Made by a program: the position numbers and the translations under genes | The notes under the pieces: generated by a model | What the model was told of the DNA's origin: nothing | Database searches by the model: none | Seen by the model: the letters and a program-made list of their open reading frames with translations, nothing else | In this document: one piece after another, positions 1 to 64,000 of the stretch | Layout of the letters: every line of letters begins with the position of its first letter | How positions within the stretch are numbered: the stretch's first letter is position 1 | NCBI RefSeq assembly: GCF_000009045.1 | Contig: NC_000964.3 | Span: 744,001 to 808,000 of the forward strand | DNA length: 64,000 nt | Source: Bacillus subtilis subsp. subtilis str. 168 | Lineage (GTDB): Bacteria > Bacillota > Bacilli > Bacillales > Bacillaceae | Reading direction: 5' to 3'

Positions 1-738
1 GGTTATCGTGGCTCACTTACAGAAATAGTACAAATAATTGGGCGCTGTACACGTGATAGTTACAATAAAACCTATGCTCAATTTACCAACCTAATCGCAA
101 TGCCTGATGCAAAGGATGAAGTAGTGACTTATACAGTGAATACAATGCTTAAAGCTATTTCTGCCTCACTTTTGATGGAGCAGGTCCTTACACCTGACTT
201 TAAATTTAAACGTAGAAGAAATGAAAGTGAAAAATCTTCTACTACAGGAGAATTATTCGTTAAGGGATTGAAAGAACCATCAACAGAAAATGTCAAAAAG
301 ATTATTGAAAATGATATTAATGATTTAAAAGCAAAAATCATGCAAGATTCACAAGTCCAAAAAACATTTAGTGGAGAAGTAGATCCCAAAGTATTGAACA
401 AAGTGTTGATTCCGAAAGTTATTCAAAAAGTATATCCAAATTTATCAGATGAGGAAATTGAGGAAGTTAGACAGCACGTTGTTCTAGATACAGTTATGAA
501 AGGTGCTAAGTCTGAAGTTGTAGGAAGTAAAGAATTTATAAGAATGGCAGATAAGTTTATAAACATTGAGGATTTAGATATCAATCTGATTGATTCCATC
601 AATCCGTTCCAAAAAGCATTTGAGGTTCTATCGAAAGAATTGAACTCACCAGTGCTAAAACTGATTCAGGAAACTATTGATGCAAAACGTATTAATTTTG
701 ATGAAGATGAACTAGTATTCATATGGCCAAAGGTTTAG
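1..738 (+). CDS. yeeB: 3' part of SF2 helicase-like protein YeeB (starts upstream of window); ends at a probably premature TAG
   Basis: Frame is open from base 1 (GYRGSLTEIVQIIGRCTRD, a helicase motif VI-like QxxGRxxR) through the ORF-track protein to TAG 736-738; the same frame stays open to TAA 859-861. Confidence 0.85.
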   Translation, partial: GYRGSLTEIVQIIGRCTRDSYNKTYAQFTNLIAMPDAKDEVVTYTVNTMLKAISASLLMEQVLTPDFKFKRRRNESEKSSTTGELFVKGLKEPSTENVKKIIENDINDLKAKIMQDSQVQKTFSGEVDPKVLNKVLIPKVIQKVYPNLSDEEIEEVRQHVVLDTVMKGAKSEVVGSKEFIRMADKFINIEDLDINLIDSINPFQKAFEVLSKELNSPVLKLIQETIDAKRINFDEDELVFIWPKV

Positions 739-850
739 GAATTTTATCGTTCAACTGGTAGAAGACCTGATTCAAAATCTGAAGACCCACTTGAAAGGCG
801 TATGGGTGAAGCTGTATTATACATGCAAGAGCTTAGGAGGAAACGTGAAA

Positions 851-1999
851 ATGGCAAGTAATAGATACCATTCTATTAATGAAATCATGGAAAGTCAGCT
901 GTTTTACCAAATCACAACACCACCTAAGAAAACACAAAAAGCCCAGTATGATCCTGAAGTTGAAAAGTTTTTGGAGATTATTGAATTCGTCAAAGAAAAT
1001 GGGCGAGAACCCCAAAAAGTCCCTACTGATTTAACTGAAAGAAGTTTAGCAAGTCGATTAATTGGGATTCGGAAAGATCCTGATCGTATGGAATATTTGA
1101 AAGAGTATGATGAAATTGGATTACTTGAAGTAAGATCGAAGGAACTAACAATTCCTAAAATTTCTTCAATTGATGATATTCTAAAAAGTGGCTTATCTGC
1201 ATTATTAGGTGATAATTTAAATAATGATATAACTAGGTCAATTTTTGATACAAGTTCACTTCAAAAGGTTACGACAATGCCTGAATACGTTGCAAAGCGT
1301 AAAAAAATAAAAGATTTTGGAAAGTTTGAAGAGCTATTCAAGAAGTGCCACAAGGAAATTACAGAGGGTAAACGAAAAATTTTAACTTTCAAAAATGAAC
1401 AAGACATACAGTCAAATAGTTTTTATATATTAAAAGGAGTTCTTCTTTATGTTGAAGATGTGGGAGAACGTAAAAAAGCAAAGGGAAAAACCAATGCTAG
1501 ACTTCGATGTATATTTGAAAATGGAACGGAATCAGATATGTTACTACGTTCCTTATCAGCGGAGTTATATAAACATGGTAGACGTGTGACCGACAATGAA
1601 GATACATTGTTGGATAATGTTAGAGAAGATGATGTTTCGACTGGCTTTATTTACGTACTAAAATCTTTGAGTACAGATCCGCAAATTAGTTCCATTAAGA
1701 ATTTATATAAGATCGGTTTTACAACTGGTTCAGTAGAAAATAGAATCAGGAATGCAGAAAATCAATCAACTTATCTTTATGCTCCAGTAGAAATTGTAAC
1801 CACATATCAAGTGTTCAATATGAATGCTAGCAAATTTGAGACGGCAATCCATCATGCGCTAGCAAATAATAATTTGGATGTTTCTATTTTGGGGGCAAAT
1901 GGAAAGATGTTAGTTCCTAAAGAGTGGTTCGTTGTCACACTTGAAGATTTACAAGCTGTAATAGATGAGATTGTGATGATGGTTCATCTTTATGACTAA
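851..1999 (+). CDS. yeeC: GIY-YIG / T5orf172 (MUG113)-type nuclease domain protein
   Basis: ATG 851 preceded by AGGAGG; C-terminal GFIYVLKS...LYKIGFT...FETAIH...KEWF is typical of the T5orf172 family. The ORF-track start at 791 lacks an SD. Confidence 0.85.
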   Translation: MASNRYHSINEIMESQLFYQITTPPKKTQKAQYDPEVEKFLEIIEFVKENGREPQKVPTDLTERSLASRLIGIRKDPDRMEYLKEYDEIGLLEVRSKELTIPKISSIDDILKSGLSALLGDNLNNDITRSIFDTSSLQKVTTMPEYVAKRKKIKDFGKFEELFKKCHKEITEGKRKILTFKNEQDIQSNSFYILKGVLLYVEDVGERKKAKGKTNARLRCIFENGTESDMLLRSLSAELYKHGRRVTDNEDTLLDNVREDDVSTGFIYVLKSLSTDPQISSIKNLYKIGFTTGSVENRIRNAENQSTYLYAPVEIVTTYQVFNMNASKFETAIHHALANNNLDVSILGANGKMLVPKEWFVVTLEDLQAVIDEIVMMVHLYD

Positions 2000-2260
2000 A
2001 TTAGTATATTAGGATTTTAGTATTAATAATAATTTTATAGTAGACTATGAAAAAATTTGATGCCATAACAATAACTTGTTCCGCTTTGGAGTTTGTCACA
2101 ATTGTAGAATTATGTGTTGCGAGTATTAATAGGAAGGGGTTGAGCGACCGCAAAAAAAATTTTCGGTGCTGTCCGCAAAAGGGAGTTTGGGTGTTTTGCG
2201 TTATATTTGGTTGTGTGAAGGTTAGCGGAAACTCAATTCGTGAAGTTAGGATTGCGGTTA

Positions 2261-2566
2261 TTACGACTGAGTAGTTTCGTCATACTCTTTTAGCAGTTTT
2301 TCTGTCTTATGCATTTCTTTGAGCATCGGATTCATGTAGTCGTTAGCTGATTCTAGATATGCTCTCGTCAGAGTGTCTAGTTTATTTCTAACTTTAGAGA
2401 GGTCTTCTTCGAATTTTCCATCCGATGATTGAAGGATAAATTCTTTTGCCTCTTCATATCTTTTTAATATGTTTTTCACCATTGGAGTTGGATTCTTTTG
2501 ATTTATTGTTTTTATTACAGTGATTGTTAAATTTATTTGTTTTATTAATTCTTTTCTTACTGTCAA
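2261..2566 (-). CDS. yeeD: Small helical protein, putative orphan immunity protein
   Basis: TTG start with AAAGGAG SD; 101 aa, amphipathic helical pattern; lies downstream of a toxin-immunity pair. Function inferred from context. Confidence 0.7.
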   Translation of the reverse strand: MTVRKELIKQINLTITVIKTINQKNPTPMVKNILKRYEEAKEFILQSSDGKFEEDLSKVRNKLDTLTRAYLESANDYMNPMLKEMHKTEKLLKEYDETTQS

Positions 2567-2632
2567 GGTGATGCTCCTTTTAAATCTCTATTCTATTTGA
2601 GAGTTGCTATATCTGTTTAATGGTTTGATAGA

Positions 2633-2839
2633 CTACTCATCTTTATAATTTAGAGCAATTTTTACAACTTGTTCCGCTGTGTAATCTTCATTGCTCCAGA
2701 AAATTAAATCACTTGGTGCCGGATAAGGAACATTTTTCTCTAATAAATCGAGATATTCACTGACTTTCTCATCATCTAATGTTGGGTTCATTAATTCCTT
2801 TACAAGAAAGATCAACTCTTCTTTTGTCAGTTTATCCAT
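2633..2839 (-). CDS. yezA: Colicin/pyocin DNase-immunity-like small acidic protein (68 aa)
   Basis: ATG 2839 with GGAGGG SD; ELIFLVKELMN..DDEKVSEYLDLLEKNVPYPAPSDLIFW resembles Im7/Im9-type immunity proteins (HPxGSDLIYY motif). Confidence 0.75.
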   Translation of the reverse strand: MDKLTKEELIFLVKELMNPTLDDEKVSEYLDLLEKNVPYPAPSDLIFWSNEDYTAEQVVKIALNYKDE

Positions 2840-3038
2840 TGTTTGCCCTCCAATAGATTGTATCTCCATTGATTTTACAAATGACTTTATTTCTTCTGAT
2901 AATGTTATAGGTTGTTTGCATAATGATAGATAATTGTCTTGAGAAAAGTTAGTCTCATTATAGAGTTTATTAATTGTATTTATAACAATATATTCATATG
3001 GAAAACCTCTAAAATATCTTTATTTTAGATTGGTTTAT

Positions 3039-3076
3039 AAAAAATAGCTCAGCAGAGTAGGGCTGAGCCATTTTTT
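3039..3076 (-). terminator. Intrinsic terminator after yeeF-yezG
   Basis: GCTCAGC-N8-GCTGAGC stem with A/T runs on both sides, immediately after the yezG stop. Confidence 0.75.
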
Positions 3077-3078
3077 AA

Positions 3079-3549
3079 TTATAGACCGAGGTAACTAATT
3101 ACAAATTCTTTATCATCCTCATCTTCAGGCAAAATACCAAGGTTTTTATATTCCCATATTGCGATTCTTTCATATCCATCTAATTCTGAGGCTAAAATAT
3201 CATCATAATTATAATCTAATTGGAATTCTCCGCTACGATCCAATGTTAGTGTAAGGTTAGTCCAAACATCATCGTTATTATTTCTGTGTTCAGTTCTTAA
3301 TTCTTCAAAAAGTTCTCTTAGTTCTCTTAACAACGTCTTGAAAATATCCTTGCTTACGTTGTAATGGCTAGGTATATCTTGTGAATAAATAATTTGATTA
3401 TTTTCTGGTGTTCTGAAATGAAAAAGAACCATTGTGGAATCATCTAATACTTCTGCATAAAGATATATCTTTGTCCATTCACCAGGTATGATGTCATTGA
3501 GTTTTTCTCCAATAAGTTGATACAAATCTTGCATCTTCCTAGTTTCCAT
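3079..3549 (-). CDS. yezG: DUF600/EsaG-like antitoxin of YeeF
   Basis: YQLIGEKLNDIIPGEWTKIYLYAEV...WTNLTLTLDRSGEFQLDYNYDD family pattern; directly follows the toxin stop. Alternative start at 3534. Confidence 0.9.
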   Translation of the reverse strand: METRKMQDLYQLIGEKLNDIIPGEWTKIYLYAEVLDDSTMVLFHFRTPENNQIIYSQDIPSHYNVSKDIFKTLLRELRELFEELRTEHRNNNDDVWTNLTLTLDRSGEFQLDYNYDDILASELDGYERIAIWEYKNLGILPEDEDDKEFVISYLGL

Positions 3550-3553
3550 TCTT

Positions 3554-5563
3554 CTAACCCCCAGGCTGATTTTTAATAGAGACGCTTATTTCTTTTCTGC
3601 TCCCAATTTTGTAGGTTACATCGAAATATGATGGTCTAAGTGAATCCCCAGAATAGACTGGTTCTATTTGAACTGCTACTTTTTTAGGTGGTTTTTTGCT
3701 TAGGGCTTTTGCCCACTCCTGCTCCATCTCATACCATTTCCCACCGCTCCTATTAATCTGAGAATTCATCGGCACGATATTGTCAAACTGGCCTGAGCCT
3801 TTGAATTGGGTGGCGATTAAATGGCCGCCGTCATCGTCAGGCTTTCGGTCCTGGGGCTTTCCAGCATTCGTTTGTGCATATTGGTTTCGTTTCGCTTCTC
3901 CCAGCTGCAAGTCTGCTTTGACACTTGTAATTCTACCATAGTTGTCAGTCGTGTACGTGTAGCCTTCTTTTGTTTTGTAGATGATATTAGGCTTCAGCAC
4001 TTTCTTTCTGCTCCATCTTGCGAAATGCTCGCCGTATTTGACGGTTACCGGCGGTACATGTGGCGCTGGAGTTCGTCTTCCGCTTGATGACGTTCCGTAT
4101 GGTTTCGGCAGGATGACCTTGGCGAATTTTTGCAGTCCTTCTTTAAGCGTGACCCCGTTGACTGCGTTGTAAGGAACGCCTGCCGGCACTAAATCATGAC
4201 GGGGATGATACGGGAGAATATCCGCAAGTGTGAGATCTCCGATTTGATTTAACTTGGTTTTGACGTGTTTTTTTGATACTTCAATGCCTGTGTTTACTTT
4301 TTGTTTGATGTGATCAACGGTTTGTTTTGAGACTGTTATGGCTTTTTGGGCTGTTGCTGATTTGCTTGCTGCTGTTTTGACTTTGGTCGTCACTTTGGCG
4401 GCTGTGCCAGTTTTTGAGACGGCTCCTACGCCTTTTGTGCCGACAATTGATGTGACAACAGTGCCAACCGCATATGACACCCATCTTGCTCTTGAGTAGG
4501 TGTCACCATTCACCATGTCTTTTTGATACGATTCTTCGATTGCCGCTGAAATGGCTTCATACGTTTTGATCGGGTGAGCCATCGCTCCGGTAATCGCTTC
4601 AACGGTTCCTCCCGGATCTGTGACCATATCCCACAGGCCTACGACCGCGTCTTTCCCGGAATCATAAAGGCCGACGGCAACCCCTTTGAAGCCTGCTTCA
4701 AGCTCACGCGTGTTTTCAATTTGGGTGAAGTATCTCTGTTGTTCAGCTGTCAGATTTTCATAGCCGATCGTTTTTGCCATTTCGTAGAATTCATCGGCAT
4801 CTGCATAATCGTAGTTTTTCAGTCTTTCTTTCAGTTTCTCAATCTCGCGTTCCTTCGCTTCCTCTTTCTTAATCTTCAAGTAAGCCTCAGTCCGCTTTTC
4901 AATGTCGCCTTTTTTCTTATGTATGTCACTCTCACGGTACGCCTTGGCGTTGTAGTGGATGGGTGTGGCGTTTTTGCCTTTACCCGTTGCTTCTTGGAGC
5001 TTTTGGAAGTCGGATTTGATGAATTGTTCGTTTGGTTCAGACAGGGCGTATTCTGTTTTCAGGTCTTCGTCCAAGGCGTCCAATTTTTCCAGTGTTTTTT
5101 TGCGTTTGTCGTTGGCATCGGCCAGCTCGTCTTTGAAGGTTTCTGTTGAAAACAGGTCGAGCGGGAGGATGTCGTCGATATCGTTTAGGATGTCTTTCAT
5201 CGCTTTTTTCTGTTCGGACATGATGGATTTAGATTTTTTATTGGCATTTGCCAGTTCGTGCTCCAGGAAGGATTCTTCGATGTATGCGTCTGAGAGGCCT
5301 TTGTCTTCGGCGGCTCCGGCGATGCTGTTGAAAAATGCGATTTTCATGTCGATGTAGTCGATCCACTGGTCGGCGACGCCGACGTGGTCGTGATAGAATG
5401 CCTTGATGTTGCTGGCGCCTTTTCCTGAGAATTCACTGTCACTGAGATCAGCGACTCCTTTTAACGCTTTTCTCAAGTTGACCATTTGCGTTCTTAGTTC
5501 TTTGTACTCTTTTGCACGGTCTGTCGCTTCCGAAAGCAGTGTTTTCGCTTCAAATACTTTCAT
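3554..5563 (-). CDS. yeeF: LXG-domain polymorphic toxin (type VII secretion substrate) with C-terminal DNase
   Basis: N-terminal LXG ([13 protein letters not shown]), pre-toxin region, C-terminal [28 protein letters not shown] nuclease motif; ATG 5563 fits the AAGGGA SD spacing. Confidence 0.92.
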
Positions 5564-5774
5564 GACCATTTCCCTTCTTTTGTTCGCTCAATATCAAAAT
5601 TTTACCACGGGTCGGGATAAGGTGGGGGTGAGAACGTGTTTTGGTGGAAAAATGAGTCATTTGGCATGTGTCTTTATTCGTGGAGGGATTGGAGGAAACA
5701 TGGTCGAAATGATATTGATTGCTACACATTTTTTGGAAGTTTGTATTCTATATTGTTTTTTAAGGAGCATGTTG

Positions 5775-6797
5775 ATGACGAAAAAACGGATTACATTTGG
5801 TTTATTAGTTTTAATGGTATGTGTCATCCTGTTTGTTCTGTATGTTCAGTTACGCAATAAAGATAGTATTCCTGTCCAATCTTCCGCCATTCACCCCGAA
5901 GAAGACCGCATCTTTTTTATTTACTCCAATCCTTTCATAAAAGAAAGCGTGCTGCTTTCAACCTCTACAGGCGAACGGTTTAACAGGCGTACGTTTAAGG
6001 TGGCGGATGTGCCTTATATTCAAACGAAATCTTATGCATCAACAGACCTTGTATTATTGGCGGAACACGAGCCTTTTTACTACACGCTGGAGAAGGATGT
6101 GATCAAAGAGCATCCGCTGTCAGATCCATTTGCGTTTTGGTATGAGGGGAAGGATGTCACTATTGAGGCCTATAATGTTGATACGACGGGAAATGAGATC
6201 CACATAAACGACAGAAAAACGAAAAAGGAATATACCCTTACCTTGCCTCCGCTTGTCACAATGGGGGCCAGTGATGAGAACTTTATTTATATCATTCAAA
6301 GCATGTCTATTTACGTGATTGACAGAAAAACAGAGGAAATGATTGAGACCCTGAGCTTAGCCTCATACGCTGATCAATTCGCAGACTCGGAGGAATTTAT
6401 CGTCGCGAGCTCGGATCATAAATTGACTGTGATTGAAAAAGGGACATGGAAGACGACATATATTGCGTATCCTGAAGATCTTGAATATGCAGATACTGTG
6501 TACTATGACAAAGAAAGCGGCAGTTTTTACGTGGCGTACGAGGACAAAGAGGGTGGAGCGAACTTGCTGGAATATGGGGAGGATTTTTCTATTCACACAT
6601 ACAGCTTGAAATTCCCTTATATGGAGGCGAAGTTTAAGGGGAATCTATTGTATATAGTTGCCCAGGAAGAGCATAAAAAGGGCATCGGCGGATACGTGGG
6701 TGTGTTTGATATCCATTCTAAGGAGATGCTTTATCAGTTTGATTTGCCTGAGGAACAGGTGAAGGTTCAGGATTTTGTTGTGGTTGACAATAAGTGA
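5775..6797 (+). CDS. yeeG: Membrane-anchored extracellular protein, beta-rich, unknown function
   Basis: ATG 5775 with AAGGAG SD; KKR followed by one hydrophobic TM segment, then a soluble domain. The ORF-track start at 5403 overlaps yeeF antisense. Confidence 0.8.
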   Translation: MTKKRITFGLLVLMVCVILFVLYVQLRNKDSIPVQSSAIHPEEDRIFFIYSNPFIKESVLLSTSTGERFNRRTFKVADVPYIQTKSYASTDLVLLAEHEPFYYTLEKDVIKEHPLSDPFAFWYEGKDVTIEAYNVDTTGNEIHINDRKTKKEYTLTLPPLVTMGASDENFIYIIQSMSIYVIDRKTEEMIETLSLASYADQFADSEEFIVASSDHKLTVIEKGTWKTTYIAYPEDLEYADTVYYDKESGSFYVAYEDKEGGANLLEYGEDFSIHTYSLKFPYMEAKFKGNLLYIVAQEEHKKGIGGYVGVFDIHSKEMLYQFDLPEEQVKVQDFVVVDNK

Positions 6798-6820
6798 ATA
6801 CTATATGAAATAGAATGACA

Positions 6821-6848
6821 AAGACCCTTGCATAAAGGGTTCTTTTTT
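6821..6848 (+). terminator. Intrinsic terminator after yeeG
   Basis: AGACCCTT/AAGGGTTCT stem followed by a T-run. Confidence 0.7.
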
Positions 6849-6897
6849 ATGAAAAAAACAAATTGACAGGATGAAAAAACAATTTCTTCCTTCTATA

Positions 6898-6926
6898 TTG
6901 TTTTCAAAATTTGGGATTGATAGAAT
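6898..6926 (+). promoter_or_regulatory. SigA-type promoter of rapH
   Basis: TTGTTT-17-TAGAAT with a TG extended -10. Confidence 0.5.
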
Positions 6927-6958
6927 ATGACATATCTCATAGAGAAGGAGGGAAGCCG

Positions 6959-8089
6959 TTGAGTCAAGCCATACCGTCTTCGCGTGTTGGTGTTAAGATT
7001 AATGAATGGTATAAAATGATTCGCCAGTTCAGTGTTCCGGATGCTGAGATTCTGAAAGCGGAGGTTGAGCAGGACATTCAGCAGATGGAAGAAGATCAGG
7101 ATTTACTGATCTATTATTCTCTGATGTGTTTTCGGCACCAGCTGATGCTTGATTATTTGGAGCCGGGAAAAACATACGGGAATCGCCCTACAGTGACAGA
7201 GCTTCTTGAAACGATCGAGACCCCTCAGAAAAAACTCACAGGTCTTTTGAAATACTACTCTTTGTTTTTCCGCGGCATGTATGAATTTGACCAAAAAGAA
7301 TATGTGGAAGCGATCGGATATTATCGCGAGGCGGAGAAAGAACTGCCGTTTGTGTCAGATGATATTGAGAAAGCGGAATTCCATTTTAAAGTGGCAGAAG
7401 CGTATTATCACATGAAGCAAACCCATGTGTCGATGTATCATATTCTTCAAGCCTTGGACATTTATCAAAACCATCCTCTATACAGCATTAGAACGATACA
7501 AAGCTTGTTTGTGATCGCCGGCAACTATGATGATTTCAAACATTATGATAAAGCGCTCCCGCATTTAGAGGCGGCGCTGGAATTGGCAATGGACATTCAA
7601 AATGACAGGTTTATCGCCATTTCTCTATTGAACATTGCAAACAGCTATGACAGATCAGGAGACGATCAGATGGCTGTAGAACATTTCCAAAAAGCGGCGA
7701 AAGTAAGCAGAGAGAAAGTGCCTGATCTGCTTCCGAAAGTCTTGTTTGGATTAAGCTGGACATTATGTAAAGCGGGCCAAACACAGAAGGCGTTTCAGTT
7801 CATAGAGGAAGGATTAGACCATATCACAGCACGTTCTCACAAATTTTATAAAGAATTGTTTCTGTTCTTGCAGGCCGTGTACAAGGAGACTGTTGATGAA
7901 CGAAAAATTCATGATCTTTTAAGCTATTTCGAAAAAAAGAACCTGCACGCTTACATTGAAGCATGTGCCCGGAGTGCTGCCGCTGTTTTTGAAAGCAGCT
8001 GTCACTTTGAACAAGCAGCTGCGTTTTATCGGAAAGTGCTGAAAGCCCAAGAAGATATTCTAAAAGGAGAGTGTTTATATGCCTATTAA
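6959..8089 (+). CDS. rapH: Response regulator aspartate phosphatase RapH (TPR)
   Basis: TTG start after AAGGAGGG; Rap N-terminus (VGVKINEWYKMIRQF, LLIYYSLMCFRHQLMLDY) followed by TPR repeats. Confidence 0.95.
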   Translation: MSQAIPSSRVGVKINEWYKMIRQFSVPDAEILKAEVEQDIQQMEEDQDLLIYYSLMCFRHQLMLDYLEPGKTYGNRPTVTELLETIETPQKKLTGLLKYYSLFFRGMYEFDQKEYVEAIGYYREAEKELPFVSDDIEKAEFHFKVAEAYYHMKQTHVSMYHILQALDIYQNHPLYSIRTIQSLFVIAGNYDDFKHYDKALPHLEAALELAMDIQNDRFIAISLLNIANSYDRSGDDQMAVEHFQKAAKVSREKVPDLLPKVLFGLSWTLCKAGQTQKAFQFIEEGLDHITARSHKFYKELFLFLQAVYKETVDERKIHDLLSYFEKKNLHAYIEACARSAAAVFESSCHFEQAAAFYRKVLKAQEDILKGECLYAY

Positions 8090-8252
8090 GAAAAAAGTGA
8101 TGATGTGTCTGGCTGTTACTCTAGTTTTCGGAAGCATGTCGTTTCCAACCCTGACAAACTCCGGTGGATTTAAGGAATCGACAGATCGAAATACGACGTA
8201 TATCGATCATTCCCCTTACAAACTTAGTGATCAGAAGAAAGCCCTTAGCTAG
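8079..8252 (+). CDS. phrH: Phr signalling peptide precursor PhrH (57 aa; not in ORF track)
   Basis: Translated by hand: MPIKKKVMMCLAVTLVFGSMSFPTLTNSGGFKESTDRNTTYIDHSPYKLSDQKKALS; signal peptide, overlaps the rapH stop, contains TDRNTT. Confidence 0.9.
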   Translation: MPIKKKVMMCLAVTLVFGSMSFPTLTNSGGFKESTDRNTTYIDHSPYKLSDQKKALS

Positions 8253-8263
8253 GGCTTTTTCTT
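8235..8263 (+). terminator. Intrinsic terminator of rapH-phrH
   Basis: AAAGCCCT-tagct-AGGGCTTT stem with T-run, overlapping the phrH stop. Confidence 0.75.
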
Positions 8264-8411
8264 GCTTTACGGAAGACGTTCCATTTTCCACATCGCGGCA
8301 TTCCTTCTATTTCTAACGCAAGACACTCGAAACAACCAAACCATTTGAGGTATAATGGATAAAGTGAATAACAGTATTTAGATTGATATATATGAAAGAG
8401 AGTGGAACATC

Positions 8412-9131
8412 ATGGGCCGTAAGTGGAACAATATTAAAGAGAAGAAGGCGTCTAAGGACGCAAATACGAGTCGGATTTATGCGAAGTTTGGCCGTGAGAT
8501 TTATGTGGCGGCGAAACAGGGCGAGCCTGATCCGGAATCCAACCAGGCGCTGAAGGTTGTGCTTGAACGTGCGAAGACTTACAGCGTGCCGAAAAACATC
8601 ATTGAACGTGCGATCGAGAAGGCGAAGGGCGGAGCGGAAGAGAATTACGATGAGCTTCGTTATGAGGGCTTCGGGCCGAACGGATCAATGATTATCGTTG
8701 ATGCGCTGACGAATAATGTAAACCGTACGGCGCCGGAAGTGCGTGCGGCGTTCGGGAAAAACGGCGGAAACATGGGTGTGAGCGGATCTGTTGCTTACAT
8801 GTTTGACGCGACGGCTGTAATCGGTGTGGAAGGCAAAACGGCTGACGAAGCGCTTGAAATCCTGATGGAAGCGGATGTTGATGTACGTGACATTTTAGAA
8901 GAGGATGACAGCGCGATCGTGTATGCCGAGCCTGATCAATTCCATGCGGTGCAAGAGGCGTTTAAAAACGCGGGTGTCGAGGAATTTACAGTAGCGGAGC
9001 TGACAATGCTTGCGCAAAGTGAAGTAACGCTTCCGGATGATGCAAAGGAACAGTTTGAAAAATTGATTGATGCATTAGAAGATTTGGAAGATGTTCAGCA
9101 GGTATATCATAACGTTGATTTAGGTGAGTAA
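8412..9131 (+). CDS. yeeI: YebC/PmpR family protein (YebC2, translation/ribosome-stall factor)
   Basis: [10 protein letters not shown]...D..., [23 protein letters not shown] family signatures. Confidence 0.93.
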
Positions 9132-9137
9132 GGAGTG

Positions 9138-9164
9138 AGCAGGCTGTTATGGCCTGCTTTTTTT
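9138..9164 (+). terminator. Intrinsic terminator after yeeI
   Basis: AGCAGGC/GCCTGCT stem followed by a T-run. Confidence 0.75.
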
Positions 9165-9204
9165 GTCCCGGAAATTGTTTTAGCTGTATGTAGGCGGCCG
9201 CCTA

Positions 9205-9232
9205 TACGATCTATAAGATATTCTCATACTCT
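9205..9232 (+). promoter_or_regulatory. Candidate SigK promoter of yeeK
   Basis: tACg-N16-CATActcT matches the mACm-N16-CATAnnnT consensus apart from the -35 flanks. Confidence 0.45.
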
Positions 9233-9264
9233 GGACTGTAACCTATGTGAAGGAGAGAGTAAAT

Positions 9265-9702
9265 ATGACTGATACAAGACATATGTATGGCGGACCTGGT
9301 TTTGGTCATTATCAGGGCTTTGGTATTGGCCACCCGGGCTATGGCATGCAAAGCACAGGCTATCCGGGCTATGGCATGTATGGAGGCCACCCGGGCTATG
9401 GCATGCAAGGCTACCCAGATCACGGCATACATGGAGGAGTCGGCGGCTATCCGGGATATGGTGGGTACGGCGGTTACCCAAGCGGCGGCTATGGAGGCTC
9501 TCCGGGAACTGGAAGCTATCCGAGCATGCACCATGAAAATGATGGCCATCACCACTATTATCACCATCATCATGATGGAAAAGATAATCTTCATCACCAT
9601 CATCACCATGTTGGAAAGGATAATCATCACCACCATCATGATGGTCATTATGGCCACCATCATCACCATATGGGCCACTGGGGAAAAGACGGTTATAAAT
9701 AA
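9265..9702 (+). CDS. yeeK: Spore coat protein YeeK (Gly/Tyr-rich repeats, His-rich C-terminus)
   Basis: ATG 9265 after AAGGAGAG; (G/H/Y)PGYGM repeats and poly-His tracts. Confidence 0.9.
   Translation: MTDTRHMYGGPGFGHYQGFGIGHPGYGMQSTGYPGYGMYGGHPGYGMQGYPDHGIHGGVGGYPGYGGYGGYPSGGYGGSPGTGSYPSMHHENDGHHHYYHHHHDGKDNLHHHHHHVGKDNHHHHHDGHYGHHHHHMGHWGKDGYK
9334..9405 (+). repeat. Coding repeat CCGGGCTATGGCATG x3 (PGYGM)
   Basis: Exact 15-mer at 9334, 9364 and 9391. Confidence 0.9.
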
Positions 9703-9724
9703 AGAAGATGATGATAAAAAGAGG

Positions 9725-9753
9725 ACACTCTTGCAGATCAAGAGTGTTTTTTT
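9725..9753 (+). terminator. Intrinsic terminator after yeeK
   Basis: ACACTCTTG/CAAGAGTGT stem followed by a T-run. Confidence 0.75.
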
Positions 9754-9763
9754 AGCTTTTTTC

Positions 9764-9792
9764 TTGACTGTTCAGTCTGGAAAATGGTAACA
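9764..9792 (+). promoter_or_regulatory. SigA promoter of yezE overlapped by a palindromic operator
   Basis: TTGACT-17-TAACAT with TG extension; GACT-gttc-AGTC palindrome covers the -35. Confidence 0.6.
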
Positions 9793-9816
9793 TTTGTTTC
9801 AGGAGGTGATCATTTT

Positions 9817-10401
9817 TTGGGGAGGAATAAAGAATTTGATACGGCGCTTGTTCTTCACAGGGCGATAGAGGTTTTTGGAGAGTATGGCTACGAAGGAACG
9901 TCTCTTCAGGATCTGCTCTCTCATTTAGGCATTGCGCGCCAAAGTTTGTATGATACGTATGGAACGAAGCGTGATTTGTTTTTGTCCGCTGTGAAATCGT
10001 ATCTTGAAGGGAAAAACGCTGCCGTTATGGAAAGGCTTGAAGCGCCAGGATCTGTAAAGGAAGCCATTCGTGATATTTTTCAGGAGGGTGTCAATGCCCT
10101 GAGGGATCCGGAACGGGCGAAGGCGTGCTACATTATTAACAGCGCGATTGAACAGATCCCGCATGACCCTGAGCTTGCCCGGTATTTTGAAAGACAATCC
10201 AAGCAGCTTGAGGACGCTTTTTATCACGGGCTTTTAAGAGCGAAGGATCAAGGAGAATTGAATGGCGAAGATACTGATATATCTGCGCTTGCTCGGTACC
10301 TGAATCAGAGCAGGCTGTCACTGACATTTATTGCAAAAGTGACGGCAGATATGGATCGGCTTCAGGACCATGTTGACGTGAGTTTATCAGTGCTTGATTA
10401 A
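9817..10401 (+). CDS. yezE: TetR-family transcriptional regulator (NemR/ComR-like)
   Basis: TTG 9817 after AGGAGGTG; HTH FGEYGYEGTSLQDLLSHLGIARQSLYDTYGTKRDLF. Confidence 0.9.
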   Translation: MGRNKEFDTALVLHRAIEVFGEYGYEGTSLQDLLSHLGIARQSLYDTYGTKRDLFLSAVKSYLEGKNAAVMERLEAPGSVKEAIRDIFQEGVNALRDPERAKACYIINSAIEQIPHDPELARYFERQSKQLEDAFYHGLLRAKDQGELNGEDTDISALARYLNQSRLSLTFIAKVTADMDRLQDHVDVSLSVLD

Positions 10402-10436
10402 CATGTGGTAAAGGATTCTTTGCCCATGTATGTACT

Positions 10437-10459
10437 TTTTGGACTGAATAGTCTAGAAA
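10437..10459 (+). repeat. 23-bp direct repeat copy 1 / operator-like palindrome upstream of yesE
   Basis: TTTTGGACTGAATAGTCTAGAAA, identical to 11766-11788. Confidence 0.85.
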
Positions 10460-10479
10460 TAAAAATGAGGTGATGATGA

Positions 10480-10923
10480 ATGTTGATGAATGAGTTTGAA
10501 AAAGCATGTGAAACATTGAGAAAGTTTATGGCTTATATGCTTGAGAAGGACATGAAGAGCTGGACGGAGCTTTGGGATGAGAATGCTGTATTTGAGTTTC
10601 CTTATGCGCCGGAGGGATCACCAAAAAGAATAGAAGGAAAAGCGGCCATTTACGATTATATTAAAGATTATCCTAAGCAGATTCATCTTTCTTCATTTAC
10701 CGCTCCGACAGTGTACCGTTCAGCAGACTCGAATACGGTGATTGCGGAGTTTCAATGTGACGGCCATGTGATTGAGACTGGACTGCCTTATCGCCAAAGC
10801 TATATCAGTGTCATCGAAACGAGAGACGGCCGCATTGTGCGTTATAGGGATTATTGGAATCCGCTTGTTGTAAAAGAGGCCTTTGGAGGATCATTTTTGC
10901 AAACAGAGGAGAGTGGGAAATGA
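10480..10923 (+). CDS. yesE: SnoaL/NTF2-like (PhzA/B-like) protein
   Basis: WTELWDENAVFEFPYAP...EGKAAI...DGRIVRYRDYWNP pattern. Confidence 0.85.
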   Translation: MLMNEFEKACETLRKFMAYMLEKDMKSWTELWDENAVFEFPYAPEGSPKRIEGKAAIYDYIKDYPKQIHLSSFTAPTVYRSADSNTVIAEFQCDGHVIETGLPYRQSYISVIETRDGRIVRYRDYWNPLVVKEAFGGSFLQTEESGK

Positions 10924-11780
10924 TGAAACAGAATCCGATTTTAATCACGGGCGGGACCGGCACAGTCGGCAGCCGAATCGCCAGCCGTTTAATAAAGCTG
11001 GGATACAGAGTGCGTATTGCAAGCCGGAAAAAGGGCGCGCTTGCTGATGCTGAGTATGTGTATTTTAATTGGAAGTACGCCTCCAGTTTTACGCCTGCTC
11101 TGGAACAGGTAAAACAGATCTATCTTGTTGCTCCGGTCGGTGTATTTGATCCGGCTCCCTATGTGCTTCCCTTTTTAAAGGAAGCAAAGCGTCTCGGCGC
11201 AAAGCGGGTAGTGATGCAAAGTGCGTCTGTTGTCTCCGAGAACGGTCCCGTGTTTGGCGCGCTTCACCAGGCAGTGCGCGAGTTTCCAGAATGGACGGTG
11301 CTGCGGCCCTCATACTTTATGCAAAATTTCATCAATGTCCAGCACCGCATGTCTATTCAAACGGAGGGGCGCATCACAACGGCTTCGGGTGAAGGAAAAC
11401 TTGGGTTTATTGACGCTGATGACATCGCAGAAACAGCCGTCAGGGCTTTGATTGATGATGTTCCTCATCAAACACATCATATTCTGACAGGTCCCGAGGC
11501 GCTGAGCTATGCCGAAGCGGCGGAGATCATTGGAGCTGCGGCGGGACGCCGGGTGGAGCATGTCAGCATTTCTCGTTCCGAGCTGCAGCATAAAATGGAG
11601 GCAGGAGGTTTGCCCGCGGATTATGCCCATTTTATGGCGAAGCTTGATGAGGCAATTAGCCATGGTGCGGAACATCGGGTAACGGATACAGTGAAGCGTG
11701 TGACGGGAAAAGAACCTCGTTCGCTGTCAGAGTTTGCGGCTGCTCATGCTGCATATTGGACCTCATTTTGGACTGAATAG
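10920..11780 (+). CDS. yesF: NmrA-like NAD(P)-binding oxidoreductase
   Basis: ILITGGTGTVG Rossmann motif, LRPSYFMQNF, FIDADDIA; ATGA overlap with yesE. Confidence 0.85.
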   Translation: MMKQNPILITGGTGTVGSRIASRLIKLGYRVRIASRKKGALADAEYVYFNWKYASSFTPALEQVKQIYLVAPVGVFDPAPYVLPFLKEAKRLGAKRVVMQSASVVSENGPVFGALHQAVREFPEWTVLRPSYFMQNFINVQHRMSIQTEGRITTASGEGKLGFIDADDIAETAVRALIDDVPHQTHHILTGPEALSYAEAAEIIGAAAGRRVEHVSISRSELQHKMEAGGLPADYAHFMAKLDEAISHGAEHRVTDTVKRVTGKEPRSLSEFAAAHAAYWTSFWTE

Positions 11781-11788
11781 TCTAGAAA
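11766..11788 (+). repeat. 23-bp direct repeat copy 2 at the end of yesF
   Basis: Identical to 10437-10459; encodes the last codons FWTE* of yesF. Confidence 0.85.
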
Positions 11789-11816
11789 GACCTTCGGCGC
11801 TTCCGAAGGTCTTCTT
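11787..11816 (+). terminator. Terminator after yesF
   Basis: AAGACCTTCGG/CCGAAGGTCTT stem followed by a short pyrimidine tail. Confidence 0.7.
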
Positions 11817-11842
11817 ATTGAAAAAGCTAAGTCGTGTTTTAG

Positions 11843-11871
11843 TCATAATCATGCCTCCTGCCTCATACCTA
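11843..11871 (+). promoter_or_regulatory. SigE promoter of cotJ operon
   Basis: TCATAAT-N14-CATACCT matches the SigE consensus; cotJ is a known SigE operon. Confidence 0.75.
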
Positions 11872-11906
11872 TTAAGGTCATTGTTTTTGAGAAAGGAGGA
11901 GCCGGA

Positions 11907-12155
11907 ATGAAGGATATGCAGCCGTTTACGCCTGTCAAATCATATACGCCCTTTCACAGCCGTTTTGATCCCTGTCCGCCCATAGGGAAGAAATATTACA
12001 GAACGCCCCCTAACCTTTATATGACCTTTCAGCCTGAGCACATGGAGCAGTTTTCGCCGATGGAGGCTTTGAGGAAAGGCACCCTTTGGAAGGATCTCTA
12101 TGATTTTTATGAAAACCCTTATCGAGGGGGAGACGCACATGGCAAAAAAGGTTGA
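11907..12155 (+). CDS. cotJA: Spore coat-associated protein CotJA
   Basis: [17 protein letters not shown]-type motif ([17 protein letters not shown]); strong SD. Confidence 0.92.
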
Positions 12156-12402
12156 CGCCGAATATTATCGTCAGCTAGAGCAAATACAGGCTGCTGATTT
12201 TGTGCTTGTTGAGCTGAGTCTTTATTTAAATACACATCCTCATGATGAAGATGCGTTGAAGCAATTCAATCAATATTCCGGCTATTCAAGGCACTTAAAA
12301 AGACAGTTCGAATCCTCTTACGGACCGCTTCTGCAGTTCGGCAACAGCCCCGCGGGCAAGGATTGGGATTGGGGAAAAGGGCCATGGCCGTGGCAAGTAT
12401 AA
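12139..12402 (+). CDS. cotJB: Spore coat protein CotJB
   Basis: ATG 12139 after GAGGGGG; [15 protein letters not shown]...YGPL...WPWQ. Confidence 0.92.
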
Positions 12403-12416
12403 GGAGGAATGCCTGA

Positions 12417-12986
12417 ATGTGGGTGTATGAAAAGAAGCTGCAATACCCTGTCAAGGTCAGTACGTGCAACCCGACGCTGGCGAAGTATTTGATTGAGCAG
12501 TATGGCGGAGCGGACGGCGAGCTGGCCGCGGCTCTCCGGTATTTGAACCAGCGTTATACGATTCCTGATAAGGTCATCGGCCTTTTAACAGATATCGGCA
12601 CGGAGGAGTTTGCCCATTTGGAAATGATTGCGACCATGGTCTATAAGTTAACGAAAGACGCCACACCGGAGCAGCTGCGTGAAGCTGGGCTTGGCGATCA
12701 TTACGTCAATCACGACAGCGCGCTTTTTTATCATAATGCGGCGGGCGTGCCGTTTACCGCGAGCTATATCCAAGCGAAGGGCGATCCGATTGCCGATTTA
12801 TACGAAGATATTGCCGCAGAAGAAAAGGCGCGGGCGACGTATCAATGGCTGATTGATATTTCGGATGATCCTGATTTAAACGATTCCCTGCGTTTTTTGC
12901 GTGAGCGTGAAATCGTACACTCTATGCGCTTCAGAGAAGCGGTTGAAATTTTAAAAGAAGAACGGGATAAAAAGAAGATTTTCTAA
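12417..12986 (+). CDS. cotJC: Spore coat protein CotJC (Mn-catalase-like)
   Basis: EQYGGADGELAAALRY, DIGTEEFAH, EEKAR, REIVH ferritin-like metal ligands. Confidence 0.95.
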   Translation: MWVYEKKLQYPVKVSTCNPTLAKYLIEQYGGADGELAAALRYLNQRYTIPDKVIGLLTDIGTEEFAHLEMIATMVYKLTKDATPEQLREAGLGDHYVNHDSALFYHNAAGVPFTASYIQAKGDPIADLYEDIAAEEKARATYQWLIDISDDPDLNDSLRFLREREIVHSMRFREAVEILKEERDKKKIF

Positions 12987-13110
12987 TAGGCAGATTGGCC
13001 TCTCTTTCATACACCCTTTTACATACAGAGAAAATGGTCTGTTTTTGCAGTTTGGTCTGCATTATAATCAAGGTGTGTGTGCAAGCTTACTTTTTGATTG
13101 GGAGGCCTTT

Positions 13111-13653
13111 ATGACAGCTTTTAAGATTGAGAACGAAACGATTGCAGATGGATTTTACGCGTGTCCGGCCGTCTATGAGGATGCAGAATCGATTACCGGG
13201 TTGCTCGTCCGAACAGCTGAATGGCTCCGGGATCGGGGTTCTAACCAATGGAGCGGACTTCTCAAAGGGCAAGATATACATGATATCACGGGGTCAATTG
13301 AAAAGGGACATGTGTTTGTGTTTAAAAAAGATGAAGAGCTTGCGGCTGTCGTGATGCTGCTGCCTGCACCGAGCGAGTGGGACCGGACGCTTTGGGGAGA
13401 CGATGGGCATGAGGAGTCCATTTATTTACACCGCCTCGCAGTAAGCCGCCGGTTTGCGGGACAGGGGCTTGGAGCCCGCGTCCTTCAGTGGGCGGAGACG
13501 GGCATACACTTTCCGGAAAAAACGCGGATCCGGCTTGACTGTGTCGCTGATAGTGACGCCCTGCATTCCTTTTATCGGCGTATGGGATATGAATTCATGG
13601 GTGCTGATGCGTCCGGATATCATTTGTTTGAGAAAGAGATTACGGCAGAATAA
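13111..13653 (+). CDS. yesJ: GNAT family acetyltransferase
   Basis: ATG 13111 after GGAGG; YLHRLAVSRRFAGQGLGARVL acetyl-CoA motif A. Confidence 0.88.
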   Translation: MTAFKIENETIADGFYACPAVYEDAESITGLLVRTAEWLRDRGSNQWSGLLKGQDIHDITGSIEKGHVFVFKKDEELAAVVMLLPAPSEWDRTLWGDDGHEESIYLHRLAVSRRFAGQGLGARVLQWAETGIHFPEKTRIRLDCVADSDALHSFYRRMGYEFMGADASGYHLFEKEITAE

Positions 13654-13705
13654 GCGTCCTTTGCAGGGGGCTTTTTTGTCTTTTTCTAAAAGGGAGGCAG
13701 GCGAT

Positions 13706-13978
13706 GTGTGGTCAATATTATTTGTGACAGGGATTGTGACGGCTTGTCTGTTTGCTGGCGTATCCGTATTGATGCGGATGAGATTTCCTGACAAAAGTCG
13801 GCCGGAATGGATGTTGGCCGGGCTGATCGTCCTTGGTGTGTTTGCGATCTGGTACAGCCTCGTGTATGTACGCGGCTGGGAAGGGGCTGCGCTCGGAATG
13901 CTTGGATTCAATGTCATTTTCGGAGCCATTGCCGGATATTTGATCGATAAGGCCATCCGGCGTTACAGGAAAAGATAA
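13706..13978 (+). CDS. yesK: Small membrane protein YesK (about 3 TM)
   Basis: In-frame GTG 13706 is 8 nt after GGGAGG; hydrophobic. The ORF-track start at 13454 overlaps yesJ. Confidence 0.75.
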   Translation: MWSILFVTGIVTACLFAGVSVLMRMRFPDKSRPEWMLAGLIVLGVFAIWYSLVYVRGWEGAALGMLGFNVIFGAIAGYLIDKAIRRYRKR

Positions 13979-14064
13979 GGCTGCTGCCGTCTCTCAACAG
14001 GTCGAAATTTTCACAGACCGGCAGGAATTTTCTTTCGAAAGGAGAAATACATATTACTTTAAAA

Positions 14065-14078
14065 TGAAAGCGTTTTCC
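14065..14078 (+). promoter_or_regulatory. cre (CcpA) site upstream of yesL
   Basis: TGAAAGCGTTTTCC vs consensus TGWAARCGYTWNCW; abuts TAAAAT -10 (14060-14065). Confidence 0.7.
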
Positions 14079-14092
14079 AAAGCAGGAAGGTG

Positions 14093-14722
14093 ATGTTGAT
14101 GATACACAGTGTGGCAAATGGGCTGAATCATTTTTGTACGTGGGTGATGAGACTGGCCTATTTGAATGTGCTTTGGATTTTGTTTTCTCTTGCAGGCCTG
14201 GTTGTATTTGGGCTGATGCCCGCTACTGCCGCGATGTTTACAGTGGCGAGAGAATGGGCGAAGGGGAATACAGATGCCCCGGTGTTTTCTGTCTTTTTTC
14301 GGACGTTTAAAAAGGAATGGCGGGCATCACAGATCCTCGGGCTTATCGTTGTGACGGCTGCCCTGTTTCTGTTTGCGGATATGCGGATAGCGGCTCAGAT
14401 GGACCAGCCTGTGCTCGTCAATGTATTCGTGAGCATTAGTTTGATTTTCGCGTTTGTTGTGCTGTATGTGTTCCCGGTATTTTCTCATTTTGACGTAAAA
14501 ATCAGAGAGGTGCTGAGCATCAGCTTTTTCATTGCCTTCAGTCGTCCGGCGGTGACGCTTTTGATGGCAGCGGGCGCTGTCGGTGTGCTTTGTCTCGTTC
14601 TGTTTCATGTCACGTTTCTATTGTTTTTCAGCGGGAGTTTACTCAGCCTGATCTTAACGAAGCTGTCCTTTAAAGCGTTTCGGTCAATGGATCAGCGGCA
14701 GGAGAAAGAAAAGGCGGCATGA
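14093..14722 (+). CDS. yesL: DUF624 (YesL-family) membrane protein
   Basis: LAYLNVLWIL..GLMPATAAMF...FFRTFKKEW family pattern. Confidence 0.85.
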   Translation: MLMIHSVANGLNHFCTWVMRLAYLNVLWILFSLAGLVVFGLMPATAAMFTVAREWAKGNTDAPVFSVFFRTFKKEWRASQILGLIVVTAALFLFADMRIAAQMDQPVLVNVFVSISLIFAFVVLYVFPVFSHFDVKIREVLSISFFIAFSRPAVTLLMAAGAVGVLCLVLFHVTFLLFFSGSLLSLILTKLSFKAFRSMDQRQEKEKAA

Positions 14723-16452
14723 AGAAAAGAGTTGCTGGCTGGTACAGGCGGATGAAGATTAAGGATAAGCTGTTTGTGTTTCTATCGTTGATTATGGCCG
14801 TATCCTTTCTGTTTGTATACAGCGGGGTCCAGTATGCCTTTCATGTGTATGATGAGCAGATTTACCGCAAGTCCTCGGAGGTGCTTCGGATGTCTTCTGA
14901 AAGGATCGAAGACGAGCTGAAGAAGATAGAGGATGTGTCATATGAAATCATTACAGACGAACAGATTCAGCGCATCCTGAGCATGCAAAATCGGGATGAT
15001 ACGTATGATCAATATCAAATGAAGCAGGAGCTGTGGGATCAGCTTGCGGGATATGCCAGCGATGAAAAGTACATCGATTCCATTCATGTGATTGATGCCC
15101 GCGGCTCAGAGTATTCAGCCGGAAGCAGTTCTTCAGATCTTTTGCAGCAGGAGCAGGAAGAGGTATTTAAGCGAGCGAAAGCGAAAAGTGGAAGAAATCT
15201 TTGGATGACGCTCGGCGGGTCAGACCCCGTCCTGATTTCAGCACGGCAGATCAGGTCCTATCACCAGCTGAGTCTGAACGGCTTGGGCATGGTACTGATC
15301 CAGGTCAATGTAAAACAGATGATTCGTGATGTGCCGAAGGATTGGGGCGATTCAGTCGGAGACATTATGATTGCTGACCAAGGCGGTAATTTGGTGTATA
15401 CGGCACATGCATCAGCGCATGTTCCTGAGGCAGCAAAAGAGACGTTGAAGCACCCCGGTTATGACTTGATAAAAAAGAATGGCAAACGTTACTTTATTTC
15501 TTATCTTCAATCATCCTACCAAAATTGGAGCTACTATAACGTTATCCCCTTTGATCAGATGTTCGCAAAAATTTCCTTTATGAAAACAGTGATCGGCACA
15601 TGCTTTCTTCTCTTTTTCTGTGTGGTTTTGCTTTTCGGAAGGAAAATCGCCAACAGCATCACGGAGCCGATTGAACAGCTTGTGACCGCGATGAAATCGG
15701 TACAGCACAGCGGCATTGAAGCAGGTGTGTCGCTTTCTCTGCCGGAACATACACAGGATGAGGCCGGCATGCTGAACCGCCATTTTACTGTCATGATGAA
15801 ACGGATTAATGAGCTGATGGAAGAAAATGTGGAAAAACAGCTCATCATTAAAGAAACCGAATTGAAAGCACTGCAAGCCCAGATCAATCCGCATTTTTTA
15901 TATAACACGCTCGAGTCCATCAATTGGCTGGCCAAGGCGAATCAGCAAAAGCAAATCTCAAAAATGGTGGAATCGCTCGGTTTTCTTCTGCGAAACAGCA
16001 TACATATGAAGAAGGATATCGTGACCATTCAGGAGGAGGCGGACATTGTACGTCACTATATGACCATTCAGCGATTTCGATTTGAAGAGCGCCTGAAATT
16101 CACGTTGGATATTGACGATGAGGTGAAGCATTGCCTCATTCCGAAACTGACGCTCCAGCCGCTTGCGGAAAATGCGATTCAATACGCGCTTGAACCCTTT
16201 ACAAGGCCATGCGCCATCCGGATTCAGGCGAAAAAGGCGAAGGGCTGTGTCTGTATTACGGTCGAAGATAACGGCCCTGGCATGGATGGACGGATTCTTG
16301 AATCAACGGGTGGAAGAGGAATCGGACTTTGGAATATTCGCGAGCGCATCAGCCTGACATTCGGAGAGCCATACGGATTGCGGATTCATAGTGAGCATGA
16401 AAAGGGGACGAGGATTGTGATCACAATACCGTGCCGAAATGAGGTGGTGTGA
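14719..16452 (+). CDS. yesM: Two-component sensor histidine kinase (Cache-HAMP-His_kinase)
   Basis: Two TMs, HAMP, ELKALQAQINPHFLYNTLE, PLAENAIQY, DNGPG, GIGLWNI. Confidence 0.95.
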   Translation: MKKRVAGWYRRMKIKDKLFVFLSLIMAVSFLFVYSGVQYAFHVYDEQIYRKSSEVLRMSSERIEDELKKIEDVSYEIITDEQIQRILSMQNRDDTYDQYQMKQELWDQLAGYASDEKYIDSIHVIDARGSEYSAGSSSSDLLQQEQEEVFKRAKAKSGRNLWMTLGGSDPVLISARQIRSYHQLSLNGLGMVLIQVNVKQMIRDVPKDWGDSVGDIMIADQGGNLVYTAHASAHVPEAAKETLKHPGYDLIKKNGKRYFISYLQSSYQNWSYYNVIPFDQMFAKISFMKTVIGTCFLLFFCVVLLFGRKIANSITEPIEQLVTAMKSVQHSGIEAGVSLSLPEHTQDEAGMLNRHFTVMMKRINELMEENVEKQLIIKETELKALQAQINPHFLYNTLESINWLAKANQQKQISKMVESLGFLLRNSIHMKKDIVTIQEEADIVRHYMTIQRFRFEERLKFTLDIDDEVKHCLIPKLTLQPLAENAIQYALEPFTRPCAIRIQAKKAKGCVCITVEDNGPGMDGRILESTGGRGIGLWNIRERISLTFGEPYGLRIHSEHEKGTRIVITIPCRNEVV

Positions 16453-17558
16453 TGTATAAAATACTGCTGGCTGATGATGAGAGGATTATCCTTGATGGAA
16501 TGGCGGGAATCATTGAGTGGGAGTCGCTTGGCGCCTCATTGATCGGAAAAGCGCAGAACGGACATGAAGCATATGAAAAGATTGTACATAAGCAGCCGCA
16601 TATCGTCATCACAGACGTCAAAATGCCCGGCATGGACGGGCTTGAGCTGATCAAAAAGGTGTCAGCCGTCAGCCCGTCGGTGCAATTTATCGTCCTGTCC
16701 GGGTTTGGAGAGTTTGAGTACGCAAAGGAAGCCATGAAATATGGGGTGAAGCATTATTTGCTGAAACCCTGCAATGAACAGCAGATTATCAGCTCGCTGG
16801 AGGAAATCATTGCTGAGCTGAAGCGGCAAGATGTGCACAAAAAGAAAACAGCCCATCTGAAACACGAGCTGGACCATATCCGTTCCTTTGCAGCCGATCA
16901 ATACTTGGAAGGCTTGATCGCCGGTGTGGCCCAGCTTTCTCCGCCGCCTTCACTTGCCGGAAAAAAGATCCGCCTCTTGATCTTAAAAGGGGAACAATCT
17001 ATTGATGCTGCAGCCAGAGAGGCACTCGGATCGGCACTGACAGCGGTTTGCAGCAGCGGTGAATGGACCGTGCTCGCCGTAGAGGAGAACGCCGCTGAAA
17101 AGGTGGCGGAGGTTTTTGCGGACCGCAAGATGGCCATCAGTCAGGCGGGAGAACTCCGGCACGCGGGGCAGCTGTTTCGTGACACAGCTGAAGCGTCTGG
17201 TGACCTGCATGGGAGCGCAGTGATTTCAAAAATGATCAGGCTTATTGCCGACGAGCTCGGAAATCCGAATCTGTCCTTAAAATGGGCGGCGAAGGATATG
17301 CTGTTTATGAATCCTGATTATCTCGGGAAGTTATTTAAGCAGGAAACAGGCGAGAAATTTTCCCAATATGTTACACGGGTGCGTCTTGAGCATGCGATGA
17401 AGCAGATGAAAATAAGGAGGGACGTGAGCGTTTCAGAAATTGCTGAAGAAATCGGGTTTGGCGATAATCCGAAGTATTTCAGTCTTGTTTTTAAAAAATA
17501 TACCGGTCTGACACCGTCAGAATTCAGAAGAAAACAGGGAGGCGCTTCCGCAGGATAG
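16452..17558 (+). CDS. yesN: Two-component response regulator with AraC HTH
   Basis: Receiver (ADDE, TDVKMPGMDG, YLLKP) plus C-terminal AraC (YLGKLFKQETG, YFSLVFKKYTGLTPSEFR). Confidence 0.95.
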   Translation: MYKILLADDERIILDGMAGIIEWESLGASLIGKAQNGHEAYEKIVHKQPHIVITDVKMPGMDGLELIKKVSAVSPSVQFIVLSGFGEFEYAKEAMKYGVKHYLLKPCNEQQIISSLEEIIAELKRQDVHKKKTAHLKHELDHIRSFAADQYLEGLIAGVAQLSPPPSLAGKKIRLLILKGEQSIDAAAREALGSALTAVCSSGEWTVLAVEENAAEKVAEVFADRKMAISQAGELRHAGQLFRDTAEASGDLHGSAVISKMIRLIADELGNPNLSLKWAAKDMLFMNPDYLGKLFKQETGEKFSQYVTRVRLEHAMKQMKIRRDVSVSEIAEEIGFGDNPKYFSLVFKKYTGLTPSEFRRKQGGASAG

Positions 17559-17628
17559 CCATCTCTGTTTTTTTGACTTTCGCCACTGTTTTTTGAGTGT
17601 TTCGCCCTATCCGAACGCTTTAAAATAA

Positions 17629-19871
<2,243 letters not shown>

Positions 19872-19874
19872 CGG

Positions 19875-20765
19875 ATGGAGCCGGTCAACCAGCCTGTCAG
19901 AGAAGCCCCGGTTTTTGAGAGAAAAAAAGCCGGGCGCGTCAGTCCCAAACGCATACTGTTCCATGTTTTTACGGCAACGCTGGCGGTGTTGCTGCTGTAC
20001 CCGGTTATTTGGCTGTTTGTCAGCTCGTTTAAAGAAAGCGCCAGTATTTTTACAACCTCACATTCTCTCATTCCAGACCCTTTTATTCTCAGTAACTATG
20101 CTGAAGGGTGGAAGGGCATTGCGGGACAGCCGTTTCTGACGTTTATTAAAAACTCGGCGATTATTGTCGGGCTGTCAACAATCGGTGCCGTCATGTCATC
20201 GGCTGTCATTGCGTACGGATTTGCGCGTATACCGTTTAAGGGAAAAAAATTTTGGTTTGCGTGCATGATGGGGACGTTAATGCTGCCTCATGAAGTGTTG
20301 ATGATTCCGCAGTATATTATGTTTGCGAAATTAGACTGGCTGAATTCCTTTAAACCAATTGTCGTTCCGCAATTTTTCGGGCATGCGTTTTTTATCTTTC
20401 TGATGATCCAGTTTATCCGGACGATTCCCGAGGAGCTGGATGAAGCCGCGCGAATCGACGGATGCGGACGCTTTGCCTGCTTTTGGCGGATCATTCTCCC
20501 GCTGATTGCCCCCGCGCTTGCGACGTCTGCGATTTTCTCCTTCTATTGGAAGTGGGAGGAGCTGATTCAGCCGCTCTTGTATTTGAATAAGCCGGAGCTT
20601 TACCCTGTTTCACTTGCGCTGAAGCTTTTTCTCGATACAGAGTCGGCTTCGAACTGGGGCGCGATGTTTGCCATGTCAGCCGTCTCGTTATTGCCTGTGA
20701 TTCTTGTTTTCTTTTTGTTTCAGAAATATATCGTTCAGGGCATCAGTACGACCGGATTAAAATAA
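19875..20765 (+). CDS. yesQ: ABC sugar permease
   Basis: [11 protein letters not shown]; [15 protein letters not shown]-terminus. Confidence 0.92.
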
Positions 20766-20780
20766 AAAGGAGTGTTGCAG

Positions 20781-21815
20781 ATGGCACAGCTTATCTTTGA
20801 TGAAGAAAAGGTGACGTCGGTTATTGACCGGATCGTGAAACGGACATTTCAGATGGATTTTGCGTGGGATTGGCCGGGCGGCGTTGCGTTTTACGGTGTG
20901 GCGGAGGCCTATGAAGCGACGGAAAACGAGGAATATATCAATCTGTTAAAAACGTGGGTGGATGAACAGCTGGAGGATGGGCTGCCGCCGCTTTCGATCA
21001 ACGGAGTTTCCATTGGGCATACGCTTTTGTTCCTCCACAAGGTGACAGGTGATGACGTGTATTTGGAAACAGCGGCCGAGATGGCGGAATATGTGCTGCA
21101 TAAGGCGCCGCGCTTTGGCGAGGGTATCCTTCAGCATACGGTGAATGCGGCAGAATACGTATTCCCTGAACAGGCATGGGCGGATACGCTGATGATGGCT
21201 GGGCTGTTTATGCTGAGAATCGGGCGGGTCATGGAGCGTGAGGATTATTTTGAAGACGGCCTGCGCCAGTTTCACGGACATGAGGATGTGCTTCAGGACC
21301 CTGTCACGAATTTGTACTACCACGCCTGGGACAACAAAGCGCAAAATCATCTGTCGGGGATTTATTGGGGCAGGGCGAACGGCTGGGCGGCACTCACGAT
21401 GGCAAAGGCGCTCCCGCTTATTGAGGTGACACATCCTTCCTTTATGATCATCGACGGATCGCTCAGAGACCAGCTGAGCGCGCTTGTCCGGCTTCAGGAT
21501 GAATCAGGGCTGTGGCATACAATTTTGGATGATCCGGATTCTTATCTGGAGGTTTCGGCATCAGCGGGTATTGCTTCTGCTCTGATGTCGAGCGGAAAGC
21601 TGTATACAAAATATGTGCAGAAATCGCTTGCCGCCATTTTGGATGCAGTGGAAGAGGACGGACGGGTCAGCAGGGTATCGGCCGGGACAGCCGTCATGAA
21701 AAATGCCGAAGGATACAAACAGGTGCCTTACAAACGAATACAAGGATGGGGGCAGGGACTTGCGCTGACGTTTCTTGCTGATGTTTTGAAAACGAAAAAA
21801 CGCTTGTATCAGTAA
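20781..21815 (+). CDS. yesR: Unsaturated rhamnogalacturonyl hydrolase (GH105)
   Basis: ATG 20781 after AAAAGGAG; WDW, WADTLMM, YYHAWD, WGRANGW, EVSASA motifs. Confidence 0.92.
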
Positions 21816-21837
21816 AGATAGCGGCGGGGGGAGAGGG

Positions 21838-24123
21838 ATGAAAAAACAGCCTCAACAGAAGGAACGGGTTTCTCGCTGGAAGGGAACGTATTTCAAAAGA
21901 AACTTTGTCTTCATTTTGCTGATTGCCTGTATTCCCGGATTGCTGACTGGCGGCGCAATCTACTTTCTTTCGATCGACAAGGTGGAGAAAGAGCTGCAGA
22001 GATCGCATGAAACACAGGTGGCGCGTGAGGTCAGCCGAATGGATGAGAAGCTGGGAGTGCTTGAACTGGCACTCACCCAGATGGCCTACGATTCTTCACT
22101 GATGAACGGATTGGCCGAGAGGGATTTGGAGAAAGACTTTACGTTCTCCTATCAATTAACGAAAAAGCTGTTTCTTTTGCGGGATCAGCAGCCGCTGATC
22201 GAGCAGGCTTCCATCTTTCTGAACAGCCCCCGGCCACTTGTGCTGAGCCCTGAATACAGCGCTTTGACAGAACAGGAGGCGCTTCGCAAGTATCGCTCGC
22301 TGCTTGCCTCAGACCACAGCATTTATTGGAAACGGTCGGGAAACCAAGCGATGCTGATCCAGCTCATTCCGGGCGCGGCGGAGAAACCGTTCGGCGCGAT
22401 CATGCTGGCGGTTGATCCGAAAGAAATGGAATCAATCCTGCAAAGCTTGTCCCCCTATCCTGATGGCAGTGCGTTGCTTTTAGATCAAAATCGAGAGGTG
22501 CTGTTTCATGAGGGGGAAAAAGATTTTGAAAAGACTTTACTTCATGAGATAAAAAAACAGCCTGCTGAGAACGGCCATTTTCAGATGGAATGGAAAGGCA
22601 AGGTGTATTCTGTCTCCTTTGGAGAAATGAACCGGATGCATCAGCAATGGACCTTTGTGTCAGCGGCGCCTCTTTCAGCTATTACAGCGCCGATGGTGTT
22701 TTTATCAAAAGTGATCATCGTGATGCTGGTCATTTGCATCGGTTTGGCGGTGTGCATGACATGGTATGCATCAAAAAAAATCTATCGTCCCATCCAGCAT
22801 TTGCTTGGCTTGTTTACCGGAGGAGAGAAGAAAACATGGCAGGCGTCCGGGCAGGATGAATTCAAATGGATTGAAAAGAGATGGCAGGATCTATCCCTTG
22901 AAAGCCGGAAGCTCCAACAGCAGCTCCTGCGGCAGACGCCCCATATGAAAAAGAGTTTTTTGCAGCATCTCTTACAGAGCGATTTTTACTATGACAACGA
23001 GGAAAGCCTCAGATTTCGGATGGAGGAGGCTGGCTGGAACATCGGCGGAAACGTGTTTCATGTGCTTGATCTACAGGTGACAGGGCTCCGCTGTGAAAAA
23101 AGCATCTTCCGTGAAGGTGATGAACAGCTTGCCGTGTTTACACTGACTAATATCGCTGAGGAATTGGCGGCTAAACGCGTTTTTCAGCTCTCCATACTTG
23201 ATATCGGCCGGCTTTCTGTCACCGTTCTTGTGATGAAAACAAACAGCTCTGATCTGAAGGCGTATATAACGGAGCTGGCACGCCAATTTGGAGATGTAAC
23301 CGGACTATGCCTGACCTCGACATTGAGCAGCAAGACGGAGCGTGTCACGGAAATTCCTTCTTTATTTCAGGATGTGAAATGCGGCAAATCCCGCAGGAAG
23401 TTTGCTAACCGGGATCAGGTCATTGATTTGCAGGCCGACTTCCCTCGGGATGAGCAGTTCGCTCCTTATTACCCTTTTGAGCTGGAAAAACAAATTGTTC
23501 AGACCATCCGGCTGGAAAGAAAACAGGAAGCCAAGGAACTGATAGATGGATGTATGAAGGAACTGTCGGAAAAAGCGGCCATAGACAGGCATGTGCATTC
23601 CGCCCTGATTCAGCTGTTTTCCCGCATTCAGGAGGATATTTTGCATTCCGGGCTCAATCCCAGCGAACTGTTTCAGCACCGGAATCCGTTTCTTGATATT
23701 TCAGAATTGCGCGAACCTAACGAAGCGGCGGCCTGGCTGATGGATGTAGTGGTGACGCCTTACCTTTCCAAGCTTGAGGGCAGAAAAAACAGACAGCAAA
23801 AGCAGCTGGCAGAACGTGTGATTGCGATGATTCACGAACAGTATATGGCGGACATTTCATTGGAAAGCTGTGCCGATGCGCTTGGCATGAATTCCTATAC
23901 GTTAAGCAAGGCATTTAAGCAAGTGACCGGCATTAATTTTATCGATTATGTGACCCAGATCAGAATCGAAAAGGCGAAAGAACTGCTGGTCAATACGAAT
24001 AAAAAAATTCATGATGTGTCTGAAGAAGTCGGCTATCGCCACAATTATTTCAATCGGATTTTTAAAAAACAGGTCGGCATGCCGCCGGGTGTCTTCAGGC
24101 AAATGTATCAGGAAACGCCGTGA
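21838..24123 (+). CDS. yesS: Membrane-anchored AraC-family activator of the cluster
   Basis: Two TMs flanking an extracellular sensor; C-terminal AraC HTH ([27 protein letters not shown]). Confidence 0.92.
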
Positions 24124-24136
24124 AAGGAGAGAACAT

Positions 24137-24835
24137 GTGATGAAGAAACCGATTCAAGTATTTTTAGCGGGGGATTCCACTGTGAGTGACTGCCCGCCTC
24201 ATGAAGCGCCGATGGCGGGGTGGGGGCAGGTATTCGGGCAATTGTTTTCTGAAGGTGTGCTGGTCCGCAATCATGCCAAAGGAGGAGCGAGCACCAATTC
24301 TTTTGTGGAGGAAGGAAGGCTTCAAGCAATTGCCGAGCACATCACACAAGGCGATTATTTGTTGATTCAATTCGGCCACAATGACCAAAAACCGCGGGGG
24401 ACGAAGCCGTACTCCACATTTCAGCAGTTTCTTACCTTGTTTGCAGATACGGCACGCGAAAAGGGCGCGCATCCTGTGTTCGTCACATCGGTGCAGCGCC
24501 GCCGCTTTGATGAAAACGGACGGATCGAGCATACGCTCGGTGAGTATCCCGATGCGATGAAAGCACTGGCGAAGGAGCTCGATGTACCTGTGATTGATCT
24601 GCTTGCGAAAACAAAGGTGCTGTATGAAGCATACGGGCCGGAGGAGTCGAAGCGATTGTTCGTTTGGTTTCAGCCGAATGAACATCCGAATTACCCGGAC
24701 GGCATTGAGGACAATACGCATTTTTCGGAAAAAGGTGCAATGGAGGTTGCGAAGCTTGTGGCAGAAGGCATTGAAGAGCTCGGACTTCCGCTTAAGGACC
24801 ACCTTGTGAGCCGGGAGGGAAAAGAACATGTATAA
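24137..24835 (+). CDS. rhgT: Rhamnogalacturonan acetylesterase (CE12, SGNH)
   Basis: GDST, GW, GGAST, QFGHND, DNTH; GTG 24137 or ATG 24140 after AAAGGAGA. Confidence 0.92.
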   Translation: MMKKPIQVFLAGDSTVSDCPPHEAPMAGWGQVFGQLFSEGVLVRNHAKGGASTNSFVEEGRLQAIAEHITQGDYLLIQFGHNDQKPRGTKPYSTFQQFLTLFADTAREKGAHPVFVTSVQRRRFDENGRIEHTLGEYPDAMKALAKELDVPVIDLLAKTKVLYEAYGPEESKRLFVWFQPNEHPNYPDGIEDNTHFSEKGAMEVAKLVAEGIEELGLPLKDHLVSREGKEHV

Positions 24836-25490
24836 GGAAGGCGCTTGCTTGTACCGCAATCCGCTCCGGTCTAAAAGCGATGTGAAGGATTGGCGGATGG
24901 AGGGAGGCGGACAGATCTCATTTGACGATCACAGCTTGCACCTGTCACATGTCCAGGATGAAGCGCACTTTGTCTTTTGGTGTCCGGAAACCTTTCCAGA
25001 CGGCATCATTGTGACATGGGACTTCTCTCCGATCGAGCAGCCTGGACTGTGTATGCTGTTTTTTGCCGCTGCGGGTATTCGCGGCGAGGATTTGTTTGAC
25101 CCAAGTCTCAGGAAAAGAACAGGAACATACCCTGAGTATCATTCAGGAGATATCAATGCCCTCCACCTGTCGTATTTCCGCAGAAAATACGCGGAGGAAA
25201 GAGCGTTCCGCACCTGCAATTTAAGAAAAAGCCGCGGTTTCCATCTCGCCGCAATGGGGGCCGATCCGCTGCCTTCTCCAGACGACGCTGATTCTCCGTA
25301 TCGTATGAAGCTGATCAAAGACAAAGGCTATGTGCACTTTTCAATCAATGGTCTGCCCATTCTTGAGTGGATGGACGACGGCAGCACATATGGGCCTGTG
25401 TTAACAAAAGGAAAAATCGGGTTCCGGCAGATGGCCCCCATGAAAGCCGTTTACAGGGATTTTGCCGTGCATCAAGCGGTGAGAAGATGA
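24828..25490 (+). CDS. yesU: YesU (DUF1961-like, beta-sandwich) protein of unknown function
   Basis: ORF coupled to rhgT; HFVFWCPETFPD, GKIGFRQM. Confidence 0.82.
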   Translation: MYKEGACLYRNPLRSKSDVKDWRMEGGGQISFDDHSLHLSHVQDEAHFVFWCPETFPDGIIVTWDFSPIEQPGLCMLFFAAAGIRGEDLFDPSLRKRTGTYPEYHSGDINALHLSYFRRKYAEERAFRTCNLRKSRGFHLAAMGADPLPSPDDADSPYRMKLIKDKGYVHFSINGLPILEWMDDGSTYGPVLTKGKIGFRQMAPMKAVYRDFAVHQAVRR

Positions 25491-26113
25491 AGACGACTGT
25501 AACGGATGCGCTTTATGCAGGCTGCGAAGCGGTGGTGAAAATAGCATGGCTCAACGGGCTGTGGCTGTTGTTTACACTTTTGGGCGGCGTTCTTTTCGGA
25601 TGGGCGCCGAGCACAGCTGCGATGTGTGCCGTTATAAGGAAATGGCTGATGGGGCAAAAGGATGTCCCGATATTTTCGTTATTTCTCGATACCTATAAAA
25701 AAGAGTTTCTCAAGGTTAATGCGATCGGATTGGCGTTTTCGGCTCTTTTGCTCATATTGTCTGCCAACTATCATTATTTTTCTGCCAGTACGAATTGGCT
25801 GTCCTTTGCCGTAACAAGCTGCACGCTGCTTGCAGGGCTTTTGTATATCATCGCGCTGATGTATGTGTTTCCCCTTTATGTGCATTACCAGCTCCCGCTT
25901 CGCAAATATATTCCGCAGGCACTGCTGTTTGGCGCCATGAGACCGCTGACAACTGGCTGTATGCTGATCGGGTGCGGATTTGTCCTTTATTTGCTGTATA
26001 CGCTTCCTGGCCTGATCCCATTTTACGGCCCGTGTTTATTTGGGCTTGTGTTGATGTTTTTTGCTCTTAGGGGATTTCAAAAGACGGAGGCCCAGCACCA
26101 TCAAGCCGGGTAA
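25487..26113 (+). CDS. yesV: DUF624 membrane protein, paralog of YesL
   Basis: ATGA overlap at 25487; IAWLNGLWLL..GWAPSTAAMC..FLDTYKKEF. Confidence 0.85.
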   Translation: MKTTVTDALYAGCEAVVKIAWLNGLWLLFTLLGGVLFGWAPSTAAMCAVIRKWLMGQKDVPIFSLFLDTYKKEFLKVNAIGLAFSALLLILSANYHYFSASTNWLSFAVTSCTLLAGLLYIIALMYVFPLYVHYQLPLRKYIPQALLFGAMRPLTTGCMLIGCGFVLYLLYTLPGLIPFYGPCLFGLVLMFFALRGFQKTEAQHHQAG

Positions 26114-26177
26114 CAAAAAAATGACAAATAAGCAAAAAAGTGCAGTGTCCGAAATAGGCAGATGCAAAAAAGTGAAA

Positions 26178-26228
26178 TTGAAGACAGCTCACAAAGCGCA
26201 TAAAATCCAATTTAAGTAAGCGCTTACA
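26178..26228 (+). promoter_or_regulatory. SigA-type promoter plus cre upstream of yesW
   Basis: TTGAAG-17-TAAAAT (26178-26206); cre AGTAAGCGCTTACA at 26215-26228. Confidence 0.65.
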
Positions 26229-26233
26229 GATAA

Positions 26234-28096
26234 ATGAGAAGGAGCTGTCTGATGATTAGACGAAGGAAACGCATGTTTACCGCTGTTACGTTGCTGGTCT
26301 TGTTGGTGATGGGAACCTCTGTATGTCCTGTGAAAGCTGAAGGGGCAGCGCGGCAGATGGAAGCGCTGAACCGGGGGCTTGTAGCGGTCAAGACGGACGG
26401 GGGCATTTTTGTCAGCTGGCGGTTTCTTGGAACCGAAAACGCATCTGTTTTGTTCAATGTGTACAGAGACGGGCAAAAACTGAATGCTGCGCCTGTCAAA
26501 ACAACGAACTATGTGGATAAAAACGGTTCGGCGGGCTCAACGTATACGGTTCGGGCTGTTGTAAACGGTACCGAACAGCCGGCTTCTGAAAAAGCCTCCG
26601 TATGGGCGCAGCCGTATCATTCCGTCCCGCTGGATAAACCGGCTGGCGGCACGACGCCAAAGGGTGAATCTTACACGTACAGCGCTAATGACGCAAGTGT
26701 TGGCGATGTGGATGGTGACGGGCAATACGAGCTGATCCTGAAATGGGACCCGTCCAACTCAAAAGACAATTCACAGGATGGCTATACGGGTGACGTGCTG
26801 ATTGACGCGTATAAACTGGACGGCACAAAGTTATGGCGGATCAATCTCGGCAAAAACATCAGAGCGGGCGCGCACTACACCCAGTTTATGGTGTATGACC
26901 TTGATGGTGACGGAAAAGCAGAAGTGGCAATGAAAACGGCAGACGGGACAAAAGACGGCACGGGCAAAGTAATTGGAAATGCCAATGCAGATTACAGAAA
27001 TGAACAGGGGCGTGTGCTTTCAGGCCCTGAATATCTCACTGTGTTTCAAGGTTCAACCGGGAAAGAGCTTGTCACCGCAAATTTTGAACCGGCGCGCGGC
27101 AATGTGTCGGATTGGGGAGACAGCTACGGCAACCGTGTTGACCGTTTTCTCGCCGGCATTGCCTACCTTGATGGACAGCGGCCGAGCCTGATCATGACCA
27201 GAGGGTATTACGCTAAAACCATGCTAGTTGCCTATAACTTCAGGGACGGAAAGCTGTCAAAGCTTTGGACGCTGGACTCCTCAAAGTCAGGAAATGAAGC
27301 GTTTGCCGGACAGGGGAATCACAACCTGAGCATCGCGGACGTTGACGGGGATGGAAAAGATGAGATTATTTTCGGCTCAATGGCTGTTGATCATGACGGG
27401 AAAGGCATGTACTCGACCGGCTTAGGCCATGGGGATGCCCTCCATACAGGAGATCTTGATCCGGGCCGGCCGGGGCTTGAGGTGTTTCAAGTTCATGAGG
27501 ACAAAAATGCAAAATACGGCTTATCTTTCCGGGATGCTGCAACTGGAAAAATCCTTTGGGGCGTTTATGCCGGCAAGGATGTAGGCCGGGGAATGGCTGC
27601 TGATATTGACCCGCGTTATCCGGGACAGGAGGTGTGGGCAAACGGTTCTCTCTACTCAGCGAAAGGGGTCAAAATCGGAAGCGGGGTTCCGTCCTCGACC
27701 AACTTCGGCATCTGGTGGGACGGCGATCTGCTCCGGGAACAGCTGGACAGCAACCGAATTGATAAGTGGGATTATCAAAACGGCGTATCGAAAAATATGC
27801 TGACTGCATCAGGCGCAGCGGCTAACAACGGCACAAAAGCAACACCAACGCTTCAGGCTGATCTGCTCGGTGACTGGCGCGAGGAAGTGGTGTGGAGAAC
27901 GGAGGACAGCAGTGCTCTGCGCATTTACACGACGACCATTCCGACTGAGCACAGGCTGTATACGCTGATGCACGATCCGGTGTACCGGCTTGGCATCGCC
28001 TGGCAAAATATCGCCTATAACCAGCCGCCGCACACAAGCTTCTTTTTAGGAGACGGCATGGCGGAACAGCCAAAACCAAATATGTATACGCCTTAA
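26234..28096 (+). CDS. yesW: Rhamnogalacturonan endolyase (PL11), secreted
   Basis: Signal peptide; MEALNRGLVAV, DVDGDGQYE, NIRAGAHYTQ, YNQPPH. ATG 26252 fits the AAGGAG SD better. Confidence 0.95.
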   Translation: MRRSCLMIRRRKRMFTAVTLLVLLVMGTSVCPVKAEGAARQMEALNRGLVAVKTDGGIFVSWRFLGTENASVLFNVYRDGQKLNAAPVKTTNYVDKNGSAGSTYTVRAVVNGTEQPASEKASVWAQPYHSVPLDKPAGGTTPKGESYTYSANDASVGDVDGDGQYELILKWDPSNSKDNSQDGYTGDVLIDAYKLDGTKLWRINLGKNIRAGAHYTQFMVYDLDGDGKAEVAMKTADGTKDGTGKVIGNANADYRNEQGRVLSGPEYLTVFQGSTGKELVTANFEPARGNVSDWGDSYGNRVDRFLAGIAYLDGQRPSLIMTRGYYAKTMLVAYNFRDGKLSKLWTLDSSKSGNEAFAGQGNHNLSIADVDGDGKDEIIFGSMAVDHDGKGMYSTGLGHGDALHTGDLDPGRPGLEVFQVHEDKNAKYGLSFRDAATGKILWGVYAGKDVGRGMAADIDPRYPGQEVWANGSLYSAKGVKIGSGVPSSTNFGIWWDGDLLREQLDSNRIDKWDYQNGVSKNMLTASGAAANNGTKATPTLQADLLGDWREEVVWRTEDSSALRIYTTTIPTEHRLYTLMHDPVYRLGIAWQNIAYNQPPHTSFFLGDGMAEQPKPNMYTP

Positions 28097-28109
28097 CTGA
28101 AAGGGGGAA

Positions 28110-28135
28110 GGAACGGGCTGCGCGCAGCCCGTTCC
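28110..28135. other. Perfect 26-bp palindrome between the SD and start codon of yesX
   Basis: GGAACGGGCTGCGCGCAGCCCGTTCC is its own reverse complement; no U-tract. Confidence 0.9.
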
Positions 28136-28141
28136 CATCAA

Positions 28142-29980
28142 ATGAAACCAAAAAAGAGGCAAATGGAATACCTGACCAGAGGTTTGATTGCGGTACAGAC
28201 AGAACAGGGCGTGTTTGTCAGCTGGCGTTTTCTCGGCACGGATCATGAGACGACGGCTTTTCACCTTTATCGGGATGGAAAGCGGATCACCCGCGATCCA
28301 ATCGCTGAAAGCACTAATTTTCTCGATCAAAACGGAACGGCTGACTCTGTTTATCAAGTGGCGGCTGTCAATAAAGGACGGGAAGAAAAGCTTTCCAAGA
28401 AAGCTCGTGTTTGGCAGGAAAATGTCCTGGAGGTTCCTCTTGCCAAACCGGAAGGCGGTGTGACGCCGGACGGAAAGCCGTACACTTACAGCGCCAATGA
28501 TGCCAGTGTCGGGGATATAGACGGGGATGGAGAATATGAAATGATCCTGAAGTGGGACCCGTCCAATTCAAAAGACAACGCTCATGACGGTTATACCGGG
28601 GAGGTGCTCATAGATGCCTATAAACTGGACGGCACCTTTTTGTGGCGCATCAACCTCGGCAGAAACATCAGAGCGGGTGCTCATTACACGCAATTTATGG
28701 TGTATGACCTTGACGGTGACGGAAAAGCAGAAATCGCCATGAAAACAGCTGACGGCACAACAGACGGGAAAGGACATATCATCGGTGATGAGCAGGCCGA
28801 TTTTAGAAACGAACAGGGCAGAATTTTGTCCGGTCCGGAATATTTGACCGTGTTTAAAGGAGAAACCGGTGAGGCGCTCACGACCGTGGAATATGAACCG
28901 CCCCGCGGCAAGCTGGAGGATTGGGGAGACGGCTATGGAAACCGGATGGACCGTTTTCTCGCCGGGACCGCTTATTTGGATGGGGAGCGGCCGAGCCTTG
29001 TTATGGCGCGCGGCTACTATACGAGAACCGTGCTCGTGGCATACGATTTCAGAAACGGAAGGCTCAAAAAACGATGGGTATTTGACTCCAACCAGCCGGG
29101 ACATGAAGCATACGCAGGACAGGGGAACCACAGCTTGAGCGTGGCGGACGTCGACGGAGACGGAAAGGATGAAATCATATACGGCGCAATGGCTGTCGAT
29201 CATGACGGAACCGGCCTGTACTCAACGGGCCTCGGGCACGGAGACGCGATGCATGTAGGGGATCTGGACCCGTCACGAAAAGGGCTTGAAGTGTTCCAGG
29301 TGCATGAGGACGCCACGAAGCCGTACGGACTGTCGCTGCGAGATGCCGGAACCGGTGAGATATTATGGGGCGTCCATGCTGGAACTGACGTTGGCCGGGG
29401 CATGGCGGCTCATATTGATCCAAGCTACAAAGGATCGCTCGTCTGGGGAATTGATCCGCCGGGCAATGATGGCATGTCGTACGGGCTTTTCACGAGCAAA
29501 GGCGAAAAAATCAGCGACAAAGCGCCCTCTTCAGCCAATTTCGCCATCTGGTGGGACGGTGATTTGGTCAGAGAACTGCTTGATCATGACTGGGACGGAA
29601 CGATCGGCAGGCCAAAGATTGAAAAATGGGATGCTGAAAACGGCTGTCTGAAGACGATATTTCAGCCGGCCGGCGTGTTGTCCAACAACGGCACGAAAGG
29701 AAACCCGGTTCTTCAGGCCAACCTGTTCGGAGACTGGCGGGAAGAAGTGATATGGAGAACGGAAGACAGCAGCGCGCTCCGTATCTATACAACAACACAT
29801 CTCACCCGCCACTGCTTTTACACGCTGATGCATGATCCGGTTTACAGGCTCGGCATCGCCTGGCAGAATACCGCCTACAACCAGCCGCCGCACACGAGCT
29901 TTTACCTCGGAACGGGAATGAAAAAACCGCCGAAGCCCGCCCTGTACATAGCGGGAAGCAAAGCGGAGGCGCCGCTGTAG
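28142..29980 (+). CDS. yesX: Rhamnogalacturonan exolyase (PL11), paralog of YesW without a signal peptide
   Basis: Extensive identity to YesW; insertions GIDPPGNDGMS and DHDWDGTIGRP. Confidence 0.95.
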   Translation: MKPKKRQMEYLTRGLIAVQTEQGVFVSWRFLGTDHETTAFHLYRDGKRITRDPIAESTNFLDQNGTADSVYQVAAVNKGREEKLSKKARVWQENVLEVPLAKPEGGVTPDGKPYTYSANDASVGDIDGDGEYEMILKWDPSNSKDNAHDGYTGEVLIDAYKLDGTFLWRINLGRNIRAGAHYTQFMVYDLDGDGKAEIAMKTADGTTDGKGHIIGDEQADFRNEQGRILSGPEYLTVFKGETGEALTTVEYEPPRGKLEDWGDGYGNRMDRFLAGTAYLDGERPSLVMARGYYTRTVLVAYDFRNGRLKKRWVFDSNQPGHEAYAGQGNHSLSVADVDGDGKDEIIYGAMAVDHDGTGLYSTGLGHGDAMHVGDLDPSRKGLEVFQVHEDATKPYGLSLRDAGTGEILWGVHAGTDVGRGMAAHIDPSYKGSLVWGIDPPGNDGMSYGLFTSKGEKISDKAPSSANFAIWWDGDLVRELLDHDWDGTIGRPKIEKWDAENGCLKTIFQPAGVLSNNGTKGNPVLQANLFGDWREEVIWRTEDSSALRIYTTTHLTRHCFYTLMHDPVYRLGIAWQNTAYNQPPHTSFYLGTGMKKPPKPALYIAGSKAEAPL

Positions 29981-30137
29981 GAGGACTAAGGGATAAGACG
30001 CAAAGGCTGAACGCTACGCCAAGATGATTAGAGAACTGGCAGGACGAACCAATGCTCAAGCGCTGTACGCACCGGTTTTTTCAAGGGAAGAGCTATCCGT
30101 GATGGAAGCTGTATAAAAAACGAGGAGGAATGAAAAA

Positions 30138-30791
30138 ATGGCAAATCATATTTATCTTGCCGGCGATTCGACTGTTCAAACGTATGGAGACAGCACAAAT
30201 CAAGGGGGCTGGGGGCAGTTTCTCGGCTCGCATCTGCCGGAGCATATTCAAGTGATCAACAGAGCGATCGGGGGAAGAAGCTCGAAAACATTTGTGGAAG
30301 AGGGCAGGCTTCAGGCAATCCTCGATGTGATTGAGCCGGATGATTGGCTGTTCGTGCAGATGGGCCATAATGACGCGTCAAAAAATAAGCCGGAGCGCTA
30401 CACCGAGCCCTATACTACTTATAAACAATATTTAAAGCAGTATATCGCAGGCGCGCGGGAAAAAGGCGCCCATCCGCTTCTCATTACCCCCGTAGCCCGC
30501 TTTCATTACGAAAACGGCGTGTTTTTGAACGATTTTCCTGATTACTGCATTGCCATGAAGCAGACGGCCGCTGAGGAGAATGTCCAGCTCATTGATCTGA
30601 TGGAGAAAAGTCTCGCTTTCTTTACTGAGAAGGGCGAGGAAAAAGTGTACACCTATTTTATGATTTCAGAAGGGATTAACGATTACACGCATTTTACAAA
30701 AAAAGGCGCAAATGAAATGGCGAAACTTGTGGCAAAAGGCATAAAGGAGCTCGGCCTGCCATTGACAGAATCGATCATCAAAGAAAGGTGA
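30138..30791 (+). CDS. yesY: Rhamnogalacturonan acetylesterase (CE12), paralog of RhgT
   Basis: GDST, GGRSS, QMGHND, DYTH. Confidence 0.92.
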   Translation: MANHIYLAGDSTVQTYGDSTNQGGWGQFLGSHLPEHIQVINRAIGGRSSKTFVEEGRLQAILDVIEPDDWLFVQMGHNDASKNKPERYTEPYTTYKQYLKQYIAGAREKGAHPLLITPVARFHYENGVFLNDFPDYCIAMKQTAAEENVQLIDLMEKSLAFFTEKGEEKVYTYFMISEGINDYTHFTKKGANEMAKLVAKGIKELGLPLTESIIKER

Positions 30792-30798
30792 AAATGTG

Positions 30799-32790
30799 AT
30801 GAGAAAACTGTATCATGGCGCTTGCTATTATCCGGAATTATGGGATGAAGAGACGATTCAGCAGGACATTGACATCATGCGTGAAGTTGGCGTAAATGTT
30901 GTGCGGATCGGCGAATTTGCCTGGTCAGTCATGGAACCTGAAGAAGGAAAAATTGACGTCGGTTTTTTCAAAGAAATCATCGCCCGGCTGTATGATAGCG
31001 GGATCGAAACGATTATGTGCACGCCGACGCCTACCCCGCCGATTTGGTTCTCACATGGCCGGCCCGAACGCATGCATGCCAATGAAAAAAGAGAGATCAT
31101 GGGGCATGGCTCCCGTCAGCATGCCTGTACGAACAACCCGTATTTCCGAAAAAAAGCCGCCATCATCACCACAGCCATCGCCAAGGAGCTTGGCCGGCTC
31201 CCGGGGCTGATCGGATGGCAGCTAGACAATGAGTTTAAATGCCATGTTGCAGAATGCATGTGTGAGACATGCTTGCGCCTATGGCATGACTGGCTCAAAA
31301 ATCGCTACGGGGTAATTGAGCGCTTGAATGAAGCTTGGGGAACCGATGTGTGGAGCGAGACCTATCAGACGTTTGAGCAAGTCCCGCAGCCGGGACCGGC
31401 CCCGTTTCTGCATCATGCCTCTCTACGCACTATGTATCAGCTGTTTTCGATGGAGATGATCGCTTCGTTTGCGGATGAACAGGCCAAAATCATCCGCTGC
31501 TATTCAGATGCGCCGATCACGCATAACGGATCAGTCATGTTCAGCGTGGACAATGAGCGAATGTTTCAGAATCTCGATTTTGCCTCCTATGACACGTACG
31601 CTTCGCAGGAAAACGCCTCTGCCTTTTTATTGAACTGTGATTTATGGAGAAATCTGAAACAAGGGCGCCCGTTTTGGATTTTGGAAACGAGTCCGTCGTA
31701 TGCCGCCTCGCTTGAAAGCTCCGCTTACCCGCACGCAGACGGGTATTTGCAGGCCGAAGCCGTATCGTCCTACGCCTTAGGGAGCCAGGGGTTTTGCTAC
31801 TGGCTATGGCGACAGCAGCGTTCAGGCAGCGAGATTTCCCACGGTTCGGTTCTCAGTGCCTGGGGCGAACCCACCATCGGCTATCAAAATGTGCTGGCGG
31901 TTGAGCGGGCAAGAAAGGAAATCGAGCCTATTATTCTATCGACTGAACCCGTTCAAGCCGAGGCGGCGATGACTTACTCTGACAGAGCAAAAGCATTTAT
32001 TAAAACTGAGCCTCACCGGGGACTCCGGCATCGTTCGCTTGTGACGCATTTTTATGAACGTATTCTCAACACGGGGATTCACCGTGACCTTATTCCGGAA
32101 GGCGCTCCACTGGACGGCTATCGCTTGCTGTTTACGCCATTTGTGCCGTATTTGTCTTCTGAATTTATCAAAAAAGCTTCGGCATTCGCTGAAGCGGGCG
32201 GCATCTGGATCACCGGGCCGCTGACAGGAGGACGCACATGCGAGCATACCATTCATACCGATTGCGGACTTGGCGAACTTGAGAAAACGTCAGGGATCAA
32301 AACACTTTTTACCTTTCCGATGAATGAGAACGTGAATACAGGAAAAGCGTTTGGCATCACGGCGCCGCTCGGACTGTGGAGCGCGGTGTTTGACACAGAG
32401 AGCGGAAACACCCTTGGCACGGTTGAAGCAGGACCGGGGGCGGGCCATGCTTTTCTGACGGAACGGAATTACGGCGAGGGGAAAATTGTCATGCTGGGCT
32501 CGCTTCCATCCGGGAAAGAAGGGGATGCGATGCTGGAAGCGCTCGTCAGGCATTATGCGGAGGAAGCTGTTATTTCCAGCCGGTCGGATGTGACACCCGG
32601 CACGATCGTTGCCCCGCGTATAGGCGAAAACGGCCTTGTGTGGATCGTTGTGAATATGGATGGAAAAGGCGGGAGCGTGACATTGCCGGAATCGGGAACG
32701 GATTTGTTGACGCACCGCTTGGAAAAGGCGGGGAGACTGGCGGTCGGACCGCATGAATACCGTGTGATTCAATTTGACAATCACAGCTGA
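30799..32790 (+). CDS. yesZ: Beta-galactosidase (GH42)
   Basis: GACYYPELW, RIGEFAWS, WQLDNE, FWILET motifs. Confidence 0.93.
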   Translation: MRKLYHGACYYPELWDEETIQQDIDIMREVGVNVVRIGEFAWSVMEPEEGKIDVGFFKEIIARLYDSGIETIMCTPTPTPPIWFSHGRPERMHANEKREIMGHGSRQHACTNNPYFRKKAAIITTAIAKELGRLPGLIGWQLDNEFKCHVAECMCETCLRLWHDWLKNRYGVIERLNEAWGTDVWSETYQTFEQVPQPGPAPFLHHASLRTMYQLFSMEMIASFADEQAKIIRCYSDAPITHNGSVMFSVDNERMFQNLDFASYDTYASQENASAFLLNCDLWRNLKQGRPFWILETSPSYAASLESSAYPHADGYLQAEAVSSYALGSQGFCYWLWRQQRSGSEISHGSVLSAWGEPTIGYQNVLAVERARKEIEPIILSTEPVQAEAAMTYSDRAKAFIKTEPHRGLRHRSLVTHFYERILNTGIHRDLIPEGAPLDGYRLLFTPFVPYLSSEFIKKASAFAEAGGIWITGPLTGGRTCEHTIHTDCGLGELEKTSGIKTLFTFPMNENVNTGKAFGITAPLGLWSAVFDTESGNTLGTVEAGPGAGHAFLTERNYGEGKIVMLGSLPSGKEGDAMLEALVRHYAEEAVISSRSDVTPGTIVAPRIGENGLVWIVVNMDGKGGSVTLPESGTDLLTHRLEKAGRLAVGPHEYRVIQFDNHS

Positions 32791-32815
32791 TTCTTTGTAT
32801 CGAATCAGCTTTTTT
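32785..32815 (+). terminator. Terminator-like hairpin between yesZ and yetA
   Basis: AGCTGATTC/GAATCAGCT stem followed by a T-run. Confidence 0.65.
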
Positions 32816-32833
32816 CTATGGAGGGAGAGACAG

Positions 32834-35407
32834 ATGAAAAAGATCAAATGGTTATCAGGACAGCCAAAGGTGACAAGCGGCGTGACGTGGGGCATGCCAT
32901 GGAAAAAAGGAGAATTAAAAAAAGGAGACCGTCTGGCGCTTATGAATGAAAACGCGGAAACGCGATATGTGCAAAGCGAACCGTCGGCCTATTGGCCGGA
33001 CGGGAGCATCAAGTGGACGAAGCACGCGGCGGTGTTTGGCGGTCAGGAAAACCAAAGCTTTACAGTGCACAAAAGAGAAGTGCCGCAGCCAACTGAATCG
33101 CTCAGCATTCTTGAGACAGAGCATGATATCCAAGTGGATACAGGAGCACTCGTTTGTACCATTCATAAAACAGGATCTGATTTCATTCAATCATTGCAGA
33201 TCAATGGAAAGCCGATCGCCGCAGGCGGGAGGCTCGTTGCGATAAGAGAAACGAGAAAAGAGTCAGCGGCGAAAATGGTTCTTTTGCATGAAAGGTCTGT
33301 CAGCTTTATCAAACGGGCGGCGATTGAGCAGAGTGGTCCTGTCAAAGCAGTAGTCAAAATCGAGGGAGTGCATGTGCTTCATAAAACGTATGAGGAATGG
33401 CTGCCGTTTGTCATCCGATTAACGTTTTATGCCGGGCTGTCTGAGATCGGCCTTGTGCACACGCAGCTGATTGACAGGAGCGGTAAACTAGAATTCGTTA
33501 AGGGGCTCGGCATCGAATTCGACCTTTTTTTGGAGGGAGAGCCGTACAACCGCCATTTCCGCTTTGCGGGAGAGAAAGGGATGTATAAAGAACCCGCCCA
33601 GCTGTTTGGCACACGTAAATTCAATGAACGATATCCGCTTTATGAAAAACAAATCAATGGCGAAATGCTGTCTCCAGATGAAGAGCATAAGGAATGGTTT
33701 GCACATGGCACACAGAATGCGGTTTGGGACGATGTCAAGATCGTGCAAGATTCCAGCGATCATTACAGCCTGTCAAAACGGACCGGAAAAGATTATGCGT
33801 GGGTTGGAATGCTGCATGGCAGCCGGGCGAAGGGGCTCTGCTATGCGGGCGGAAAAAATGGCGGTGTGGCTCTCGGCCTGCGGTATTTCTTTGAGAAATA
33901 TCCTTCAGCACTGGAAATCACAGGTCTTGCCGGCAGCCGCCCCAAAATGACTATCTGGCTTTGGCCTCCGGACGGCGAAGCGATGGATTTGCGGCATTAT
34001 ACAGGAAACACTCACGTGGCCAGCGCGTATGAAGGCTTTGATGAAATGCGCTCTGATCCGACAGGCATTGCGAACACAAATGAAATAAGCCTGGCGTGCT
34101 TTTCGCACATGCCGTCTGACGAAGTCCTCAATGCGCTGGCTGACAAATGGCAGGCGCCCCCGCTCATTGTATGCGAGCCGGACGTCTATTACGAATCAAA
34201 AGCACTCGGGGTATGGAGCATCATTGACACATCCCATCCGCTCAAAAAAGAGCTGGAAGAACAGCTTGATGCGGCCTTTCTGTTTTATAAAAAGGAAGTA
34301 GAGCAACGCAGATGGTACGGTTTTTGGCATTATGGCGATGTCATGCATACGTATGACCCGATCCGGCATATGTGGCGGTACGATCTCGGCGGATACGCAT
34401 GGCAAAACAATGAGCTCGTTCCGACCCTATGGCTGTGGCAGGCGTTTTTCCGCTCAGGCAGAGAGGATATCTTCCGAATGGCAGAAGCCATGACCCGCCA
34501 TACGAGTGAAACGGACAGCTTTCACCTCGGTGAATATGCCGGGCTTGGCTCACGGCATAATGTTGTGCACTGGGGATGCGGCTGCAAGGAAGCGAGAATC
34601 AGCATGGCCGGGCTTCATAAATTCTATTATTATCTGACGGGTGATGACCGGACGGGAGATCTTTTGACAGAAGTGAAGGATGCCGATTATGCCCTTGTCA
34701 AAACCGATCCGATGCGCGCTTTTTACGAGAAAGGCAAGCACCCGACTCACGCCAGAACGGGACCGGACTGGGCGGCGTTTTGCTCGAACTGGCTGGCGGA
34801 ATGGGAGCGGACCGAAAATTCGGAATATCTCAAAAAAATCGAAACGGGAATCAACTGTCTGAAGCGGCTGCCGCTCCGCTTATTATCTGGCCCGACATTT
34901 GAATATGATCCGGCGACCTCGATGCTTCATCATATGGGAGACGGCATTGCGGGCGGATATCATATGATCATTGCCTTCGGCGCGCCGCAAGTGTGGATGG
35001 AGCTGGCTGAGCTTCTTGATGACTGGGAATGGGAGGATATGCTGAGTGAATTCGGCGAATTTTACACACTCAGTGATGAGGAAAAACGAAAAAAAAGCGG
35101 AGGCGCTCTTCATGACGGGCATTTTCACTGGCCGATGTTCGCCGCCGGTATGACAGCCTACGCCGCAAGAAAAAAGCAAGATCCTCATCTCGCCGCCAAA
35201 GCGTGGAATCTTTTGCTAGAAGATAAGCTCAGCCATACGCCGCTTCCGATCAAACCGGAGCGCATCGAGACATGGACGCAGCTAGAGGAGCTTCCATGGG
35301 TGACAACGAACACTGTCTCTCAATGGTGTTTAAATGTCATAGCGGCGCTGGAACTGATCGGAGATTCCCTTCCGGCAAAAAAAGAAACATCGGGCAAAAA
35401 AGGATAA
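32834..35407 (+). CDS. yetA: YetA, probable exo-rhamnogalacturonan lyase-like (PL26/PcRGLX-like) cytoplasmic protein
   Basis: ATG 32834 after GGAGGGAG; GVTWGMPW, AYWPDGSIKWT, WYGFWHYGD, GSRHNVVHW; family call from memory. Confidence 0.75.
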   Translation: MKKIKWLSGQPKVTSGVTWGMPWKKGELKKGDRLALMNENAETRYVQSEPSAYWPDGSIKWTKHAAVFGGQENQSFTVHKREVPQPTESLSILETEHDIQVDTGALVCTIHKTGSDFIQSLQINGKPIAAGGRLVAIRETRKESAAKMVLLHERSVSFIKRAAIEQSGPVKAVVKIEGVHVLHKTYEEWLPFVIRLTFYAGLSEIGLVHTQLIDRSGKLEFVKGLGIEFDLFLEGEPYNRHFRFAGEKGMYKEPAQLFGTRKFNERYPLYEKQINGEMLSPDEEHKEWFAHGTQNAVWDDVKIVQDSSDHYSLSKRTGKDYAWVGMLHGSRAKGLCYAGGKNGGVALGLRYFFEKYPSALEITGLAGSRPKMTIWLWPPDGEAMDLRHYTGNTHVASAYEGFDEMRSDPTGIANTNEISLACFSHMPSDEVLNALADKWQAPPLIVCEPDVYYESKALGVWSIIDTSHPLKKELEEQLDAAFLFYKKEVEQRRWYGFWHYGDVMHTYDPIRHMWRYDLGGYAWQNNELVPTLWLWQAFFRSGREDIFRMAEAMTRHTSETDSFHLGEYAGLGSRHNVVHWGCGCKEARISMAGLHKFYYYLTGDDRTGDLLTEVKDADYALVKTDPMRAFYEKGKHPTHARTGPDWAAFCSNWLAEWERTENSEYLKKIETGINCLKRLPLRLLSGPTFEYDPATSMLHHMGDGIAGGYHMIIAFGAPQVWMELAELLDDWEWEDMLSEFGEFYTLSDEEKRKKSGGALHDGHFHWPMFAAGMTAYAARKKQDPHLAAKAWNLLLEDKLSHTPLPIKPERIETWTQLEELPWVTTNTVSQWCLNVIAALELIGDSLPAKKETSGKKG

Positions 35408-35448
35408 CAGCCGGAATTTCATAGGAGAAATGGTGCAAAAAATGAAGA

Positions 35449-35478
35449 TTGCAAGAATTTATGTAAGCGCTTTATATT
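35449..35478 (+). promoter_or_regulatory. Promoter with cre in the spacer upstream of lplA
   Basis: TTGCAA-18-TATATT; TGTAAGCGCTTTAT at 35462-35475. Confidence 0.55.
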
Positions 35479-35528
35479 GAGAGGGGCAAAGGGGAAATGC
35501 AAATTGAAAAAAGGGGGACTTACGCAAC

Positions 35529-37037
35529 ATGAAAATAAGAATGCGAAAAAAATGGATGGCCTTGCCGCTTGCTGCCATGATGATCGCCGGATGCAGCCAT
35601 TCGGAAACATCCAATTCAGCAAGCGGTTCGAAAGATACGATCAAAATTATGGCGCCGCTCTTATCGCCGGAAAGCCCAAGTGATAAGAGCCCTTCATTAA
35701 AAGCGCTCGAAAAATACACAGGCAAAGAGATTAAGGTCACATGGGTGCCTGATTCATCCTACAACGACAAATTCAACATCGTCATGGCTTCAGGAGAGAT
35801 GCCTCACGCGATTGTCATTAAAGATAAGTCAGCCGGCTTTATCAAATCTGTCAAAGCAGGGGCGTTTTGGGAGCTGTCTCCTTATTTAAAAGACTACAAG
35901 AATTTAAGCCAGGCAGATGAAAAGATTTTGAAGAACAGCTCGGTGAACGGCGAGGTGTACGGAATCTACAGAACGAGGGATCTGATCAGGGCGTGTATGA
36001 TCATCAGAACCGACTGGCTGAAAAATGTCGGTCTGGATATGCCGGAAACGCTTGATGATTTCTATGAAGTGCTGAAAGCCTTTAAGGAAAAAGATCCTGA
36101 CGGAAACGGCAAGGATGATACGTACGGCATGGTCGTGCCGAAATGGATGGGACTCGGCAACGGAAGCCCATGGGATGTTCTGCAAATCTGGTTCGGCGCT
36201 CCGAACCGCTACGGTGTTGAAAACGGAAAGCTGATTCCAGATTTTACAACGAAGGAATACATGGATGCGCTCACGTTTTTTAAAAAGCTCTATGATGAGG
36301 GCTTGATCAATAAGGACTTTGCTGTCATGGATTCTGCGAAGTGGAATGATCCGGTTGTAAAAGGAAAAGCGGGTGTCATCGTTGATACAGGCTCAAGAGC
36401 GTCTCAAATCCAAAGCGCGATGGAGGAGGCGGATGAGTCGAACAAGGATATCATTGATATCGTCGGCTCGCTTGAGGGACCGAATGGCAAGCGCACCTTC
36501 CCGACATCTGGTTATTCAGGCATGATCACGATACCAAAATCAAGCGTCAAAACCGAAAAAGAGCTGAAAGAGGTGCTGTCCTTCCTCGATAAGATGAATG
36601 ATAAGGAAGCGCAGATTCTCACGAACAACGGAGTGAAGGGCCGCAATTACGAGCTCAAGGACGGCGTATTCACCTCACTTGAAAAAAACAATAAATCTCT
36701 CCTGTATGAGCATGAAGGCTTGGCACAGTTCAGCATGTCGATTCCGAAAAGCGAGTATTACATCGAAGACCAGAAAACCAAGCTCTTCCAGCATCGCAAG
36801 GACATCATAACCGAAGGAGAAAAAATAGCCGTCTTTAACCCTGCTGAGTCGCTTGTATCTGATGTCTATACCCAAAAAGGAGCCCAGCTTGACAACATCA
36901 TCCTCGACGCGAGAACACAATTTATCATTGGAGAAATTGATGAAAAAGGGTTCGATGATGCGGTGGAGCTTTGGAAAAAAAGCGGCGGCAATGAACTGAT
37001 GAAGGACTTGAACAAATTGTACCAATCGTCAAAATAA
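35529..37037 (+). CDS. lplA: ABC transporter substrate-binding lipoprotein
   Basis: Lipobox IAGC; DGNGKDDTYG; SBP family 1. Confidence 0.92.
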   Translation: MKIRMRKKWMALPLAAMMIAGCSHSETSNSASGSKDTIKIMAPLLSPESPSDKSPSLKALEKYTGKEIKVTWVPDSSYNDKFNIVMASGEMPHAIVIKDKSAGFIKSVKAGAFWELSPYLKDYKNLSQADEKILKNSSVNGEVYGIYRTRDLIRACMIIRTDWLKNVGLDMPETLDDFYEVLKAFKEKDPDGNGKDDTYGMVVPKWMGLGNGSPWDVLQIWFGAPNRYGVENGKLIPDFTTKEYMDALTFFKKLYDEGLINKDFAVMDSAKWNDPVVKGKAGVIVDTGSRASQIQSAMEEADESNKDIIDIVGSLEGPNGKRTFPTSGYSGMITIPKSSVKTEKELKEVLSFLDKMNDKEAQILTNNGVKGRNYELKDGVFTSLEKNNKSLLYEHEGLAQFSMSIPKSEYYIEDQKTKLFQHRKDIITEGEKIAVFNPAESLVSDVYTQKGAQLDNIILDARTQFIIGEIDEKGFDDAVELWKKSGGNELMKDLNKLYQSSK

Positions 37038-37043
37038 ACCGAT

Positions 37044-37065
37044 GCGCCTGCCTTTCGGCGGGCGC
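37044..37065 (+). other. GC-rich stem-loop after the SBP gene, no U-tract
   Basis: GCGCCTGCC-tttc-GGCGGGCGC. Confidence 0.7.
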
Positions 37066-37091
37066 CCCGGTATCACGAAAGGAGAACAGAT

Positions 37092-38048
37092 ATGGAAACA
37101 GTGCCGAAGAAGAGAGATGCACCTGTTCTCACCGCTGGAAAAGGCATCAGCTGGATGGCTGCGCTCAAACGGGACAAATGGCTTTATCTTCTTCTTATTC
37201 CCGGTCTGCTTTATTTCTTGATTTTCAAATACTTGCCGATGTGGGGTGTGCTGATCGCTTTTAAAGACTATTCGCCATATCTCGGCTTCTGGAAAAGCGA
37301 ATGGGTCGGCTTTGATTATTTCAAAGACTTTTTTATGAATCCGGATTTTTTCCGGCTGCTGCGCAACACCCTCATGCTGGCGAGTCTGGATCTTTTGTTT
37401 GCCTTTCCCGCGCCTCTCATTTTGGCTCTGCTTTTGAATGAGGTAAGAAAGGCCGTGTATAAAAGATGTATCCAAACCTTTATTTACGTACCCCATTTTG
37501 TATCATGGACAATTGTGGTCAGCATCACCTTCGTTTTCTTTACTGTCGATACAGGTGTGATCAACAAATTGATTATGAGCCTGACAGGTGAGCAGATTTC
37601 TTTCTTGTCGGATGCAGACTGGTTCCGGCCAATGATTGTGATGCAAAGCATTTGGAAGGAGACAGGCTGGGGAACGATTCTATTTTTGGCAGCGCTTGCT
37701 ACGGTTGATCAAGAGCAGTATGAAGCGGCCATCATGGACGGAGCGGGGCGGTTCAGGAGAATGTGGCATATTACGCTGCCGGCGATTAGAAGCACCATTA
37801 TCGTTTTGTTGATTTTAAGAATCGGCAGCTTTTTGAATCTTGGCTTTGAACAGGTGTATTTGATGACGAACTCACTCAACCGCAGTGTGGCTGACATCTT
37901 CGACACGTATGTGTACATGATGGGGATTACCCAAGGGGCGTATAGCTACAGCACGGCGGTCGGTTTGTTTAAATCAGTTGTCGGGATTATCTTGATTTTT
38001 GGCGCCAATTACATTGCGAAAAAGTTTGATCAGGAAGGATTGTTTTAG
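37092..38048 (+). CDS. lplB: ABC permease
   Basis: YEAAIMDGAGRF; DIFDTYVY; AVGLFKSV. Confidence 0.92.
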   Translation: METVPKKRDAPVLTAGKGISWMAALKRDKWLYLLLIPGLLYFLIFKYLPMWGVLIAFKDYSPYLGFWKSEWVGFDYFKDFFMNPDFFRLLRNTLMLASLDLLFAFPAPLILALLLNEVRKAVYKRCIQTFIYVPHFVSWTIVVSITFVFFTVDTGVINKLIMSLTGEQISFLSDADWFRPMIVMQSIWKETGWGTILFLAALATVDQEQYEAAIMDGAGRFRRMWHITLPAIRSTIIVLLILRIGSFLNLGFEQVYLMTNSLNRSVADIFDTYVYMMGITQGAYSYSTAVGLFKSVVGIILIFGANYIAKKFDQEGLF

Positions 38049-38061
38049 AGGAGGGAGAGGT

Positions 38062-38949
38062 ATGGCTGAAATTCACACGATGCACAACACCAAAGCCGGA
38101 CGGGTGTTTGACGTCTGCAACATTCTGTTTCTCGGCGGTGTCGGCGCGATTACCATTTTGCCGTTTTTATATATTATCGCCGGTTCCTTTGCGACAGAAG
38201 CGGAACTCGCCCAGCGGAGCTTCTTTATTTTCCCGAAAACCTTTACACTTGATGCTTACAAGTATGTGTTTTCGACACCGACGTTCCTTCGAAGCATGGG
38301 CGTGTCCATCTTCATCACGGTGGTTGGGACGGCTGTACAGCTGTTTTTTACCTTCACGATGGCGTATCCGCTGGCGAAACGGCATGTGAAGGGACGGAAT
38401 CTGCTGTTGAATCTGGTGATTTTCTCCATGCTGTTTTCAGGCGGCATGATTCCGACGTACCTTGTCGTAAAATCACTTGGCCTTTTGGATACGTATTGGG
38501 CATTGATTCTGCCGATGGCGATTAATCCGTTCAACCTTATTATTATCAAAAACTTCTTTCAGCAGCTGCCGCGCGAGCTGGAGGAATCAGCAAAAATTGA
38601 CGGCTGTTCCGAAATCGGCGTCTTCTGGCGGATCGCCCTGCCTCTGTCAAAGCCAGTTATTGCGACCTTTGCGCTGTTTTATGCGGTCGGGATTTGGAAT
38701 GATTTCTTCCACGCTCTCTTATATATCAATGACAGTGCAAAATGGCCGCTGCAAATGGTGCTTCGCCAAGTCACAATTTTATCGGATTTAACGGCGACCA
38801 ATGGTGATACGATGCAAAATGCAGTTCCGCCGGAGCAGGGAATTAAACTCGCTGTCATTGTCATTGCGACGCTGCCGATTTTGGCGGTCTATCCATTTTT
38901 ACAAAAACACTTTGCAAAAGGAATGCTGATCGGTTCGGTGAAAGGCTGA
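38062..38949 (+). CDS. lplC: ABC permease
   Basis: ATG 38062 after GAGGGAGAGG; ELEESAKIDG; YPFLQKHFAKG. Confidence 0.92.
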   Translation: MAEIHTMHNTKAGRVFDVCNILFLGGVGAITILPFLYIIAGSFATEAELAQRSFFIFPKTFTLDAYKYVFSTPTFLRSMGVSIFITVVGTAVQLFFTFTMAYPLAKRHVKGRNLLLNLVIFSMLFSGGMIPTYLVVKSLGLLDTYWALILPMAINPFNLIIIKNFFQQLPRELEESAKIDGCSEIGVFWRIALPLSKPVIATFALFYAVGIWNDFFHALLYINDSAKWPLQMVLRQVTILSDLTATNGDTMQNAVPPEQGIKLAVIVIATLPILAVYPFLQKHFAKGMLIGSVKG

Positions 38950-38957
38950 GAAAGGGA

Positions 38958-40298
38958 GTGTTTCATATCAGTACATTAGATCAGATTAAGATTGCCTATA
39001 TCGGCGGGGGGTCCCAAGGCTGGGCCAGAAGCCTGATGAGTGATTTGTCGATTGATGAACGGATGTCAGGCACGGTGGCGCTCTATGATCTTGATTTTGA
39101 AGCCGCTCAGAAAAATGAAGTGATCGGCAATCACAGCGGGAACGGCAGATGGAGATATGAGGCTGTTTCTACTTTGAAAAAGGCGTTATCAGCCGCGGAT
39201 ATCGTCATTATTTCCATTTTGCCGGGATCACTGGATGATATGGAAGTCGATGTGCACTTGCCTGAGCGCTGCGGTATTTATCAGTCTGTAGGTGATACTG
39301 TCGGGCCTGGAGGGATCATCAGGGGCTTGCGTGCTGTGCCGATATTTGCGGAAATTGCCCGGGCAATAAGAGACTACGCACCTGAATCATGGGTCATTAA
39401 TTATACAAACCCGATGTCTGTCTGTACAAGAGTGCTGTATAAAGTGTTTCCCGGCATCAAAGCGATTGGCTGCTGCCACGAGGTATTCGGGACGCAAAAG
39501 CTATTGGCGGAAATGGTCACGGAAAGGCTGGGGATTGAGGTGCCGCGGCGTGAGGATATCCGCGTTAATGTGCTCGGCATTAACCATTTTACATGGATCA
39601 CAAAAGCCTCTTACCGCCATATTGACCTGTTGCCTATATTCCGTGAATTCAGCGCGCACTATGGGGAATCAGGATATGAGCTGGAGGGGGAATGCTGGAG
39701 GGACAGCGTCTTTTGTTCGGCACACCGTGTTGCGTTTGATTTATTTGAAACGTATGGCGCCATCCCTGCTGCGGGTGACAGGCATCTGGCAGAGTTTCTT
39801 CCCGGCCCATACCTCAAACAGCCTGAAGTATGGAAATTTCATCTCACACCTATATCATTCAGAAAACAAGACAGAGCTGAGAAACGACAAGAAACAGAAC
39901 GGTTGATCGTGCAACAACGGGGCGTTGCTGAGAAAGCTTCGGGAGAAGAAGGCGTGAACATCATAGCGGCTCTTCTCGGATTGGGTGAACTCGTCACAAA
40001 TGTAAATATGCCGAATCAAGGCCAGGTCTTAAACCTTCCTATACAAGCCATTGTCGAAACAAACGCATTCATCACAAGGAACCGTGTCCAGCCGATTTTG
40101 TCCGGAGCGCTTCCGAAAGGTGTGGAAATGCTGGCGGCTAGGCATATATCCAATCAGGAGGCAGTGGCGGACGCAGGTTTAACAAAGGATACTGGCCTCG
40201 CGTTTCAAGCCTTCCTCAATGACCCGCTTGTCCAGATTGACCGCAGTGATGCAGAGCAGCTTTTCAATGACATGCTCCAATGCATCATGCAAAGCTGA
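38958..40298 (+). CDS. lplD: Alpha-galacturonidase (GH4, NAD-dependent)
   Basis: KIAYIGGGS, GDTVGPGG, INYTNP, GCCH motifs. Confidence 0.9.
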   Translation: MFHISTLDQIKIAYIGGGSQGWARSLMSDLSIDERMSGTVALYDLDFEAAQKNEVIGNHSGNGRWRYEAVSTLKKALSAADIVIISILPGSLDDMEVDVHLPERCGIYQSVGDTVGPGGIIRGLRAVPIFAEIARAIRDYAPESWVINYTNPMSVCTRVLYKVFPGIKAIGCCHEVFGTQKLLAEMVTERLGIEVPRREDIRVNVLGINHFTWITKASYRHIDLLPIFREFSAHYGESGYELEGECWRDSVFCSAHRVAFDLFETYGAIPAAGDRHLAEFLPGPYLKQPEVWKFHLTPISFRKQDRAEKRQETERLIVQQRGVAEKASGEEGVNIIAALLGLGELVTNVNMPNQGQVLNLPIQAIVETNAFITRNRVQPILSGALPKGVEMLAARHISNQEAVADAGLTKDTGLAFQAFLNDPLVQIDRSDAEQLFNDMLQCIMQS

Positions 40299-40380
40299 GC
40301 TTGCCGATTAGCTCTTTCCGGTTTAGAAAGGAAAGCATTGACCATACTGATAGTATAATCAAGAAGTAGGTGCTATCAAT

Positions 40381-41076
40381 ATGGGAAATTATTTAAGTGT
40401 TGCGGTAGAACTGGTCTGCGGTTTAGGCATTTTATTTATCATCTTAAAGCTTCTCGGGAAAACCCAATTTTCTCAAATTACGCCGTTTGACTTTATTTCT
40501 GCTTTAATTTTAGGTGAATTGGTCGGAAATGCCGTCTACGATCATGAAATCAAAATCAAAGAAATTATTTTTGCTTCGCTATTGTGGGGCGTGCTGATTT
40601 ATATTATTGAATTTATCACGCAAAAAATGAAATCATCGCGAAAGTTCTTGGAGGGCGAGCCGAATATCGTCATCCGCAAAGGGGAGCTTCAATATAAAGT
40701 AATGAAGAAAAATAAGATAGACATTAACCAGCTGCAAAGCCTATTGAGGCAAGCTGGGAGCTTTTCGATCCAAGAAGTAGAATATGCGATTCTTGAAACA
40801 AACGGGATGGTCAGCGTGCTTCCAAAATCAGACTTTGACAAACCGACAAATAAGGATTTGCAGATTCCTTCGAAGTCCGTTTCTCTGCCGATCACGTTAA
40901 TCATAGATGGAGAGATTGTGCGGGATAATTTGAAGGAAGCAGGTGTGGATGAACAGTGGCTGAAACAAGAATTGAAAAAGAAGAACATTGATAAGACAGA
41001 GGACGTGTTATTTGCAGAATGGCATAAAAATAAGCCGCTGTATACTGTAACGTACGAACAAAGCAGATCAACATGA
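40381..41076 (+). CDS. yetF: DUF421 membrane protein
   Basis: LGKTQFSQITPFDFI, LEGEPNIVI, AILETNGMVSV. Confidence 0.88.
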   Translation: MGNYLSVAVELVCGLGILFIILKLLGKTQFSQITPFDFISALILGELVGNAVYDHEIKIKEIIFASLLWGVLIYIIEFITQKMKSSRKFLEGEPNIVIRKGELQYKVMKKNKIDINQLQSLLRQAGSFSIQEVEYAILETNGMVSVLPKSDFDKPTNKDLQIPSKSVSLPITLIIDGEIVRDNLKEAGVDEQWLKQELKKKNIDKTEDVLFAEWHKNKPLYTVTYEQSRST

Positions 41077-41083
41077 CTCTTAG

Positions 41084-41114
41084 AAAAAAGCTTGCAGCAA
41101 GGCGCAAGCTTTTT
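41084..41114. terminator. Bidirectional terminator yetF/hmoA
   Basis: AAAAAAGCTTGC/GCAAGCTTTTT. Confidence 0.75.
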
Positions 41115-41439
41115 ATTGATTGTATGTCCCTTGTTTGACAGCACGTACATGGTACATGCTCACTTCAGTGCTGATCAGATAGTCAGGCTTTGGTTTGCCT
41201 TTGTTTGCTTTATGGCCGGCGATATGCGCATCGCTTTTTTCCCATTGCTTCCAGTGATCCTCTGATTCCCAGCGAATCATGACAACAACTTCTTCATCAC
41301 CGCGGCGCACATTTTTCTCAAGCACTGTCACATCAATTAAACCTTCTTGTTTTTCAATGATTCCTTCAGCGCTGAAACGTTCTATGACTTTATCTGCAAA
41401 GCCTTCTTTAACCGTCATTTTTCTCAACTGTACAAACAT
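41113..41439 (-). CDS. hmoA: Heme-degrading monooxygenase HmoA (ABM domain)
   Basis: ATG 41439 after GGAGTGA; RWESEDHWKQWEKSDAHIAGH. Confidence 0.9.
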   Translation of the reverse strand: MFVQLRKMTVKEGFADKVIERFSAEGIIEKQEGLIDVTVLEKNVRRGDEEVVVMIRWESEDHWKQWEKSDAHIAGHKANKGKPKPDYLISTEVSMYHVRAVKQGTYNQ

Positions 41440-41480
41440 TTGTCTCACTCCAATCATTCTCACATATGAATAATTGTAAA

Positions 41481-41495
41481 TGAAATTCATTCTCA
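41481..41495. promoter_or_regulatory. Fur-box-like site upstream of hmoA
   Basis: TGAAATT-C-ATTCTCA vs 7-1-7 TGATAATnATTATCA (3 mismatches); hmoA is a known Fur target. Confidence 0.55.
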
Positions 41496-41500
41496 ATGTC

Positions 41501-41536
41501 AAAGAAAGCGCAGGGCGGAATCGAACCGCCGTGCGC
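41501..41536 (-). terminator. Terminator after yetH
   Basis: GCGCACGGCGG-TTCGATT-CCGCCCTGCGC followed by TTTCTTT on the minus strand. Confidence 0.7.
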
Positions 41537-41542
41537 AACAGT

Positions 41543-41905
41543 TTATTCTTTTAATAAAAACACATTTCCGTCTTCGTCCTTAAATTGAACGAAGGTGCCC
41601 CACTCCATTTGATTGGGCTCACCGAGAAATTCTACACCGTTTGTCTTCATTTTCTCGTATGTACCAAAGATGTCTTCGCATTCAAACACAATAGAAGCCT
41701 TCATTTGCTCTGAGCCTTTCATCATGGCTTTCGGGTAAATGACTAAACGAGTCTCGGCTCCTTTTGGCGCAACCTCCAGCCAGCTTGCTTCAGGTCCCAT
41801 TGGGTGATCCGCTGCAATATCAAAGCCTACCTTCTCTGTCCAAAATTGCTTCGCTTTCTGCTGGTCCTCGACATATACAGCAACAGTGCCAATTTGTTTG
41901 ATCAT
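41543..41905 (-). CDS. yetH: VOC/glyoxalase family protein
   Basis: VAVYVEDQQKAKQFWTEKVGF; WGTFVQFKDEDGNVFLL. Confidence 0.9.
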   Translation of the reverse strand: MIKQIGTVAVYVEDQQKAKQFWTEKVGFDIAADHPMGPEASWLEVAPKGAETRLVIYPKAMMKGSEQMKASIVFECEDIFGTYEKMKTNGVEFLGEPNQMEWGTFVQFKDEDGNVFLLKE

Positions 41906-41964
41906 AGGGAAACCTCCAAGTTGAAAAGATAATAATACTATAACCTGTTTACGGCCGAAGTAAC

Positions 41965-41995
41965 ATAAAAAAATCAGCCGGGAAACCGGCTGATT
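41965..41995 (-). terminator. Terminator after the Gly/Pro-rich gene
   Basis: AATCAGCCGG/CCGGCTGATT stem followed by a T-run on the minus strand. Confidence 0.8.
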
Positions 41996-41996
41996 A

Positions 41997-42491
41997 TTAA
42001 AATGAGCAGCTTACAACATCGATGTGATTTGTGTCTAAGGCGAAATAAACCCAGCGGCGCCGTGAGGAATCCCAATAAAAGCCGCCGACGGATCTTCTGC
42101 CAAGGATGATCGGGTAAAACCAAAATGAGCGGCCATTGGTTAACCAGACATAGGTAAATCGGAAAAGGCAAGGACGAATGGTGATTGGTTCAACTAACAA
42201 AACGGCTCCTTGAGAACCCTGCGGTTTTGGGGGTTTCGCTGGTATTTGGGAAGGAGGAGGTCCCTGCGGCGCACCGCCGAAGCCTGGGCTGGCACCGCTG
42301 CCAATACCAGGGCCGGAGCCGCCGCCAAAGCCTGGAACAGCACCACCGCCAATGCCAGGACCGGAGCCGCCGCCAGAGCCCGGAACAGCGCCGCTGCCAA
42401 TGCCAGGCCATGGATATCGGTATTCATATTCAAAAGCAGGCCAAGGCTCATAAAAATGCCCCGCAAACATATAAGGATCAACATAATACAT
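41997..42491 (-). CDS. Gly/Pro-rich probable spore coat protein (164 aa)
   Basis: SD AGAAAGGA, SigK-type promoter, own terminator; Tyr-rich N-terminus, 16-aa Gly repeats, aromatic/Cys C-terminal domain CLFRFTYVWLTNGRSFWFYP. Confidence 0.8.
   Translation of the reverse strand: MYYVDPYMFAGHFYEPWPAFEYEYRYPWPGIGSGAVPGSGGGSGPGIGGGAVPGFGGGSGPGIGSGASPGFGGAPQGPPPSQIPAKPPKPQGSQGAVLLVEPITIRPCLFRFTYVWLTNGRSFWFYPIILGRRSVGGFYWDSSRRRWVYFALDTNHIDVVSCSF
42274..42407 (-). repeat. 48-bp coding tandem repeat, about 2.8 copies (GIGSGAVPGSGGGSGP)
   Basis: CCAAT(A/G)CCAGG recurs at 42301, 42349 and 42397. Confidence 0.85.
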
Positions 42492-42528
42492 GTGATAACG
42501 TCCTTTCTCATTGTAAACTGTACATTGC

Positions 42529-42556
42529 AGTTTATGCGGGCGGACTCTTATTGGTG
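42529..42556 (-). promoter_or_regulatory. SigK-type promoter
   Basis: Minus strand CACC-N16-CATAaacT, a full match to mACm-N16-CATAnnnT. Confidence 0.65.
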
Positions 42557-42688
42557 CATTCGCCTAAGGATATGAAGCTGGAATGCTCTCAGAGAGCAGA
42601 ATCATTTGATTTTTCTCTAGTCTTATTCACAATTCCGATTTATCATTTTATAATGAAAGTGCTTCTATTACGAAAAAGGAGACAGACC

Positions 42689-43560
42689 GTGAATATCGAT
42701 CAATTATTATATCAATATATCATAGACAACACTGCGGATATTACTGAGAAATGGTTCAGTTTGCGTTGCCAGCTAAAAGGCGAGCTATATTCCGCCAGCC
42801 ATTTAAGTGAAGAAACGAAAACACTTTTAACCGAGCAGCATACATTTACCAATATAACAATCGCAAGCGCATTTCTGGAGGATCAAACCGATTTTCAAGA
42901 AAACATGACAAAATGGGCGCAAAACGTTGCGAAAAACAGGGTAGAGCAGGATGTTCAAGTGCATGAGGTCGTAGAAGCCATATCCAATTCAAGAATCTCA
43001 TTCTGGGACGCAGTCGCCACATTTATAAAAGAGAATCAGGAGATTGTGACAAATGAGGATGCAGACCGATGGAACCGCATTGTGAATCAGTCGTTCGATA
43101 AGCTGATTATTGAATTCTCCGAGCAGTACCAAAAATTCATGCTGATGAGGCTTACATCTCAGCAGGAACTGATCTCAGAGCTTGGCTGCCCGGTCATTTC
43201 CATTGCCGATGGAATCGGGATATTGCCGCTTATCGGCTCCATTGATACAAAACGGCACAGGTCATTTTAGAAACAGTGCCGGTCCGCTGTGTCGAGAGAA
43301 AAATCACAAGCCTCGTCGTTGATCTTTCGGGTGTTCCGATTGTGGATACCATGGTGGCTCAGCAATTGTACAACCTGTCTAAAACACTTTTCTTATTAGG
43401 CGTCAAAGCCGTATTTTCAGGAATTCGCCCGGATGTGGCCCAAACATCGATTCAATTGGGGCTTGATTTTAGTGAATATGAAACGTACGGCACGCTGAAG
43501 CAGGCATTAGAAAACATGGGTGTCCGCTGTATTGTTGAGGAATTGGAAGAAAACAAATAG
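42689..43560 (+). pseudogene. yetI: RsbR paralog split by a 1-nt deletion: yetI (42689-43270) + yezB (43276-43560)
   Basis: GTG 42689 after AAAAGGAGA; PLIGSIDTKR then frameshift; adding one G after 43255 gives RAQVILETVPVRC...VDLSGVPIVDTMVAQQL (STAS) and a 290-aa ORF. Confidence 0.85.
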
Positions 43561-43569
43561 GAAGTTTCC

Positions 43570-43610
43570 AGGCATATGATTGTCCGTCACCGGGTGATCA
43601 TATGCCTTTT
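43570..43610 (+). terminator. Terminator after yezB
   Basis: AGGCATATGAT/ATCATATGCCT stem followed by a T-run. Confidence 0.65.
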
Positions 43611-43714
43611 TGATTTGAACAGAAATCACCATTGATTTATCGAAAAAAACATAATATTATAATTCTTATAAGAATACTGTGAATTAAAACCTATTCAACA
43701 GGGGGGAAGGTCTT

Positions 43715-43882
43715 TTGGTTTCTAAATCAACGATTGATCCGGAAGTGATTGAAAAAATCATCAGCTCGCTGGAAACACTCGATTTCGGCACGGTTCAGAT
43801 TACGGTTCATGATTCTCAGATTACCCAAATTGAGAAAATAGAAAAGCACCGTTTTTCGCTGAAAAGGAAAGAATCAAAATGA
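43715..43882 (+). CDS. yezD: YezD-family (DUF2292) small protein, 55 aa (not in ORF track)
   Basis: TTG after GGGGGAAGG; translated by hand MVSKSTIDPEVIEKIISSLETLDFGTVQITVHDSQITQIEKIEKHRFSLKRKESK. Confidence 0.85.
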   Translation: MVSKSTIDPEVIEKIISSLETLDFGTVQITVHDSQITQIEKIEKHRFSLKRKESK

Positions 43883-43991
43883 TAATGTAAAGGGCGTTTG
43901 TTTTCATTAAATTCTCCTTAAAACATATACATATTTCATCCAATTTTTATATAATAGACCTTTAAGATCATTTTTTAGGAGGATTTTTGAC

Positions 43992-44636
43992 ATGCAAGCT
44001 ACGGTTCACGAGAGTAAGCAATCGATCATGCAACGCATTTTGACAGTCTTTGTCTTCACATTGCTGATCGCGACTGTCGGCCTTTTTATCGGCCAATTTG
44101 TTCCTGTCGCTTTGATGCTGCCGCTTTCTATTCTTGAAGTGGCGATGATTATTCTGGCCTTCTGGATGCGCAGAAGAAAAGCGGTCGGGTATGCGTTTGT
44201 ATATACATTCGCGTTCGTTTCCGGCATTACCTTATTTCCGATCGTCAGCCATTACGCTTCCATCGCCGGCGCCTATGTCGTGCTCGAAGCCTTTGGCTCT
44301 ACATTTGTCATTTTTGCCGTCTTGGGCACAATCGGCGCAAAAATGAAGAAGGATTTATCCTTCCTGTGGTCGTTTCTGCTGGTTGCGGTGCTCGCACTCG
44401 CAGTGGTAGGGATTTTCAACATTTTCAGCCCGTTAAACTCAGCGGCGATGATGGCGTATTCCGTGATCGGAACCATCGTCTTTTCCCTTTACATTTTGTA
44501 TGATTTGAACCAAATCAAGCACCGCCACATTACGGAAGACTTGATTCCGGTTATGGCGTTATCGCTGTACCTAGACTTTATCAACTTGTTCATCAACCTG
44601 CTCCGCTTCTTCGGCATTTTGAGCAGTGATGATTAA
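43992..44636 (+). CDS. yetJ: TMBIM/Bax inhibitor-1 family pH-sensitive Ca2+ leak channel
   Basis: 7 TMs; LYDLNQI and LYLDFINLF di-aspartyl sensor. Confidence 0.93.
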   Translation: MQATVHESKQSIMQRILTVFVFTLLIATVGLFIGQFVPVALMLPLSILEVAMIILAFWMRRRKAVGYAFVYTFAFVSGITLFPIVSHYASIAGAYVVLEAFGSTFVIFAVLGTIGAKMKKDLSFLWSFLLVAVLALAVVGIFNIFSPLNSAAMMAYSVIGTIVFSLYILYDLNQIKHRHITEDLIPVMALSLYLDFINLFINLLRFFGILSSDD

Positions 44637-44701
44637 TGAAAAAGCGTCTGTCATTGGATAGGCGCTTTTTGCCATACATCAAAAAGGCAGGTGGAGTATT
44701 G

Positions 44702-45628
44702 GTGAAAAAACAAATGGGCGCATATGTATCTCTGGCAGCAGCTATGGCGATCGTCGGCAGTTCTGTCGTTGTCGGCAAGCTGATGGTCGAACGGATTCCG
44801 GTCTTTCTTTCCTCAGGATTGCGTTTTTTGATCGCTTCTGTCGTATTGCTCATGCTGCTGTTTTGCATTGAAAAAGGGTTTCCGGCTTTGACGAAAAAAG
44901 ATGTGTTCGTATTACTGGTGCAATCATTCACAGGCGTGTTTTTGTTCAGTATTTGCCTGCTGTATGGGGTTCAATATACGACGGGAACGGAAAGCGGCAT
45001 TTTGACAAGCACAACCCCCATGTTGATCGGTATTTTATCCTTTTTCCTGCTGAGAGAAAAAATTGAGAAAAAGACGCTGATCGGCATTTTGCTGGCGGTT
45101 TGCGGCGTAATGGCGATTAATTTGTTTGGAGCCGGGAGCCAAGACGGGACGCCGCACGCCTTATTCGGGAACATGCTGATCATTGCTGCAGTCATTGGCG
45201 AAGCGTTGTTTACATTGATGGCCAAGCTGCTATCCCCGCATATTTCGGCACTGGCGATTTCGACCTTCGTATCGCTCTTCGGCTTCCTGTTTTTTCTCCC
45301 GTTTGCTTTGTTTGAGGCCTCTTCATTTGATTACAGCGTGCCGACTGTTTTGGATTGGTCGTATGTGCTGTATTACGCGCTTTTTGTCACTGTTTTGGCG
45401 TTTTACTTATGGTATAGCGGGGTGACGAAGGTGCCGGCGGGTGTATCGGGCATTTTCACATCCGTTCTTCCGGTCTCAGCTGTCATTTTGTCAGGCGTGA
45501 TATTGAAGGAGCCATTTGAGTTTGTGCATTTCATCGGCATTGCATGTGTCATCGGCGGCATATTTGTTACGGTCATAAAGAAAAAACAGCCGGATGCGTA
45601 TCCGGCTGCAGAAGAAAAGACGCTATAG
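44702..45628 (+). CDS. yetK: EamA/DMT family transporter
   Basis: Two EamA repeats; GTG 44702 follows GGTGGAG. The ORF-track start at 44636 has no SD and overlaps a hairpin. Confidence 0.85.
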   Translation: MKKQMGAYVSLAAAMAIVGSSVVVGKLMVERIPVFLSSGLRFLIASVVLLMLLFCIEKGFPALTKKDVFVLLVQSFTGVFLFSICLLYGVQYTTGTESGILTSTTPMLIGILSFFLLREKIEKKTLIGILLAVCGVMAINLFGAGSQDGTPHALFGNMLIIAAVIGEALFTLMAKLLSPHISALAISTFVSLFGFLFFLPFALFEASSFDYSVPTVLDWSYVLYYALFVTVLAFYLWYSGVTKVPAGVSGIFTSVLPVSAVILSGVILKEPFEFVHFIGIACVIGGIFVTVIKKKQPDAYPAAEEKTL

Positions 45629-45652
45629 CCTGTCCGGATCGGACGGGTTTTT
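45629..45652. terminator. Terminator between yetK and yetL
   Basis: CCTGTCC/GGACGGG stem followed by a T-run. Confidence 0.6.
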
Positions 45653-46155
45653 TAGTCTTTAAACACGCTCAGCCTTTCAAAAAGATCACCAAGCATCTTC
45701 ACGAACATGTCTTTTTCCTCGTCGCTGTAGTTTTCCATGACAGCGGATATTTTGCTGAAATGGCCGGGCAGAAATTGCTCCAGGCGTGCTTTGCCTTCTG
45801 TTGTCAGTTCAATGCTGATTTTTCGTTTATCCTCTGTGTGATGCCTGCGGCTGACAAAACCGTCTCTCGCCAGCCCGTCTAGCAGGCCTGTAATTGTTGC
45901 TTTCGTGACATTTGACCGCTTGGCAAGCTCTGTCGGACTTAACCTATGATCCTTGGCATCAAAGAGCAGCATCAGGATTTTGAATTTTCCTTCTGAAAGC
46001 CCTCGGCCAGCAAAGTAATGCTCCATCACATGATTCATTTTTTTTGAAATATCAAAAAGAGATAAAAACAATTCAAGAGAGCCGGCGTCAATATTGGCAT
46101 ACGTTTCGGCGTGCTCTGTTATATGCTTATATTTCGGTAAATGTTTTAATTCCAT
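45652..46155 (-). CDS. yetL: MarR-family flavonoid-responsive repressor
   Basis: LSPTELAKRSNVTKATITGLLDGLARDGFV..DKRKISIELT. Confidence 0.92.
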   Translation of the reverse strand: MELKHLPKYKHITEHAETYANIDAGSLELFLSLFDISKKMNHVMEHYFAGRGLSEGKFKILMLLFDAKDHRLSPTELAKRSNVTKATITGLLDGLARDGFVSRRHHTEDKRKISIELTTEGKARLEQFLPGHFSKISAVMENYSDEEKDMFVKMLGDLFERLSVFKD

Positions 46156-46267
46156 CGCAATTAGCTCCCGTACATTCGTTGTGACACGATTATAAAGGAG
46201 GGAAAACCATAACGCAACTTGGCTTGGAGATGATTGACAGCTTTTCTTGGGACATAGTAAGGTAATA

Positions 46268-46285
46268 TAGTTAGGCGCCTAACTA
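46268..46285. promoter_or_regulatory. YetL operator palindrome
   Basis: Perfect 18-bp TAGTTAGGCGCCTAACTA between divergent yetL and yetM. Confidence 0.85.
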
Positions 46286-46317
46286 ATACATATAGAGCTG
46301 AAAAGGTGGTTATTGAT

Positions 46318-47427
46318 ATGAAACATATGTTAATAGCAGGAGGCGGAATCGGCGGCTTGTCAGCGGCCATTTCTCTCCGTAAGGCAGGGTTTTCCGTCAC
46401 CTTATGTGAAGCGGCTTCAGAAAATCGAAAAACAGGTGCGGGGATTCTTCAGCCGCAAAACGCACTGGCGGTGTTGAAAGAACTGGGCGTATTCGAAGAT
46501 TGCTGTAAGCACGGCTTTCAAACAGAATGGTTTAAAACGTTTGATGAACAGGGGAATTTGCTGTTTCAAGTCAGTGAATCCTTTTTAGACGATTCACTTC
46601 CGGGACGCAATAATATCCTGCGCAAAACGTTAAATGACATTCTCATGAAGCATGCCGAGGCAGTGGGTGTAGACATCAAGTGGGGGAAAAAGGTTGTCGC
46701 CTATGAAGAAACTGCTGAATCGGTCACTGCCTTATGTGAAGATGGAGAAAAGATGCAGGCTGACATTCTGGCGGGCTTTGACGGCATTCACTCCGTTGTT
46801 CGTGATAAGATGCTGCAAAAGGAAACGGAAAAAGAGCATCTCGGCATGGGAGCGTGGCGCTTTTATATCGAACTTCCTGATTACACATTCGAGGACGCAA
46901 CATTCATGTATAGAAGCGGAGACACACAAATCGGGGTGGTGCCATTGGCACAACACGCTGGCTATGTCTTCGTCCTCCAGCCTTGCACGAGCGATTACTG
47001 GGATGAGGAAGATACCCGGTTTGATAGAGTAAAAGAGATTCTTTCTGGTTTTCGGGGGCTGGATTTTGTCACAAAGCACATGTCAAAACAGCATCCTGTC
47101 ATCTTTAACAAACTGGAGCAGGTCGCCGTGCAGGAGCCATGGCATAAAGGCCGCGTCATCATCGGAGGAGACGCCGCCCACGCCGGTGCGCCAACCCTGG
47201 CACAAGGAGCGGCAATGGCGATCGAGGATGCCATCGTCCTCGCCGAAGAACTCCAAAACCACGCCGACCACGAAACAGCATTACAGGCGTACTATAAAAG
47301 AAGAGCCCCACGAGCGCTCAAAGTCCAGAACCTATCATCTGAAATCGTCCGCCGCAGGCTGAAAGGAGAGCCGGGAGCGGAAGAACTGATTGGGGAGTGC
47401 TATGCGGTGTTGAGGGAAGGGTATTAA
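46318..47427 (+). CDS. yetM: FAD-dependent monooxygenase
   Basis: GGGIGG, DG motif (AGFDGIHS), GDAAHAGAPTLAQGAAMAIEDA. Confidence 0.92.
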   Translation: MKHMLIAGGGIGGLSAAISLRKAGFSVTLCEAASENRKTGAGILQPQNALAVLKELGVFEDCCKHGFQTEWFKTFDEQGNLLFQVSESFLDDSLPGRNNILRKTLNDILMKHAEAVGVDIKWGKKVVAYEETAESVTALCEDGEKMQADILAGFDGIHSVVRDKMLQKETEKEHLGMGAWRFYIELPDYTFEDATFMYRSGDTQIGVVPLAQHAGYVFVLQPCTSDYWDEEDTRFDRVKEILSGFRGLDFVTKHMSKQHPVIFNKLEQVAVQEPWHKGRVIIGGDAAHAGAPTLAQGAAMAIEDAIVLAEELQNHADHETALQAYYKRRAPRALKVQNLSSEIVRRRLKGEPGAEELIGECYAVLREGY

Positions 47428-47432
47428 ATAGG

Positions 47433-47463
47433 AAAAGTCCAGAAAGTGATTTCTGGACTTTTT
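47433..47463. terminator. Bidirectional terminator yetM/yetN
   Basis: AAAAGTCCAGAAA/TTTCTGGACTTTT. Confidence 0.8.
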
Positions 47464-48532
47464 AGTCTTGCTCTGTTTTATTCCTTATCCGCTCAATCAC
47501 CTCATGCAGCCCCTCAGGCTTATAAAACTCCACCGGTGAACTGCCTTTCTCAAACGAAATCGTCTCGGCTTCAATCAGCGCGACATAGCGCCCGTTTACT
47601 TTTGCGAGATGAATAGAATCGCCAAAATCCGCTAGCAATCCCTTAATCTCTGTTTCTCCGACTTTCATTTTCAGCTGGGCCTCTGGCGTGTGCTCGATGA
47701 TTTGGGCGGAGGCTTCGATGACTTGATGGGTGTCGAGGCGCTCTTGGATTTCCCGTTTTTCGCTTGCTTCCCAAATCTCAATGTCGTGCTCGAACTGCTT
47801 GAGTTCTTCGCTGTTGTCTTCAAATGTCTCGTAGACGTGCTCTTGTACCATGTTCATGACCTGATTTTTCATGATTTCTGGCATCGATTCTCCGTACTCG
47901 ACGAATTTCAGAAAGTCCTCAAAATAGCGGGCGTGCGAGGCCTGGTGGATTTTCAGTTCACCTTCCTCGACCATTCCTTCCTCTGGCATGTACGGGTATT
48001 GGATGCTTTTCATGTTTTTTGTCGTGATCGCCATTTCGACTTTTTTAATGAGAGAAGACGCGTCAGAGATGCGGGCGACCTTCGGCTCAAAATCACATTT
48101 CATAATGAAGACAAATGACTCATCAAAGTATTTTCTCGGCACGGCCGAAGCGACGAGAAACACGCCGCCGCGAACCGCGCTTGTGTCAAGGTACGTGCGG
48201 ACGAACTGCTCGCTCAGCTCATTGAAGTCTTCTTTTGTTTCCGCCAGACGCGCGCGGTTGAACATGTTGTAGTTTGGGTTGGAATCGAGCTCGTGGCCGG
48301 GCTCGACGATAAAATGGCCGATTTTCGTCGGCACCTGCTCGGACTGCGGATGGCGGTCGGCTTTCCGTTTAACGATTTTTTTCAGTTCCCCGTCGAGAAA
48401 GTCCTTCAGCTCGCTTTCTTCAAATTCTCCCGTATCAAGGGTCTGGAAGTGCTTGAACTGCTTGTTCGCCTGCTCATCTTTGCCTTCCACCTGTATGACA
48501 TAAAAGGATAAAAACCGAATTTCAAAATCCAT
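47462..48532 (-). CDS. yetN: Conserved acidic protein of unknown function (DUF3900/DUF3898-like)
   Basis: Long ORF, ATG 48532 after AAGGTGA. Confidence 0.82.
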   Translation of the reverse strand: MDFEIRFLSFYVIQVEGKDEQANKQFKHFQTLDTGEFEESELKDFLDGELKKIVKRKADRHPQSEQVPTKIGHFIVEPGHELDSNPNYNMFNRARLAETKEDFNELSEQFVRTYLDTSAVRGGVFLVASAVPRKYFDESFVFIMKCDFEPKVARISDASSLIKKVEMAITTKNMKSIQYPYMPEEGMVEEGELKIHQASHARYFEDFLKFVEYGESMPEIMKNQVMNMVQEHVYETFEDNSEELKQFEHDIEIWEASEKREIQERLDTHQVIEASAQIIEHTPEAQLKMKVGETEIKGLLADFGDSIHLAKVNGRYVALIEAETISFEKGSSPVEFYKPEGLHEVIERIRNKTEQD

Positions 48533-48681
48533 ATATAAACTCACCTTATTCGCGTATTGTACAGCTTCTCAAGTATAGAAAAAACAGCGATCATGCGTCA
48601 ATTGGGAGAACGGAATAATCATGACCATGAAAGGGAAATGTAGTCAAATAGAAGGCATTTCATACGGAAAGGAATGGTTCG

Positions 48682-51600
48682 ATGAAGGAAACAAGCCCGA
48701 TTCCTCAGCCGAAGACGTTTGGGCCGCTCGGCAATTTGCCTTTAATTGATAAAGACAAACCGACGCTTTCGCTGATCAAACTGGCGGAAGAACAGGGCCC
48801 GATTTTTCAAATCCATACACCCGCGGGCACGACCATTGTAGTGTCCGGCCATGAATTGGTGAAAGAGGTTTGTGATGAAGAACGGTTTGATAAAAGCATT
48901 GAAGGCGCCTTGGAAAAGGTTCGCGCATTTTCCGGTGACGGATTGTTTACGAGCTGGACGCATGAGCCTAACTGGAGAAAAGCGCACAACATTCTGATGC
49001 CGACGTTCAGCCAGCGGGCCATGAAGGACTATCATGAGAAAATGGTCGATATCGCTGTTCAGCTCATTCAAAAATGGGCAAGGCTCAACCCGAATGAAGC
49101 AGTCGATGTCCCGGGAGATATGACCCGGCTGACGCTCGACACCATTGGGCTATGCGGGTTTAACTACCGCTTTAACAGTTACTACAGAGAAACGCCCCAC
49201 CCGTTTATCAACAGCATGGTGCGGGCGCTTGATGAAGCGATGCATCAAATGCAGCGGCTTGATGTTCAAGATAAGCTTATGGTCAGAACAAAGCGGCAAT
49301 TCCGCTATGATATTCAAACGATGTTTTCGTTAGTCGACAGCATTATTGCAGAGCGCAGGGCGAATGGAGACCAGGATGAAAAAGATTTGCTCGCCCGCAT
49401 GCTGAATGTGGAAGATCCGGAAACTGGTGAAAAGCTCGACGACGAAAATATCCGCTTTCAGATCATCACGTTTTTGATTGCCGGCCATGAAACAACGAGC
49501 GGCCTGCTTTCCTTTGCGACTTACTTTTTATTGAAGCATCCTGACAAACTGAAAAAGGCGTATGAAGAGGTCGATCGGGTGCTGACGGATGCAGCGCCGA
49601 CCTATAAACAAGTGCTGGAGCTTACATACATACGGATGATTTTAAATGAATCACTGCGCTTATGGCCGACAGCTCCGGCTTTCAGCCTTTATCCAAAAGA
49701 AGACACAGTCATTGGCGGAAAATTTCCGATCACGACGAATGACAGAATTTCTGTGCTGATTCCGCAGCTTCATCGTGATCGAGACGCTTGGGGAAAGGAC
49801 GCAGAAGAATTCCGGCCGGAACGGTTTGAGCATCAGGACCAAGTGCCTCATCATGCGTACAAACCATTCGGAAATGGACAACGGGCCTGTATCGGCATGC
49901 AGTTTGCCCTTCATGAAGCCACACTTGTGTTAGGCATGATTCTAAAATATTTCACATTGATTGATCATGAGAATTATGAGCTTGATATCAAACAAACCTT
50001 AACACTTAAGCCGGGCGATTTTCACATCAGTGTTCAAAGCCGTCATCAGGAAGCCATTCATGCAGACGTCCAGGCAGCTGAAAAAGCCGCGCCTGATGAG
50101 CAAAAGGAGAAAACGGAAGCAAAGGGTGCATCGGTCATCGGTCTTAACAACCGCCCGCTTCTCGTGCTGTACGGCTCAGATACCGGCACCGCAGAAGGCG
50201 TCGCCCGGGAGCTTGCTGATACTGCCAGTCTTCACGGCGTAAGGACAAAGACAGCACCTCTGAACGACCGGATTGGAAAGCTGCCGAAAGAGGGAGCGGT
50301 TGTCATTGTGACCTCGTCTTATAATGGAAAGCCGCCAAGCAATGCCGGACAATTCGTGCAGTGGCTTCAAGAAATCAAACCGGGTGAGCTTGAGGGCGTC
50401 CATTACGCGGTATTTGGCTGCGGCGACCACAACTGGGCGAGCACGTATCAATACGTGCCGAGATTCATTGATGAGCAGCTTGCGGAGAAAGGCGCGACTC
50501 GGTTTTCTGCGCGCGGGGAAGGGGATGTGAGCGGTGATTTTGAAGGGCAGCTTGACGAGTGGAAAAAAAGCATGTGGGCGGATGCCATCAAAGCATTCGG
50601 ACTTGAGCTTAATGAAAACGCTGATAAGGAACGAAGCACGCTGAGCCTTCAGTTTGTCAGAGGGCTGGGCGAGTCTCCGCTCGCTAGATCGTACGAAGCC
50701 TCTCACGCATCCATTGCCGAAAATCGTGAACTCCAGTCCGCAGACAGCGATCGAAGCACTCGCCATATCGAAATTGCATTGCCGCCGGATGTTGAATATC
50801 AAGAGGGCGACCATCTTGGCGTATTGCCAAAAAACAGCCAAACCAATGTCAGCCGGATTCTTCACAGATTCGGTCTGAAGGGAACCGACCAAGTGACATT
50901 GTCGGCAAGCGGCCGCAGTGCGGGGCATCTGCCATTGGGCCGTCCTGTCAGCCTGCATGATCTTCTCAGCTACAGCGTCGAGGTGCAGGAAGCAGCCACA
51001 AGAGCGCAAATACGTGAACTGGCGTCATTTACAGTGTGTCCGCCGCATAGGCGCGAATTAGAAGAACTGTCAGCAGAGGGTGTTTATCAGGAGCAAATAT
51101 TGAAAAAACGAATTTCCATGCTGGATCTGCTTGAAAAGTATGAAGCGTGTGACATGCCGTTTGAACGATTTTTAGAGCTTTTACGGCCGTTAAAACCGAG
51201 ATACTATTCGATTTCAAGCTCTCCAAGAGTGAATCCGCGGCAAGCATCGATCACAGTCGGTGTCGTGCGCGGCCCGGCGTGGAGCGGCCGTGGCGAATAC
51301 AGGGGTGTGGCATCAAATGATTTAGCTGAGCGTCAAGCCGGTGATGATGTCGTGATGTTTATCCGCACACCGGAATCCCGGTTTCAGCTTCCGAAAGACC
51401 CTGAAACGCCAATTATTATGGTCGGGCCAGGCACGGGAGTCGCGCCATTTCGCGGTTTCCTTCAAGCCCGCGATGTTTTAAAGCGGGAGGGCAAAACGCT
51501 CGGTGAGGCTCATCTCTATTTTGGATGCAGGAACGATCGGGATTTTATTTACCGAGATGAGCTTGAGCGGTTTGAAAAAGACGGAATCGTCACTGTCCAC

Positions 51601-51867
51601 ACAGCCTTTTCCCGAAAAGAGGGCATGCCGAAAACATATGTCCAGCATCTCATGGCTGACCAAGCAGATACATTAATATCAATCCTTGACCGCGGTGGCA
51701 GGCTTTATGTATGCGGTGATGGCAGCAAAATGGCCCCGGATGTGGAGGCGGCACTTCAAAAAGCGTATCAGGCTGTCCATGGAACCGGGGAACAAGAAGC
51801 GCAAAACTGGCTGAGACATCTGCAGGATACCGGTATGTACGCTAAGGATGTCTGGGCAGGGATATAG
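48682..51867 (+). CDS. cypD: Bifunctional cytochrome P450/NADPH-P450 reductase CYP102A2
   Basis: [20 protein letters not shown] heme motif, flavodoxin [31 protein letters not shown]. Confidence 0.97.
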
Positions 51868-51873
51868 ATAAAG

Positions 51874-51898
51874 AAGACTGGAGACATCCAGTCTTTTT
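51874..51898 (+). terminator. Terminator after cypD
   Basis: AAGACTGG/CCAGTCTT stem followed by a T-run. Confidence 0.75.
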
Positions 51899-52094
51899 AG
51901 TCCTTTCGAAAAAATGGTGATCGCGCTAAACATTGATGCATACAATAACTTCAGTCCGCCGGAAGGGCGGGCTGTCTGCAAAACCTATTTTTCGTTTTTG
52001 CTAGTTTATGTTATTCTTATACTCGGTATCTATTTCTTTTTTCAAAGGCACACATGACAAAAGAAATCCTTTTTTTATTTCCGAGAAAAAAATG

Positions 52095-52121
52095 TGAAAC
52101 GAAATGAAGGTTTCTTTCGTC
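52095..52121 (+). promoter_or_regulatory. ECF (SigM-type) promoter of yfnI
   Basis: TGAAAC-N17-CGTC; yfnI is a known SigM target. Confidence 0.7.
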
Positions 52122-52313
52122 CAGTGATTGGTTTCCAAATGGTTGTAATAAAAATGATATGGTGCGAAACATAAATATTCCGGCTTGCCGCGGTGTATTT
52201 ATTGTTGTGTGATGCCTTGATTTTGTTTGGAAAGAAGGAATTGGAAGGCAGGATATAAAGAGCAGGTAAATATGAATGAAGAACTTAAAGTGTTTAAGAA
52301 AGTAGAGGTTGCC

Positions 52314-54233
52314 ATGAAGAAACTTTTTTCTTACAAACTTAGCTTTTTTGTGCTGGCTGTTATACTGTTTTGGGCAAAAACGTATTTATCCTACAAGACT
52401 GAGTTTAATCTTGGGGTAAAAGGCACAACTCAGGAGATCCTCCTGATATTTAACCCATTCTCAAGCGCCGTCTTCTTTTTAGGACTGGCTTTGCTGGCGA
52501 AAGGGCGTAAATCAGCCATTATTATGCTGATTATCGATTTCTTGATGACATTTGTGTTATATGCAAATATTTTATTCTATCGTTTCTTTGACGATTTCTT
52601 GACGTTCCCGAACATTAAACAGTCCGGAAACGTTGGAAACATGGGAGACGGGATTTTCAGTATCATGGCCGGTCATGATATTTTCTATTTCTTAGATATT
52701 ATCATTTTGATTGCGGTATTGATCTGGAGACCTGAATTAAAAGAATACAAAATGAAAAAACGCTTTGCATCTTTAGTGATCCTTTCTGGGATCGCACTGT
52801 TTTTCATCAACCTGCACTATGCGGAAAAAGACCGTCCGCAACTGCTGACAAGAACGTTTGACCGCAATTATATTGTGAAATATTTAGGTTTATACAACTA
52901 CACCATTTATGACGGTGTACAGACGGCTCAAACAGAGACGCAAAGAGCCTATGCAAGCAGCGATGATTTAACAAGTGTCGAGAATTACACGACGTCTCAT
53001 TATGCGAAACCAAACGCCGAGTACTTCGGCTCTGCCAAAGGCAAAAATATCATTAAAATTCACCTCGAAAGCTTCCAGTCATTCCTGATTGACTACAAGC
53101 TAAACGGTGAAGAGGTGACGCCTTTCTTAAATAAACTTGCGCACGGCGGGGAAGATGTGACGTATTTTGATAACTTCTTCCATCAGACAGGCCAGGGAAA
53201 AACATCTGATGCCGAGCTGACAATGGATAACTCGATCTTCGGTCTTCCTGAAGGCTCCGCGTTTGTGACGAAAGGCGAAAACACCTACCAGTCGCTTCCT
53301 GCGATTTTAGACCAGAAGGAAGGCTATACAAGCGCCGTCCTGCATGGTGATTACAAATCGTTCTGGAACCGTGACCAGATTTACAAACATATCGGATATG
53401 ACAAGTTCTTCGACGCAAGCACGTATGATATGTCAGATGAAAATGTGATTAATATGGGGCTTAAGGATAAGCCGTTCTTTACAGAATCGATTCCAAAGCT
53501 TGAATCTCTTAAACAGCCATTTTATGCGCATTTGATTACATTGACAAACCATTATCCGTTTAACCTTGATGAAAAAGACGCGTCTCTTAAAAAAGCGACA
53601 ACAGGCGATAACACAGTTGACAGCTACTTCCAGACAGCGCGTTACCTTGACGAAGCGCTTGAGCAATTCTTCAAGGAGCTGAAGGAAGCCGGCCTGTATG
53701 ACAACTCAGTCATCATGATTTACGGTGACCATAACGGTATTTCTGAAAACCATAACCGAGCGATGAAAGAGATTCTTGGAAAAGAGATCACAGATTATCA
53801 AAACGCACAGAACCAGCGTGTGCCGCTGATGATCCGCGTTCCTGGCAAAAAAGGCGGAGTGAACCATACGTATGGCGGCGAAATTGACGTCATGCCGACA
53901 CTTCTGCACTTAGAAGGAATTGATTCTCAGAAATATATCAACTTTGGTACTGATTTATTCTCTAAAGACCACGACGATACGGTGGCATTCAGAAACGGAG
54001 ACTTCGTAACGCCGAAGTACACATCAGTCGACAATATCATTTACGATACGAAGACAGGTGAAAAACTGAAAGCGAATGAAGAAACGAAGAATCTGAAAAC
54101 AAGAGTGAACCAGCAGCTGAGCCTTTCAGACAGTGTCCTGTACAAAGACTTGCTGAGGTTCCATAAACTAAATGATTTCAAAGCCGTTGATCCGTCAGAC
54201 TATCATTACGGCAAGGAGAAAGAAATCAAATAA
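52314..54233 (+). CDS. yfnI: Lipoteichoic acid synthase paralog LtaSA (YfnI)
   Basis: Five N-terminal TMs, IHLESFQ, GQGKTSDAE catalytic Thr, ITLTNHYPF, YGDH. Confidence 0.95.
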   Translation: MKKLFSYKLSFFVLAVILFWAKTYLSYKTEFNLGVKGTTQEILLIFNPFSSAVFFLGLALLAKGRKSAIIMLIIDFLMTFVLYANILFYRFFDDFLTFPNIKQSGNVGNMGDGIFSIMAGHDIFYFLDIIILIAVLIWRPELKEYKMKKRFASLVILSGIALFFINLHYAEKDRPQLLTRTFDRNYIVKYLGLYNYTIYDGVQTAQTETQRAYASSDDLTSVENYTTSHYAKPNAEYFGSAKGKNIIKIHLESFQSFLIDYKLNGEEVTPFLNKLAHGGEDVTYFDNFFHQTGQGKTSDAELTMDNSIFGLPEGSAFVTKGENTYQSLPAILDQKEGYTSAVLHGDYKSFWNRDQIYKHIGYDKFFDASTYDMSDENVINMGLKDKPFFTESIPKLESLKQPFYAHLITLTNHYPFNLDEKDASLKKATTGDNTVDSYFQTARYLDEALEQFFKELKEAGLYDNSVIMIYGDHNGISENHNRAMKEILGKEITDYQNAQNQRVPLMIRVPGKKGGVNHTYGGEIDVMPTLLHLEGIDSQKYINFGTDLFSKDHDDTVAFRNGDFVTPKYTSVDNIIYDTKTGEKLKANEETKNLKTRVNQQLSLSDSVLYKDLLRFHKLNDFKAVDPSDYHYGKEKEIK

Positions 54234-54238
54234 GATGA

Positions 54239-54286
54239 AAAAGAGCCTTGAGCGGGCGCATTGCCTTCGCTCAAGGCTCTTTTTTT
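54239..54286 (+). terminator. Terminator after yfnI
   Basis: AAAGAGCCTTGAGCG/CGCTCAAGGCTCTTT stem followed by a T-run. Confidence 0.8.
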
Positions 54287-54325
54287 GGTTATACAACCAA
54301 CTTGAAAAAATAGATTCCATTTGGT

Positions 54326-54353
54326 CACCAAGGCTGGCTTTCTCTCATATCAT
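54326..54353 (+). promoter_or_regulatory. SigK promoter of yfnH operon
   Basis: CACC-N16-CATAtcaT. Confidence 0.7.
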
Positions 54354-54468
54354 TACAGTAGATTTTGAAACCGGATTGAAATCGGACAAATTATCGGGGA
54401 AATGCCTTGATAGATTGTGAAGATGTACCAGGTTTCGAACTCAATATTCATAGAGATGAGGGGTAGAG

Positions 54469-55233
54469 ATGAAAGCGGTCATTCTCTGCGGCGGAAAAGG
54501 AACGAGAATGAGTGAAGTCACGAATGACATTCCTAAACCGCTCGCCATGATAGGCGGCAAACCGATTCTATGGCATATTATGAAAATTTATCAGTACTAC
54601 GGAGTAAACGAGTTTATTCTGCTTTTGGGCTATAAAGGAGAAAAAATCAAGGAATACTTTCTCGACTATGAATGGAAGCACAACAGCCTGACACTCGACA
54701 GCTCTACGGGAGAGGTACAGATGCTGGGGCAGCCTGAAACGTGGAAAATTACGTTTTTGGAGACTGGGGTAGATACGCTGACAGCCGGAAGAATCTTGCA
54801 GGCGAAAGACTATATCGGTGATGAAACATTTCTGCTCACCTATGGAGACGGGCTGGCCAATATCAATCTTTTCCATCTCATCAGCTATCATCAGACAAAA
54901 GGTGCTGCCGCGACTGTCACCGGCATTGACAAAGTCTCGCAGTTTGGCACCTTGACAGTTGAGGATGGCATGGCGAAAACATTTTCTGAGAAGACATCAA
55001 GTGATGGAATCATCAACGGCGGATTCTTCGTTCTTAGTCCAAAGGTTTTCGATTATTTGCCGAAGGACGGGAACACGATGTTCGAAGATGAACCGCTGAA
55101 GAACCTTGCCAAAGATGGGGAGCTTGCTGTGTACCGCCATTACGGATTTTGGACGGCCATCGATACGTATAAAAATCTCTTAGAAGTCAACAAAATGTGG
55201 AATCAAGGACAACAAGTATGGAAGGTATGGTGA
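54469..55233 (+). CDS. yfnH: Glucose-1-phosphate cytidylyltransferase
   Basis: ILCGGKGTR, PKPLAMIGGKPILWHIMK, TYGDG, FWTAIDT. Confidence 0.92.
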   Translation: MKAVILCGGKGTRMSEVTNDIPKPLAMIGGKPILWHIMKIYQYYGVNEFILLLGYKGEKIKEYFLDYEWKHNSLTLDSSTGEVQMLGQPETWKITFLETGVDTLTAGRILQAKDYIGDETFLLTYGDGLANINLFHLISYHQTKGAAATVTGIDKVSQFGTLTVEDGMAKTFSEKTSSDGIINGGFFVLSPKVFDYLPKDGNTMFEDEPLKNLAKDGELAVYRHYGFWTAIDTYKNLLEVNKMWNQGQQVWKVW

Positions 55234-55239
55234 ATTGAT

Positions 55240-56208
55240 TTGAGTTTCTGGAAAAATAAAAACGTATTTGTCACGGGATGCACAGGTCTTTTAGGAAGCT
55301 ATTTGGTGAAAGAGCTGATCGAACAGGGCGCAAACGTTACGGGGCTAGTCAGGGATCATGTGCCTCAATCCAATCTTTATCAGGGAGAACATATCAAGAA
55401 AATGAACATCGTGCGGGGCTCTCTTGAGGACTTGGCTGTGATTGAACGCGCGCTTGGCGAGTATGAGATCGACACAGTCTTTCATCTTGCTGCACAAGCG
55501 ATTGTCGGCGTGGCAAACCGCAACCCGATTTCTACCTTTGAAGCGAATATCCTCGGCACCTGGAATATTCTCGAAGCCTGCCGCAAGCATCCGTTAATTA
55601 AGCGGGTCATTGTCGCTTCAAGTGATAAAGCTTACGGCGATCAAGAAAACCTTCCATACGATGAAAACATGCCGCTGCAAGGCAAGCACCCGTACGACGT
55701 CTCAAAAAGCTGCGCAGATCTGATCAGCCACACCTATTTTCACACGTACGGGCTTCCGGTCTGCATTACGCGCTGCGGAAACTTATACGGCGGCGGAGAT
55801 TTGAACTTCAACCGCATCATTCCTCAGACGATTCAGCTTGTGCTGAACGGGGAAGCGCCGGAAATCCGAAGCGACGGCACATTTGTACGGGACTACTTCT
55901 ATATTGAAGACGCCGTTCAGGCTTATCTGCTTCTTGCAGAAAAAATGGAAGAAAACAATCTTGCCGGAGAGGCCTTTAACTTCAGCAATGAGATCCAGCT
56001 GACCGTACTTGAACTGGTAGAGAAAATATTAAAGAAAATGAACAGTAATCTGAAACCTAAGGTGCTGAATCAGGGAAGCAATGAAATCAAACATCAATAT
56101 TTATCCGCGGAAAAAGCAAGAAAGCTGCTGAATTGGACACCGGCCTACACTATTGATGAGGGACTTGAAAAAACGATTGAGTGGTATACGGAATTCTTCA
56201 AAAAGTAA
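55240..56208 (+). CDS. yfnG: CDP-glucose 4,6-dehydratase-like extended SDR
   Basis: [39 protein letters not shown]. Confidence 0.9.
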
Positions 56209-56231
56209 TGTGAAACGAGGTGAACAAGACT

Positions 56232-57143
56232 GTGACCAGCGCGTATTGCACCGTTTTATCAAAAGGAAGATTATATCAGGCAGTCGCTTTGTTTAAGTCG
56301 TTAGAGCAAGTTGATCAAGACAGTCCCATTTTTATACTTTGCATGGATGAAGATACGCACCGCGTGTTACAGAAGCTGAAGATGAAGCAGCTGAACCTTG
56401 TGCCGGTGGCCGCTCTTGAAAATGAATTGCTGCTGAAGCTGAAGGAAACTAGAGATCAAAGTGAGTATTGCTGGACGATGAAGCCGATCTTTCTGCAAGC
56501 TGTGCTGAACAGCAATCCTGAGCTGGAGCGTGTGACGTATATTGACGGGGATCTCTTTTTCTATGCAGATCCATCGCCGATTTTTGAAAACCAGCCGGAC
56601 TGCTCGGTGTTGCTTTCACGAGGGGATATTGTAATCCCTTCTTTTGAGAAAGAGCAGATTGACATGCTGCAGCGTCTTTTAGGCAGATATAATTCCGGGT
56701 TTATCAGCTTCAAGCATGATGATGCAGGCACGGATTGCTTGGAGTGGTGGAAGGAACGCTGTCTTGAGGAATGCAAAAATGCACCGGGTGAAGGGAAATT
56801 CGGTGATCAGGGCTATTTGGATTATATGTCTGAGCTGTTTCCGAATGTGTGTGACATTACAACACCCGGCGTGAACATCGGCCATTGGAATTATGGACAG
56901 CATACGTTTTCCTGGAAAGATGGCCGGATCGTGCTGGAGGATGGCAGTCCGCTGATCTTTTATCATTTCAGCGGATACCGAATCGTCAGCATCAATGAAA
57001 TCAAACAGATTCATGAAACAACCCGCACAGATCTGCCGTTTGTGCATGAACTGTATCAAGAGACACTGCCGCATATCATTCAGCACATGCAAACGTTAGA
57101 CCCTGAATTTAACGGTTTTGCTTCAAAAGATGACAACAAATAA
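56232..57143 (+). CDS. yfnF: Putative glycosyltransferase (GT-A fold)
   Basis: GTG 56232 after GAGGTG; YIDGDLFF DxD, YNSGF, GDQGYL, FYHFSG. Confidence 0.82.
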   Translation: MTSAYCTVLSKGRLYQAVALFKSLEQVDQDSPIFILCMDEDTHRVLQKLKMKQLNLVPVAALENELLLKLKETRDQSEYCWTMKPIFLQAVLNSNPELERVTYIDGDLFFYADPSPIFENQPDCSVLLSRGDIVIPSFEKEQIDMLQRLLGRYNSGFISFKHDDAGTDCLEWWKERCLEECKNAPGEGKFGDQGYLDYMSELFPNVCDITTPGVNIGHWNYGQHTFSWKDGRIVLEDGSPLIFYHFSGYRIVSINEIKQIHETTRTDLPFVHELYQETLPHIIQHMQTLDPEFNGFASKDDNK

Positions 57144-57171
57144 ATGAGTAAATACAGGAAGTGAAAATGAA

Positions 57172-58350
57172 GTGAAAGCAAGCGTTATTATTCCTGCATA
57201 TAATTCGAAGGAGCGTCTTTACAACAGCCTTCTGTCATTAAACCAGCAGGAGTGCGATGAAGAATTTGAAGTCATTGTAGCGGACAATGGCTCTGAGGAC
57301 GGGACGCTCTCGATGCTTGAGTCATTTCAAGCTGATTTTCCGCTGATCTTTACACGGATTAAAGAAAACAGGGGCATTGCGTACGGACGAAATCAGGCGC
57401 TTCGCAATGCCAGAGGAGACATCCTGATTTTCCATGACAGCGATATGCTTGCGGCAAAGGACCTTGTGGCAAAACATATTAAAGCCCATGAGAACGAAGA
57501 GAATCTCGTCGTGTGCGGGTTGTTTTGGAAACGGATCTACAGTTTTTACTATGAACGATTTGAAGAAGAACATAAGGAACAGCTCGCAAAGCTCACAGGT
57601 GAAATGCCGAAGAAAGACAAACAAAAGCTGCTGGAGGAAGCGGACATCAAAAACGGAAGCTTTCTTGATAAAAGCTTTGACCTCGATACCGACTTTATAG
57701 ACGTGCTCAAGAAGATTTTAGATGAGTACGGCGATGACTTGAAAGGCTATCATATGCCATGGCGCTTTTTTATCACGAATAATTCCTCTGTGAAACGCAA
57801 GCATGTGGTTGACCTCGGTTTATTTGACGAAGGCATTGTGCGGTACGGGTTTGAGGATTATGACCTCGGGATCAGGCTTCATCAGGCCGGATTGACCTTC
57901 AGGCTTCGCCGTGATATTGTCAGTGTTCATCAGGAACATCCAAGCAATTGTAAGTCTGTAGACGATATTCGGGCAAACATTGCCTATATGTGCGATAAAT
58001 ACAATAACATCCGCTCCTTAGACGTTCATCTCGCTTTTAATGGGCCGTTCCCGCCTGACATGACGAACAGAATCATGGCTGATATTCAAAAGCTGCTGGA
58101 ATCACAGAAATATGATATGCTGCTGAATCTGTTTCTTGAGCTTCTGCATGTTGTTAAAGAGCGCAACATTGATCCGGATTGGCGAAAGAAATCCCCAAGG
58201 GTGACGGCGAAAAGCTTTGATTTGCAAACTGTCCGCAAGCTTCTGCCTAAGGCGAAGAAAAAGCTAGGCGTGAACGATTTTGCCAACGCACTGTATGCGC
58301 TTGTCAACGATTTGCTGCACGTGGATCTTAGATCATTGGATGTGGTATAA
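57172..58350 (+). CDS. yfnE: GT2 family glycosyltransferase
   Basis: SVIIPAYN, VADNGSEDG, FHDSD, GFEDYDLG. Confidence 0.9.
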   Translation: MKASVIIPAYNSKERLYNSLLSLNQQECDEEFEVIVADNGSEDGTLSMLESFQADFPLIFTRIKENRGIAYGRNQALRNARGDILIFHDSDMLAAKDLVAKHIKAHENEENLVVCGLFWKRIYSFYYERFEEEHKEQLAKLTGEMPKKDKQKLLEEADIKNGSFLDKSFDLDTDFIDVLKKILDEYGDDLKGYHMPWRFFITNNSSVKRKHVVDLGLFDEGIVRYGFEDYDLGIRLHQAGLTFRLRRDIVSVHQEHPSNCKSVDDIRANIAYMCDKYNNIRSLDVHLAFNGPFPPDMTNRIMADIQKLLESQKYDMLLNLFLELLHVVKERNIDPDWRKKSPRVTAKSFDLQTVRKLLPKAKKKLGVNDFANALYALVNDLLHVDLRSLDVV

Positions 58351-59286
58351 GTGAGTACATTTCATTTTTCAACGATAGTGTCAAGGACACATATCTTTAA
58401 GCTCATGCCTATGATTCATTCTCTCCATGAGCATTGCGATGATTTTCATTTATATGTGCTGTGTGTCGACCAGAAAGCGTATGAATTGCTTCAGCACGTT
58501 CCATGGGAGCATGTAACCTTTGTGCAGCTGCATGAAATGGAAGACCCGGAGCTGTTGAAAGCGAAAAGCAACAGAACGTTTCATGAATATTGCTGGACGT
58601 TAAAGCCCGCCTTTTTGTTTCATGTGATGAGCAAGTGGGATGACGCTGAATACTTTGCCCATATGGATACGGATCTATTTTTCTTTTCTGATCCGGCACG
58701 TATTTTTGCAGAAAACCCAACGGCGTCTCTGTATTTGACTGATCATCGTAATTCGCCGCGCTTCATGTCCTACTACGACCGAACCGGACGCTTTAATACA
58801 GGCTTTGTCGGCGCCGGTAATACAAAGGAAGCATATGAAGCGGTGTGGCAGTGGAGACAGGACTGTATTGAATTTTGCACGGTCGAAATGGATACGGAAC
58901 GAAAGACATATGGTGATCAAAGATATGTGGAGAAATGGCCGGAGCAGTTTAAAGGTGTTCATGTTGTCAAATCCATAGGAGCCAATACAGCGCTTTGGAA
59001 TATCGAAAACTATAAGGTCGGGCAAAAGGACGGCCGCGTGTATATAGATGAAACGCCGCTGATTTTCTATCATTTCTCTGGGTTTACGCTGGTGACAGAA
59101 AAAGAGTTTAATCTTTGCTGGTACTACCGGATTGAAGACGAAGCGACAATTAAGATGATTTATATGCCCTATATATTAAATCTGAAAAGATGGATTGATG
59201 AAATACAGTCGGCGTTTCCGGACTTTGCGGATGGCTTTATCCCGAAGCACGCAGTGCCTGACACTCATTTTATCCAGCTGGATTAA
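58351..59286 (+). CDS. yfnD: Putative glycosyltransferase, paralog of YfnF
   Basis: EYCWTLKP, HMDTDLFF, FNTGF, GDQRYV, FYHFSG. Confidence 0.82.
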   Translation: MSTFHFSTIVSRTHIFKLMPMIHSLHEHCDDFHLYVLCVDQKAYELLQHVPWEHVTFVQLHEMEDPELLKAKSNRTFHEYCWTLKPAFLFHVMSKWDDAEYFAHMDTDLFFFSDPARIFAENPTASLYLTDHRNSPRFMSYYDRTGRFNTGFVGAGNTKEAYEAVWQWRQDCIEFCTVEMDTERKTYGDQRYVEKWPEQFKGVHVVKSIGANTALWNIENYKVGQKDGRVYIDETPLIFYHFSGFTLVTEKEFNLCWYYRIEDEATIKMIYMPYILNLKRWIDEIQSAFPDFADGFIPKHAVPDTHFIQLD

Positions 59287-59318
59287 AAAACCCCCTGCCG
59301 CCTGGCAGGGGTTTTTTC
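59285..59318. terminator. Bidirectional terminator yfnD/yfnC
   Basis: AAAAAACCCCCTGCC/GGCAGGGGTTTTTT. Confidence 0.8.
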
Positions 59319-60546
59319 AGCTATGCCATTCTCTCAGCTTCTGGTCACTTGGCAATAGGAAGGCAAGGATGCCGAGGACAGGGAGAAAGGCAATGGCGAT
59401 CATCGTCGGGGTCAGTCCCGCGGCATCAATCAGAGCGCCCAGCGCCACAGCGCCGATTGCGCCCATCCCGAAGGCAAGCCCGACGGTTAAACCGGACATT
59501 GTGCCGATTTTTCCAGGAACTAGCTCCTGTGCGTAGACGACCGTTACAGAAAAGCTCGACATCAGAACCAAGCCAATCAATGCGAGCACGCCGTAGGCGA
59601 GAACCGGGCCGGCAAATGGCAGCACAATCGCCAGCGGCGCCGAGCATAACAGCGAACCGAGGATAACGAAGCGTTTTCCAAAACGGTCTGCAAGCGGGCC
59701 GCCGAGAAACGTGCCGATCGCGCCGAACAGCAAGAAGACAAAAATATAGCTTTGTGCCTGCTGAATGCTTACGTGATAGGTATCCATCGCGTAAAACGTG
59801 TAAAAGTTACCGATCGCACTCGTATACCAAGAACGAGCAAAAATGAGAAATATAATAATAATAAGAGCAGATACAACAGATTTGGTGATGGCCGTGTTTT
59901 CAGCCGTTTTCTTTTGCTTGCCTGATTTCTGGGCAAGGCTGCCGAGACGTGAGGCGTACCATTTCGCAATATACATGAGAAACATAACAGCAAGCGCGGC
60001 GACAAGCGTGAACCAAACAGCGCCGAATTGCCCGAGCGGCACAAGGATCAGCGCGGTGATCAGCGGTGCCATCGCCTGGCCTGAGTTTCCGCCCACCTGA
60101 TAAATCGATTGGGCGAGCCCGCGTTTTGTGCCGGCGGCCATATACGCCACACGGGAGCCCTCCGGATGGAAAATGGCCGAGCCTAATCCAATGAAAAACA
60201 CACAGCATAAGATCGTTATGAATGACGGGGCAAATGCAAGGCCCAAAATGCCAAGCATGCTGGCGGTCAAACCGACTGGCAGCGCATACGGCCGCGGCCG
60301 TTTATCGGTATACCAGCCGACAACAGGCTGCATGACGGATGACACCATGTTTAATGTGAAAGCAATGATGCCGAGCTGTGTAAACGTCAGGCTCATGGAG
60401 CGTTCCAAAATAGGGAACATGGCCGGAATCACAGCCTGAAGCGAATCGTTGAGCATATGGCAAATTCCGATAATAATCAAAATCGGATACACCGTGGTGC
60501 CTGGTTTTTGAACTGTTTTTTCTTTTAACGGGGCGGCGATAGCCAT
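59317..60546 (-). CDS. yfnC: MFS efflux transporter (Fsr-like)
   Basis: HMLND, GSAIFHPEG, GGPLADRFGKR. Confidence 0.88.
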   Translation of the reverse strand: MAIAAPLKEKTVQKPGTTVYPILIIIGICHMLNDSLQAVIPAMFPILERSMSLTFTQLGIIAFTLNMVSSVMQPVVGWYTDKRPRPYALPVGLTASMLGILGLAFAPSFITILCCVFFIGLGSAIFHPEGSRVAYMAAGTKRGLAQSIYQVGGNSGQAMAPLITALILVPLGQFGAVWFTLVAALAVMFLMYIAKWYASRLGSLAQKSGKQKKTAENTAITKSVVSALIIIIFLIFARSWYTSAIGNFYTFYAMDTYHVSIQQAQSYIFVFLLFGAIGTFLGGPLADRFGKRFVILGSLLCSAPLAIVLPFAGPVLAYGVLALIGLVLMSSFSVTVVYAQELVPGKIGTMSGLTVGLAFGMGAIGAVALGALIDAAGLTPTMIAIAFLPVLGILAFLLPSDQKLREWHS

Positions 60547-60656
60547 TGAGTCTCCTCCTTACATATATAACCAAAGCATACCACCATATTATTCATAAGG
60601 TGAAGAATTTATCAAGAGGAAAAAAGATTCTTATGAAAGAAATACCGTCAGCCTGA

Positions 60657-61364
60657 TTAGCAGCTGACGGTATTTTCGATATTCAAAATGTGATATAGCT
60701 CTTCAAGCTTACGAATCTCATAGGTTGGTATGATCTCTGGCACATTCGGCTTCATGTCAGGGTTCATCCAGCAAGTATCAAGCCCGGCGAGCTGTCCGCC
60801 TTTGATATCAGCAGTTAGTGAATCCCCGATGATTAATGTGTGCTCTGCTGAAAATTGAGGAATCCGTTCAAACACGTAATTGAAATATTCCTTCATCGGC
60901 TTTTGGAAGCCGGTGTCTTCAGAAACGAAAATGTCCTTGAAGAATGGAAATAATCCTGAATCACGGAGACGCTTATATTGTGTGTGAGACACGCCGTTTG
61001 TCACGATGTACAAATCAAACTGTTGCTGCAGATTTGAGATGAGATCAAATGCACCGTCAATAAGCTGATGTCCTTCTTCAAGAAAGCGGCGGTATTTTTG
61101 CTCAAGCAAAGCGCCGTCCGCTTCGTAACCGTACTCCTTGAGCAAAGCGGAAAAACGTGTGTTTACGACTTCATCCCGTGTCATCTTACCTTCTTCAAAG
61201 GCTCTCCAGAGACCTTGATTGATGGTTTTATACTGCGCCTTCATGTCATTTGTTAAAGGAATGTTCTGATCTTCAAACAGCAAACGCAGGGCTAAAGCTT
61301 CTGCCGCTTGAAAATCAAGGATGGTATCATCTACATCAAATAATAAAGTGCGGTATCGCTTCAT
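60657..61364 (-). CDS. yfnB: HAD-family (YjjG-like) nucleotidase
   Basis: FDVDDTILDF, IVTNG, KP, IGDSLTADIKGG; ATG 61364 after AAAGGGAGA. Confidence 0.88.
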   Translation of the reverse strand: MKRYRTLLFDVDDTILDFQAAEALALRLLFEDQNIPLTNDMKAQYKTINQGLWRAFEEGKMTRDEVVNTRFSALLKEYGYEADGALLEQKYRRFLEEGHQLIDGAFDLISNLQQQFDLYIVTNGVSHTQYKRLRDSGLFPFFKDIFVSEDTGFQKPMKEYFNYVFERIPQFSAEHTLIIGDSLTADIKGGQLAGLDTCWMNPDMKPNVPEIIPTYEIRKLEELYHILNIENTVSC

Positions 61365-61455
61365 CTGTGTGTCTCCCTTTCTCATATGTATTCAAAGTAT
61401 AGCACATAAAAAAAGGAAAAAGCCGGCGGGTGAGGCACCGCCGGCTGAAAAGAGA

Positions 61456-62841
61456 TTATTTGTTTAATAAGCTGTGTTTTCTCGAATATAGGAAGTAAAC
61501 CAGCGTTCCGACAGCGATCCAGATGACAAATGAAAGCCATGTGACGCCGGGAAGGCTGTACATGAACCAAAGGCAGATGCCTGCGCTGATAATCGGCACA
61601 ACCGGAACGAATGGCACTCTGAAGGACGCTTTGATTTCAGGATGTTTCTTTCTTAACACAATGACAGCAATGGAAATGACCGTAAACGCGGCAAGTGTTC
61701 CCATGTTCACCAGATGGGCCAGCGTTCCGAGGTTAATAAAGCCGGCGATTCCCGCTGCAACGATCCCTGTCAGCCATGTGTTGCGGAACGGGGTTTTAAA
61801 TGACGGATGAACCTTTGCGAACAATCCAGGCAGAAGGCCGTCTCTGCTCATGGCAAATGTCAAGCGGACCTGTGCGTACAGCAAAGCGAGCATCACCGTC
61901 GTAATCCCGATAATCGCACCGACAGAAATAATTCCGGCAACAGCGTCCTGTCCGACGAATTTCAGCGCAAAGGATACAGGATCTCCGACATTCAATTTGG
62001 CATAAGGCATCATGCCTGTCAGCACAAGCGATACCGCGATGTACAGAACCGTACAGACGGCTAGAGCTGAAATAATGCCGACGGGCATGTTTTTTTGCGG
62101 ATTTTTCACTTCCTCTGATGCGTTAGAAACCGCGTCAAACCCAAGGTACGCGAAGAATACAGTGGCAGCGCTAAGTATGACGCCTTTCATCCCGAATGGC
62201 ATAAAAGGAGACCAGTTATCCGGTTTCACATAGCCGATGCCGACAATAATGAACAATAATATGATCGCGATTTTCATCAGTACGATGACGTTGTTAAAGC
62301 GTGTGCTTTCCTTGACGCCTCTGCTGACAATCGCAGTGATGAGGAGAATGATCACCGCAGCCGGAAGGTTAAATACGGCGCCCGCCATGCTTCCCGGCGC
62401 TCCTGTCAGTGCAGCCGGAATATGAAGATTGAAGCCGGCAAGCAGTGATTGAAAGTATGAAGACCAGCCGGTGGCAACCGCCGACAGTGCAATGACATAT
62501 TCAAGCATGAGATCCCATCCGATCAAAAAGGCGAGCAGCTCTCCAAGTGTCACGTATGAGTATGAGTACACGCTTCCCGAAATCGGAATGGAAGACGAAA
62601 ACTCAGCATAACAGAAAGCAGCCAGCGCACAGGCGAGCCCCGCTAAAATAAACGATATGATGAGGGCGGGACCTGCACCGGTCGCTGCCACTGTTCCTGT
62701 AATGACAAAAATCCCTGTACCGATGACACAACCGATACCGAGCAAGGTTAAATCAAATGCGCTTAACGTACGGGCAAGGCTTTTTGACTTGCTCTGCGCA
62801 CTCAATGTTTCAAGCGGTTTTTTTCTAAATAATGAACTCAT
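61456..62841 (-). CDS. mtrA: APC-family permease (methylthioribose transporter MtrA/YfnA)
   Basis: GIGCVIGTGIF, YAEFSS..P.SGS.YSY, YLGFDAV, SRDGLLP. Confidence 0.88.
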   Translation of the reverse strand: MSSLFRKKPLETLSAQSKSKSLARTLSAFDLTLLGIGCVIGTGIFVITGTVAATGAGPALIISFILAGLACALAAFCYAEFSSSIPISGSVYSYSYVTLGELLAFLIGWDLMLEYVIALSAVATGWSSYFQSLLAGFNLHIPAALTGAPGSMAGAVFNLPAAVIILLITAIVSRGVKESTRFNNVIVLMKIAIILLFIIVGIGYVKPDNWSPFMPFGMKGVILSAATVFFAYLGFDAVSNASEEVKNPQKNMPVGIISALAVCTVLYIAVSLVLTGMMPYAKLNVGDPVSFALKFVGQDAVAGIISVGAIIGITTVMLALLYAQVRLTFAMSRDGLLPGLFAKVHPSFKTPFRNTWLTGIVAAGIAGFINLGTLAHLVNMGTLAAFTVISIAVIVLRKKHPEIKASFRVPFVPVVPIISAGICLWFMYSLPGVTWLSFVIWIAVGTLVYFLYSRKHSLLNK

Positions 62842-62900
62842 CAAAAGTTCCTCCTAGAAATATTCAAAATATTCTAATCATTATATGCAGTTCTTGTTGT

Positions 62901-62929
62901 ATTATATTGTCGAAATTTGACGTAGTCAA
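62901..62929 (-). promoter_or_regulatory. Near-consensus SigA promoter of mtrA
   Basis: TTGACT-17-TATAAT on the minus strand. Confidence 0.75.
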
Positions 62930-63090
62930 TAAAATATTTTTCTGCTTTAAATGATAGAAGCGAAACAGCGTTGTCGTATCATAGGATAGTAATTTTTACT
63001 AATCGTATATTCAATTTTATGCAAGATGAACCGATAGAAAAAATAGATTCGCCCATATTTTGATTTGCGGTTATAAAGGAGATGCTGACC

Positions 63091-64000
63091 ATGTTTCAAT
63101 ATGAAGAGTTGAATAAACAGTTTATCGGCGGGAAATGGCAGGAGGGCAGCAGCCCAAATGTATTGGAAAACAAAAATCCTTATACTCAAAAAACATTCAC
63201 AACATTCCGTAAAGCGACTGCTGACGATGTAGATGAAGCGTATCGGGCAGCGGCGCTGGCAAAGAAAAAATGGGATGCGGTCAACCCGTTCGAGAAAAGA
63301 ACCATTTTAGAAAAAGCCGTCACGTATATTGAAGAAAATGAAGAAGCCATTATTTATTTGATTATGGAGGAGCTAGGCGGTACAAGGCTCAAAGCAGCTT
63401 TTGAAATCGGTCTTGTCAAAAACATCATAAAAGAAGCGGCAACGTTCCCAATCCGCATGGAGGGGAAAATTCTTCCGTCAACAATAGATGGCAAGGAAAA
63501 CAGATTATATCGCGTGCCGGCAGGCGTTGTCGGTGTCATCAGTCCGTTTAACTTCCCATTCTTTTTATCTATGAAATCAGTGGCGCCTGCACTCGGAGCC
63601 GGCAATGGCGTTGTGCTAAAGCCGCATGAGGAAACGCCGATTTGCGGCGGAACGCTGATTGCGAAAATTTTTGAGAACGCGGGAATTCCAGCGGGGCTGC
63701 TGAATGTTGTTGTCACAGACATTGCTGAAATCGGCGACAGCTTCGTTGAGCATCCAGTGCCGCGGATCATCTCATTTACCGGTTCTACGAAAGTCGGCAG
63801 CTACATCGGACAGCTTGCGATGAAGCATTTTAAAAAGCCGCTTCTTGAGCTTGGCGGGAACAGCGCCTTCATCGTACTTGAGGATGCAGATATAGAATAT
63901 GCGGTCAATGCGGCGGTGTTCAGCCGATTTACACATCAAGGGCAGATTTGCATGTCAGCCAACCGCGTGCTTGTTCATTCTTCTATTTATGACAAGTTCC
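63091..64000 (+). CDS. yfmT: Aldehyde (vanillin/benzaldehyde) dehydrogenase, 5' part, runs off the window
   Basis: ATG 63091 after AAAGGAG; ISPFNFP, SFTGST, LELGGN, HQGQICM; absent from the ORF track because the stop lies outside the window. Confidence 0.9.
   Translation, partial: MFQYEELNKQFIGGKWQEGSSPNVLENKNPYTQKTFTTFRKATADDVDEAYRAAALAKKKWDAVNPFEKRTILEKAVTYIEENEEAIIYLIMEELGGTRLKAAFEIGLVKNIIKEAATFPIRMEGKILPSTIDGKENRLYRVPAGVVGVISPFNFPFFLSMKSVAPALGAGNGVVLKPHEETPICGGTLIAKIFENAGIPAGLLNVVVTDIAEIGDSFVEHPVPRIISFTGSTKVGSYIGQLAMKHFKKPLLELGGNSAFIVLEDADIEYAVNAAVFSRFTHQGQICMSANRVLVHSSIYDKF

Follow-up and report, generated by a model that had tools for sequence, protein, structure and literature searches.

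The closest described relatives of the locus analyzed here center on MmeI-like methyltransferases. Morgan et al. (2009) described a gene trio that encodes an MmeI-like methylase, a helicase and a GIY-YIG protein, and suggested that it works by a Type I-like mechanism; members of the YeeA family lack the MmeI nuclease motif exactly where the helicase and GIY-YIG genes accompany the methylase, and YeeA by itself does not cut DNA (PMC2731913). In Bacillus subtilis, YeeA has been identified as DnmA, an m6A methylase that converts GACGAG to GACGmAG (Nye et al. 2020); with one adenine as the target and none on the complementary strand, only one strand of the site can be marked, and DnmA does not restrict transformation (PMC7261158). 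Fernandez et al. (2023) combined neighborhood analysis with phage plating, saw no defense in strain PY79 and regarded the locus as a relic: deletions in PY79 gave no restriction phenotype in tests with natural transformation and with three phages, of which two were phi29-like and have 0-3 sites, and the B. subtilis proteins were reported to lack C-terminal stretches relative to those of Vibrio (PMC9973331). Homologs of yeeAB protect Vibrio crassostreae against phage; this protection is directed against one phage subclade only, and knock-outs alter phage sensitivity (Piel et al., bioRxiv 10.1101/2021.05.05.442762). The first-pass annotation of the present sequence had described the trio as uncharacterized, a label that is untenable given its presence in all four of these reports (PMC2731913, PMC7261158, PMC9973331, bioRxiv 10.1101/2021.05.05.442762); the YeeA-dependent methylation that it anticipated is on record, and the phage plating that it proposed has been published for PY79 with a negative outcome. 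The locus, the trio and DnmA methylation are thus already known. The papers on the locus that could be searched make no mention of the stop codon in yeeB, of the intact alleles within the species, or of the module shared by YeeB and YeeC.

The window, that is, the whole analyzed stretch of 64,000 nucleotides of the B. subtilis 168 chromosome, begins inside this cluster: positions 1-1999 contain the end of the dnmA(yeeA)-yeeB-yeeC operon, with part of its second gene and all of its third. The operon encodes a three-protein module that resembles restriction-modification systems, and it lies on an AT-rich island acquired by horizontal transfer. The two genes on which the first-pass annotation was based, an open reading frame with helicase motif VI (1-735) and a T5orf172/GIY-YIG gene (851-1999), are both present, and the gene immediately upstream of yeeB, outside the window, indeed encodes an MmeI-family methyltransferase, of 879 aa. 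The window sequence is 100% identical to three B. subtilis loci (L081-L083); in the longer locus L081, the co-directional and adjacent genes are arranged in the order yeeA (5438-8077), yeeB (8089-9888) and yeeC (10001-11149). The AT-richness previously judged by eye is reflected in a GC content of 0.335 in positions 1-2000 and 0.32-0.34 to about 4000, compared with 0.41-0.54 (about 47%) beyond; in L081, the low-GC block measures about 8.6 kb and reaches from yefB into the 3' part of yeeF, and the island recombinase genes yefB and yefC are fragments. On the same island, outside the operon and on the minus strand (2261-5569), are located yeeD (2261-2566), yezA (2633-2869) and, as noted in the first-pass annotation, toxin/immunity genes (3079-5569), namely, the YezG-like immunity gene yezG (3079-3549; 2.4e-58) and yeeF (3554-5569), a toxin gene with LXG and Endonuclea_NS_2 domains. 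An Rfam scan of positions 1-6000 produced no match, and in a promoter and terminator scan of positions 1-2700, the number of sites did not exceed that in shuffled controls.

Analysis of the gene neighborhoods, a check suggested by the first-pass annotation, showed that yeeB and yeeC adjoin in 80/80 loci and that, where the flanking sequence is long enough, most of these loci also have a YeeA-like methylase upstream. The gene order of the trio is conserved across many phyla, from Bacillota to archaea, in unrelated genomic contexts, and in other loci, yeeA and yeeB are separated by inserted genes for Fic, YhcG/DUF1016, RhuM and Schlafen. The conserved trio, these insertions and the protection in Vibrio all characterize the system as defense-like. 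The companion check with PADLOC v2, run on the window pieces and the full-length proteins, was informative for YeeA, which matches the REase_MTase_IIG model (E = 0) and would be called a type IIG enzyme, and revealed no dedicated model for the trio; YeeC weakly matches PDC-S57 (7e-07) via its T5orf172 domain, full-length YeeB weakly matches PbeA alone, and the C-terminal piece of YeeB weakly matches a 4TM effector (E 0.002). An assignment to BREX or DISARM was rejected given that the weak, partial matches to PglX and DrmMI are joined by no other BREX or DISARM gene in the 21-kb locus, where PglZ, BrxC and BrxL or DrmA, DrmB and DrmC would be expected to accompany such a methylase.

YeeA contains all five MmeI Pfam domains, with the methylase, target-recognition and C-terminal domains present, and aligns with MmeI (PDB 5HR4) over residues 72-878 in a phmmer search (E 3e-185). 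The alignment begins at YeeA residue 72, which corresponds to MmeI residue 93, and leaves the part with the PD-ExK motif unaligned. A cryptic PD-DxK motif of YeeA (T94-D95 ... D103-x-K105) was considered and discarded: the part of MmeI that corresponds to this region is non-catalytic, and D95 is replaced by Asn in 7 of 48 sequences.

The 3' part of yeeB occupies positions 1-735 of the plus strand (codons 355-599; the gene starts outside the window). In frame 1, which is open at the window edge, the translation '...EIVQIIGRCTRDS...' contains a recognizable helicase motif VI, QIIGRCTRD (window 31-57, plus strand; YeeB residues 365-373). The product is 100% identical to the last 245 aa of the 599-aa YeeB of loci L081-L083, and the DNA is 100% identical to L081:9151-9885. 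The 599-aa protein matches the Pfam families DEAD (3.2e-08) and ResIII (9.2e-07), both over the cut-offs, and its motifs I, II, III and VI, PPASGKSRA (44-52), DEFHH (154-158), MTGS (185-188) and QIIGRCTRD (365-373), are invariant in 49 sequences. A Foldseek search of the PDB with the YeeB model gave 504 matches at E <= 0.001, the best 50 of which are all SF2 enzymes; together, the motifs and the two-RecA-lobe fold make YeeB an SF2 helicase/translocase. The matches are generic and single out no particular SF2 family. The translocase activity of YeeB and the nuclease activity of YeeC are predictions from sequence. Neither protein has a match in sequence searches of the PDB or in NCBIfam, and the 245-aa C-terminal piece of YeeB and the 40-aa tail encoded beyond it have none in Pfam. 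In the reference strain, YeeB is annotated as a normal protein of 599 aa.

The yeeB frame is closed by an amber codon (TAG, 736-738, plus strand; codon 600), a derived single-base polymorphism. The first-pass annotation had recognized this nonsense codon, and the comparative evidence fully bears it out: the aligned codon is a sense codon in 78/78 orthologous loci (Glu, encoded by GAA or GAG, in the nine closest ones), and in all of these the frame continues for 39-45 residues past this position, to an overlap with the yeeC start. Accordingly, 62 of 64 full-length YeeB orthologs are 637-647 aa long, compared with 599 aa in the 168-type locus, where yeeA and yeeC are full length and yeeB alone is not intact. 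The cut-off remainder (739-861, plus strand), in frame and one codon after the 1-735 piece, consists of 40 codons followed by the original stop codon TAA (859-861), which overlaps the beginning of yeeC. This tail is 77-85% identical to the tails of close orthologs and evolves under purifying selection (dN/dS 0.085), with P610 and R621 invariant and K598, F602, D616, E619 and R634 nearly invariant. Structural modeling predicts a confident helix-loop-helix (helices 589-606 and 617-638, pLDDT 80-90), and the stop would fall in the middle of a helix in this model. The module is homologous to YeeC aa 31-80 (hhalign local probability 95%, E 3.6e-8). A resemblance of the tail to a helicase-associated (HA) domain, noticed by eye, was dropped as no model supports it. 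The pieces before and after the stop were searched separately, and intact YeeB refers throughout to natural alleles of other strains, with no read-through protein used. To judge from these alignments, the yeeB stop is a derived mutation that deletes conserved sequence: it costs YeeB 41 conserved residues, half of the helical-hairpin module (the remainder being its second half), and translation of yeeB ends 112 nt ahead of the yeeC start, a junction at which the two genes normally overlap.

The yeeC gene (851-1999, plus strand) appears intact and full length and is preceded, 10 nt upstream of the ATG at 851, by the ribosome-binding site AGGAGG (835-840, plus strand), as read from the sequence. 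It encodes a 382-aa T5orf172/GIY-YIG nuclease-family protein with three domains, all on the plus strand: the N-terminal helix-loop-helix module homologous to the YeeB tail (aa 31-80; 941-1090; modeled helices 35-50 and 61-75), a middle beta-rich domain (aa 177-246; 1379-1588) with the invariant stretch N215, R217, L218 ... L231-L235, and the T5orf172/GIY-YIG domain (aa 265-374; 1643-1972), which is defined by Pfam matches to T5orf172 (1e-14, 55.3 bits, cut-off 20) and MUG113 (4.9e-16, 59.5 bits, cut-off 22.3) along with invariant columns. The latter include the GIY (G265, I267, Y268) and YIG (Y286, K287, G289) motifs, R298 and E358, all invariant in 47 homologs. Searched against PDB folds, the model of the whole three-domain protein (pLDDT 75, pTM 0.38) retrieved no GIY-YIG structure and no match at E <= 0.001, showing only a weak small beta-barrel resemblance (EF-P domain I, Tudor-like). 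DNA cleavage by YeeC is predicted from its membership in the T5orf172/GIY-YIG family.

An intact yeeB of 640 aa is present in some B. subtilis genomes: loci L085, L087 and L089 have GAG at the stop position and are otherwise nearly identical to the 168-type. Over 7.2 kb, the only differences between the intact and the 168-type locus are the TAG/GAG base and one SNP in yeeC. Strains with the intact operon include those of records CP051466.1 and CP023257.1. The TAG allele is the commoner one among sequenced B. subtilis and occurs in combination with several yeeC haplotypes and various flanking genes. Recurrent changes of yeeA codons 249/250 are seen in intact-yeeB strains only. Because intact natural alleles exist, it is plausible, and can be tested, that the stop hides a phenotype; because the TAG allele is common and occurs on varied haplotypes and flanks, the truncation may be tolerated or may even be functional.

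In the intact system, YeeA would double as the targeting subunit at unmethylated sites and would recruit YeeB, the SF2 ATPase, for translocation and YeeC, the GIY-YIG nuclease, for cutting, so that YeeABC would resemble an enzyme of Type I, ISP or III divided over three proteins. Probably, more than one unmodified site would be required, such that fresh host replication products are spared. In the 168-type locus, the restriction arm would be disabled or crippled because the amber codon removes the conserved end of YeeB and uncouples it by 112 nt from yeeC, and DnmA would keep working, effectively as an orphan methylase. The lack of restriction reported for strains 168, PY79 and 3610 would then be due to the truncation of YeeB. 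With moderate confidence, we consider this the best overall explanation: the amber codon disables the restriction arm while DnmA stays active, hence no published restriction. The system otherwise looks intact, with invariant YeeB motifs, a full-length YeeC retaining the GIY, YIG, Arg and Glu residues and a YeeA of 879 aa, which is an active methylase (PMC7261158). Thus, in the proposal of the first-pass annotation that a restriction-like defense is masked by the stop, the conserved trio, the derived stop and the existence of intact alleles all stand; the causal step from the stop to the phenotype is one that we infer, and the 599-aa YeeB may be inactive, against which its untouched helicase core counts. 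Other points against this explanation are the frequency of the TAG allele, the lack of GACGAG avoidance and the failure of the YeeC model to retrieve a GIY-YIG structure.

The strongest alternative, which we nevertheless consider rather unlikely, is that truncated YeeB still works, and that the assays were insensitive or the system acts on particular phages only, as in Vibrio. All ATPase motifs and the helicase core precede the stop, yeeC has a strong ribosome-binding site of its own, and the wide spread of the TAG allele would be unexpected for a severely harmful loss. Moreover, natural transformation imports single-stranded DNA, only three phages were tested, including the two phi29-like ones with few sites, and the Vibrio homolog guards against a single phage subclade; even with an intact system, the published negatives would carry little weight. 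However, the tail is retained in every one of the orthologs, across phyla and under purifying selection, it contains invariant residues, and the stop would split a confidently modeled helix, all of which speaks against this alternative. A second, still less probable possibility is that the B. subtilis locus is a relic irrespective of whether yeeB is intact, with DnmA retained as an epigenetic regulator, yeeB and yeeC being decaying passengers, and the intact alleles non-restricting. This is the published conclusion (PMC9973331), and it is in keeping with the effect of m6A on promoter activity (PMC7261158), with the fragmentary recombinase genes of the island, and with the lack of GACGAG avoidance, both in Bacillus phages (PMC9973331) and in the window (17 sites compared with 22 +/- 4.6 expected, that is, no depletion). 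Decay, however, is not visible: apart from codon 600, yeeA, yeeB and yeeC contain no frameshifts or further stops, the sequence after the stop in the TAG allele is identical to that of the intact alleles, and elsewhere the trio is conserved under purifying selection. Finally, it is highly improbable that YeeB and YeeC, rather than forming a restriction arm, function in DNA repair or for a mobile element (the nuclease being, for instance, of the homing type and the helicase its helper) and simply accompany the methylase: T5orf172 domains are indeed present in origin-directed and homing-type nucleases of phages (PMC8263062) and the island does carry recombinase remnants, but the strict yeeB-yeeC pair with an upstream YeeA-family methylase recurs in unrelated contexts, the loss of the MmeI nuclease motif in the YeeA family coincides precisely with the presence of both genes (PMC2731913), and the Vibrio knock-outs change phage sensitivity.

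Returning to the proposed inactivation of the restriction arm by the amber codon, the observations can be joined into a more speculative, tentative scenario. Intact YeeABC would be an active and costly restriction system of wild strains that relies on single-strand methylation, and the species-wide spread of the amber codon would reflect selection to disarm it yet keep DnmA methylation; the changes in yeeA codons 249/250 may reflect the same pressure, and the helix-loop-helix of about 50 aa could be a docking element that assembles YeeB and YeeC on the nuclease-dead N-terminal domain of YeeA.

The restriction-like dnmA-yeeB-yeeC trio is widespread, in many bacterial phyla and some archaea, and its best-studied copy, that of strains 168, PY79 and 3610, has been dismissed as a non-functional relic because its phenotypes were negative. 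One derived amber codon offers a concrete candidate cause of this negative result, and the intact allele is available on an almost identical natural island, so that both the status of the trio as a real restriction system and its mode of cutting are directly testable in the most tractable Gram-positive model. The case of the 599-aa YeeB also is a warning that the annotation of a reference strain need not represent the native protein.

Among known systems, the Type I, Type ISP and Type III enzymes share with the YeeA-YeeB pair the combination of a methylase/recognition unit with an SF2 ATPase, and the YeeB model matches, among many other SF2 enzymes, HsdR of the Type I enzyme EcoR124I. Type I operons also carry Fic, RhuM, DUF1016 and Schlafen cargo genes, the same kinds that are inserted in the operons of the trio. 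In contrast to Type I systems, the recognition domain forms part of the methylase YeeA instead of a separate HsdS, the YeeB ATPase has no fused nuclease, the nuclease being the separate GIY-YIG protein YeeC rather than a PD-(D/E)xK domain, and YeeA methylates one strand only; YeeABC thus lacks the separate HsdS and the nuclease-fused HsdR that define Type I. The MmeI-family Type IIL/IIG enzymes resemble YeeA in their domains and in the modification of one strand of an asymmetric site, whereas the first ~71 residues of YeeA do not align with the nuclease part of MmeI, and a separate helicase and a GIY-YIG protein go with YeeA. YeeC shares with Gp88/Odn of phage ICP1 the T5orf172 branch of the GIY-YIG superfamily and the retained catalytic Arg and Glu; unlike such stand-alone DNA-binding nucleases, it combines a different N-terminal module with a beta-rich domain in the middle and shares its operon with methylase and helicase genes. 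The closest counterpart is the DnmA-YeeB-YeeC cluster itself, the second set of MmeI homologs of Morgan et al. (2009), which is the same locus with identical content and order of the three genes, and the published descriptions of which take the 599-aa YeeB as the native protein.

The DNA at window positions 1-1999 carries, on the forward strand of an AT-rich island, the 3' part of yeeB followed by yeeC. From base 1 to 735, frame 1 has no stop (it reads GYRGSLTEIVQIIGRCTRDS... and includes helicase motif VI), and a TAG codon at 736-738 ends it; the remaining 40 codons of the yeeB frame (739-858) are open and are followed by TAA TAG. An AGGAGG ribosome-binding site (835-840) precedes ATG 851, the start of the 382-codon yeeC ORF that ends at 1999, and residues 265-374 of YeeC match the Pfam families T5orf172 (1e-14) and MUG113 (4.9e-16). 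Next, on the reverse strand, are yeeD (2261-2566), yezA (2633-2869), a YezG-like immunity gene (3079-3549; Pfam E 2.4e-58) and the LXG/Endonuclea_NS_2 toxin gene yeeF (3554-5569). The GC content of positions 1-4000 is 0.32-0.34, compared with 0.41-0.54 in other parts of the window; in the longer locus, the low-GC block spans about 8.6 kb, from yefB to the 3' part of yeeF. The first-pass annotation, which had described a motif VI-containing helicase ORF coupled to a T5orf172/GIY-YIG gene in AT-rich DNA next to toxin/immunity genes, is borne out in every detail.

Positions 1-2000 are 100% identical in the B. subtilis chromosomes found by exact look-up of the 382-aa YeeC. The gene order in L081, a B. 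subtilis locus that matches window 1-2000 exactly, is yefA, yefB and yefC (recombinase fragments), yeeA (879 aa), yeeB (599 aa), yeeC (382 aa), yeeD, yezA, yezG and yeeF. The MmeI-like methyltransferase said to be encoded upstream is indeed there: YeeA contains all five MmeI Pfam domains, aligns with MmeI (crystal-structure chain 5HR4) from residue 72 to 878 (E 3e-185), leaving its first ~71 residues unaligned, and is covered over its full length by the PADLOC type IIG model (E = 0). YeeB matches the DEAD and ResIII families of Pfam.

Several features of the flanks deserve mention. The recombinase genes upstream of yeeA (L081:4145-5363, outside the window) are fragments on opposite strands, one a large serine recombinase lacking the catalytic N-terminal domain, the other, of 111 aa, retaining only the end of the Resolvase domain plus an HTH; the called lengths vary by strain (300, 317 or 187 aa; 62, 72, 111 or 125 aa), and these remains fit a decayed mobile element. 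Between yeeC and yeeD, a 75-aa forward-strand ORF (2047-2274) that runs antisense into the 3' end of yeeD is annotated in some assemblies (e.g., L082:11197-11424, in another locus identical to window 1-2000), has no Pfam match and is probably not a real gene. YezA (78 aa) scores below threshold for a colicin/pyocin immunity family (17.3 bits, where the cut-off is 21.2; E 0.005), and its position beside yeeD suggests that the island has a second small pair of the toxin/immunity type.

Scanning one genome per species with the YeeC alignment yielded 80 loci from Bacillota, Pseudomonadota, Campylobacterota, Bacteroidota, Verrucomicrobiota, Planctomycetota and Methanosarcinales, against which the two pieces of the yeeB frame in the window (245 aa and 40 aa) were searched separately. 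The matches show 57-96% identity to the longer piece and 41-85% to the tail, and wherever both pieces matched to their ends, they lay in the same frame exactly one codon apart. The codon aligned to TAG is a sense codon in 78/78 loci. The nine closest, from Bacillales and Enterococcus, have a Glu codon (GAA or GAG), and most of the rest encode Lys, Asn, Gln or Pro. The orthologous ORFs run on for 39-45 residues past this codon, and of the 64 YeeB orthologues whose alignment starts at residue 1, 62 have a length of 637-647 aa; the other two, in the MAG contigs L060 and L080, stop much earlier (418 and 225 aa), and the helicase gene may be broken in other lineages too, or these may be assembly errors. 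Given the sense codons, the in-frame tail and the orthologue lengths, we consider it virtually certain that the TAG is a genuine nonsense mutation through which 41 residues are lost.

The mutation is polymorphic in B. subtilis: the loci retrieved with three YeeC alleles of one 90% cluster have a yeeB of either 599 aa or 640 aa. Over the 7.2 kb from yefB to yeeC, L085 and L089, which carry the intact allele, show only two base differences from the 168 type, the first base of the stop codon and a yeeC SNP that is also found with the truncated allele. Truncated and intact alleles share exactly the same 40 codons downstream of the stop, so the sequence has not decayed since the mutation arose. The collection, which is biased to laboratory strains, indexes the exact 640-aa YeeB in 62 blocks, compared with 2746 for the 168-type YeeC. 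At least three YeeC haplotypes carry the TAG allele, which is found with two different arrangements of the downstream genes; the intact allele is found with both arrangements as well.

Nine distinct B. subtilis loci carry the intact 640-aa yeeB, and three of these vary independently in yeeA at two adjacent bases (positions 1096-1097 of L103, L104 and L105; L081:6184-6185, outside the window; codons 249/250). The variants are E250K (L103), L249F (L104 and three similar contigs) and E250* (L105), the last splitting the gene into 249 + 601 aa and accompanied by a nearby S255Y change. The variant YeeA proteins were found solely beside the 640-aa yeeB; the 15 truncated-yeeB loci compared show no change at these codons. 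Positions 249 and 250 are variable across the family, with Lys commonest at 250. The two codons could be a mutational hotspot, or the changes could offer another route to tune or disarm an active system.

The lost tail is a conserved element. Among 49 aligned full-length YeeB proteins, two residues, P610 and R621, never vary, and conservation reaches at least 90% at K598, F602, D616, E619 and R634; pooled pairwise dN/dS among seven close orthologues is 0.085 for the tail compared with 0.037 for the preceding 245 codons. The AlphaFold2 model of the natural intact B. subtilis YeeB contains helices at 589-606 and 617-638 (pLDDT 80-90; segment 558-585 is below 50), so the stop at codon 600 is predicted to cut the first helix and remove the second. 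YeeB 587-636 is homologous to YeeC 31-80 (hhalign local probability 95%, E 3.6e-8), with matching helices modelled at YeeC 35-50 and 61-75 and the common pattern hydrophobic-x2-I-x2-F-x4-GRxP-x8-ER-x-[LM]A. This helix-loop-helix module of ~50 aa, which no Pfam model matches, occupies window positions 697-858 in YeeB (aa 587-640) and 941-1090 in YeeC (aa 31-80). It may be a docking or assembly element, in which case the truncated YeeB may fail to join the complex. In addition, the yeeB stop overlaps the yeeC start in intact alleles, whereas in the window yeeB translation ends 112 nt upstream of it.

Beyond the amber codon, everything else in the system looks intact: YeeB retains helicase motifs I, II, III and VI, and YeeC is full length relative to its Bacillota orthologues, with the GIY and YIG motifs, Arg298 and Glu358 invariant. 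B. subtilis YeeB and YeeC have been described as lacking several C-terminal stretches present in the Vibrio proteins (PMC9973331). Proteobacterial YeeC proteins have ~15 extra C-terminal residues; we reject truncation of the B. subtilis YeeC in favor of a lineage difference. The middle domain of YeeC (aa 177-246; window 1379-1588) is beta-rich, contains the stretch that is conserved best in the whole protein (N215, R217, L218 ... L231-L235), and gives only weak PDB fold matches, to small beta-barrels (EF-P/eIF5A domain I, SAWADEE, UvrD Tudor and Mfd).

Gene neighborhoods support a defence role. Genes of the Fic/DOC, YhcG/DUF1016, RhuM and Schlafen types are kinds found inside Type I restriction operons. 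In the 80 loci, yeeB is always directly upstream of yeeC, and a YeeA-like methylase lies upstream in most loci with enough flank (it is downstream in L030, and none is present within 8 kb in L042 and L047). Many loci contain 1-4.5 kb of extra genes between yeeA and yeeB, among them Fic/DOC with a winged helix, YhcG/DUF1016 PD-(D/E)xK proteins, RhuM and a Schlafen AlbA_2 protein. Outside Bacillales, loci with extra genes include L016:3569-8065, L020:4496-7975, L054:6836-8056, L072:3483-8004, L013:5510-7954 and L047:1-7987; the Schlafen insert combines AlbA_2 with HATPase_c_4, and several inserted ORFs have no Pfam match (e.g., L016:5412-6812, L010:7384-8013 and L011:7321-7974). The GACGAG site is not avoided locally, with 17 occurrences on both strands of window 1-64000, where shuffles give 22.0 +/- 4.6; only two of them (2364 and 5126) fall within the window's share of the low-GC island.

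YeeABC is an already known and partly tested system, and the label of uncharacterised candidate does not hold. Morgan et al. (2009; PMC2731913) grouped MmeI homologues without the PD-ExK motif into a second set, exemplified by YeeA and always flanked by a YeeB-like DEAD-type helicase and a YeeC-like GIY-YIG protein, and detected no endonuclease activity from YeeA by itself. Nye et al. (2020; PMC7261158) showed that YeeA (DnmA) forms GACGmAG and affects promoter activity without limiting plasmid transformation. Most of the checks proposed in the first-pass annotation appear in published work. Fernandez et al. [quoted passage not shown] In Vibrio crassostreae, yeeAB protects from one phage subclade (Piel et al., bioRxiv 10.1101/2021.05.05.442762). 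In the papers whose text could be searched, we found no mention of the yeeB nonsense codon. The original interpretation is partly supported: its key inference builds on a nonsense mutation that is real, derived and polymorphic and that affects a conserved element. The full explanation, in which YeeABC is a three-protein restriction-like module whose restriction arm is disabled or crippled by the amber codon, which would account for the lack of restriction, has, in our judgement, a somewhat better than even chance of being correct.

Regarding YeeABC as a restriction-like module is reasonable, although unproven. Targeting would fall to YeeA, ATP-driven translocation to YeeB, the fold of which matches SF2 enzymes in general including HsdR, and cleavage to YeeC; a Type I-like system using single-strand modification has been proposed for such trios (PMC2731913). 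YeeA recognises GACGAG and methylates one strand (PMC7261158); the complement, CTCGTC, has no adenine, so after every round of replication one of the two daughter duplexes lacks methylation at any given site. Cutting should then need at least two unmodified sites, which would keep the host DNA safe, as in MmeI, Type III or ISP enzymes.

Follow-up and report, generated by a model that had tools for sequence, protein, structure and literature searches.

A predicted YezE operator in three copies at the yezE–yesE–yesF locus of Bacillus subtilis and the recent identity of two of them

In this work, one palindromic operator was found in three copies (sites 1, 2 and 3; Table 1) at the yezE–yesE–yesF locus of Bacillus subtilis 168, within a window of 64,000 nucleotides, which is the whole stretch of DNA that was analysed. 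Comparison of genomes gives good support to its assignment as the operator of YezE, a TetR-family regulator encoded by the first gene of the cassette. YezE is very probably a repressor both of the promoter of its own gene and of yesEF; such repression is well supported because the three sites rank highest in the genome on an operator matrix and because the motif follows these genes in other genomes. To the whole explanation, in which one YezE operator in three copies would act in local repression, site 3 is ancestral and its exact identity with site 2 is recent, we give a probability of about 0.7.

Operator motif and its association with yezE

The consensus of the element is TTyTnGACTRwwYAGTCnRrAA. 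Its core is GACT-N4-AGTC in the weight matrix, and since the TT/AA flanks are informative outside this selected core, the palindrome is taken as 22 bp. The AGTC half-site has the variants GATC and GGTC, and GACC/GGTC is seen in a minority of the YezE half-sites. The three copies of the palindrome stand where the original prediction had placed them and have the sequence it described. The core of site 1, TTGACTGTTCAGTCTG, lies at 9764-9779, and the site extended to 9761-9783 has 74% identity to the 23-bp repeat over its full length. The pattern GACTNNNNAGTCT has four matches in the window, where 0.24 would be expected, and four or more occurrences were seen in 0 of 100 shuffles. The fourth match, at 47456, was rejected as an operator, with 7.1 bits on the operator matrix. 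The 23-mer itself had zero matches across all shuffles. Furthermore, a 21-mer taken from it has only two copies in the genome of 4.2 Mb when three or fewer mismatches are allowed, namely sites 2 and 3, and about 1e-4 pairs of exact 23-mers at most 2 kb apart would be expected genome-wide in uniform sequence. Chance does not account for the repeat on these shuffle and genome statistics.

Table 1. Features of the yezE–yesEF locus (positions in the window)
Feature	Position	Strand	Properties
yeeK terminator	9719..9753	+	Left edge of the yezE-yesEF block missing in relative G022
Site 1, predicted YezE operator	9762..9783	.	22 bp; 34.5 bits, best of the genome; overlaps the yezE promoter
yezE	9817..10401	+	TetR-family repressor, 194 aa, TTG start
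yesE promoter, putative	10420..10449	+	-35 TTGCCC 10420-10425; 18-nt spacer; -10 CTGAAT 10444-10449 within site 2
Site 2, first copy of the 23-bp repeat	10437..10459	.	31.8 bits; 22-bp operator 10438-10459
yesE	10480..10923	+	SnoaL_2/NTF2-like; PF12680, E 2.3e-16
yesF	10920..11780	+	NmrA-like NAD(P)-binding reductase, 286 aa in the 168 lineage; PF05368, E 7.1e-14
8-bp deletion junction, specific to the 168 lineage	11759..11760	+	From alignments; ancestral ...YWKH-TGA end of yesF lost
Site 3, second copy of the 23-bp repeat	11766..11788	.	32.0 bits; 22-bp operator 11767-11788
yesF intrinsic terminator	11787..11820	+	From folding; 11-bp stem (11787-11813), 5-nt loop, T-rich tail

The weight matrix was trained on 66 sites beside YezE homologues, all outside the subtilis clade or in other genera. 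A genome scan with the motif, which the original prediction had proposed as a check, returned sites 1, 3 and 2 as the best three matches in 4.2 Mb, and the next one reached 13.3 bits. With a relaxed matrix built on 168 sites, the same three sites scored 32.7, 31.1 and 30.5 bits and the next match 17.6. The exact-core matrix underrates sites of the spizizenii type, and the relaxed matrix takes up the GATC half-site found in site 3 of this type, which is met again at about 50 primary operators elsewhere. With the three top-ranking sites all at this place, the YezE regulon would consist of one locus.

The palindrome is tied to the regulator gene across genomes. It was found some 50 nt ahead of the yezE homologue, directly after it, or at both positions in about 70 of 80 loci, and the pair of positions (near -50 and just 3' of the gene) is seen in Bacillus, Paenibacillus, Brevibacillus, Thermoactinomyces and Cytobacillus. 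Where the genes are convergent, the motif stands upstream of yesE on the far side in six of the eight loci (e.g., L096, L103 and L112), so that it tracks yezE and the upstream region of yesE whether the genes are in tandem, convergent or permuted. Autorepression by YezE and repression of yesEF, as originally proposed, thus draw their support from comparison, namely from the matrix ranking and from this tracking of gene order.

YezE carries the TetR helix-turn-helix (PF00440, E 7.8e-11; score 42 bits, cut-off 24), and the exact protein occurs on at least 1000 contigs in public collections. The suggestion that it is NemR-like did not hold: no NemR model was among its NCBIfam matches at E ≤0.001, and its closest solved structures are 2i10 and CifR. 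In the literature that was found, yezE appears only within gene lists (CcpA mutants; a heat-induced cluster yezE-yesF with cotJA-C). No paper naming yesE and yesF together with B. subtilis was found, and a prior, purely computational prediction of a YezE regulon may exist.

Site 1 overlaps a promoter of yezE reported by the promoter scan, with the -35 TTGACT at 9764-9769, an 18-nt spacer and a TG-extended -10 TAACAT at 9788-9793. Among 12 clade sequences, 6 of its 22 columns are variable, compared with a fraction of 0.65 for third codon positions. The centre of site 2 is 32 nt upstream of the yesE ATG, and we infer a yesE promoter with its -10 inside this site. Consistent with it, TTTGCCC is unchanged in 9 of 10 species while the surrounding spacer is otherwise variable, and the GAAT centre of site 2 is fixed in 11 of 12 sequences, whereas the centre of site 3 varies. 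Ribosome footprints cover the yesE start codon and almost none fall on yesF (Ribo-seq run X24, 134 reads over 9100-12300); two raw RNA runs had 0 reads over the same interval.

Site 3 and the end of yesF

Site 3 abuts the yesF terminator, and in strain 168 the last four codons of yesF (FWTE) and its TAG stop (11778-11780) lie inside it. The gene ends there since its earlier stop codon was lost in a deletion of 8 bp. These 8 bp are retained in the B. subtilis-like metagenome contigs L140, L141 and L142, and other B. subtilis strains have YesF variants of 281 or 282 aa that end in YWKH, the strain variation being read from protein variants and four metagenome contigs. The original statement that the third copy encodes the final yesF codons is therefore correct for the 168 lineage and does not extend to the strains that keep the old stop. 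The exact YesF protein of 168 is present in public collections, and YesF scores 240 bits against TIGR03649 (EasG-like), under the cut-off of 256.

A site between the yesF stop and the terminator was found in all 10 clade species. It is also present in more distant cassettes, whose YesF has 57-60% identity to that of 168: in Brevibacillus formosus (L050) the order is stop, site and canonical terminator, and in five other Bacillus species (L008, L009, L011, L127 and L135; the L008 group) the post-yesF site has a hairpin form, in which two sites are exact reverse complements. None was found after yesF in about 35 more distant loci, nor in L145 and L146. Conservation of the distal copy in relatives, one of the points on which the original prediction could have failed, is borne out by the clade and by the distant cassettes. 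In site 3, 7 of 22 columns are variable against 400 of 614 third codon positions (0.65; Fisher p = 0.0024, a value that overstates independence because the genomes are related), which is about half the neutral rate. Most of this variation is central, where the family motif is also free, and in the spacer before the site 4 of 7 columns vary. Since its variability is below that of third codon positions, selection appears to keep site 3, and part of its conservation may be due to the low divergence of the short 3' region beside the terminator. The site scores 32-33 bits in B. subtilis and B. stercoris, level with the primary operators, and in the rest of the clade it retains a legitimate operator form. 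Judged from these sequences, site 3 is an ancestral and originally intergenic part of the cassette lineage.

In relatives, a convergent Amidohydro_2 gene lies 3' of the terminator, which it shares with yesF. A function of site 3 for the convergent downstream gene was considered and rejected, as this gene differs by lineage, with no homology. An antisense promoter at site 3 was also rejected: the minus-strand likeness to the site 1 promoter needs the 168 deletion and was not reported by the promoter scan, which found no promoter overlapping site 3. The cassette itself is decaying in several relatives, which points to weak selection on the whole unit.

Origin of the exact repeat

Sites 2 and 3 are identical over 23 bp, as originally noted, and because the flanking bases differ on both sides the repeat is exactly 23 bp long. 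The two sites are non-identical in all nine other clade species, and the exact identity is, on this comparison, a recent and B. subtilis-specific state. In B. stercoris, site 3 equals that of 168 and site 2 differs at 3 positions; the right half of site 2 is GGTCT in every species outside B. subtilis. Before the identity arose, the two sites already agreed at about 21 of 23 positions. Site 2 then acquired an extra A and a G->A change that turned GGTCT into the consensus AGTCT, and the 8-bp deletion that removed the yesF stop followed later in the 168 lineage. This order is seen in L142 and L140, which combine the derived site 2 with the retained YWKH-TGA stop.

It is possible, though we doubt it, that site 2 took over the sequence of site 3 at the base of B. 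subtilis by short-patch gene conversion or by templated mutation, in which case no point mutations selected for the consensus would be needed. Both derived changes in site 2 (G->A at position 14, and the extra A giving AGAAA) do approach site 3, with none leading away from it, and the extra A falls at a place where the motif is uninformative. However, two small changes suffice: the G->A restores the consensus AGTC and is therefore explained by selection, and the other is a one-base length shift in an A run. Moreover, strain L140 still differs at position 4, the identity ends exactly at the operator edges, and the flanking identity is 13 bp, whereas RecA-dependent exchange is known to require far more.

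The original prediction had left the distal copy as either a functional operator or the footprint of a cassette insertion. The operator alternative fits the conserved position and sequence of site 3. That the copies are instead duplicated target or attachment sites, able to excise yesEF, is very improbable, even though exact direct repeats do bracket yesE-yesF and the locus is an indel hotspot. This reading fails because site 3 is ancestral, the copies differ in the sister species, and the relative G022 is without a copy. In G022, the one clean empty site, the whole yezE-yesEF block including yezE is gone and the junction lies in the T-tails of two terminators. In addition, yezE-yesE-yesF with the site upstream of yesE is ancestral in Bacillus, Brevibacillus and Paenibacillus, mostly without site 3, and dozens of genomes without site 3 carry site 2 as a normal operator upstream of yesE. 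This does not fit repeats that arose together with an insertion. The further expectation that the repeats would allow deletion of yesEF by recombination found no counterpart either: an allele with yezE, a single repeat and the terminator is absent from 49 genus genomes and 4 metagenome contigs, and the deletions that are seen have other endpoints.

Proposed role of site 3 and comparison with known systems

We hypothesize that YezE acts locally from the three sites. Site 1, over the -35 of yezE, would give autorepression. At site 2 there is probably an overlap with the -10 of a weak promoter of yesE, and a repressor bound there would also stop read-through from yezE. A ligand would release YezE and turn on yesE (SnoaL-like) and yesF (NmrA-like reductase). 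Site 3 should, by its sequence, bind YezE as well; it equals site 2 in predicted strength (32.0 versus 31.8 bits) and stands off any promoter, and its most likely role is that of an auxiliary or insulating operator. As an auxiliary operator, it would loop to sites 1 and 2 or cooperate with them and in this way increase local repressor occupancy. A second option is a 3' roadblock, in which case sites 1 and 3 would jointly keep outside transcription from entering the cassette. More tentatively, operators at the promoter edge and at the terminator may be kept as bookends from Bacillus to Brevibacillus, the repressor looping the 2-kb cassette or blocking polymerases from both sides; no precedent for looping by TetR was found in the literature.

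The retention of site 3 might also have a simpler cause. It could be the leftover arm of an older, operator-like terminator hairpin, conserved only because it lies in a slow stretch near the terminator, and we consider this unlikely without being negligible. The post-yesF sites of the L008 group fold into a 12-14-bp hairpin, and as they are its arms, they could have been kept in this group for a role in RNA or in termination. The adjoining terminator is nearly invariant, even more conserved than site 3 (6 of 28 columns variable in the clade), the site overlaps no promoter, and most YezE cassettes lack it. The cassette is also often lost or broken. On the other hand, a relic would hardly be as strong as the primary operators or keep operator form across the clade, nor would its variation be expected mainly in the free centre of the motif, with a variable spacer just before it. 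Moreover, site 3 is distinct from the canonical terminator in the subtilis clade and in Brevibacillus. An active function in RNA, as a small 3' untranslated hairpin that stabilises the transcript or tunes termination, is improbable. The palindrome of 168 does fold into an 8-bp hairpin right before that of the terminator, as would suit such a function, and the element is a hairpin in the L008 group, but spizizenii-type sequences have lost the RNA hairpin and retain the operator form, which speaks against the relic too. Furthermore, Rfam returned nothing relevant in 9500-12100, and an RNA function leaves the 22-bp operator match, flanks included, unexplained. An auxiliary or insulating operator is thus the reading we prefer for site 3.

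With these results YezE, an uncharacterised regulator of B. subtilis, gains a predicted operator and a regulon of one locus. The striking exact repeat would come down to two operator copies and two small changes, without a mobile-element event, and the yesF end of the laboratory lineage is a derived one. The one unusual point is the conserved operator at the 3' end which, if it works, would be a rare distal auxiliary operator for a TetR-type repressor. If the bookends are real, the cassette would be a self-insulating, portable detoxification module, an architecture undescribed for TetR-family regulators.

The locus shares with the TetR family (QacR, TetR and, as the nearest relative with both a name and a solved structure, CifR of Pseudomonas aeruginosa) the N-terminal helix-turn-helix PF00440, a cassette-limited regulon, and a palindromic operator that covers the -35 of the repressor gene and also stands before adjacent targets. 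It differs in that the predicted YezE site, a palindrome of 22 bp, has a consensus of its own and that a third operator follows the last gene, beside the terminator. With NemR of E. coli and its TAGACC-N4-GGTCTA box it has in common the 6-4-6 layout of the palindrome and a similar half-site, but the predicted YezE targets are SnoaL-like and NmrA-like and those of NemR are nemA/gloA. Like target-site duplications and attachment sites, the exact direct repeats bracket two genes; here, however, the repeats are older than their identity, differ in sister species, are predicted operator copies and leave no copy at the empty site. An extra full-strength operator hundreds of bp downstream and off the promoters is shared with the lac (O2 inside lacZ), gal (OI) and deo systems, the distances here being 676 and 1329 bp. 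The repressors of those systems are bivalent (tetramers or dimer pairs), and to our knowledge neither bivalency nor DNA looping is known for YezE or TetR dimers. In the present case, moreover, the additional operator follows the last gene and stands at the terminator.

Three operator copies at the yezE-yesEF locus

The locus, on a single contig of 4,215,606 bp, carries three near-consensus operator copies whose positions, conservation and mutational order are shown by the sequences. All three palindromes of the original prediction lie at the positions it gave, and the identity between sites 2 and 3 is exactly 23 bp, as it had stated; site 1 matches this 23-mer at 17 of 23 positions. Chance is ruled out as the origin of the repeat.

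Features of the yezE-yesEF locus (window positions)
Feature	Position	Remark
yeeK	9265-9702	
yeeK terminator	9719-9753	
site 1	9762-9783	between yeeK terminator and yezE
yezE	9817-10401	TetR family
site 2	10437-10459	between yezE and yesE
yesE	10480-10923	SnoaL_2
yesF	10920-11780	NmrA-like; near EasG-type reductases
site 3	11766-11788	at yesF end, before terminator
terminator after site 3	11787-11820	
cotJA	starts 11907	

The yeeK product is rich in Gly, Tyr and His, and no Pfam match was found for it; the gene consists of degenerate tandem repeats of 27-36 nt (families D1-D3), whose number varies among relatives, as does the length of the gene. At the yesE start codon (10461-10492) ribosome footprints pile up in the Ribo-seq run X24, with very low coverage of yesF; therefore, yesE is translated at a low level in that condition.

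The operator was defined from 80 named loci encoding YezE homologues (47-95% identity) of B. spizizenii, B. inaquosorum, B. mojavensis, B. stercoris, many Paenibacillus, Brevibacillus, Thermoactinomyces, Cytobacillus and others. A GACT-N4-AGTC core occurs about 50 nt 5' of the homologue's start and again just past its stop; in six of the eight loci with yesE and yesF in convergent orientation to yezE (e.g., L096, L103, L106, L110, L112), the sites shift to the upstream side of yesE. A weight matrix of 66 distinct sites, all from outside the subtilis clade (B. subtilis and nine other species with the cassette), also holds information beyond the selected core, with TT at -5/-4 and AA at +15/+16, and therefore the full element is a 22-bp palindrome, TTyTnGACTRwwYAGTCnRrAA. 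The 22-bp size of the operator accounts for the 23-bp length of the repeat. When the whole genome was scanned with this matrix, the best three matches were sites 1, 3 and 2 (34.5, 32.0 and 31.8 bits), followed by a fourth at 13.3 bits; a relaxed matrix of 168 sites gave 32.7, 31.1 and 30.5 bits versus 17.6 for the next. By this ranking, the sequence-predicted YezE regulon is this locus alone, and site 3 equals site 2 in predicted operator quality. A fourth match in the window to GACTNNNNAGTCT, at 47456-47468, is no YezE site, as the operator matrix gives it just 7.1 bits. In many YezE-homologue loci two operators lie 23-24 bp apart. Next to YezE homologues of other genera (L041-L084 and others), primary operator positions hold the hybrid form GACT-N4-GATC about 50 times, so GATC can stand in for the half-site AGTC and the hybrid is a legitimate operator form.

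We consider it very likely (probability about 0.85) that YezE binds all three sites. Site 1, lying over the -35 element, would then serve in yezE autorepression, and site 2 would control yesEF; the comparison across genomes supports both roles well. Conservation suggests a putative yesE promoter with -35 TTGCCC at 10420-10425 and -10 CTGAAT inside site 2; the site 2 centre GAAT is kept in 11 of 12 sequences, and the site 3 centre is variable.

History of the cassette and of the 23-bp identity

The distal copy had been proposed as a possible footprint of cassette insertion, which was not borne out: the yezE-yesE-yesF trio, its yesE preceded by an operator, is common far outside Bacillus, mostly without a site after yesF. 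One relative (G022; L012/L124) has a clean empty site lacking all three genes and any operator copy, with a junction that falls in the T-rich terminator tails of yeeK and yesF. Deletion of yesEF by recombination between the repeats had also been envisaged; no empty site with yezE, a single repeat and the terminator was seen among 49 genus genomes and four metagenome contigs. Remnants instead have unrelated deletion endpoints, with cassette fragments persisting in G005 (L123) and G010 (L025) and internal deletions in L132 (G063) and L014 (G024). In the B. stercoris representative (L040, D7XPN1) both yezE and yesF are frameshifted. The cassette is decaying across the genus.

Six relatives (e.g., L034, L035, and L036 at 5950-7940) hold about 2 kb extra between the yesF terminator and cotJA, comprising an Amidohydro_2 gene of 327 aa in convergent orientation and, as a second TetR-family gene, one of the TetR_C_8 type with about 210 aa. 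This piece is absent in 168, B. stercoris and B. spizizenii, and G054 retains just about 0.45 kb (compare window 11816-11840). The region is a deletion hotspot.

In the 49 genus genomes, the cassette lies between yeeK and cotJA in ten species, all of which have site 3. In all of them except this genome, yesF stops at a TGA 7 nt 5' of the 23-mer. Here, an 8-bp deletion (junction 11759/11760) took out that stop, and the frame extends through TSFWTE to a TAG at the operator centre. The claim that the third copy encodes the final yesF codons thus holds for the 168 lineage only; site 3 is old and was ancestrally non-coding. B. subtilis strains differ in whether they carry the deletion: the 286-aa YesF form is found on at least 1000 contigs, other strains have forms of 281/282 aa ending in YWKH, and three B. 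subtilis-like metagenome contigs retain the 8 bp (two of them, L142 and L140, could be aligned across the locus, with 97.2% and 96.7% identity to 168). A B. inaquosorum YesF variant of 287 aa (P0034) reads into site 3 by an independent frameshift (…YWKPDLILD), in parallel to the deletion of the 168 lineage.

The right half of site 2 is GGTCT in all nine other clade species, and AGTCT followed by AGAAA in B. subtilis (168, L142, L140). B. stercoris has the same site 3 as 168, from which the B. stercoris site 2 departs at three positions; thus, sites 2 and 3 were already about 21/23 identical before B. subtilis arose. Short-patch conversion may have produced the identity, but it is not needed, since two small site 2 changes suffice: by this comparison, a G to A change, restoring the consensus, and one extra A completed it. 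L140 still differs at one position. L142 has the identical pair but lacks the 8-bp deletion, which places the identity before the deletion.

Is site 3 maintained?

By comparing 12 clade sequences, which come from related genomes and are not independent, 7 of 22 columns are variable at site 3 versus 400 of 614 third codon positions (Fisher p = 0.0024). The corresponding counts are 6/22 for site 1, 11/24 for site 2 and 4/7 for the short spacer before site 3. Variation at site 3 is mostly central, where the family motif is also free, and GATCT replaces AGTCT in 6 of 12 sequences (6 of 10 species). The arrangement recurs in Brevibacillus formosus (YesE and YesF only 57-58% identical to those of 168), where the operator likewise lies between the stop codon and a canonical terminator. 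Five other Bacillus species (YesF 59-60% identical; L008, L009, L011, L127, L135) have two operator-like arms after yesF, exact reverse complements that fold into a hairpin of 12-14 bp whose loop is T-rich; the hairpin persists in L132 and L014 although the genes are gone. The downstream neighbour varies among these lineages, so site 3 travels with the cassette. Against a function of site 3 count the lack of any post-yesF site in about 35 more distant cassettes and two further ones, and the absence of any promoter overlapping it. The hairpin also counts against it, suggesting an RNA or terminator role in that one group, where it may be a terminator made out of operator sequence. On balance, it is slightly more likely than not that selection maintains site 3 for a role at the DNA level; a relic, or a part of the terminator, is rather unlikely. 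In a DNA-level role, site 3 could be an auxiliary operator, acting via looping or a raised local repressor concentration, or, together with site 1 at the opposite edge, a 3' roadblock that would shield a portable cassette from outside transcription.

Comparison with known systems

The proposed likeness to NemR fell away, as YezE has no NemR match; among solved structures, 2i10 and CifR are closest to it. Publications name yezE in gene lists only. A computational regulon catalogue may list the motif already. A literature search found no TetR precedent for an operator beside a 3' terminator. In its core the system is a typical TetR repressor with its operators, and its sole unusual feature is the operator adjoining the 3' terminator, which, as an auxiliary operator, would resemble lac O2.

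Follow-up and report, generated by a model that had tools for sequence, protein, structure and literature searches.

A split (non-contiguous) ribosome-binding site (RBS) is a textbook oddity, represented mainly by genes 25 and 38 of bacteriophage T4. Bacillus subtilis depends unusually strongly on the Shine-Dalgarno (SD) sequence, with an optimal spacing to the start codon that is reportedly about 7-9 nt. The STAB-SD of B. thuringiensis cryIIIA is reportedly a 5' mRNA stabilizer, present near the 5' end of the message and far from the start. In T4, a hairpin at the junction of genes 26 and 25 shortens the SD-AUG distance of gene 25 from 27 to 11 nt (Nivinskas et al. 1999; Malys and Nivinskas 2009, reviewed in PMC3014915) and is limited to close T-even phages (PMC3014915; PMC7297116). 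In gene 38 (Gold 1988), a stable hairpin shortens the spacing from 22 to 5 nt (cited in PMC7297116 and PMC3014915). Stem-loops between genes are also found in polysaccharide operons of cellulolytic clostridia, where, according to PMC4423207, PMC10311766, and PMC9045158, they set the ratios of subunits.

The site considered here is the junction of yesW and yesX in B. subtilis strain 168. It lies within the window, a 64,000-nt stretch of the chromosome (NC_000964.3, positions 744,001 to 808,000, forward strand) to which all coordinates refer, and it contains the following features.

26234-28096, + strand: yesW coding sequence (rhamnogalacturonan endolyase, PL11, 620 aa), with its stop codon TAA at 28094-28096, from the list of open reading frames
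28099-28107, + strand: distal SD, GAAAGGGGG, forming 9 pairs with the 3' tail of 16S rRNA, one of them G.U
28108-28109, + strand: AA linker between the SD and the foot of the hairpin
28110-28120, + strand: 5' arm of the hairpin, GGAACGGGCUG
28121-28124, + strand: loop, CGCG in strain 168
28125-28135, + strand: 3' arm of the hairpin, CAGCCCGUUCC, without an SD-like run
28136-28141, + strand: spacer CAUCAA between the hairpin and the AUG, A/U-rich and single-stranded
28142-29980, + strand: yesX coding sequence (rhamnogalacturonan exolyase, PL11, 612 aa), with its ATG at 28142-28144
28154-28165, + strand: rival start, consisting of AAGAGG (28154-28159), CAA, and an in-frame ATG at 28163 (Met8)

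The product of the yesX open reading frame is identical at 612/612 residues to the YesX chain of PDB 2zuy, and its Pfam domain RGI_lyase begins at residue 6. Its paralogue YesW matches PDB 2z8r and contains RGI_lyase and RGL11_C; its domain match begins at residue 40. The endolyase YesW is secreted; the exolyase YesX has no signal peptide.

An earlier, sequence-only reading of this DNA placed an SD (AAGGGGG), an AA, a perfect palindrome, CATCAA, and the yesX ATG in this order, and every one of its coordinates is exact when the sequence is re-read. The AAGGGGG (28101-28107) is part of the full anti-SD match GAAAGGGGG, and the 26-bp palindrome is GGAACGGGCTGCGCGCAGCCCGTTCC (28110-28135). Linearly, the SD, whose final G is at 28107, is 34 nt away from the A of the ATG (28142); omitting the 26-nt hairpin leaves 8 nt, and this count bears out the spacing that had been given for the folded RNA. 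The proposed absence of an SD near the AUG is also evident from duplex energies: in the 22 nt that precede the ATG, no anti-SD duplex is better than +0.7 kcal/mol, versus -14.7 kcal/mol for the distal SD paired with CACCUCCUUUCU. Likewise, no U-tract follows the stem, as had been claimed, since the 9 nt located 3' of it (CAUCAAAUG) include only 2 U residues, and the site is absent from a terminator scan. In strain 168 the yesW stop and the yesX ATG share a frame, with 15 open codons between them.

The T4 genes, which the sequence-only reading had correctly cited as precedent (PMC3014915), are the closest systems to this arrangement. As in gene 25, an SD that is too distant is followed by a hairpin that would restore the distance (34 to 8 nt at yesX), the site is an intercistronic junction, and it is confined to a clade of close relatives. 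Unlike gene 25, yesX is a Gram-positive chromosomal gene, and its hairpin is both longer (26 nt) and more stable (about -21 kcal/mol); in addition, the function of the T4 hairpin was proven by mutagenesis and probing, whereas the yesX site is known from sequence comparison. Gene 38 shares with yesX a stable hairpin between the SD and the start codon, but host and geometry differ and the T4 case comes without such comparative data. The stem-loops of the clostridial cip-cel and ABC-transporter operons resemble the yesX hairpin in lying between two polysaccharide-degradation genes, whose ratio the structure could set; in contrast to the selective RNA processing and stabilization described in the sources cited above, at yesX the SD precedes the hairpin. 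Finally, GAAAGGGGG is like the STAB-SD sequence, GAAAGGAGG, in being a near-perfect SD that lacks a start codon at the canonical linear distance; unlike STAB-SD, the SD-AUG distance at yesX becomes canonical when it is bridged by the folded hairpin.

As RNA, the yesX hairpin is predicted to have an 11-bp stem, a 4-nt loop, and a folding energy of -20.9 kcal/mol. The centroid structure of the 91-nt junction context consists of this hairpin alone, and only 1 in 200 shuffled sequences folds as well as that context. When the context is extended to about 250 nt, the pair probability of the hairpin foot is at least 0.975 in each of the 14 genomes that have the junction (see below), and the spacer and AUG region are predicted to be mostly unpaired in these genomes. 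The predicted accessibility of the SD is just 0.3-0.6.

The genome contains 20 perfect palindromes of at least 26 bp, versus about 0.06 expected under a uniform model of 4.2 Mb; thus, the yesX palindrome is not a chance occurrence. About 12 of the 20 have ends with the A-runs and T-runs typical of bidirectional terminators, and the one at yesX does not. It forms the sole long stable hairpin of the 19-kb cluster. Rfam has no family match at the yesW-yesX junction in a search of positions 20000-36000; the only match within that interval is CRISPR-DR10 at 30970-31010, with an E value of 0.58, which is at the level of chance. A scan for the pattern of the hairpin foot in 596 Gb of genomes gave, among the matches listed, only unrelated ones in GC-rich genomes, with about 200 expected by chance. 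The whole genome was also scanned for the layout of SD, hairpin, and start codon, first with perfect stems and then with folded, imperfect stems. Matches are mostly inside open reading frames or are terminators followed by chance start codons, and yesX is the most stable clean match. The survivors of the filters are yesX, a set of CNNM paralogues, and one further site only. In the same genome, the leaders of five CNNM/CBS/CorC paralogues contain GGAGGTG, a hairpin, 4-6 nt, and a start codon, giving an effective spacing of about 9-12 nt when counted by hand. Compared with yesX, they have less stable hairpins (-9 to -15 kcal/mol), and their 3' arms carry SD-like AAGG/GAGG sequences paired to CCUU-rich 5' arms, whereas no sequence of this kind is present in the 3' arm at yesX; these leaders could be switches that sequester the SD.

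Conservation at other Bacillus yesW-yesX junctions had been proposed as a check, and the same layout is found in 14/14. The set comprises all 14 Bacillus species genomes with such a junction, which form one clade. The distal SD duplex ranges from -13.9 to -15.2 kcal/mol in all 14, with invariant core positions, and nothing in the 22 nt 5' of the ATG pairs with the anti-SD better than +0.7 to -1.7 kcal/mol. Every junction has an SD-to-stem linker of 1-2 nt (A or AA), a hairpin of 11-12 bp (-18.2 to -21.5 kcal/mol), and a gap of 6-8 nt between the stem and the ATG. The distance between the stop codon and the ATG is 44-55 nt in the relatives. Strain 168 has a folded-out spacing of 8 nt, and the relatives have 8-11 nt when counted by hand with the final G of their GGAGG-equivalent as the reference point. 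Other features drift: the stop-to-SD distance (0-13 nt), the length (4-6 nt) and sequence of the loop, and the frame offset between the two genes (0, 1, or 2). The spacer 5' of the ATG differs by 1-2-nt insertions or deletions among the junctions and is therefore not coding.

The first 9 nt of the 5' arm are invariant in the 14 genomes, and in the 9-bp foot as a whole 17 of 18 positions do not vary (binomial P ~7e-21). As a reference, across 13 genomes only 19/343 four-fold degenerate sites (5.5%) of yesW and yesX are invariant, and at such sites the genomes diverge from strain 168 by as much as 0.60-0.69. Since the sequence of the foot never varies, the lower 9 pairs are uninformative on pairing itself. 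Evidence for pairing comes from the top of the stem. At pair 10, 10 genomes have U-A, 2 have C-G, and 1 has G-C; at pair 11, 11 genomes have G-C, 2 have G.U, and 1 has U-A. RNAalifold returns 11 pairs, and both sides of pair 10 are altered in 3 genomes. Compensatory changes at pairs 10 and 11 are thus seen in two or three lineages, and none is seen beyond these top two pairs. The SD, the stem, and the gaps are under purifying selection, and, judged from these alignments, the conservation of the foot is greater than a passive spacer would need. The palindrome is perfect in strain 168, as claimed, with the qualification that such perfection is specific to a few genomes; the stem is conserved and the palindromic centre is not.

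The genomes with the hairpin occupy one side of a 100/98 branch. In the sister clade, yesW is kept and no hairpin lies 3' of it; yesX there has a longer N-terminus and an ordinary SD, similar to the distal SD, with the ATG 6-8 nt after it. Thus, the hairpin and the long SD-AUG distance occur together, and the sister clade has neither. Because the 14 genomes are one clade, this association counts as a single evolutionary event. The comparison suggests a route of origin in which the old SD was retained and the hairpin replaced 5' coding sequence that was lost.

On balance, we think it probable that yesX has a split RBS of the T4 gene 25/38 type. The distal SD lies too far from the AUG linearly (more than ~15 nt), there is no alternative SD, the residual spacing is within the functional range (5-11 nt in the T4 genes), and the structure is conserved with pair-preserving changes. 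In the mechanism proposed, yesW and yesX would be translated from one mRNA, with GAAAGGGGG, 2-10 nt past the yesW stop and 34 nt 5' of the AUG, as the sole SD of yesX. The 30S subunit would leave the intervening 26-nt hairpin unmelted and protruding, such that 2 + 6 = 8 single-stranded nucleotides (8-11 nt in the relatives) would connect the SD-anti-SD helix to the AUG in the P site. The hairpin would then be needed for yesX translation, and its stability and geometry would set the output of YesX relative to YesW. Both the use of the distal SD for the yesX AUG and the persistence of the folded hairpin on the ribosome are steps that we infer from sequence. The structure-assisted initiation suggested by the earlier reading thus gains support, short of proof, from the retention of the SD, the hairpin, and the short gaps in 14/14 junctions with no other SD. 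It had been called apparently undescribed, and the searchable literature on yesX/rhgX, and on B. subtilis hairpins that separate an SD from its start codon, indeed holds no earlier account of the site or of such a device in the yesW-yesX operon.

The main rival to a split RBS is a stabilizer of the yesW 3' end or a weak terminator. The hairpin would then be mainly a device for stoichiometry at the level of mRNA, either protecting against 3'-5' exonucleases or serving as a weak, factor-assisted terminator, with more yesW than yesX message and with yesX weakly translated by re-initiation after yesW. The hairpin is GC-rich and begins 14 nt past the yesW TAA, where a stabilizing stem-loop is expected, the clostridial stem-loops provide a model, and strong conservation fits this account as well. 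In one genome (L020) the stem, which has a mismatch, is followed by GUUUUUA, making it terminator-like too, but no U-tract is present in the other 13/14, including strain 168, and the terminator scan did not return the site. The order of SD, hairpin, and AUG is also the opposite of the usual stem-loop, SD, and AUG, in which the complete RBS of the downstream gene follows the structure; since the SD lies 5' of the hairpin, yesX would lack an SD in any transcript that terminates or is cleaved there. Moreover, this account does not explain why the hairpin keeps a distance of 6-8 nt from the AUG and of 1-2 nt from the SD, the sister clade keeps yesW without a hairpin, and other junctions of the cluster have no such hairpin. 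As the main role of the hairpin we therefore regard this as unlikely; as a secondary one, protection of the yesW segment from 3'-5' decay would be compatible with a split RBS. Neither yesW nor yesX appears among the Term-seq entries listed in the supplements of PMC8060035 and PMC12207403; the operon was probably unexpressed in those media. It is improbable, in our estimate, that the hairpin is instead a sequence-specific site at which a factor acting in trans (RNA-binding protein, small RNA, or component of the ribosome) switches yesX translation on or off, with the shortening of the spacer being secondary. The foot, GGAACGGGC/GCCCGUUCC, is invariant even in genomes with saturated four-fold sites; this exceeds what structure by itself should demand and would suit such a factor. 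However, we know of no candidate for it, Rfam has no match, the loop, where recognition usually takes place, varies more than any other part, and a single copy of the motif in the genome defines no regulon.

Two further accounts separate the hairpin from translation initiation at 28142. In one, yesX would start at ATG 28163 (Met8), which is preceded by the purine run AAGAGG, and the hairpin and distal SD would be unrelated to it, the latter perhaps being a 5' stabilizer given its resemblance to STAB-SD. A downstream ATG with its own SD was the challenge that the sequence-only reading had raised against itself. The AAGAGG duplex is just -5.8 kcal/mol, with a spacing of 3 nt, and its GAGG is lost in genomes L013 and L020. 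Met8 corresponds to an internal, conserved residue in relatives with a longer N-terminus, as do the KPKKRQ residues of YesX to internal residues, and codons 2-7 evolve as coding sequence, with third-position changes that are synonymous and a single 3-nt insertion that keeps the frame; the start of the Pfam domain at residue 6 also argues against Met8. By this comparison, the yesX start is ATG 28142, and initiation at Met8 is quite improbable. In the other account, the palindrome would function at the DNA level, serving as the operator of a dimeric regulator, a cruciform, or a recombination site. Its perfection over 26 bp in strain 168 is what such a site might show, but the half-sites are separated by 8, 9, 10, or 13 nt among the relatives (counted by hand) around a centre that is non-palindromic in most of them, the changes at pairs 10 and 11 keep pairing rather than sequence, and the site is internal to the operon, with the yesW promoter region 1.9 kb away. 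A role as DNA is thus extremely improbable, and a palindromic operator in particular was rejected on the grounds that neither half-site spacing nor sequence is fixed among the orthologues.

Several other candidates were tried and rejected. A dispersed (REP-like) repeat does not fit a foot pattern with 1 copy in the genome. A YesW-YesX fusion arising by read-through or ribosome bypass is inconsistent with the frame offsets of 0, 1, or 2 among the relatives, and a bypass landing on the CCC codons of the 3' arm runs into a TGA. A start at CTG 28118, within the hairpin, in frame, and 10 nt past the SD, is absent in L011-L013, and in relatives 1-nt insertions or deletions put it out of frame with yesX. 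For a small open reading frame served by the distal SD, no ATG, GTG, or TTG is present 5-12 nt past it.

If yesX does have a split RBS, then it is probably a newly found chromosomal case of a known kind. Accommodation of its hairpin by the 30S subunit, given that this hairpin is longer and more stable than those of T4, is a prediction by analogy. A bolder reading, which we consider distinctly unlikely, is that the hairpin would be a sequence-specific, possibly regulated docking element that gates yesX translation and that arose as the subtilis clade lost the ancestral yesX start and N-terminal extension; together with the five CNNM leaders, it would then represent a recurrent, overlooked class of hairpin-bridged RBSs in Bacillus chromosomes and not a phage curiosity. 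The locus offers a tractable test case, with natural variants in loop length, in compensatory pairs, and in spacing over 8-11 nt, and yesX should be mis-scored by predictors of gene starts or RBS strength, which take the SD, spacer, and AUG to be contiguous. A split RBS at this junction would mean that the SD-dependent ribosomes of B. subtilis also tolerate a stable hairpin that separates the SD from the start codon, and it would explain how YesX is produced from the yesW-yesX transcript and at what level relative to the secreted endolyase YesW.

The open reading frame at 28142-29980 encodes the YesX chain of PDB 2zuy, with identity over 612/612 residues, and the frame upstream of it (26234-28096) encodes YesW, a PL11 paralogue of YesX. 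Between the two lie a Shine-Dalgarno (SD) sequence and a perfect 26-bp palindrome, as the sequence-only reading had reported, and re-reading of the sequence finds its coordinates exact for the SD, AA, palindrome, CATCAA and ATG.

Features of the yesW-yesX junction (window coordinates)
28094-96, yesW stop codon TAA
28099-28107, distal SD GAAAGGGGG, with AAGGGGG within it
28108-09, AA between SD and palindrome
28110-28135, perfect palindrome GGAACGGGCTGCGCGCAGCCCGTTCC
28136-41, CATCAA spacer
28142, yesX start ATG

As RNA, the palindrome forms an 11-bp stem with a 4-nt loop; leaving out this 26-nt hairpin shortens the distance from SD to ATG from 34 to 8 nt. In a 91-nt context, the centroid structure consists of the hairpin and nothing else (-21.9 kcal/mol); of 200 shuffled sequences, one folds equally well. 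Perfect palindromes of at least 26 bp number 20 in the genome vs ~0.06 expected in 4.2 Mb; about 12 of the 20 carry the A-run/T-run ends of bidirectional terminators, and the yesX palindrome is without such ends. Between 17000 and 36000 of the window it is the sole long stable hairpin, and Rfam has no match at the junction. A weak Rfam match to CRISPR-DR10 in a coding region (30970-31010; 21.9 bits vs a gathering score of 39, E 0.58) is at chance level.

When successive 10-mers of each junction are paired with the 3' tail of the 16S rRNA, the distal SD of strain 168 gives a very strong duplex of -14.7 kcal/mol. The 22 nt before ATG 28142 contain no SD (best duplex, +0.7 kcal/mol), which bears out the earlier statement that none lies near the AUG. 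No ATG, GTG or TTG is present 5-12 nt past the distal SD; CTG 28118, in frame with yesX, was rejected as a start, as it is not conserved in relatives. A downstream ATG with its own SD, the case that would have spoken against the sequence-only reading, was sought at the in-frame ATG 28163 (Met8), where the preceding purine run AAGAGG yields only -5.8 kcal/mol at a spacing of only 3 nt. Among relatives, the 21 nt between both ATGs vary like coding sequence: some substitutions are synonymous (AAA to AAG, CCA to CCG, CAA to CAG), two amino acids are replaced, and the one insertion is exactly 3 nt long. The spacer directly upstream of ATG 28142 has 1-2-nt indels. In addition, KPKKRQ of YesX is homologous to a stretch inside longer YesX-like proteins, and the Pfam RGI_lyase domain begins at residue 6. 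Because of the coding-like changes, the KPKKRQ homology, the Pfam start and the SD energies, ATG 28142 is, by sequence comparison, the yesX start, and the distal SD its only SD. Given the same evidence, a start at Met8, or a STAB-SD-like role of the SD alone, is quite improbable.

Across the genus, 49 species genomes were queried with the junction and 23 matched; in 14 of these, strain 168 counted in, yesW is directly followed by yesX. The SD-hairpin-ATG layout, with its short gaps, is kept at all 14 junctions, which answers the question of conservation at other Bacillus yesW-yesX junctions. The distal SD duplex ranges from -13.9 to -15.2 kcal/mol, the linker to the hairpin is 1-2 nt (A or AA), the hairpin has 11-12 bp (-18.2 to -21.5 kcal/mol), and the spacer to the ATG is A/U-rich and 6-8 nt long. 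Neither the loop (variable in sequence, 4-6 nt) nor the palindromic centre is conserved; the distance from yesW stop to SD drifts from 0 to 13 nt, and stop and ATG differ in frame by 0, 1 or 2. At one locus (L010, genome G038) the yesW stop lies 3 nt further downstream (CCT AAA TAG) and abuts the SD; therefore, the stop-to-SD distance is clearly unconstrained. The yesW stop and yesX ATG of strain 168 share one frame, 15 sense codons apart (28094-28144), such that read-through of the TAA would fuse both lyases. This shared frame is probably an accident, since it is not kept in relatives, and a YesW-YesX fusion by read-through or bypass is ruled out by the variable offset.

Changes in the stem are concentrated at pair 10 (U-A in 10 genomes, C-G in 2, G-C in 1, an A.A mismatch in 1) and pair 11 (G-C in 11, G.U in 2, U-A in 1), with a G.U at pair 6 in one genome; RNAalifold recovers 11 pairs, pair 10 being changed on both sides in 3 genomes. 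The neutral yardstick was the set of four-fold degenerate sites in yesW and yesX of these genomes: only 19/343 (5.5%) do not vary, and their divergence from strain 168 amounts to 0.25-0.30 in close species, 0.42-0.43 at the L011/L012 loci, 0.60 at L013 and 0.69 at L020. Nevertheless, the lower 9 bp of the hairpin, or foot (28110-28118 and 28127-28135), are invariant at 17/18 positions (binomial P ~7e-21), one G.U being the sole departure, also in those genomes whose four-fold sites have reached saturation. By this yardstick, the foot is conserved beyond what a purely structural role would need. In a ~250-nt context, its pair probability is at least 0.975 in every genome, with the AUG region mostly (0.47-0.87) and the SD partly (0.30-0.61) single-stranded. 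A foot pattern scan across the species genomes gave only chance matches among the matches listed. One relative (L002, G039) has a 1-nt deletion vs strain 168 at yesX nt 417, producing a frameshift with a premature stop (codon 156) that reflects either a pseudogene or a mistake in the draft assembly (94% complete); its SD-hairpin-ATG junction is intact.

In nine further genomes, yesW is followed by something other than yesX. In five of these (L014-L018) the next gene has an ordinary SD at ~8 nt from its ATG, and yesW is not followed by a hairpin. A yesX-like gene was found further downstream in six of the nine, and its upstream region was read: the ATG lies 6-8 nt past an SD like that of the subtilis clade (AAAGGGGGAGAGAGGAC vs AAAGGGGGAAGGAAC), and a 14-25-codon N-terminal extension, missing from B. 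subtilis YesX, precedes a conserved K-P-K/R-Q-M-E. In these sister-clade genomes (L014-L018 and L031-L036), yesW and the yesX-like gene are separated by a gene whose product has a hydrophobic, signal-peptide-like N-terminus. In the YesW tree, a branch supported at 100/98 sets the 14 hairpin genomes apart from the others, and therefore one change suffices; the hairpin counts as a single event because the tree is unrooted and the groups are defined by the hairpin feature itself. The comparison suggests that yesX of the subtilis clade may have been shortened by loss of its earlier start codon and extension, the hairpin now holding the retained SD in register with a new ATG. Like the split site of T4 gene 25, which is reported only from close T-even phages (PMC3014915), the yesX hairpin is restricted to close relatives.

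The SD-hairpin-start layout recurs in the genome of strain 168. In a genome-wide scan for long ORFs whose start codon is preceded by a strong SD, a hairpin and 3-9 nt, yesX is the most stable clean case, and five clean cases (L158-L162) are paralogous.

Starts of the five paralogous cases (genome coordinates)
1,033,397, minus strand
1,035,554, plus strand
2,561,612, plus strand
2,720,263, minus strand
3,217,452, minus strand

All five have closely similar N-termini, and Pfam finds CNNM, CBS and CorC_HlyC domains (transporters) in the two searched. Each leader consists of GGAGGTG, an 8-11-bp hairpin, 4-6 nt and then ATG or TTG; Rfam has no match over the five. The 5' arms are CCUU-rich and the 3' arms AAGG-rich; because the latter carry SD-like AAGG or GAGG runs, these leaders may be either split ribosome binding sites or SD-sequestering switches. 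A further clean match at 4109843 (+) has AAGGAGG, an 8-bp hairpin, 7 nt and GTG, and its 134-codon ORF begins VKVIRIILQVLILYV.

At yesX, a hairpin positioned after the yesW stop could serve yesW as a 3' stabiliser or weak terminator, for which there are precedents in clostridial polysaccharide operons (PMC4423207, PMC10311766, PMC9045158). However, this would explain neither the SD located before the hairpin nor the conserved distances to SD and AUG; the sister clade is without a hairpin after yesW, and 13/14 junctions, including that of strain 168 as already noted from its sequence, are without a U-tract. Such a role is unlikely as the primary one, though the hairpin may well serve it secondarily. 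At L020 (G036), the most divergent of the genomes with a hairpin, the stem contains one A.A mismatch as well as one G.U pair and is followed by GUUUUUA, an element that also resembles an intrinsic terminator, placed between SD and AUG. Term-seq supplements (PMC8060035, PMC12207403) have no junction entry among the rows listed; the operon is probably not expressed in those media. The invariant foot would suit a site for a sequence-specific factor, but the loop is variable and the hairpin sequence occurs only once in the genome, making this improbable. A DNA operator is very improbable, given half-site spacing that varies among relatives and stem changes that preserve pairing.

The layout common to all 14 junctions is strong comparative evidence for the structure-assisted initiation first proposed from the sequence, and the junction is probably a T4-type split ribosome binding site, SD and AUG being joined by the hairpin, in a chromosomal Gram-positive operon. 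The optimal SD-AUG spacing in B. subtilis is 7-9 nt, and the effective spacing in relatives, counted by hand from the last G of the GGAGG-equivalent, is 8-11 nt. With T4 split sites at 5 and 11 nt (PMC3014915), the range spans both. No earlier description of the yesX site was found in the searchable literature, in line with its having been called apparently undescribed for this operon. The hairpin begins 14 nt past the yesW stop; because a ribosome terminating there should stop short of it, the structure should persist after yesW termination, and the SD next to the stop could capture the 30S subunit released there. The distal SD would then be used for the yesX AUG with the hairpin accommodated on the ribosome, and the hairpin may in this way affect the YesW:YesX ratio.

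Follow-up and report, generated by a model that had tools for sequence, protein, structure and literature searches.

Between yetH and yetI on the single 4,215,606-bp chromosome of Bacillus subtilis 168 lies a complete transcription unit on the minus strand. Coordinates are those of the window, the whole 64,000-nucleotide stretch of DNA that was analysed (chromosome positions 744,001–808,000), in which a gap of 783 bp separates the start of yetH (41905) from the GTG start of yetI (42689). Within this gap the ORF list contains a reading frame of 164 codons plus stop that begins with ATG (41997–42491, minus strand), and its product has a computed mass of 17.6 kDa and a pI of 8.95. A ribosome-binding site, AGAAAGGA (42501–42508, minus strand), was read from the sequence 9 nt 5′ of the ATG and is kept across the B. 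subtilis group. Directly 3′ of the stop codon, a terminator scan placed an intrinsic terminator (41972–41995, minus strand) with a 10-bp G+C-rich stem followed by a T-run; its folding energy is −16.4 kcal/mol (z = −6.2), and none of 200 shuffled sequences folds as well. An earlier sequence-only reading of this DNA had proposed a complete minus-strand unit in a gap of ~780 bp; the measured gap agrees with this, and the reading frame, Shine-Dalgarno sequence and terminator were each found where that reading had put them. The unit is monocistronic with no linked partner gene, and the gene is present in a single copy in the B. subtilis 168 genome.

The downstream neighbour yetH (41543–41905, minus strand) encodes a glyoxalase-family protein, and a neighbouring ABM monooxygenase gene is presumably hmoA/yetG of B. 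subtilis 168. On the other side, the yetI frame (42689–43270, plus strand) has no Pfam match and is followed by a separate frame with a STAS domain (43276–43560, plus strand), which we take to be yezB, an arrangement that would fit a split RsbR-type gene. Facing yetI is a near-consensus σA-type promoter, TTCACA-17-TATAAT (11/12; 42626–42654, plus strand), which stands back-to-back with the promoter of the 164-aa gene, about 70 bp away. Also kept in the B. subtilis group is a near-palindrome, TGTACAgTTTACA (42512–42524, minus strand), 3′ of the −10 box of the 164-aa gene and 5′ of its ribosome-binding site.

The suggestion that this gene had been overlooked holds for older strain 168 gene lists only. 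In the expression table of Arrieta-Ortiz et al. 2015, which follows locus order, BSU07150 and BSU07160 (yetH) are followed by BSU07170 (yetI) with none between, and a second table from 2015 names yetH, on the reverse strand, as the next downstream gene for genome positions 786306–786505 (PMC4448311), so that the yetH–yetI stretch was there treated as intergenic. Against the suggestion, automated pipelines call the gene as 'hypothetical protein' in many B. subtilis genomes (NCBI, near-identical relatives), and at least 1000 contigs encode exactly the same 164-residue product. A literature search found no paper with transcription data on the yetH–yetI locus, and tryptic peptides of the protein were not found in the part of the supplementary data examined from a deep B. 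subtilis proteome study (PMC6250715). The 90% identity cluster of P0004, which holds the 164-aa protein, also contains 120-aa VOC/glyoxalase (yetH) proteins, apparently as an artefact of clustering to which fused or mis-called neighbours probably gave rise.

A conserved gene with a repeat of variable length

Comparison of the last 86 codons with orthologues from eight other Bacillus species gave dN/dS values of 0.11–0.24 at dS values of 0.36–0.71, showing that the ORF is a genuine gene under purifying selection, as had been supposed. Homologues are numerous: a word-indexed search returned 94, and an exhaustive search with residues 88–164 returned 442 clusters of relatives at 50% identity, 160 of them below 1e-10. 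In almost all of the 442 clusters the match is the extreme C-terminus of a protein of 100–250 residues, and this C-terminal domain is 40–50% identical across classes. Residues P75, P78–80, P84, C108, W124, G137, W140, Y149 and C162 are invariant in an alignment of 53 sequences. Pfam and NCBIfam scans gave no family match for the 164-aa protein, and a PDB sequence search gave low-complexity matches only. In one B. subtilis-group allele (P0045, 172 aa) the frame shifts immediately ahead of the C-terminal domain, so that out-of-frame residues stand in its place; this reflects either a sequencing error or a null allele that occurs in nature.

The protein is made up of four segments, all of which the sequence-only reading had described. 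Residues 1–29 (42405–42491, minus strand) are acidic and rich in Tyr, Pro, Phe and Trp by composition, and are conserved in the B. subtilis group. The Gly-rich tandem repeat that follows (42274–42407, minus strand; 72% G+C) was assigned a period of 48 bp (also 24) and 2.8 copies by Tandem Repeats Finder, and is translated in residues 30–74 as five and a half 8-aa units, G(I/F)GGG(A/S)(V/G)P, each with an xPGxG motif. Motifs of this type resemble elastin or flagelliform silk. Next comes a Pro-rich linker, PQGPPPSxxPxKP (residues 75–91; 42219–42269, minus strand), which contains the invariant prolines, and then the basic, aromatic C-terminal domain (residues 98–164; 42000–42200, minus strand), flanked by the invariant C108 and C162.

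Proteins of the B. subtilis group range from 128 to 213 aa in length, and it is the Gly-rich part that varies between strains and species, in line with the variable-length glycine spacer that had been proposed. The length of this part changes mostly by whole 8-residue units, so that the reading frame is kept through repeat gains and losses.

No signal peptide or membrane segment was found in the 164-aa protein, with a maximum 19-residue Kyte-Doolittle value of 1.19, and the protein should thus stay in the cell that makes it. The C-terminal domain had also been said to recur in spore-formers under a misleading label, and both were seen: some UniRef entries name relatives 'Transporter', and an ESM Atlas search matched only unnamed or 'Transporter' clusters. 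We reject this name for the 164-aa protein, which has neither a membrane segment nor a match to any transporter family.

An AlphaFold2 model was built with the 53-sequence alignment. Residues 111–160 are predicted with pLDDT values of 90–93, falling to 80–83 at the ends of the domain, and form one helix and five strands, whereas the N-terminal 70 residues stay below 40. The polyproline stretch is a coil without secondary structure at pLDDT 81–83, which suggests that it may dock on the barrel. In Foldseek the best matches to the domain are Lsm, Sm, Gemin6/7 and Hfq (E ~7e-3), with TM scores of 0.64–0.69, and up to 0.80 for archaeal Hfq, when normalised to target length. VIA-align gave Z scores of 6–7.7 across the Hfq/Sm matches, with Hfq at 6.9–7.3 and designed small barrels at 7.7; three spore-surface proteins were also among the matches, of which an Mnx small subunit (9bxa) scored 6.5, the GerQ filaments (8zra) 6.2 (rmsd 2.0 Å over 60 residues) and CgeA (9l9d) 6.1 (rmsd 2.5 Å over 63 residues), a Z of ~6 being ordinary for small β-barrels. 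The last 65 residues are thus modelled with confidence as an Sm-like small β-barrel. A four-copy complex prediction with residues 92–164 scored 0.02 and is neither support for self-assembly nor evidence against it.

A mother-cell type promoter

The promoter (42528–42556, minus strand) begins with CACC, in which the AC at 42555–42554 is separated by a 17-nt spacer from a −10 box, CATAAACTG (42536–42528). The sequence-only reading had claimed a CACC-N16 promoter at this place, and the string CACC-N16-CATAAACT at 42556–42529 matches that pattern exactly. The motif alone is not above chance within the window, where the CACC-N16 pattern occurs three times against 1.3 expected, and the looser AC-N17-CATAnnnTR twice against 2.1 expected. 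Its weight comes from its position and its conservation across species, not from the string by itself.

Conservation was assessed at 24 orthologous loci from whole-genome searches, for which start codons were chosen by ribosome-binding site and conservation and the upstream DNA was aligned. The loci come from at least nine distinct lineages, among them large-genome Bacilli and two members of other classes. Of the 24 loci, 22 have a CATAnnnT(A/G) box 36–47 nt 5′ of the start codon. The background frequency of this box in the B. subtilis 168 genome is 4.35e-4 per position and strand, so that one would be met in a 12-nt window about 0.5% of the time. A promoter of mother-cell type is kept across genera.

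An AC lies 16–17 nt 5′ of the −10 box in 16/24 loci, comprising all nine of the B. subtilis group together with L010, L014, L015, L019, L022, L023 and L029. Loci L010 and L019 have a perfect −10 box, CATACGATA (CATAcgaTA), and as the upstream gene in both of them ends in a terminator ahead of the promoter, the gene is an independent unit there too. The Paenibacillus-like loci lack the AC, and two loci, L011 and L020, are a better fit to σE spacing (TGATAG-N13-CATATGAT or AATATGAT).

A CATA-type −10 box is common to σE and σK promoters. The σK consensus of Helmann and Moran has AC at −35 and CATAnnnTA at −10, with 16 or 17 nt between them. In strain 168 the arrangement AC-N17-CATAAACTG has this layout, and the −10 box matches CATAnnnTA at eight of nine positions, the last base being G and not A. 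Read against the Helmann and Moran consensus, the −35 spacing of strain 168 is a poor fit to σG or σE. A σG promoter was also considered and rejected: the −10 box is unlike CATxHTA, and 20 nt separate it from a GAATG element. It is safe to say that the conserved promoter has the features of a mother-cell sigma factor type, and in B. subtilis σK appears to be a better fit than σE.

Directly 5′ of the −35 element is a TAGGC box (42562–42566, minus strand), a candidate activator half-site whose position is the same in every one of the nine B. subtilis-group loci and in L010, L012, L014, L019, L023 and L026. The GerE box is RWWTRGGYnnYY, located near or upstream of −35. In strain 168 the TAGGC lies at about −44 to −40, and only about seven of ten specified positions of this consensus are matched. 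It agrees with the TRGGY core and could mark a putative GerE site, at a typical activating position.

Elsewhere in the window, a CACC-N16-CATATCATT string (54326–54358, plus strand) with the same layout as the promoter of the 164-aa gene lies ~110 nt 5′ of a 254-aa ORF (54469–55233); this is the yfnH position to which the sequence-only reading had pointed.

Relatives, known assemblies and proposed role

The domain is present in 26 of 41 close and order-level relatives and in 9 of the 401 genomes sampled across Bacillota, and the gene, which so small a share marks as no core sporulation gene, is an accessory one. All nine carriers in the phylum sample have SpoIVA, but so do 325 (81%) of the 401 genomes, and the co-occurrence says only that no carrier is a non-sporulator. 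The architecture of the relatives varies. In a few Clostridium proteins one to four tandem copies of the polyproline linker plus barrel are followed by DUF4163/PdaC and DUF3298 domains; such DUF4163/DUF3298 fusions occur in P0095, P0096, P0099, P0105 and P0228 (C. tunisiense, C. senegalense and metagenomes), and NCBI names the fused relatives 'DUF3298 and DUF4163 domain-containing protein' or 'RsiV family protein'. DUF4163 with DUF3298 is the pair found in RsiV and PdaC. Another relative, P0206, has a head of His/Tyr/Lys/Asn-rich repeats. No obvious signal peptide was seen in relatives with these other architectures, which would fit, though it does not prove, a modular protein that is made in the mother-cell cytoplasm and has its role at the spore surface.

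Two spore-surface proteins invite comparison. CgeA is the product of a late mother-cell gene and a substrate of CgeB, and GerQ (YwdL) is σE-dependent and recruits CwlJ. Both have a flexible N-terminal region and a C-terminal core (PMC11405398, PMC13577073); the GerQ core forms nonameric rings that stack into filaments (PMC11405398) and that of CgeA a hexameric doughnut (PMC13577073), as seen in ring assemblies solved in 2024–2025 (PMC11405398, PMC13577073). The crust protein CgeA (PDB 9l9d) resembles the 164-aa protein in being small, with a disordered N-terminus and a C-terminal small β-barrel, but there is no family-level sequence match between them. CgeA is a solved hexamer, whereas for the 164-aa protein we infer oligomerisation. 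CgeA also lacks the Gly tandem repeat, the GPPPS linker and the flanking Cys pair, and it is glycosylated at Thr112.

The coat protein GerQ (PDB 8zra) likewise has a low-complexity N-terminus, in its case Gln/Gly/Pro-rich, and a conserved C-terminal barrel, one that forms rings of nine subunits; it is without the Cys pair and polyproline motif of the 164-aa protein. Membership of the GerQ family (PF09671) was rejected, as the profile gave no match and hhalign against B. subtilis GerQ gave a probability of 2.4%. Because Z scores of ~6 are common among small barrels and sequence homology to GerQ was not found, the comparison is an argument that the two may work alike and not a family assignment. 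The best structural matches, Sm, Lsm and Hfq, share the arrangement of a helix followed by five bent strands. We nevertheless reject membership of that family: the fold is there, yet no LSM or Hfq match was found even at E ≤ 1. The sporulation promoter and low-complexity head of the 164-aa protein are unlike the context of Sm/Lsm/Hfq proteins. Like the 164-aa protein, coat proteins of the CotG type contain a tandem repeat that stays in frame and varies in copy number among strains and species. The repeat chemistry of CotG is Lys/Ser/Arg as against Gly/Pro/Val/Ile in the 164-aa protein.

With moderate confidence we favour the interpretation that this is a monocistronic late mother-cell gene, most likely under σK control, for a structural coat or crust protein with a self-assembling barrel. 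In the mother cell, at a late stage, σK RNA polymerase would most likely transcribe the gene, perhaps with the help of GerE at the putative TAGGC site, and the product would be built into the outer layers of the spore, either coat or crust. Three parts would make up this product: an acidic head rich in Tyr; a disordered spacer of Gly and Pro, variable in length and with xPGxG motifs like those of elastin; and the invariant polyproline linker with the basic, aromatic Sm-like barrel between the two invariant cysteines. The hexameric rings of CgeA and the nonameric rings of GerQ suggest by analogy that the barrel may self-assemble and anchor the protein, while its flexible N-terminal part would reach outward and might become cross-linked. 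We prefer a place in the coat or crust because the protein has the same build as GerQ and CgeA, with a disordered N-terminus and, in those two, a ring-forming C-terminal core, and because its relatives bear other coat-like low-complexity heads such as that of P0206.

The architecture shared with GerQ and CgeA (PMC11405398, PMC13577073) would also suit a different function, in which the gene is still a mother-cell sporulation gene but the Sm-like ring is an adaptor that recruits or presents another factor, in the way that GerQ recruits CwlJ or that CgeA serves CgeB as substrate, or in which the gene is driven by σE and acts earlier. The clostridial fusions of one to four domain copies to RsiV/PdaC-like DUF4163/DUF3298 modules are in keeping with an adaptor, and the σE-like spacing at L011 and L020 with σE, as is the CATA box that σE and σK promoters have in common. 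We consider this alternative unlikely: there is no linked partner gene beside the monocistronic unit, the −35 region of strain 168 fits AC-N17 better than the σE ATA box, and a repeat spacer of variable length is more typical of structural proteins.

A more far-reaching idea, which we regard as speculative and rather improbable, is that the protein is the founding member of an undescribed and widespread spore-surface family, acting as a tunable elastic element of the coat. The Sm/SH3-like barrel would bind the invariant GPPPSxxP of a neighbouring molecule and be locked by the two invariant cysteines, giving rings or chains linked through elastin-like springs, the length of which would differ from strain to strain, and in the clostridial versions as many as four such modules would be strung onto an RsiV-like domain of the lysozyme- or peptidoglycan-binding type.

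It is improbable that the gene, though protein-coding, has nothing to do with sporulation and specifies, for example, a stationary-phase or matrix protein. The scarcity of the domain, found in just nine of the 401 genomes, would be in keeping with such a role. Against it stand the CATA-type −10 box at a fixed distance from the start in many genera, the lack of a secretion signal and the presence of SpoIVA in every carrier found. A scan of the gene's strand for σA-like promoters returned only one weak candidate (9/12), overlapping the start codon, which also argues against it. That the stretch is no gene at all, but an ORF that arose by chance in a G+C-rich repeat, or else a riboswitch or other structured non-coding RNA, is hardly credible and is in practice already refuted by conservation. 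The listing of genome positions 786306–786505 (window 42306–42505) as a riboswitch-like candidate in a 2015 entropy scan (PMC4448311) is attributable to the 72% G+C of the coding repeat. Against a non-coding stretch stand a dN/dS well below 1, the identity of the domain across classes with its invariant Cys, Trp and Pro residues, a confident structure model, and an Rfam scan in which no family reached threshold and the best match, on the terminator, scored 19.9 bits against a cut-off of 97.

As it stands, then, the 164-aa protein is most likely a structural protein of the spore coat or crust from a previously undescribed family. Work on sporulation takes B. subtilis 168 as its reference organism and treats that strain's inventory of coat proteins as nearly complete. 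The 164-aa gene is absent from the gene lists behind arrays, regulon maps and proteome databases, and would therefore have escaped the studies that use them. The family to which its product belongs, with 442 clusters, has no Pfam or NCBIfam model and no description at all. Its natural spacer-length variants form a series with which to test how the mechanics of the coat are set.
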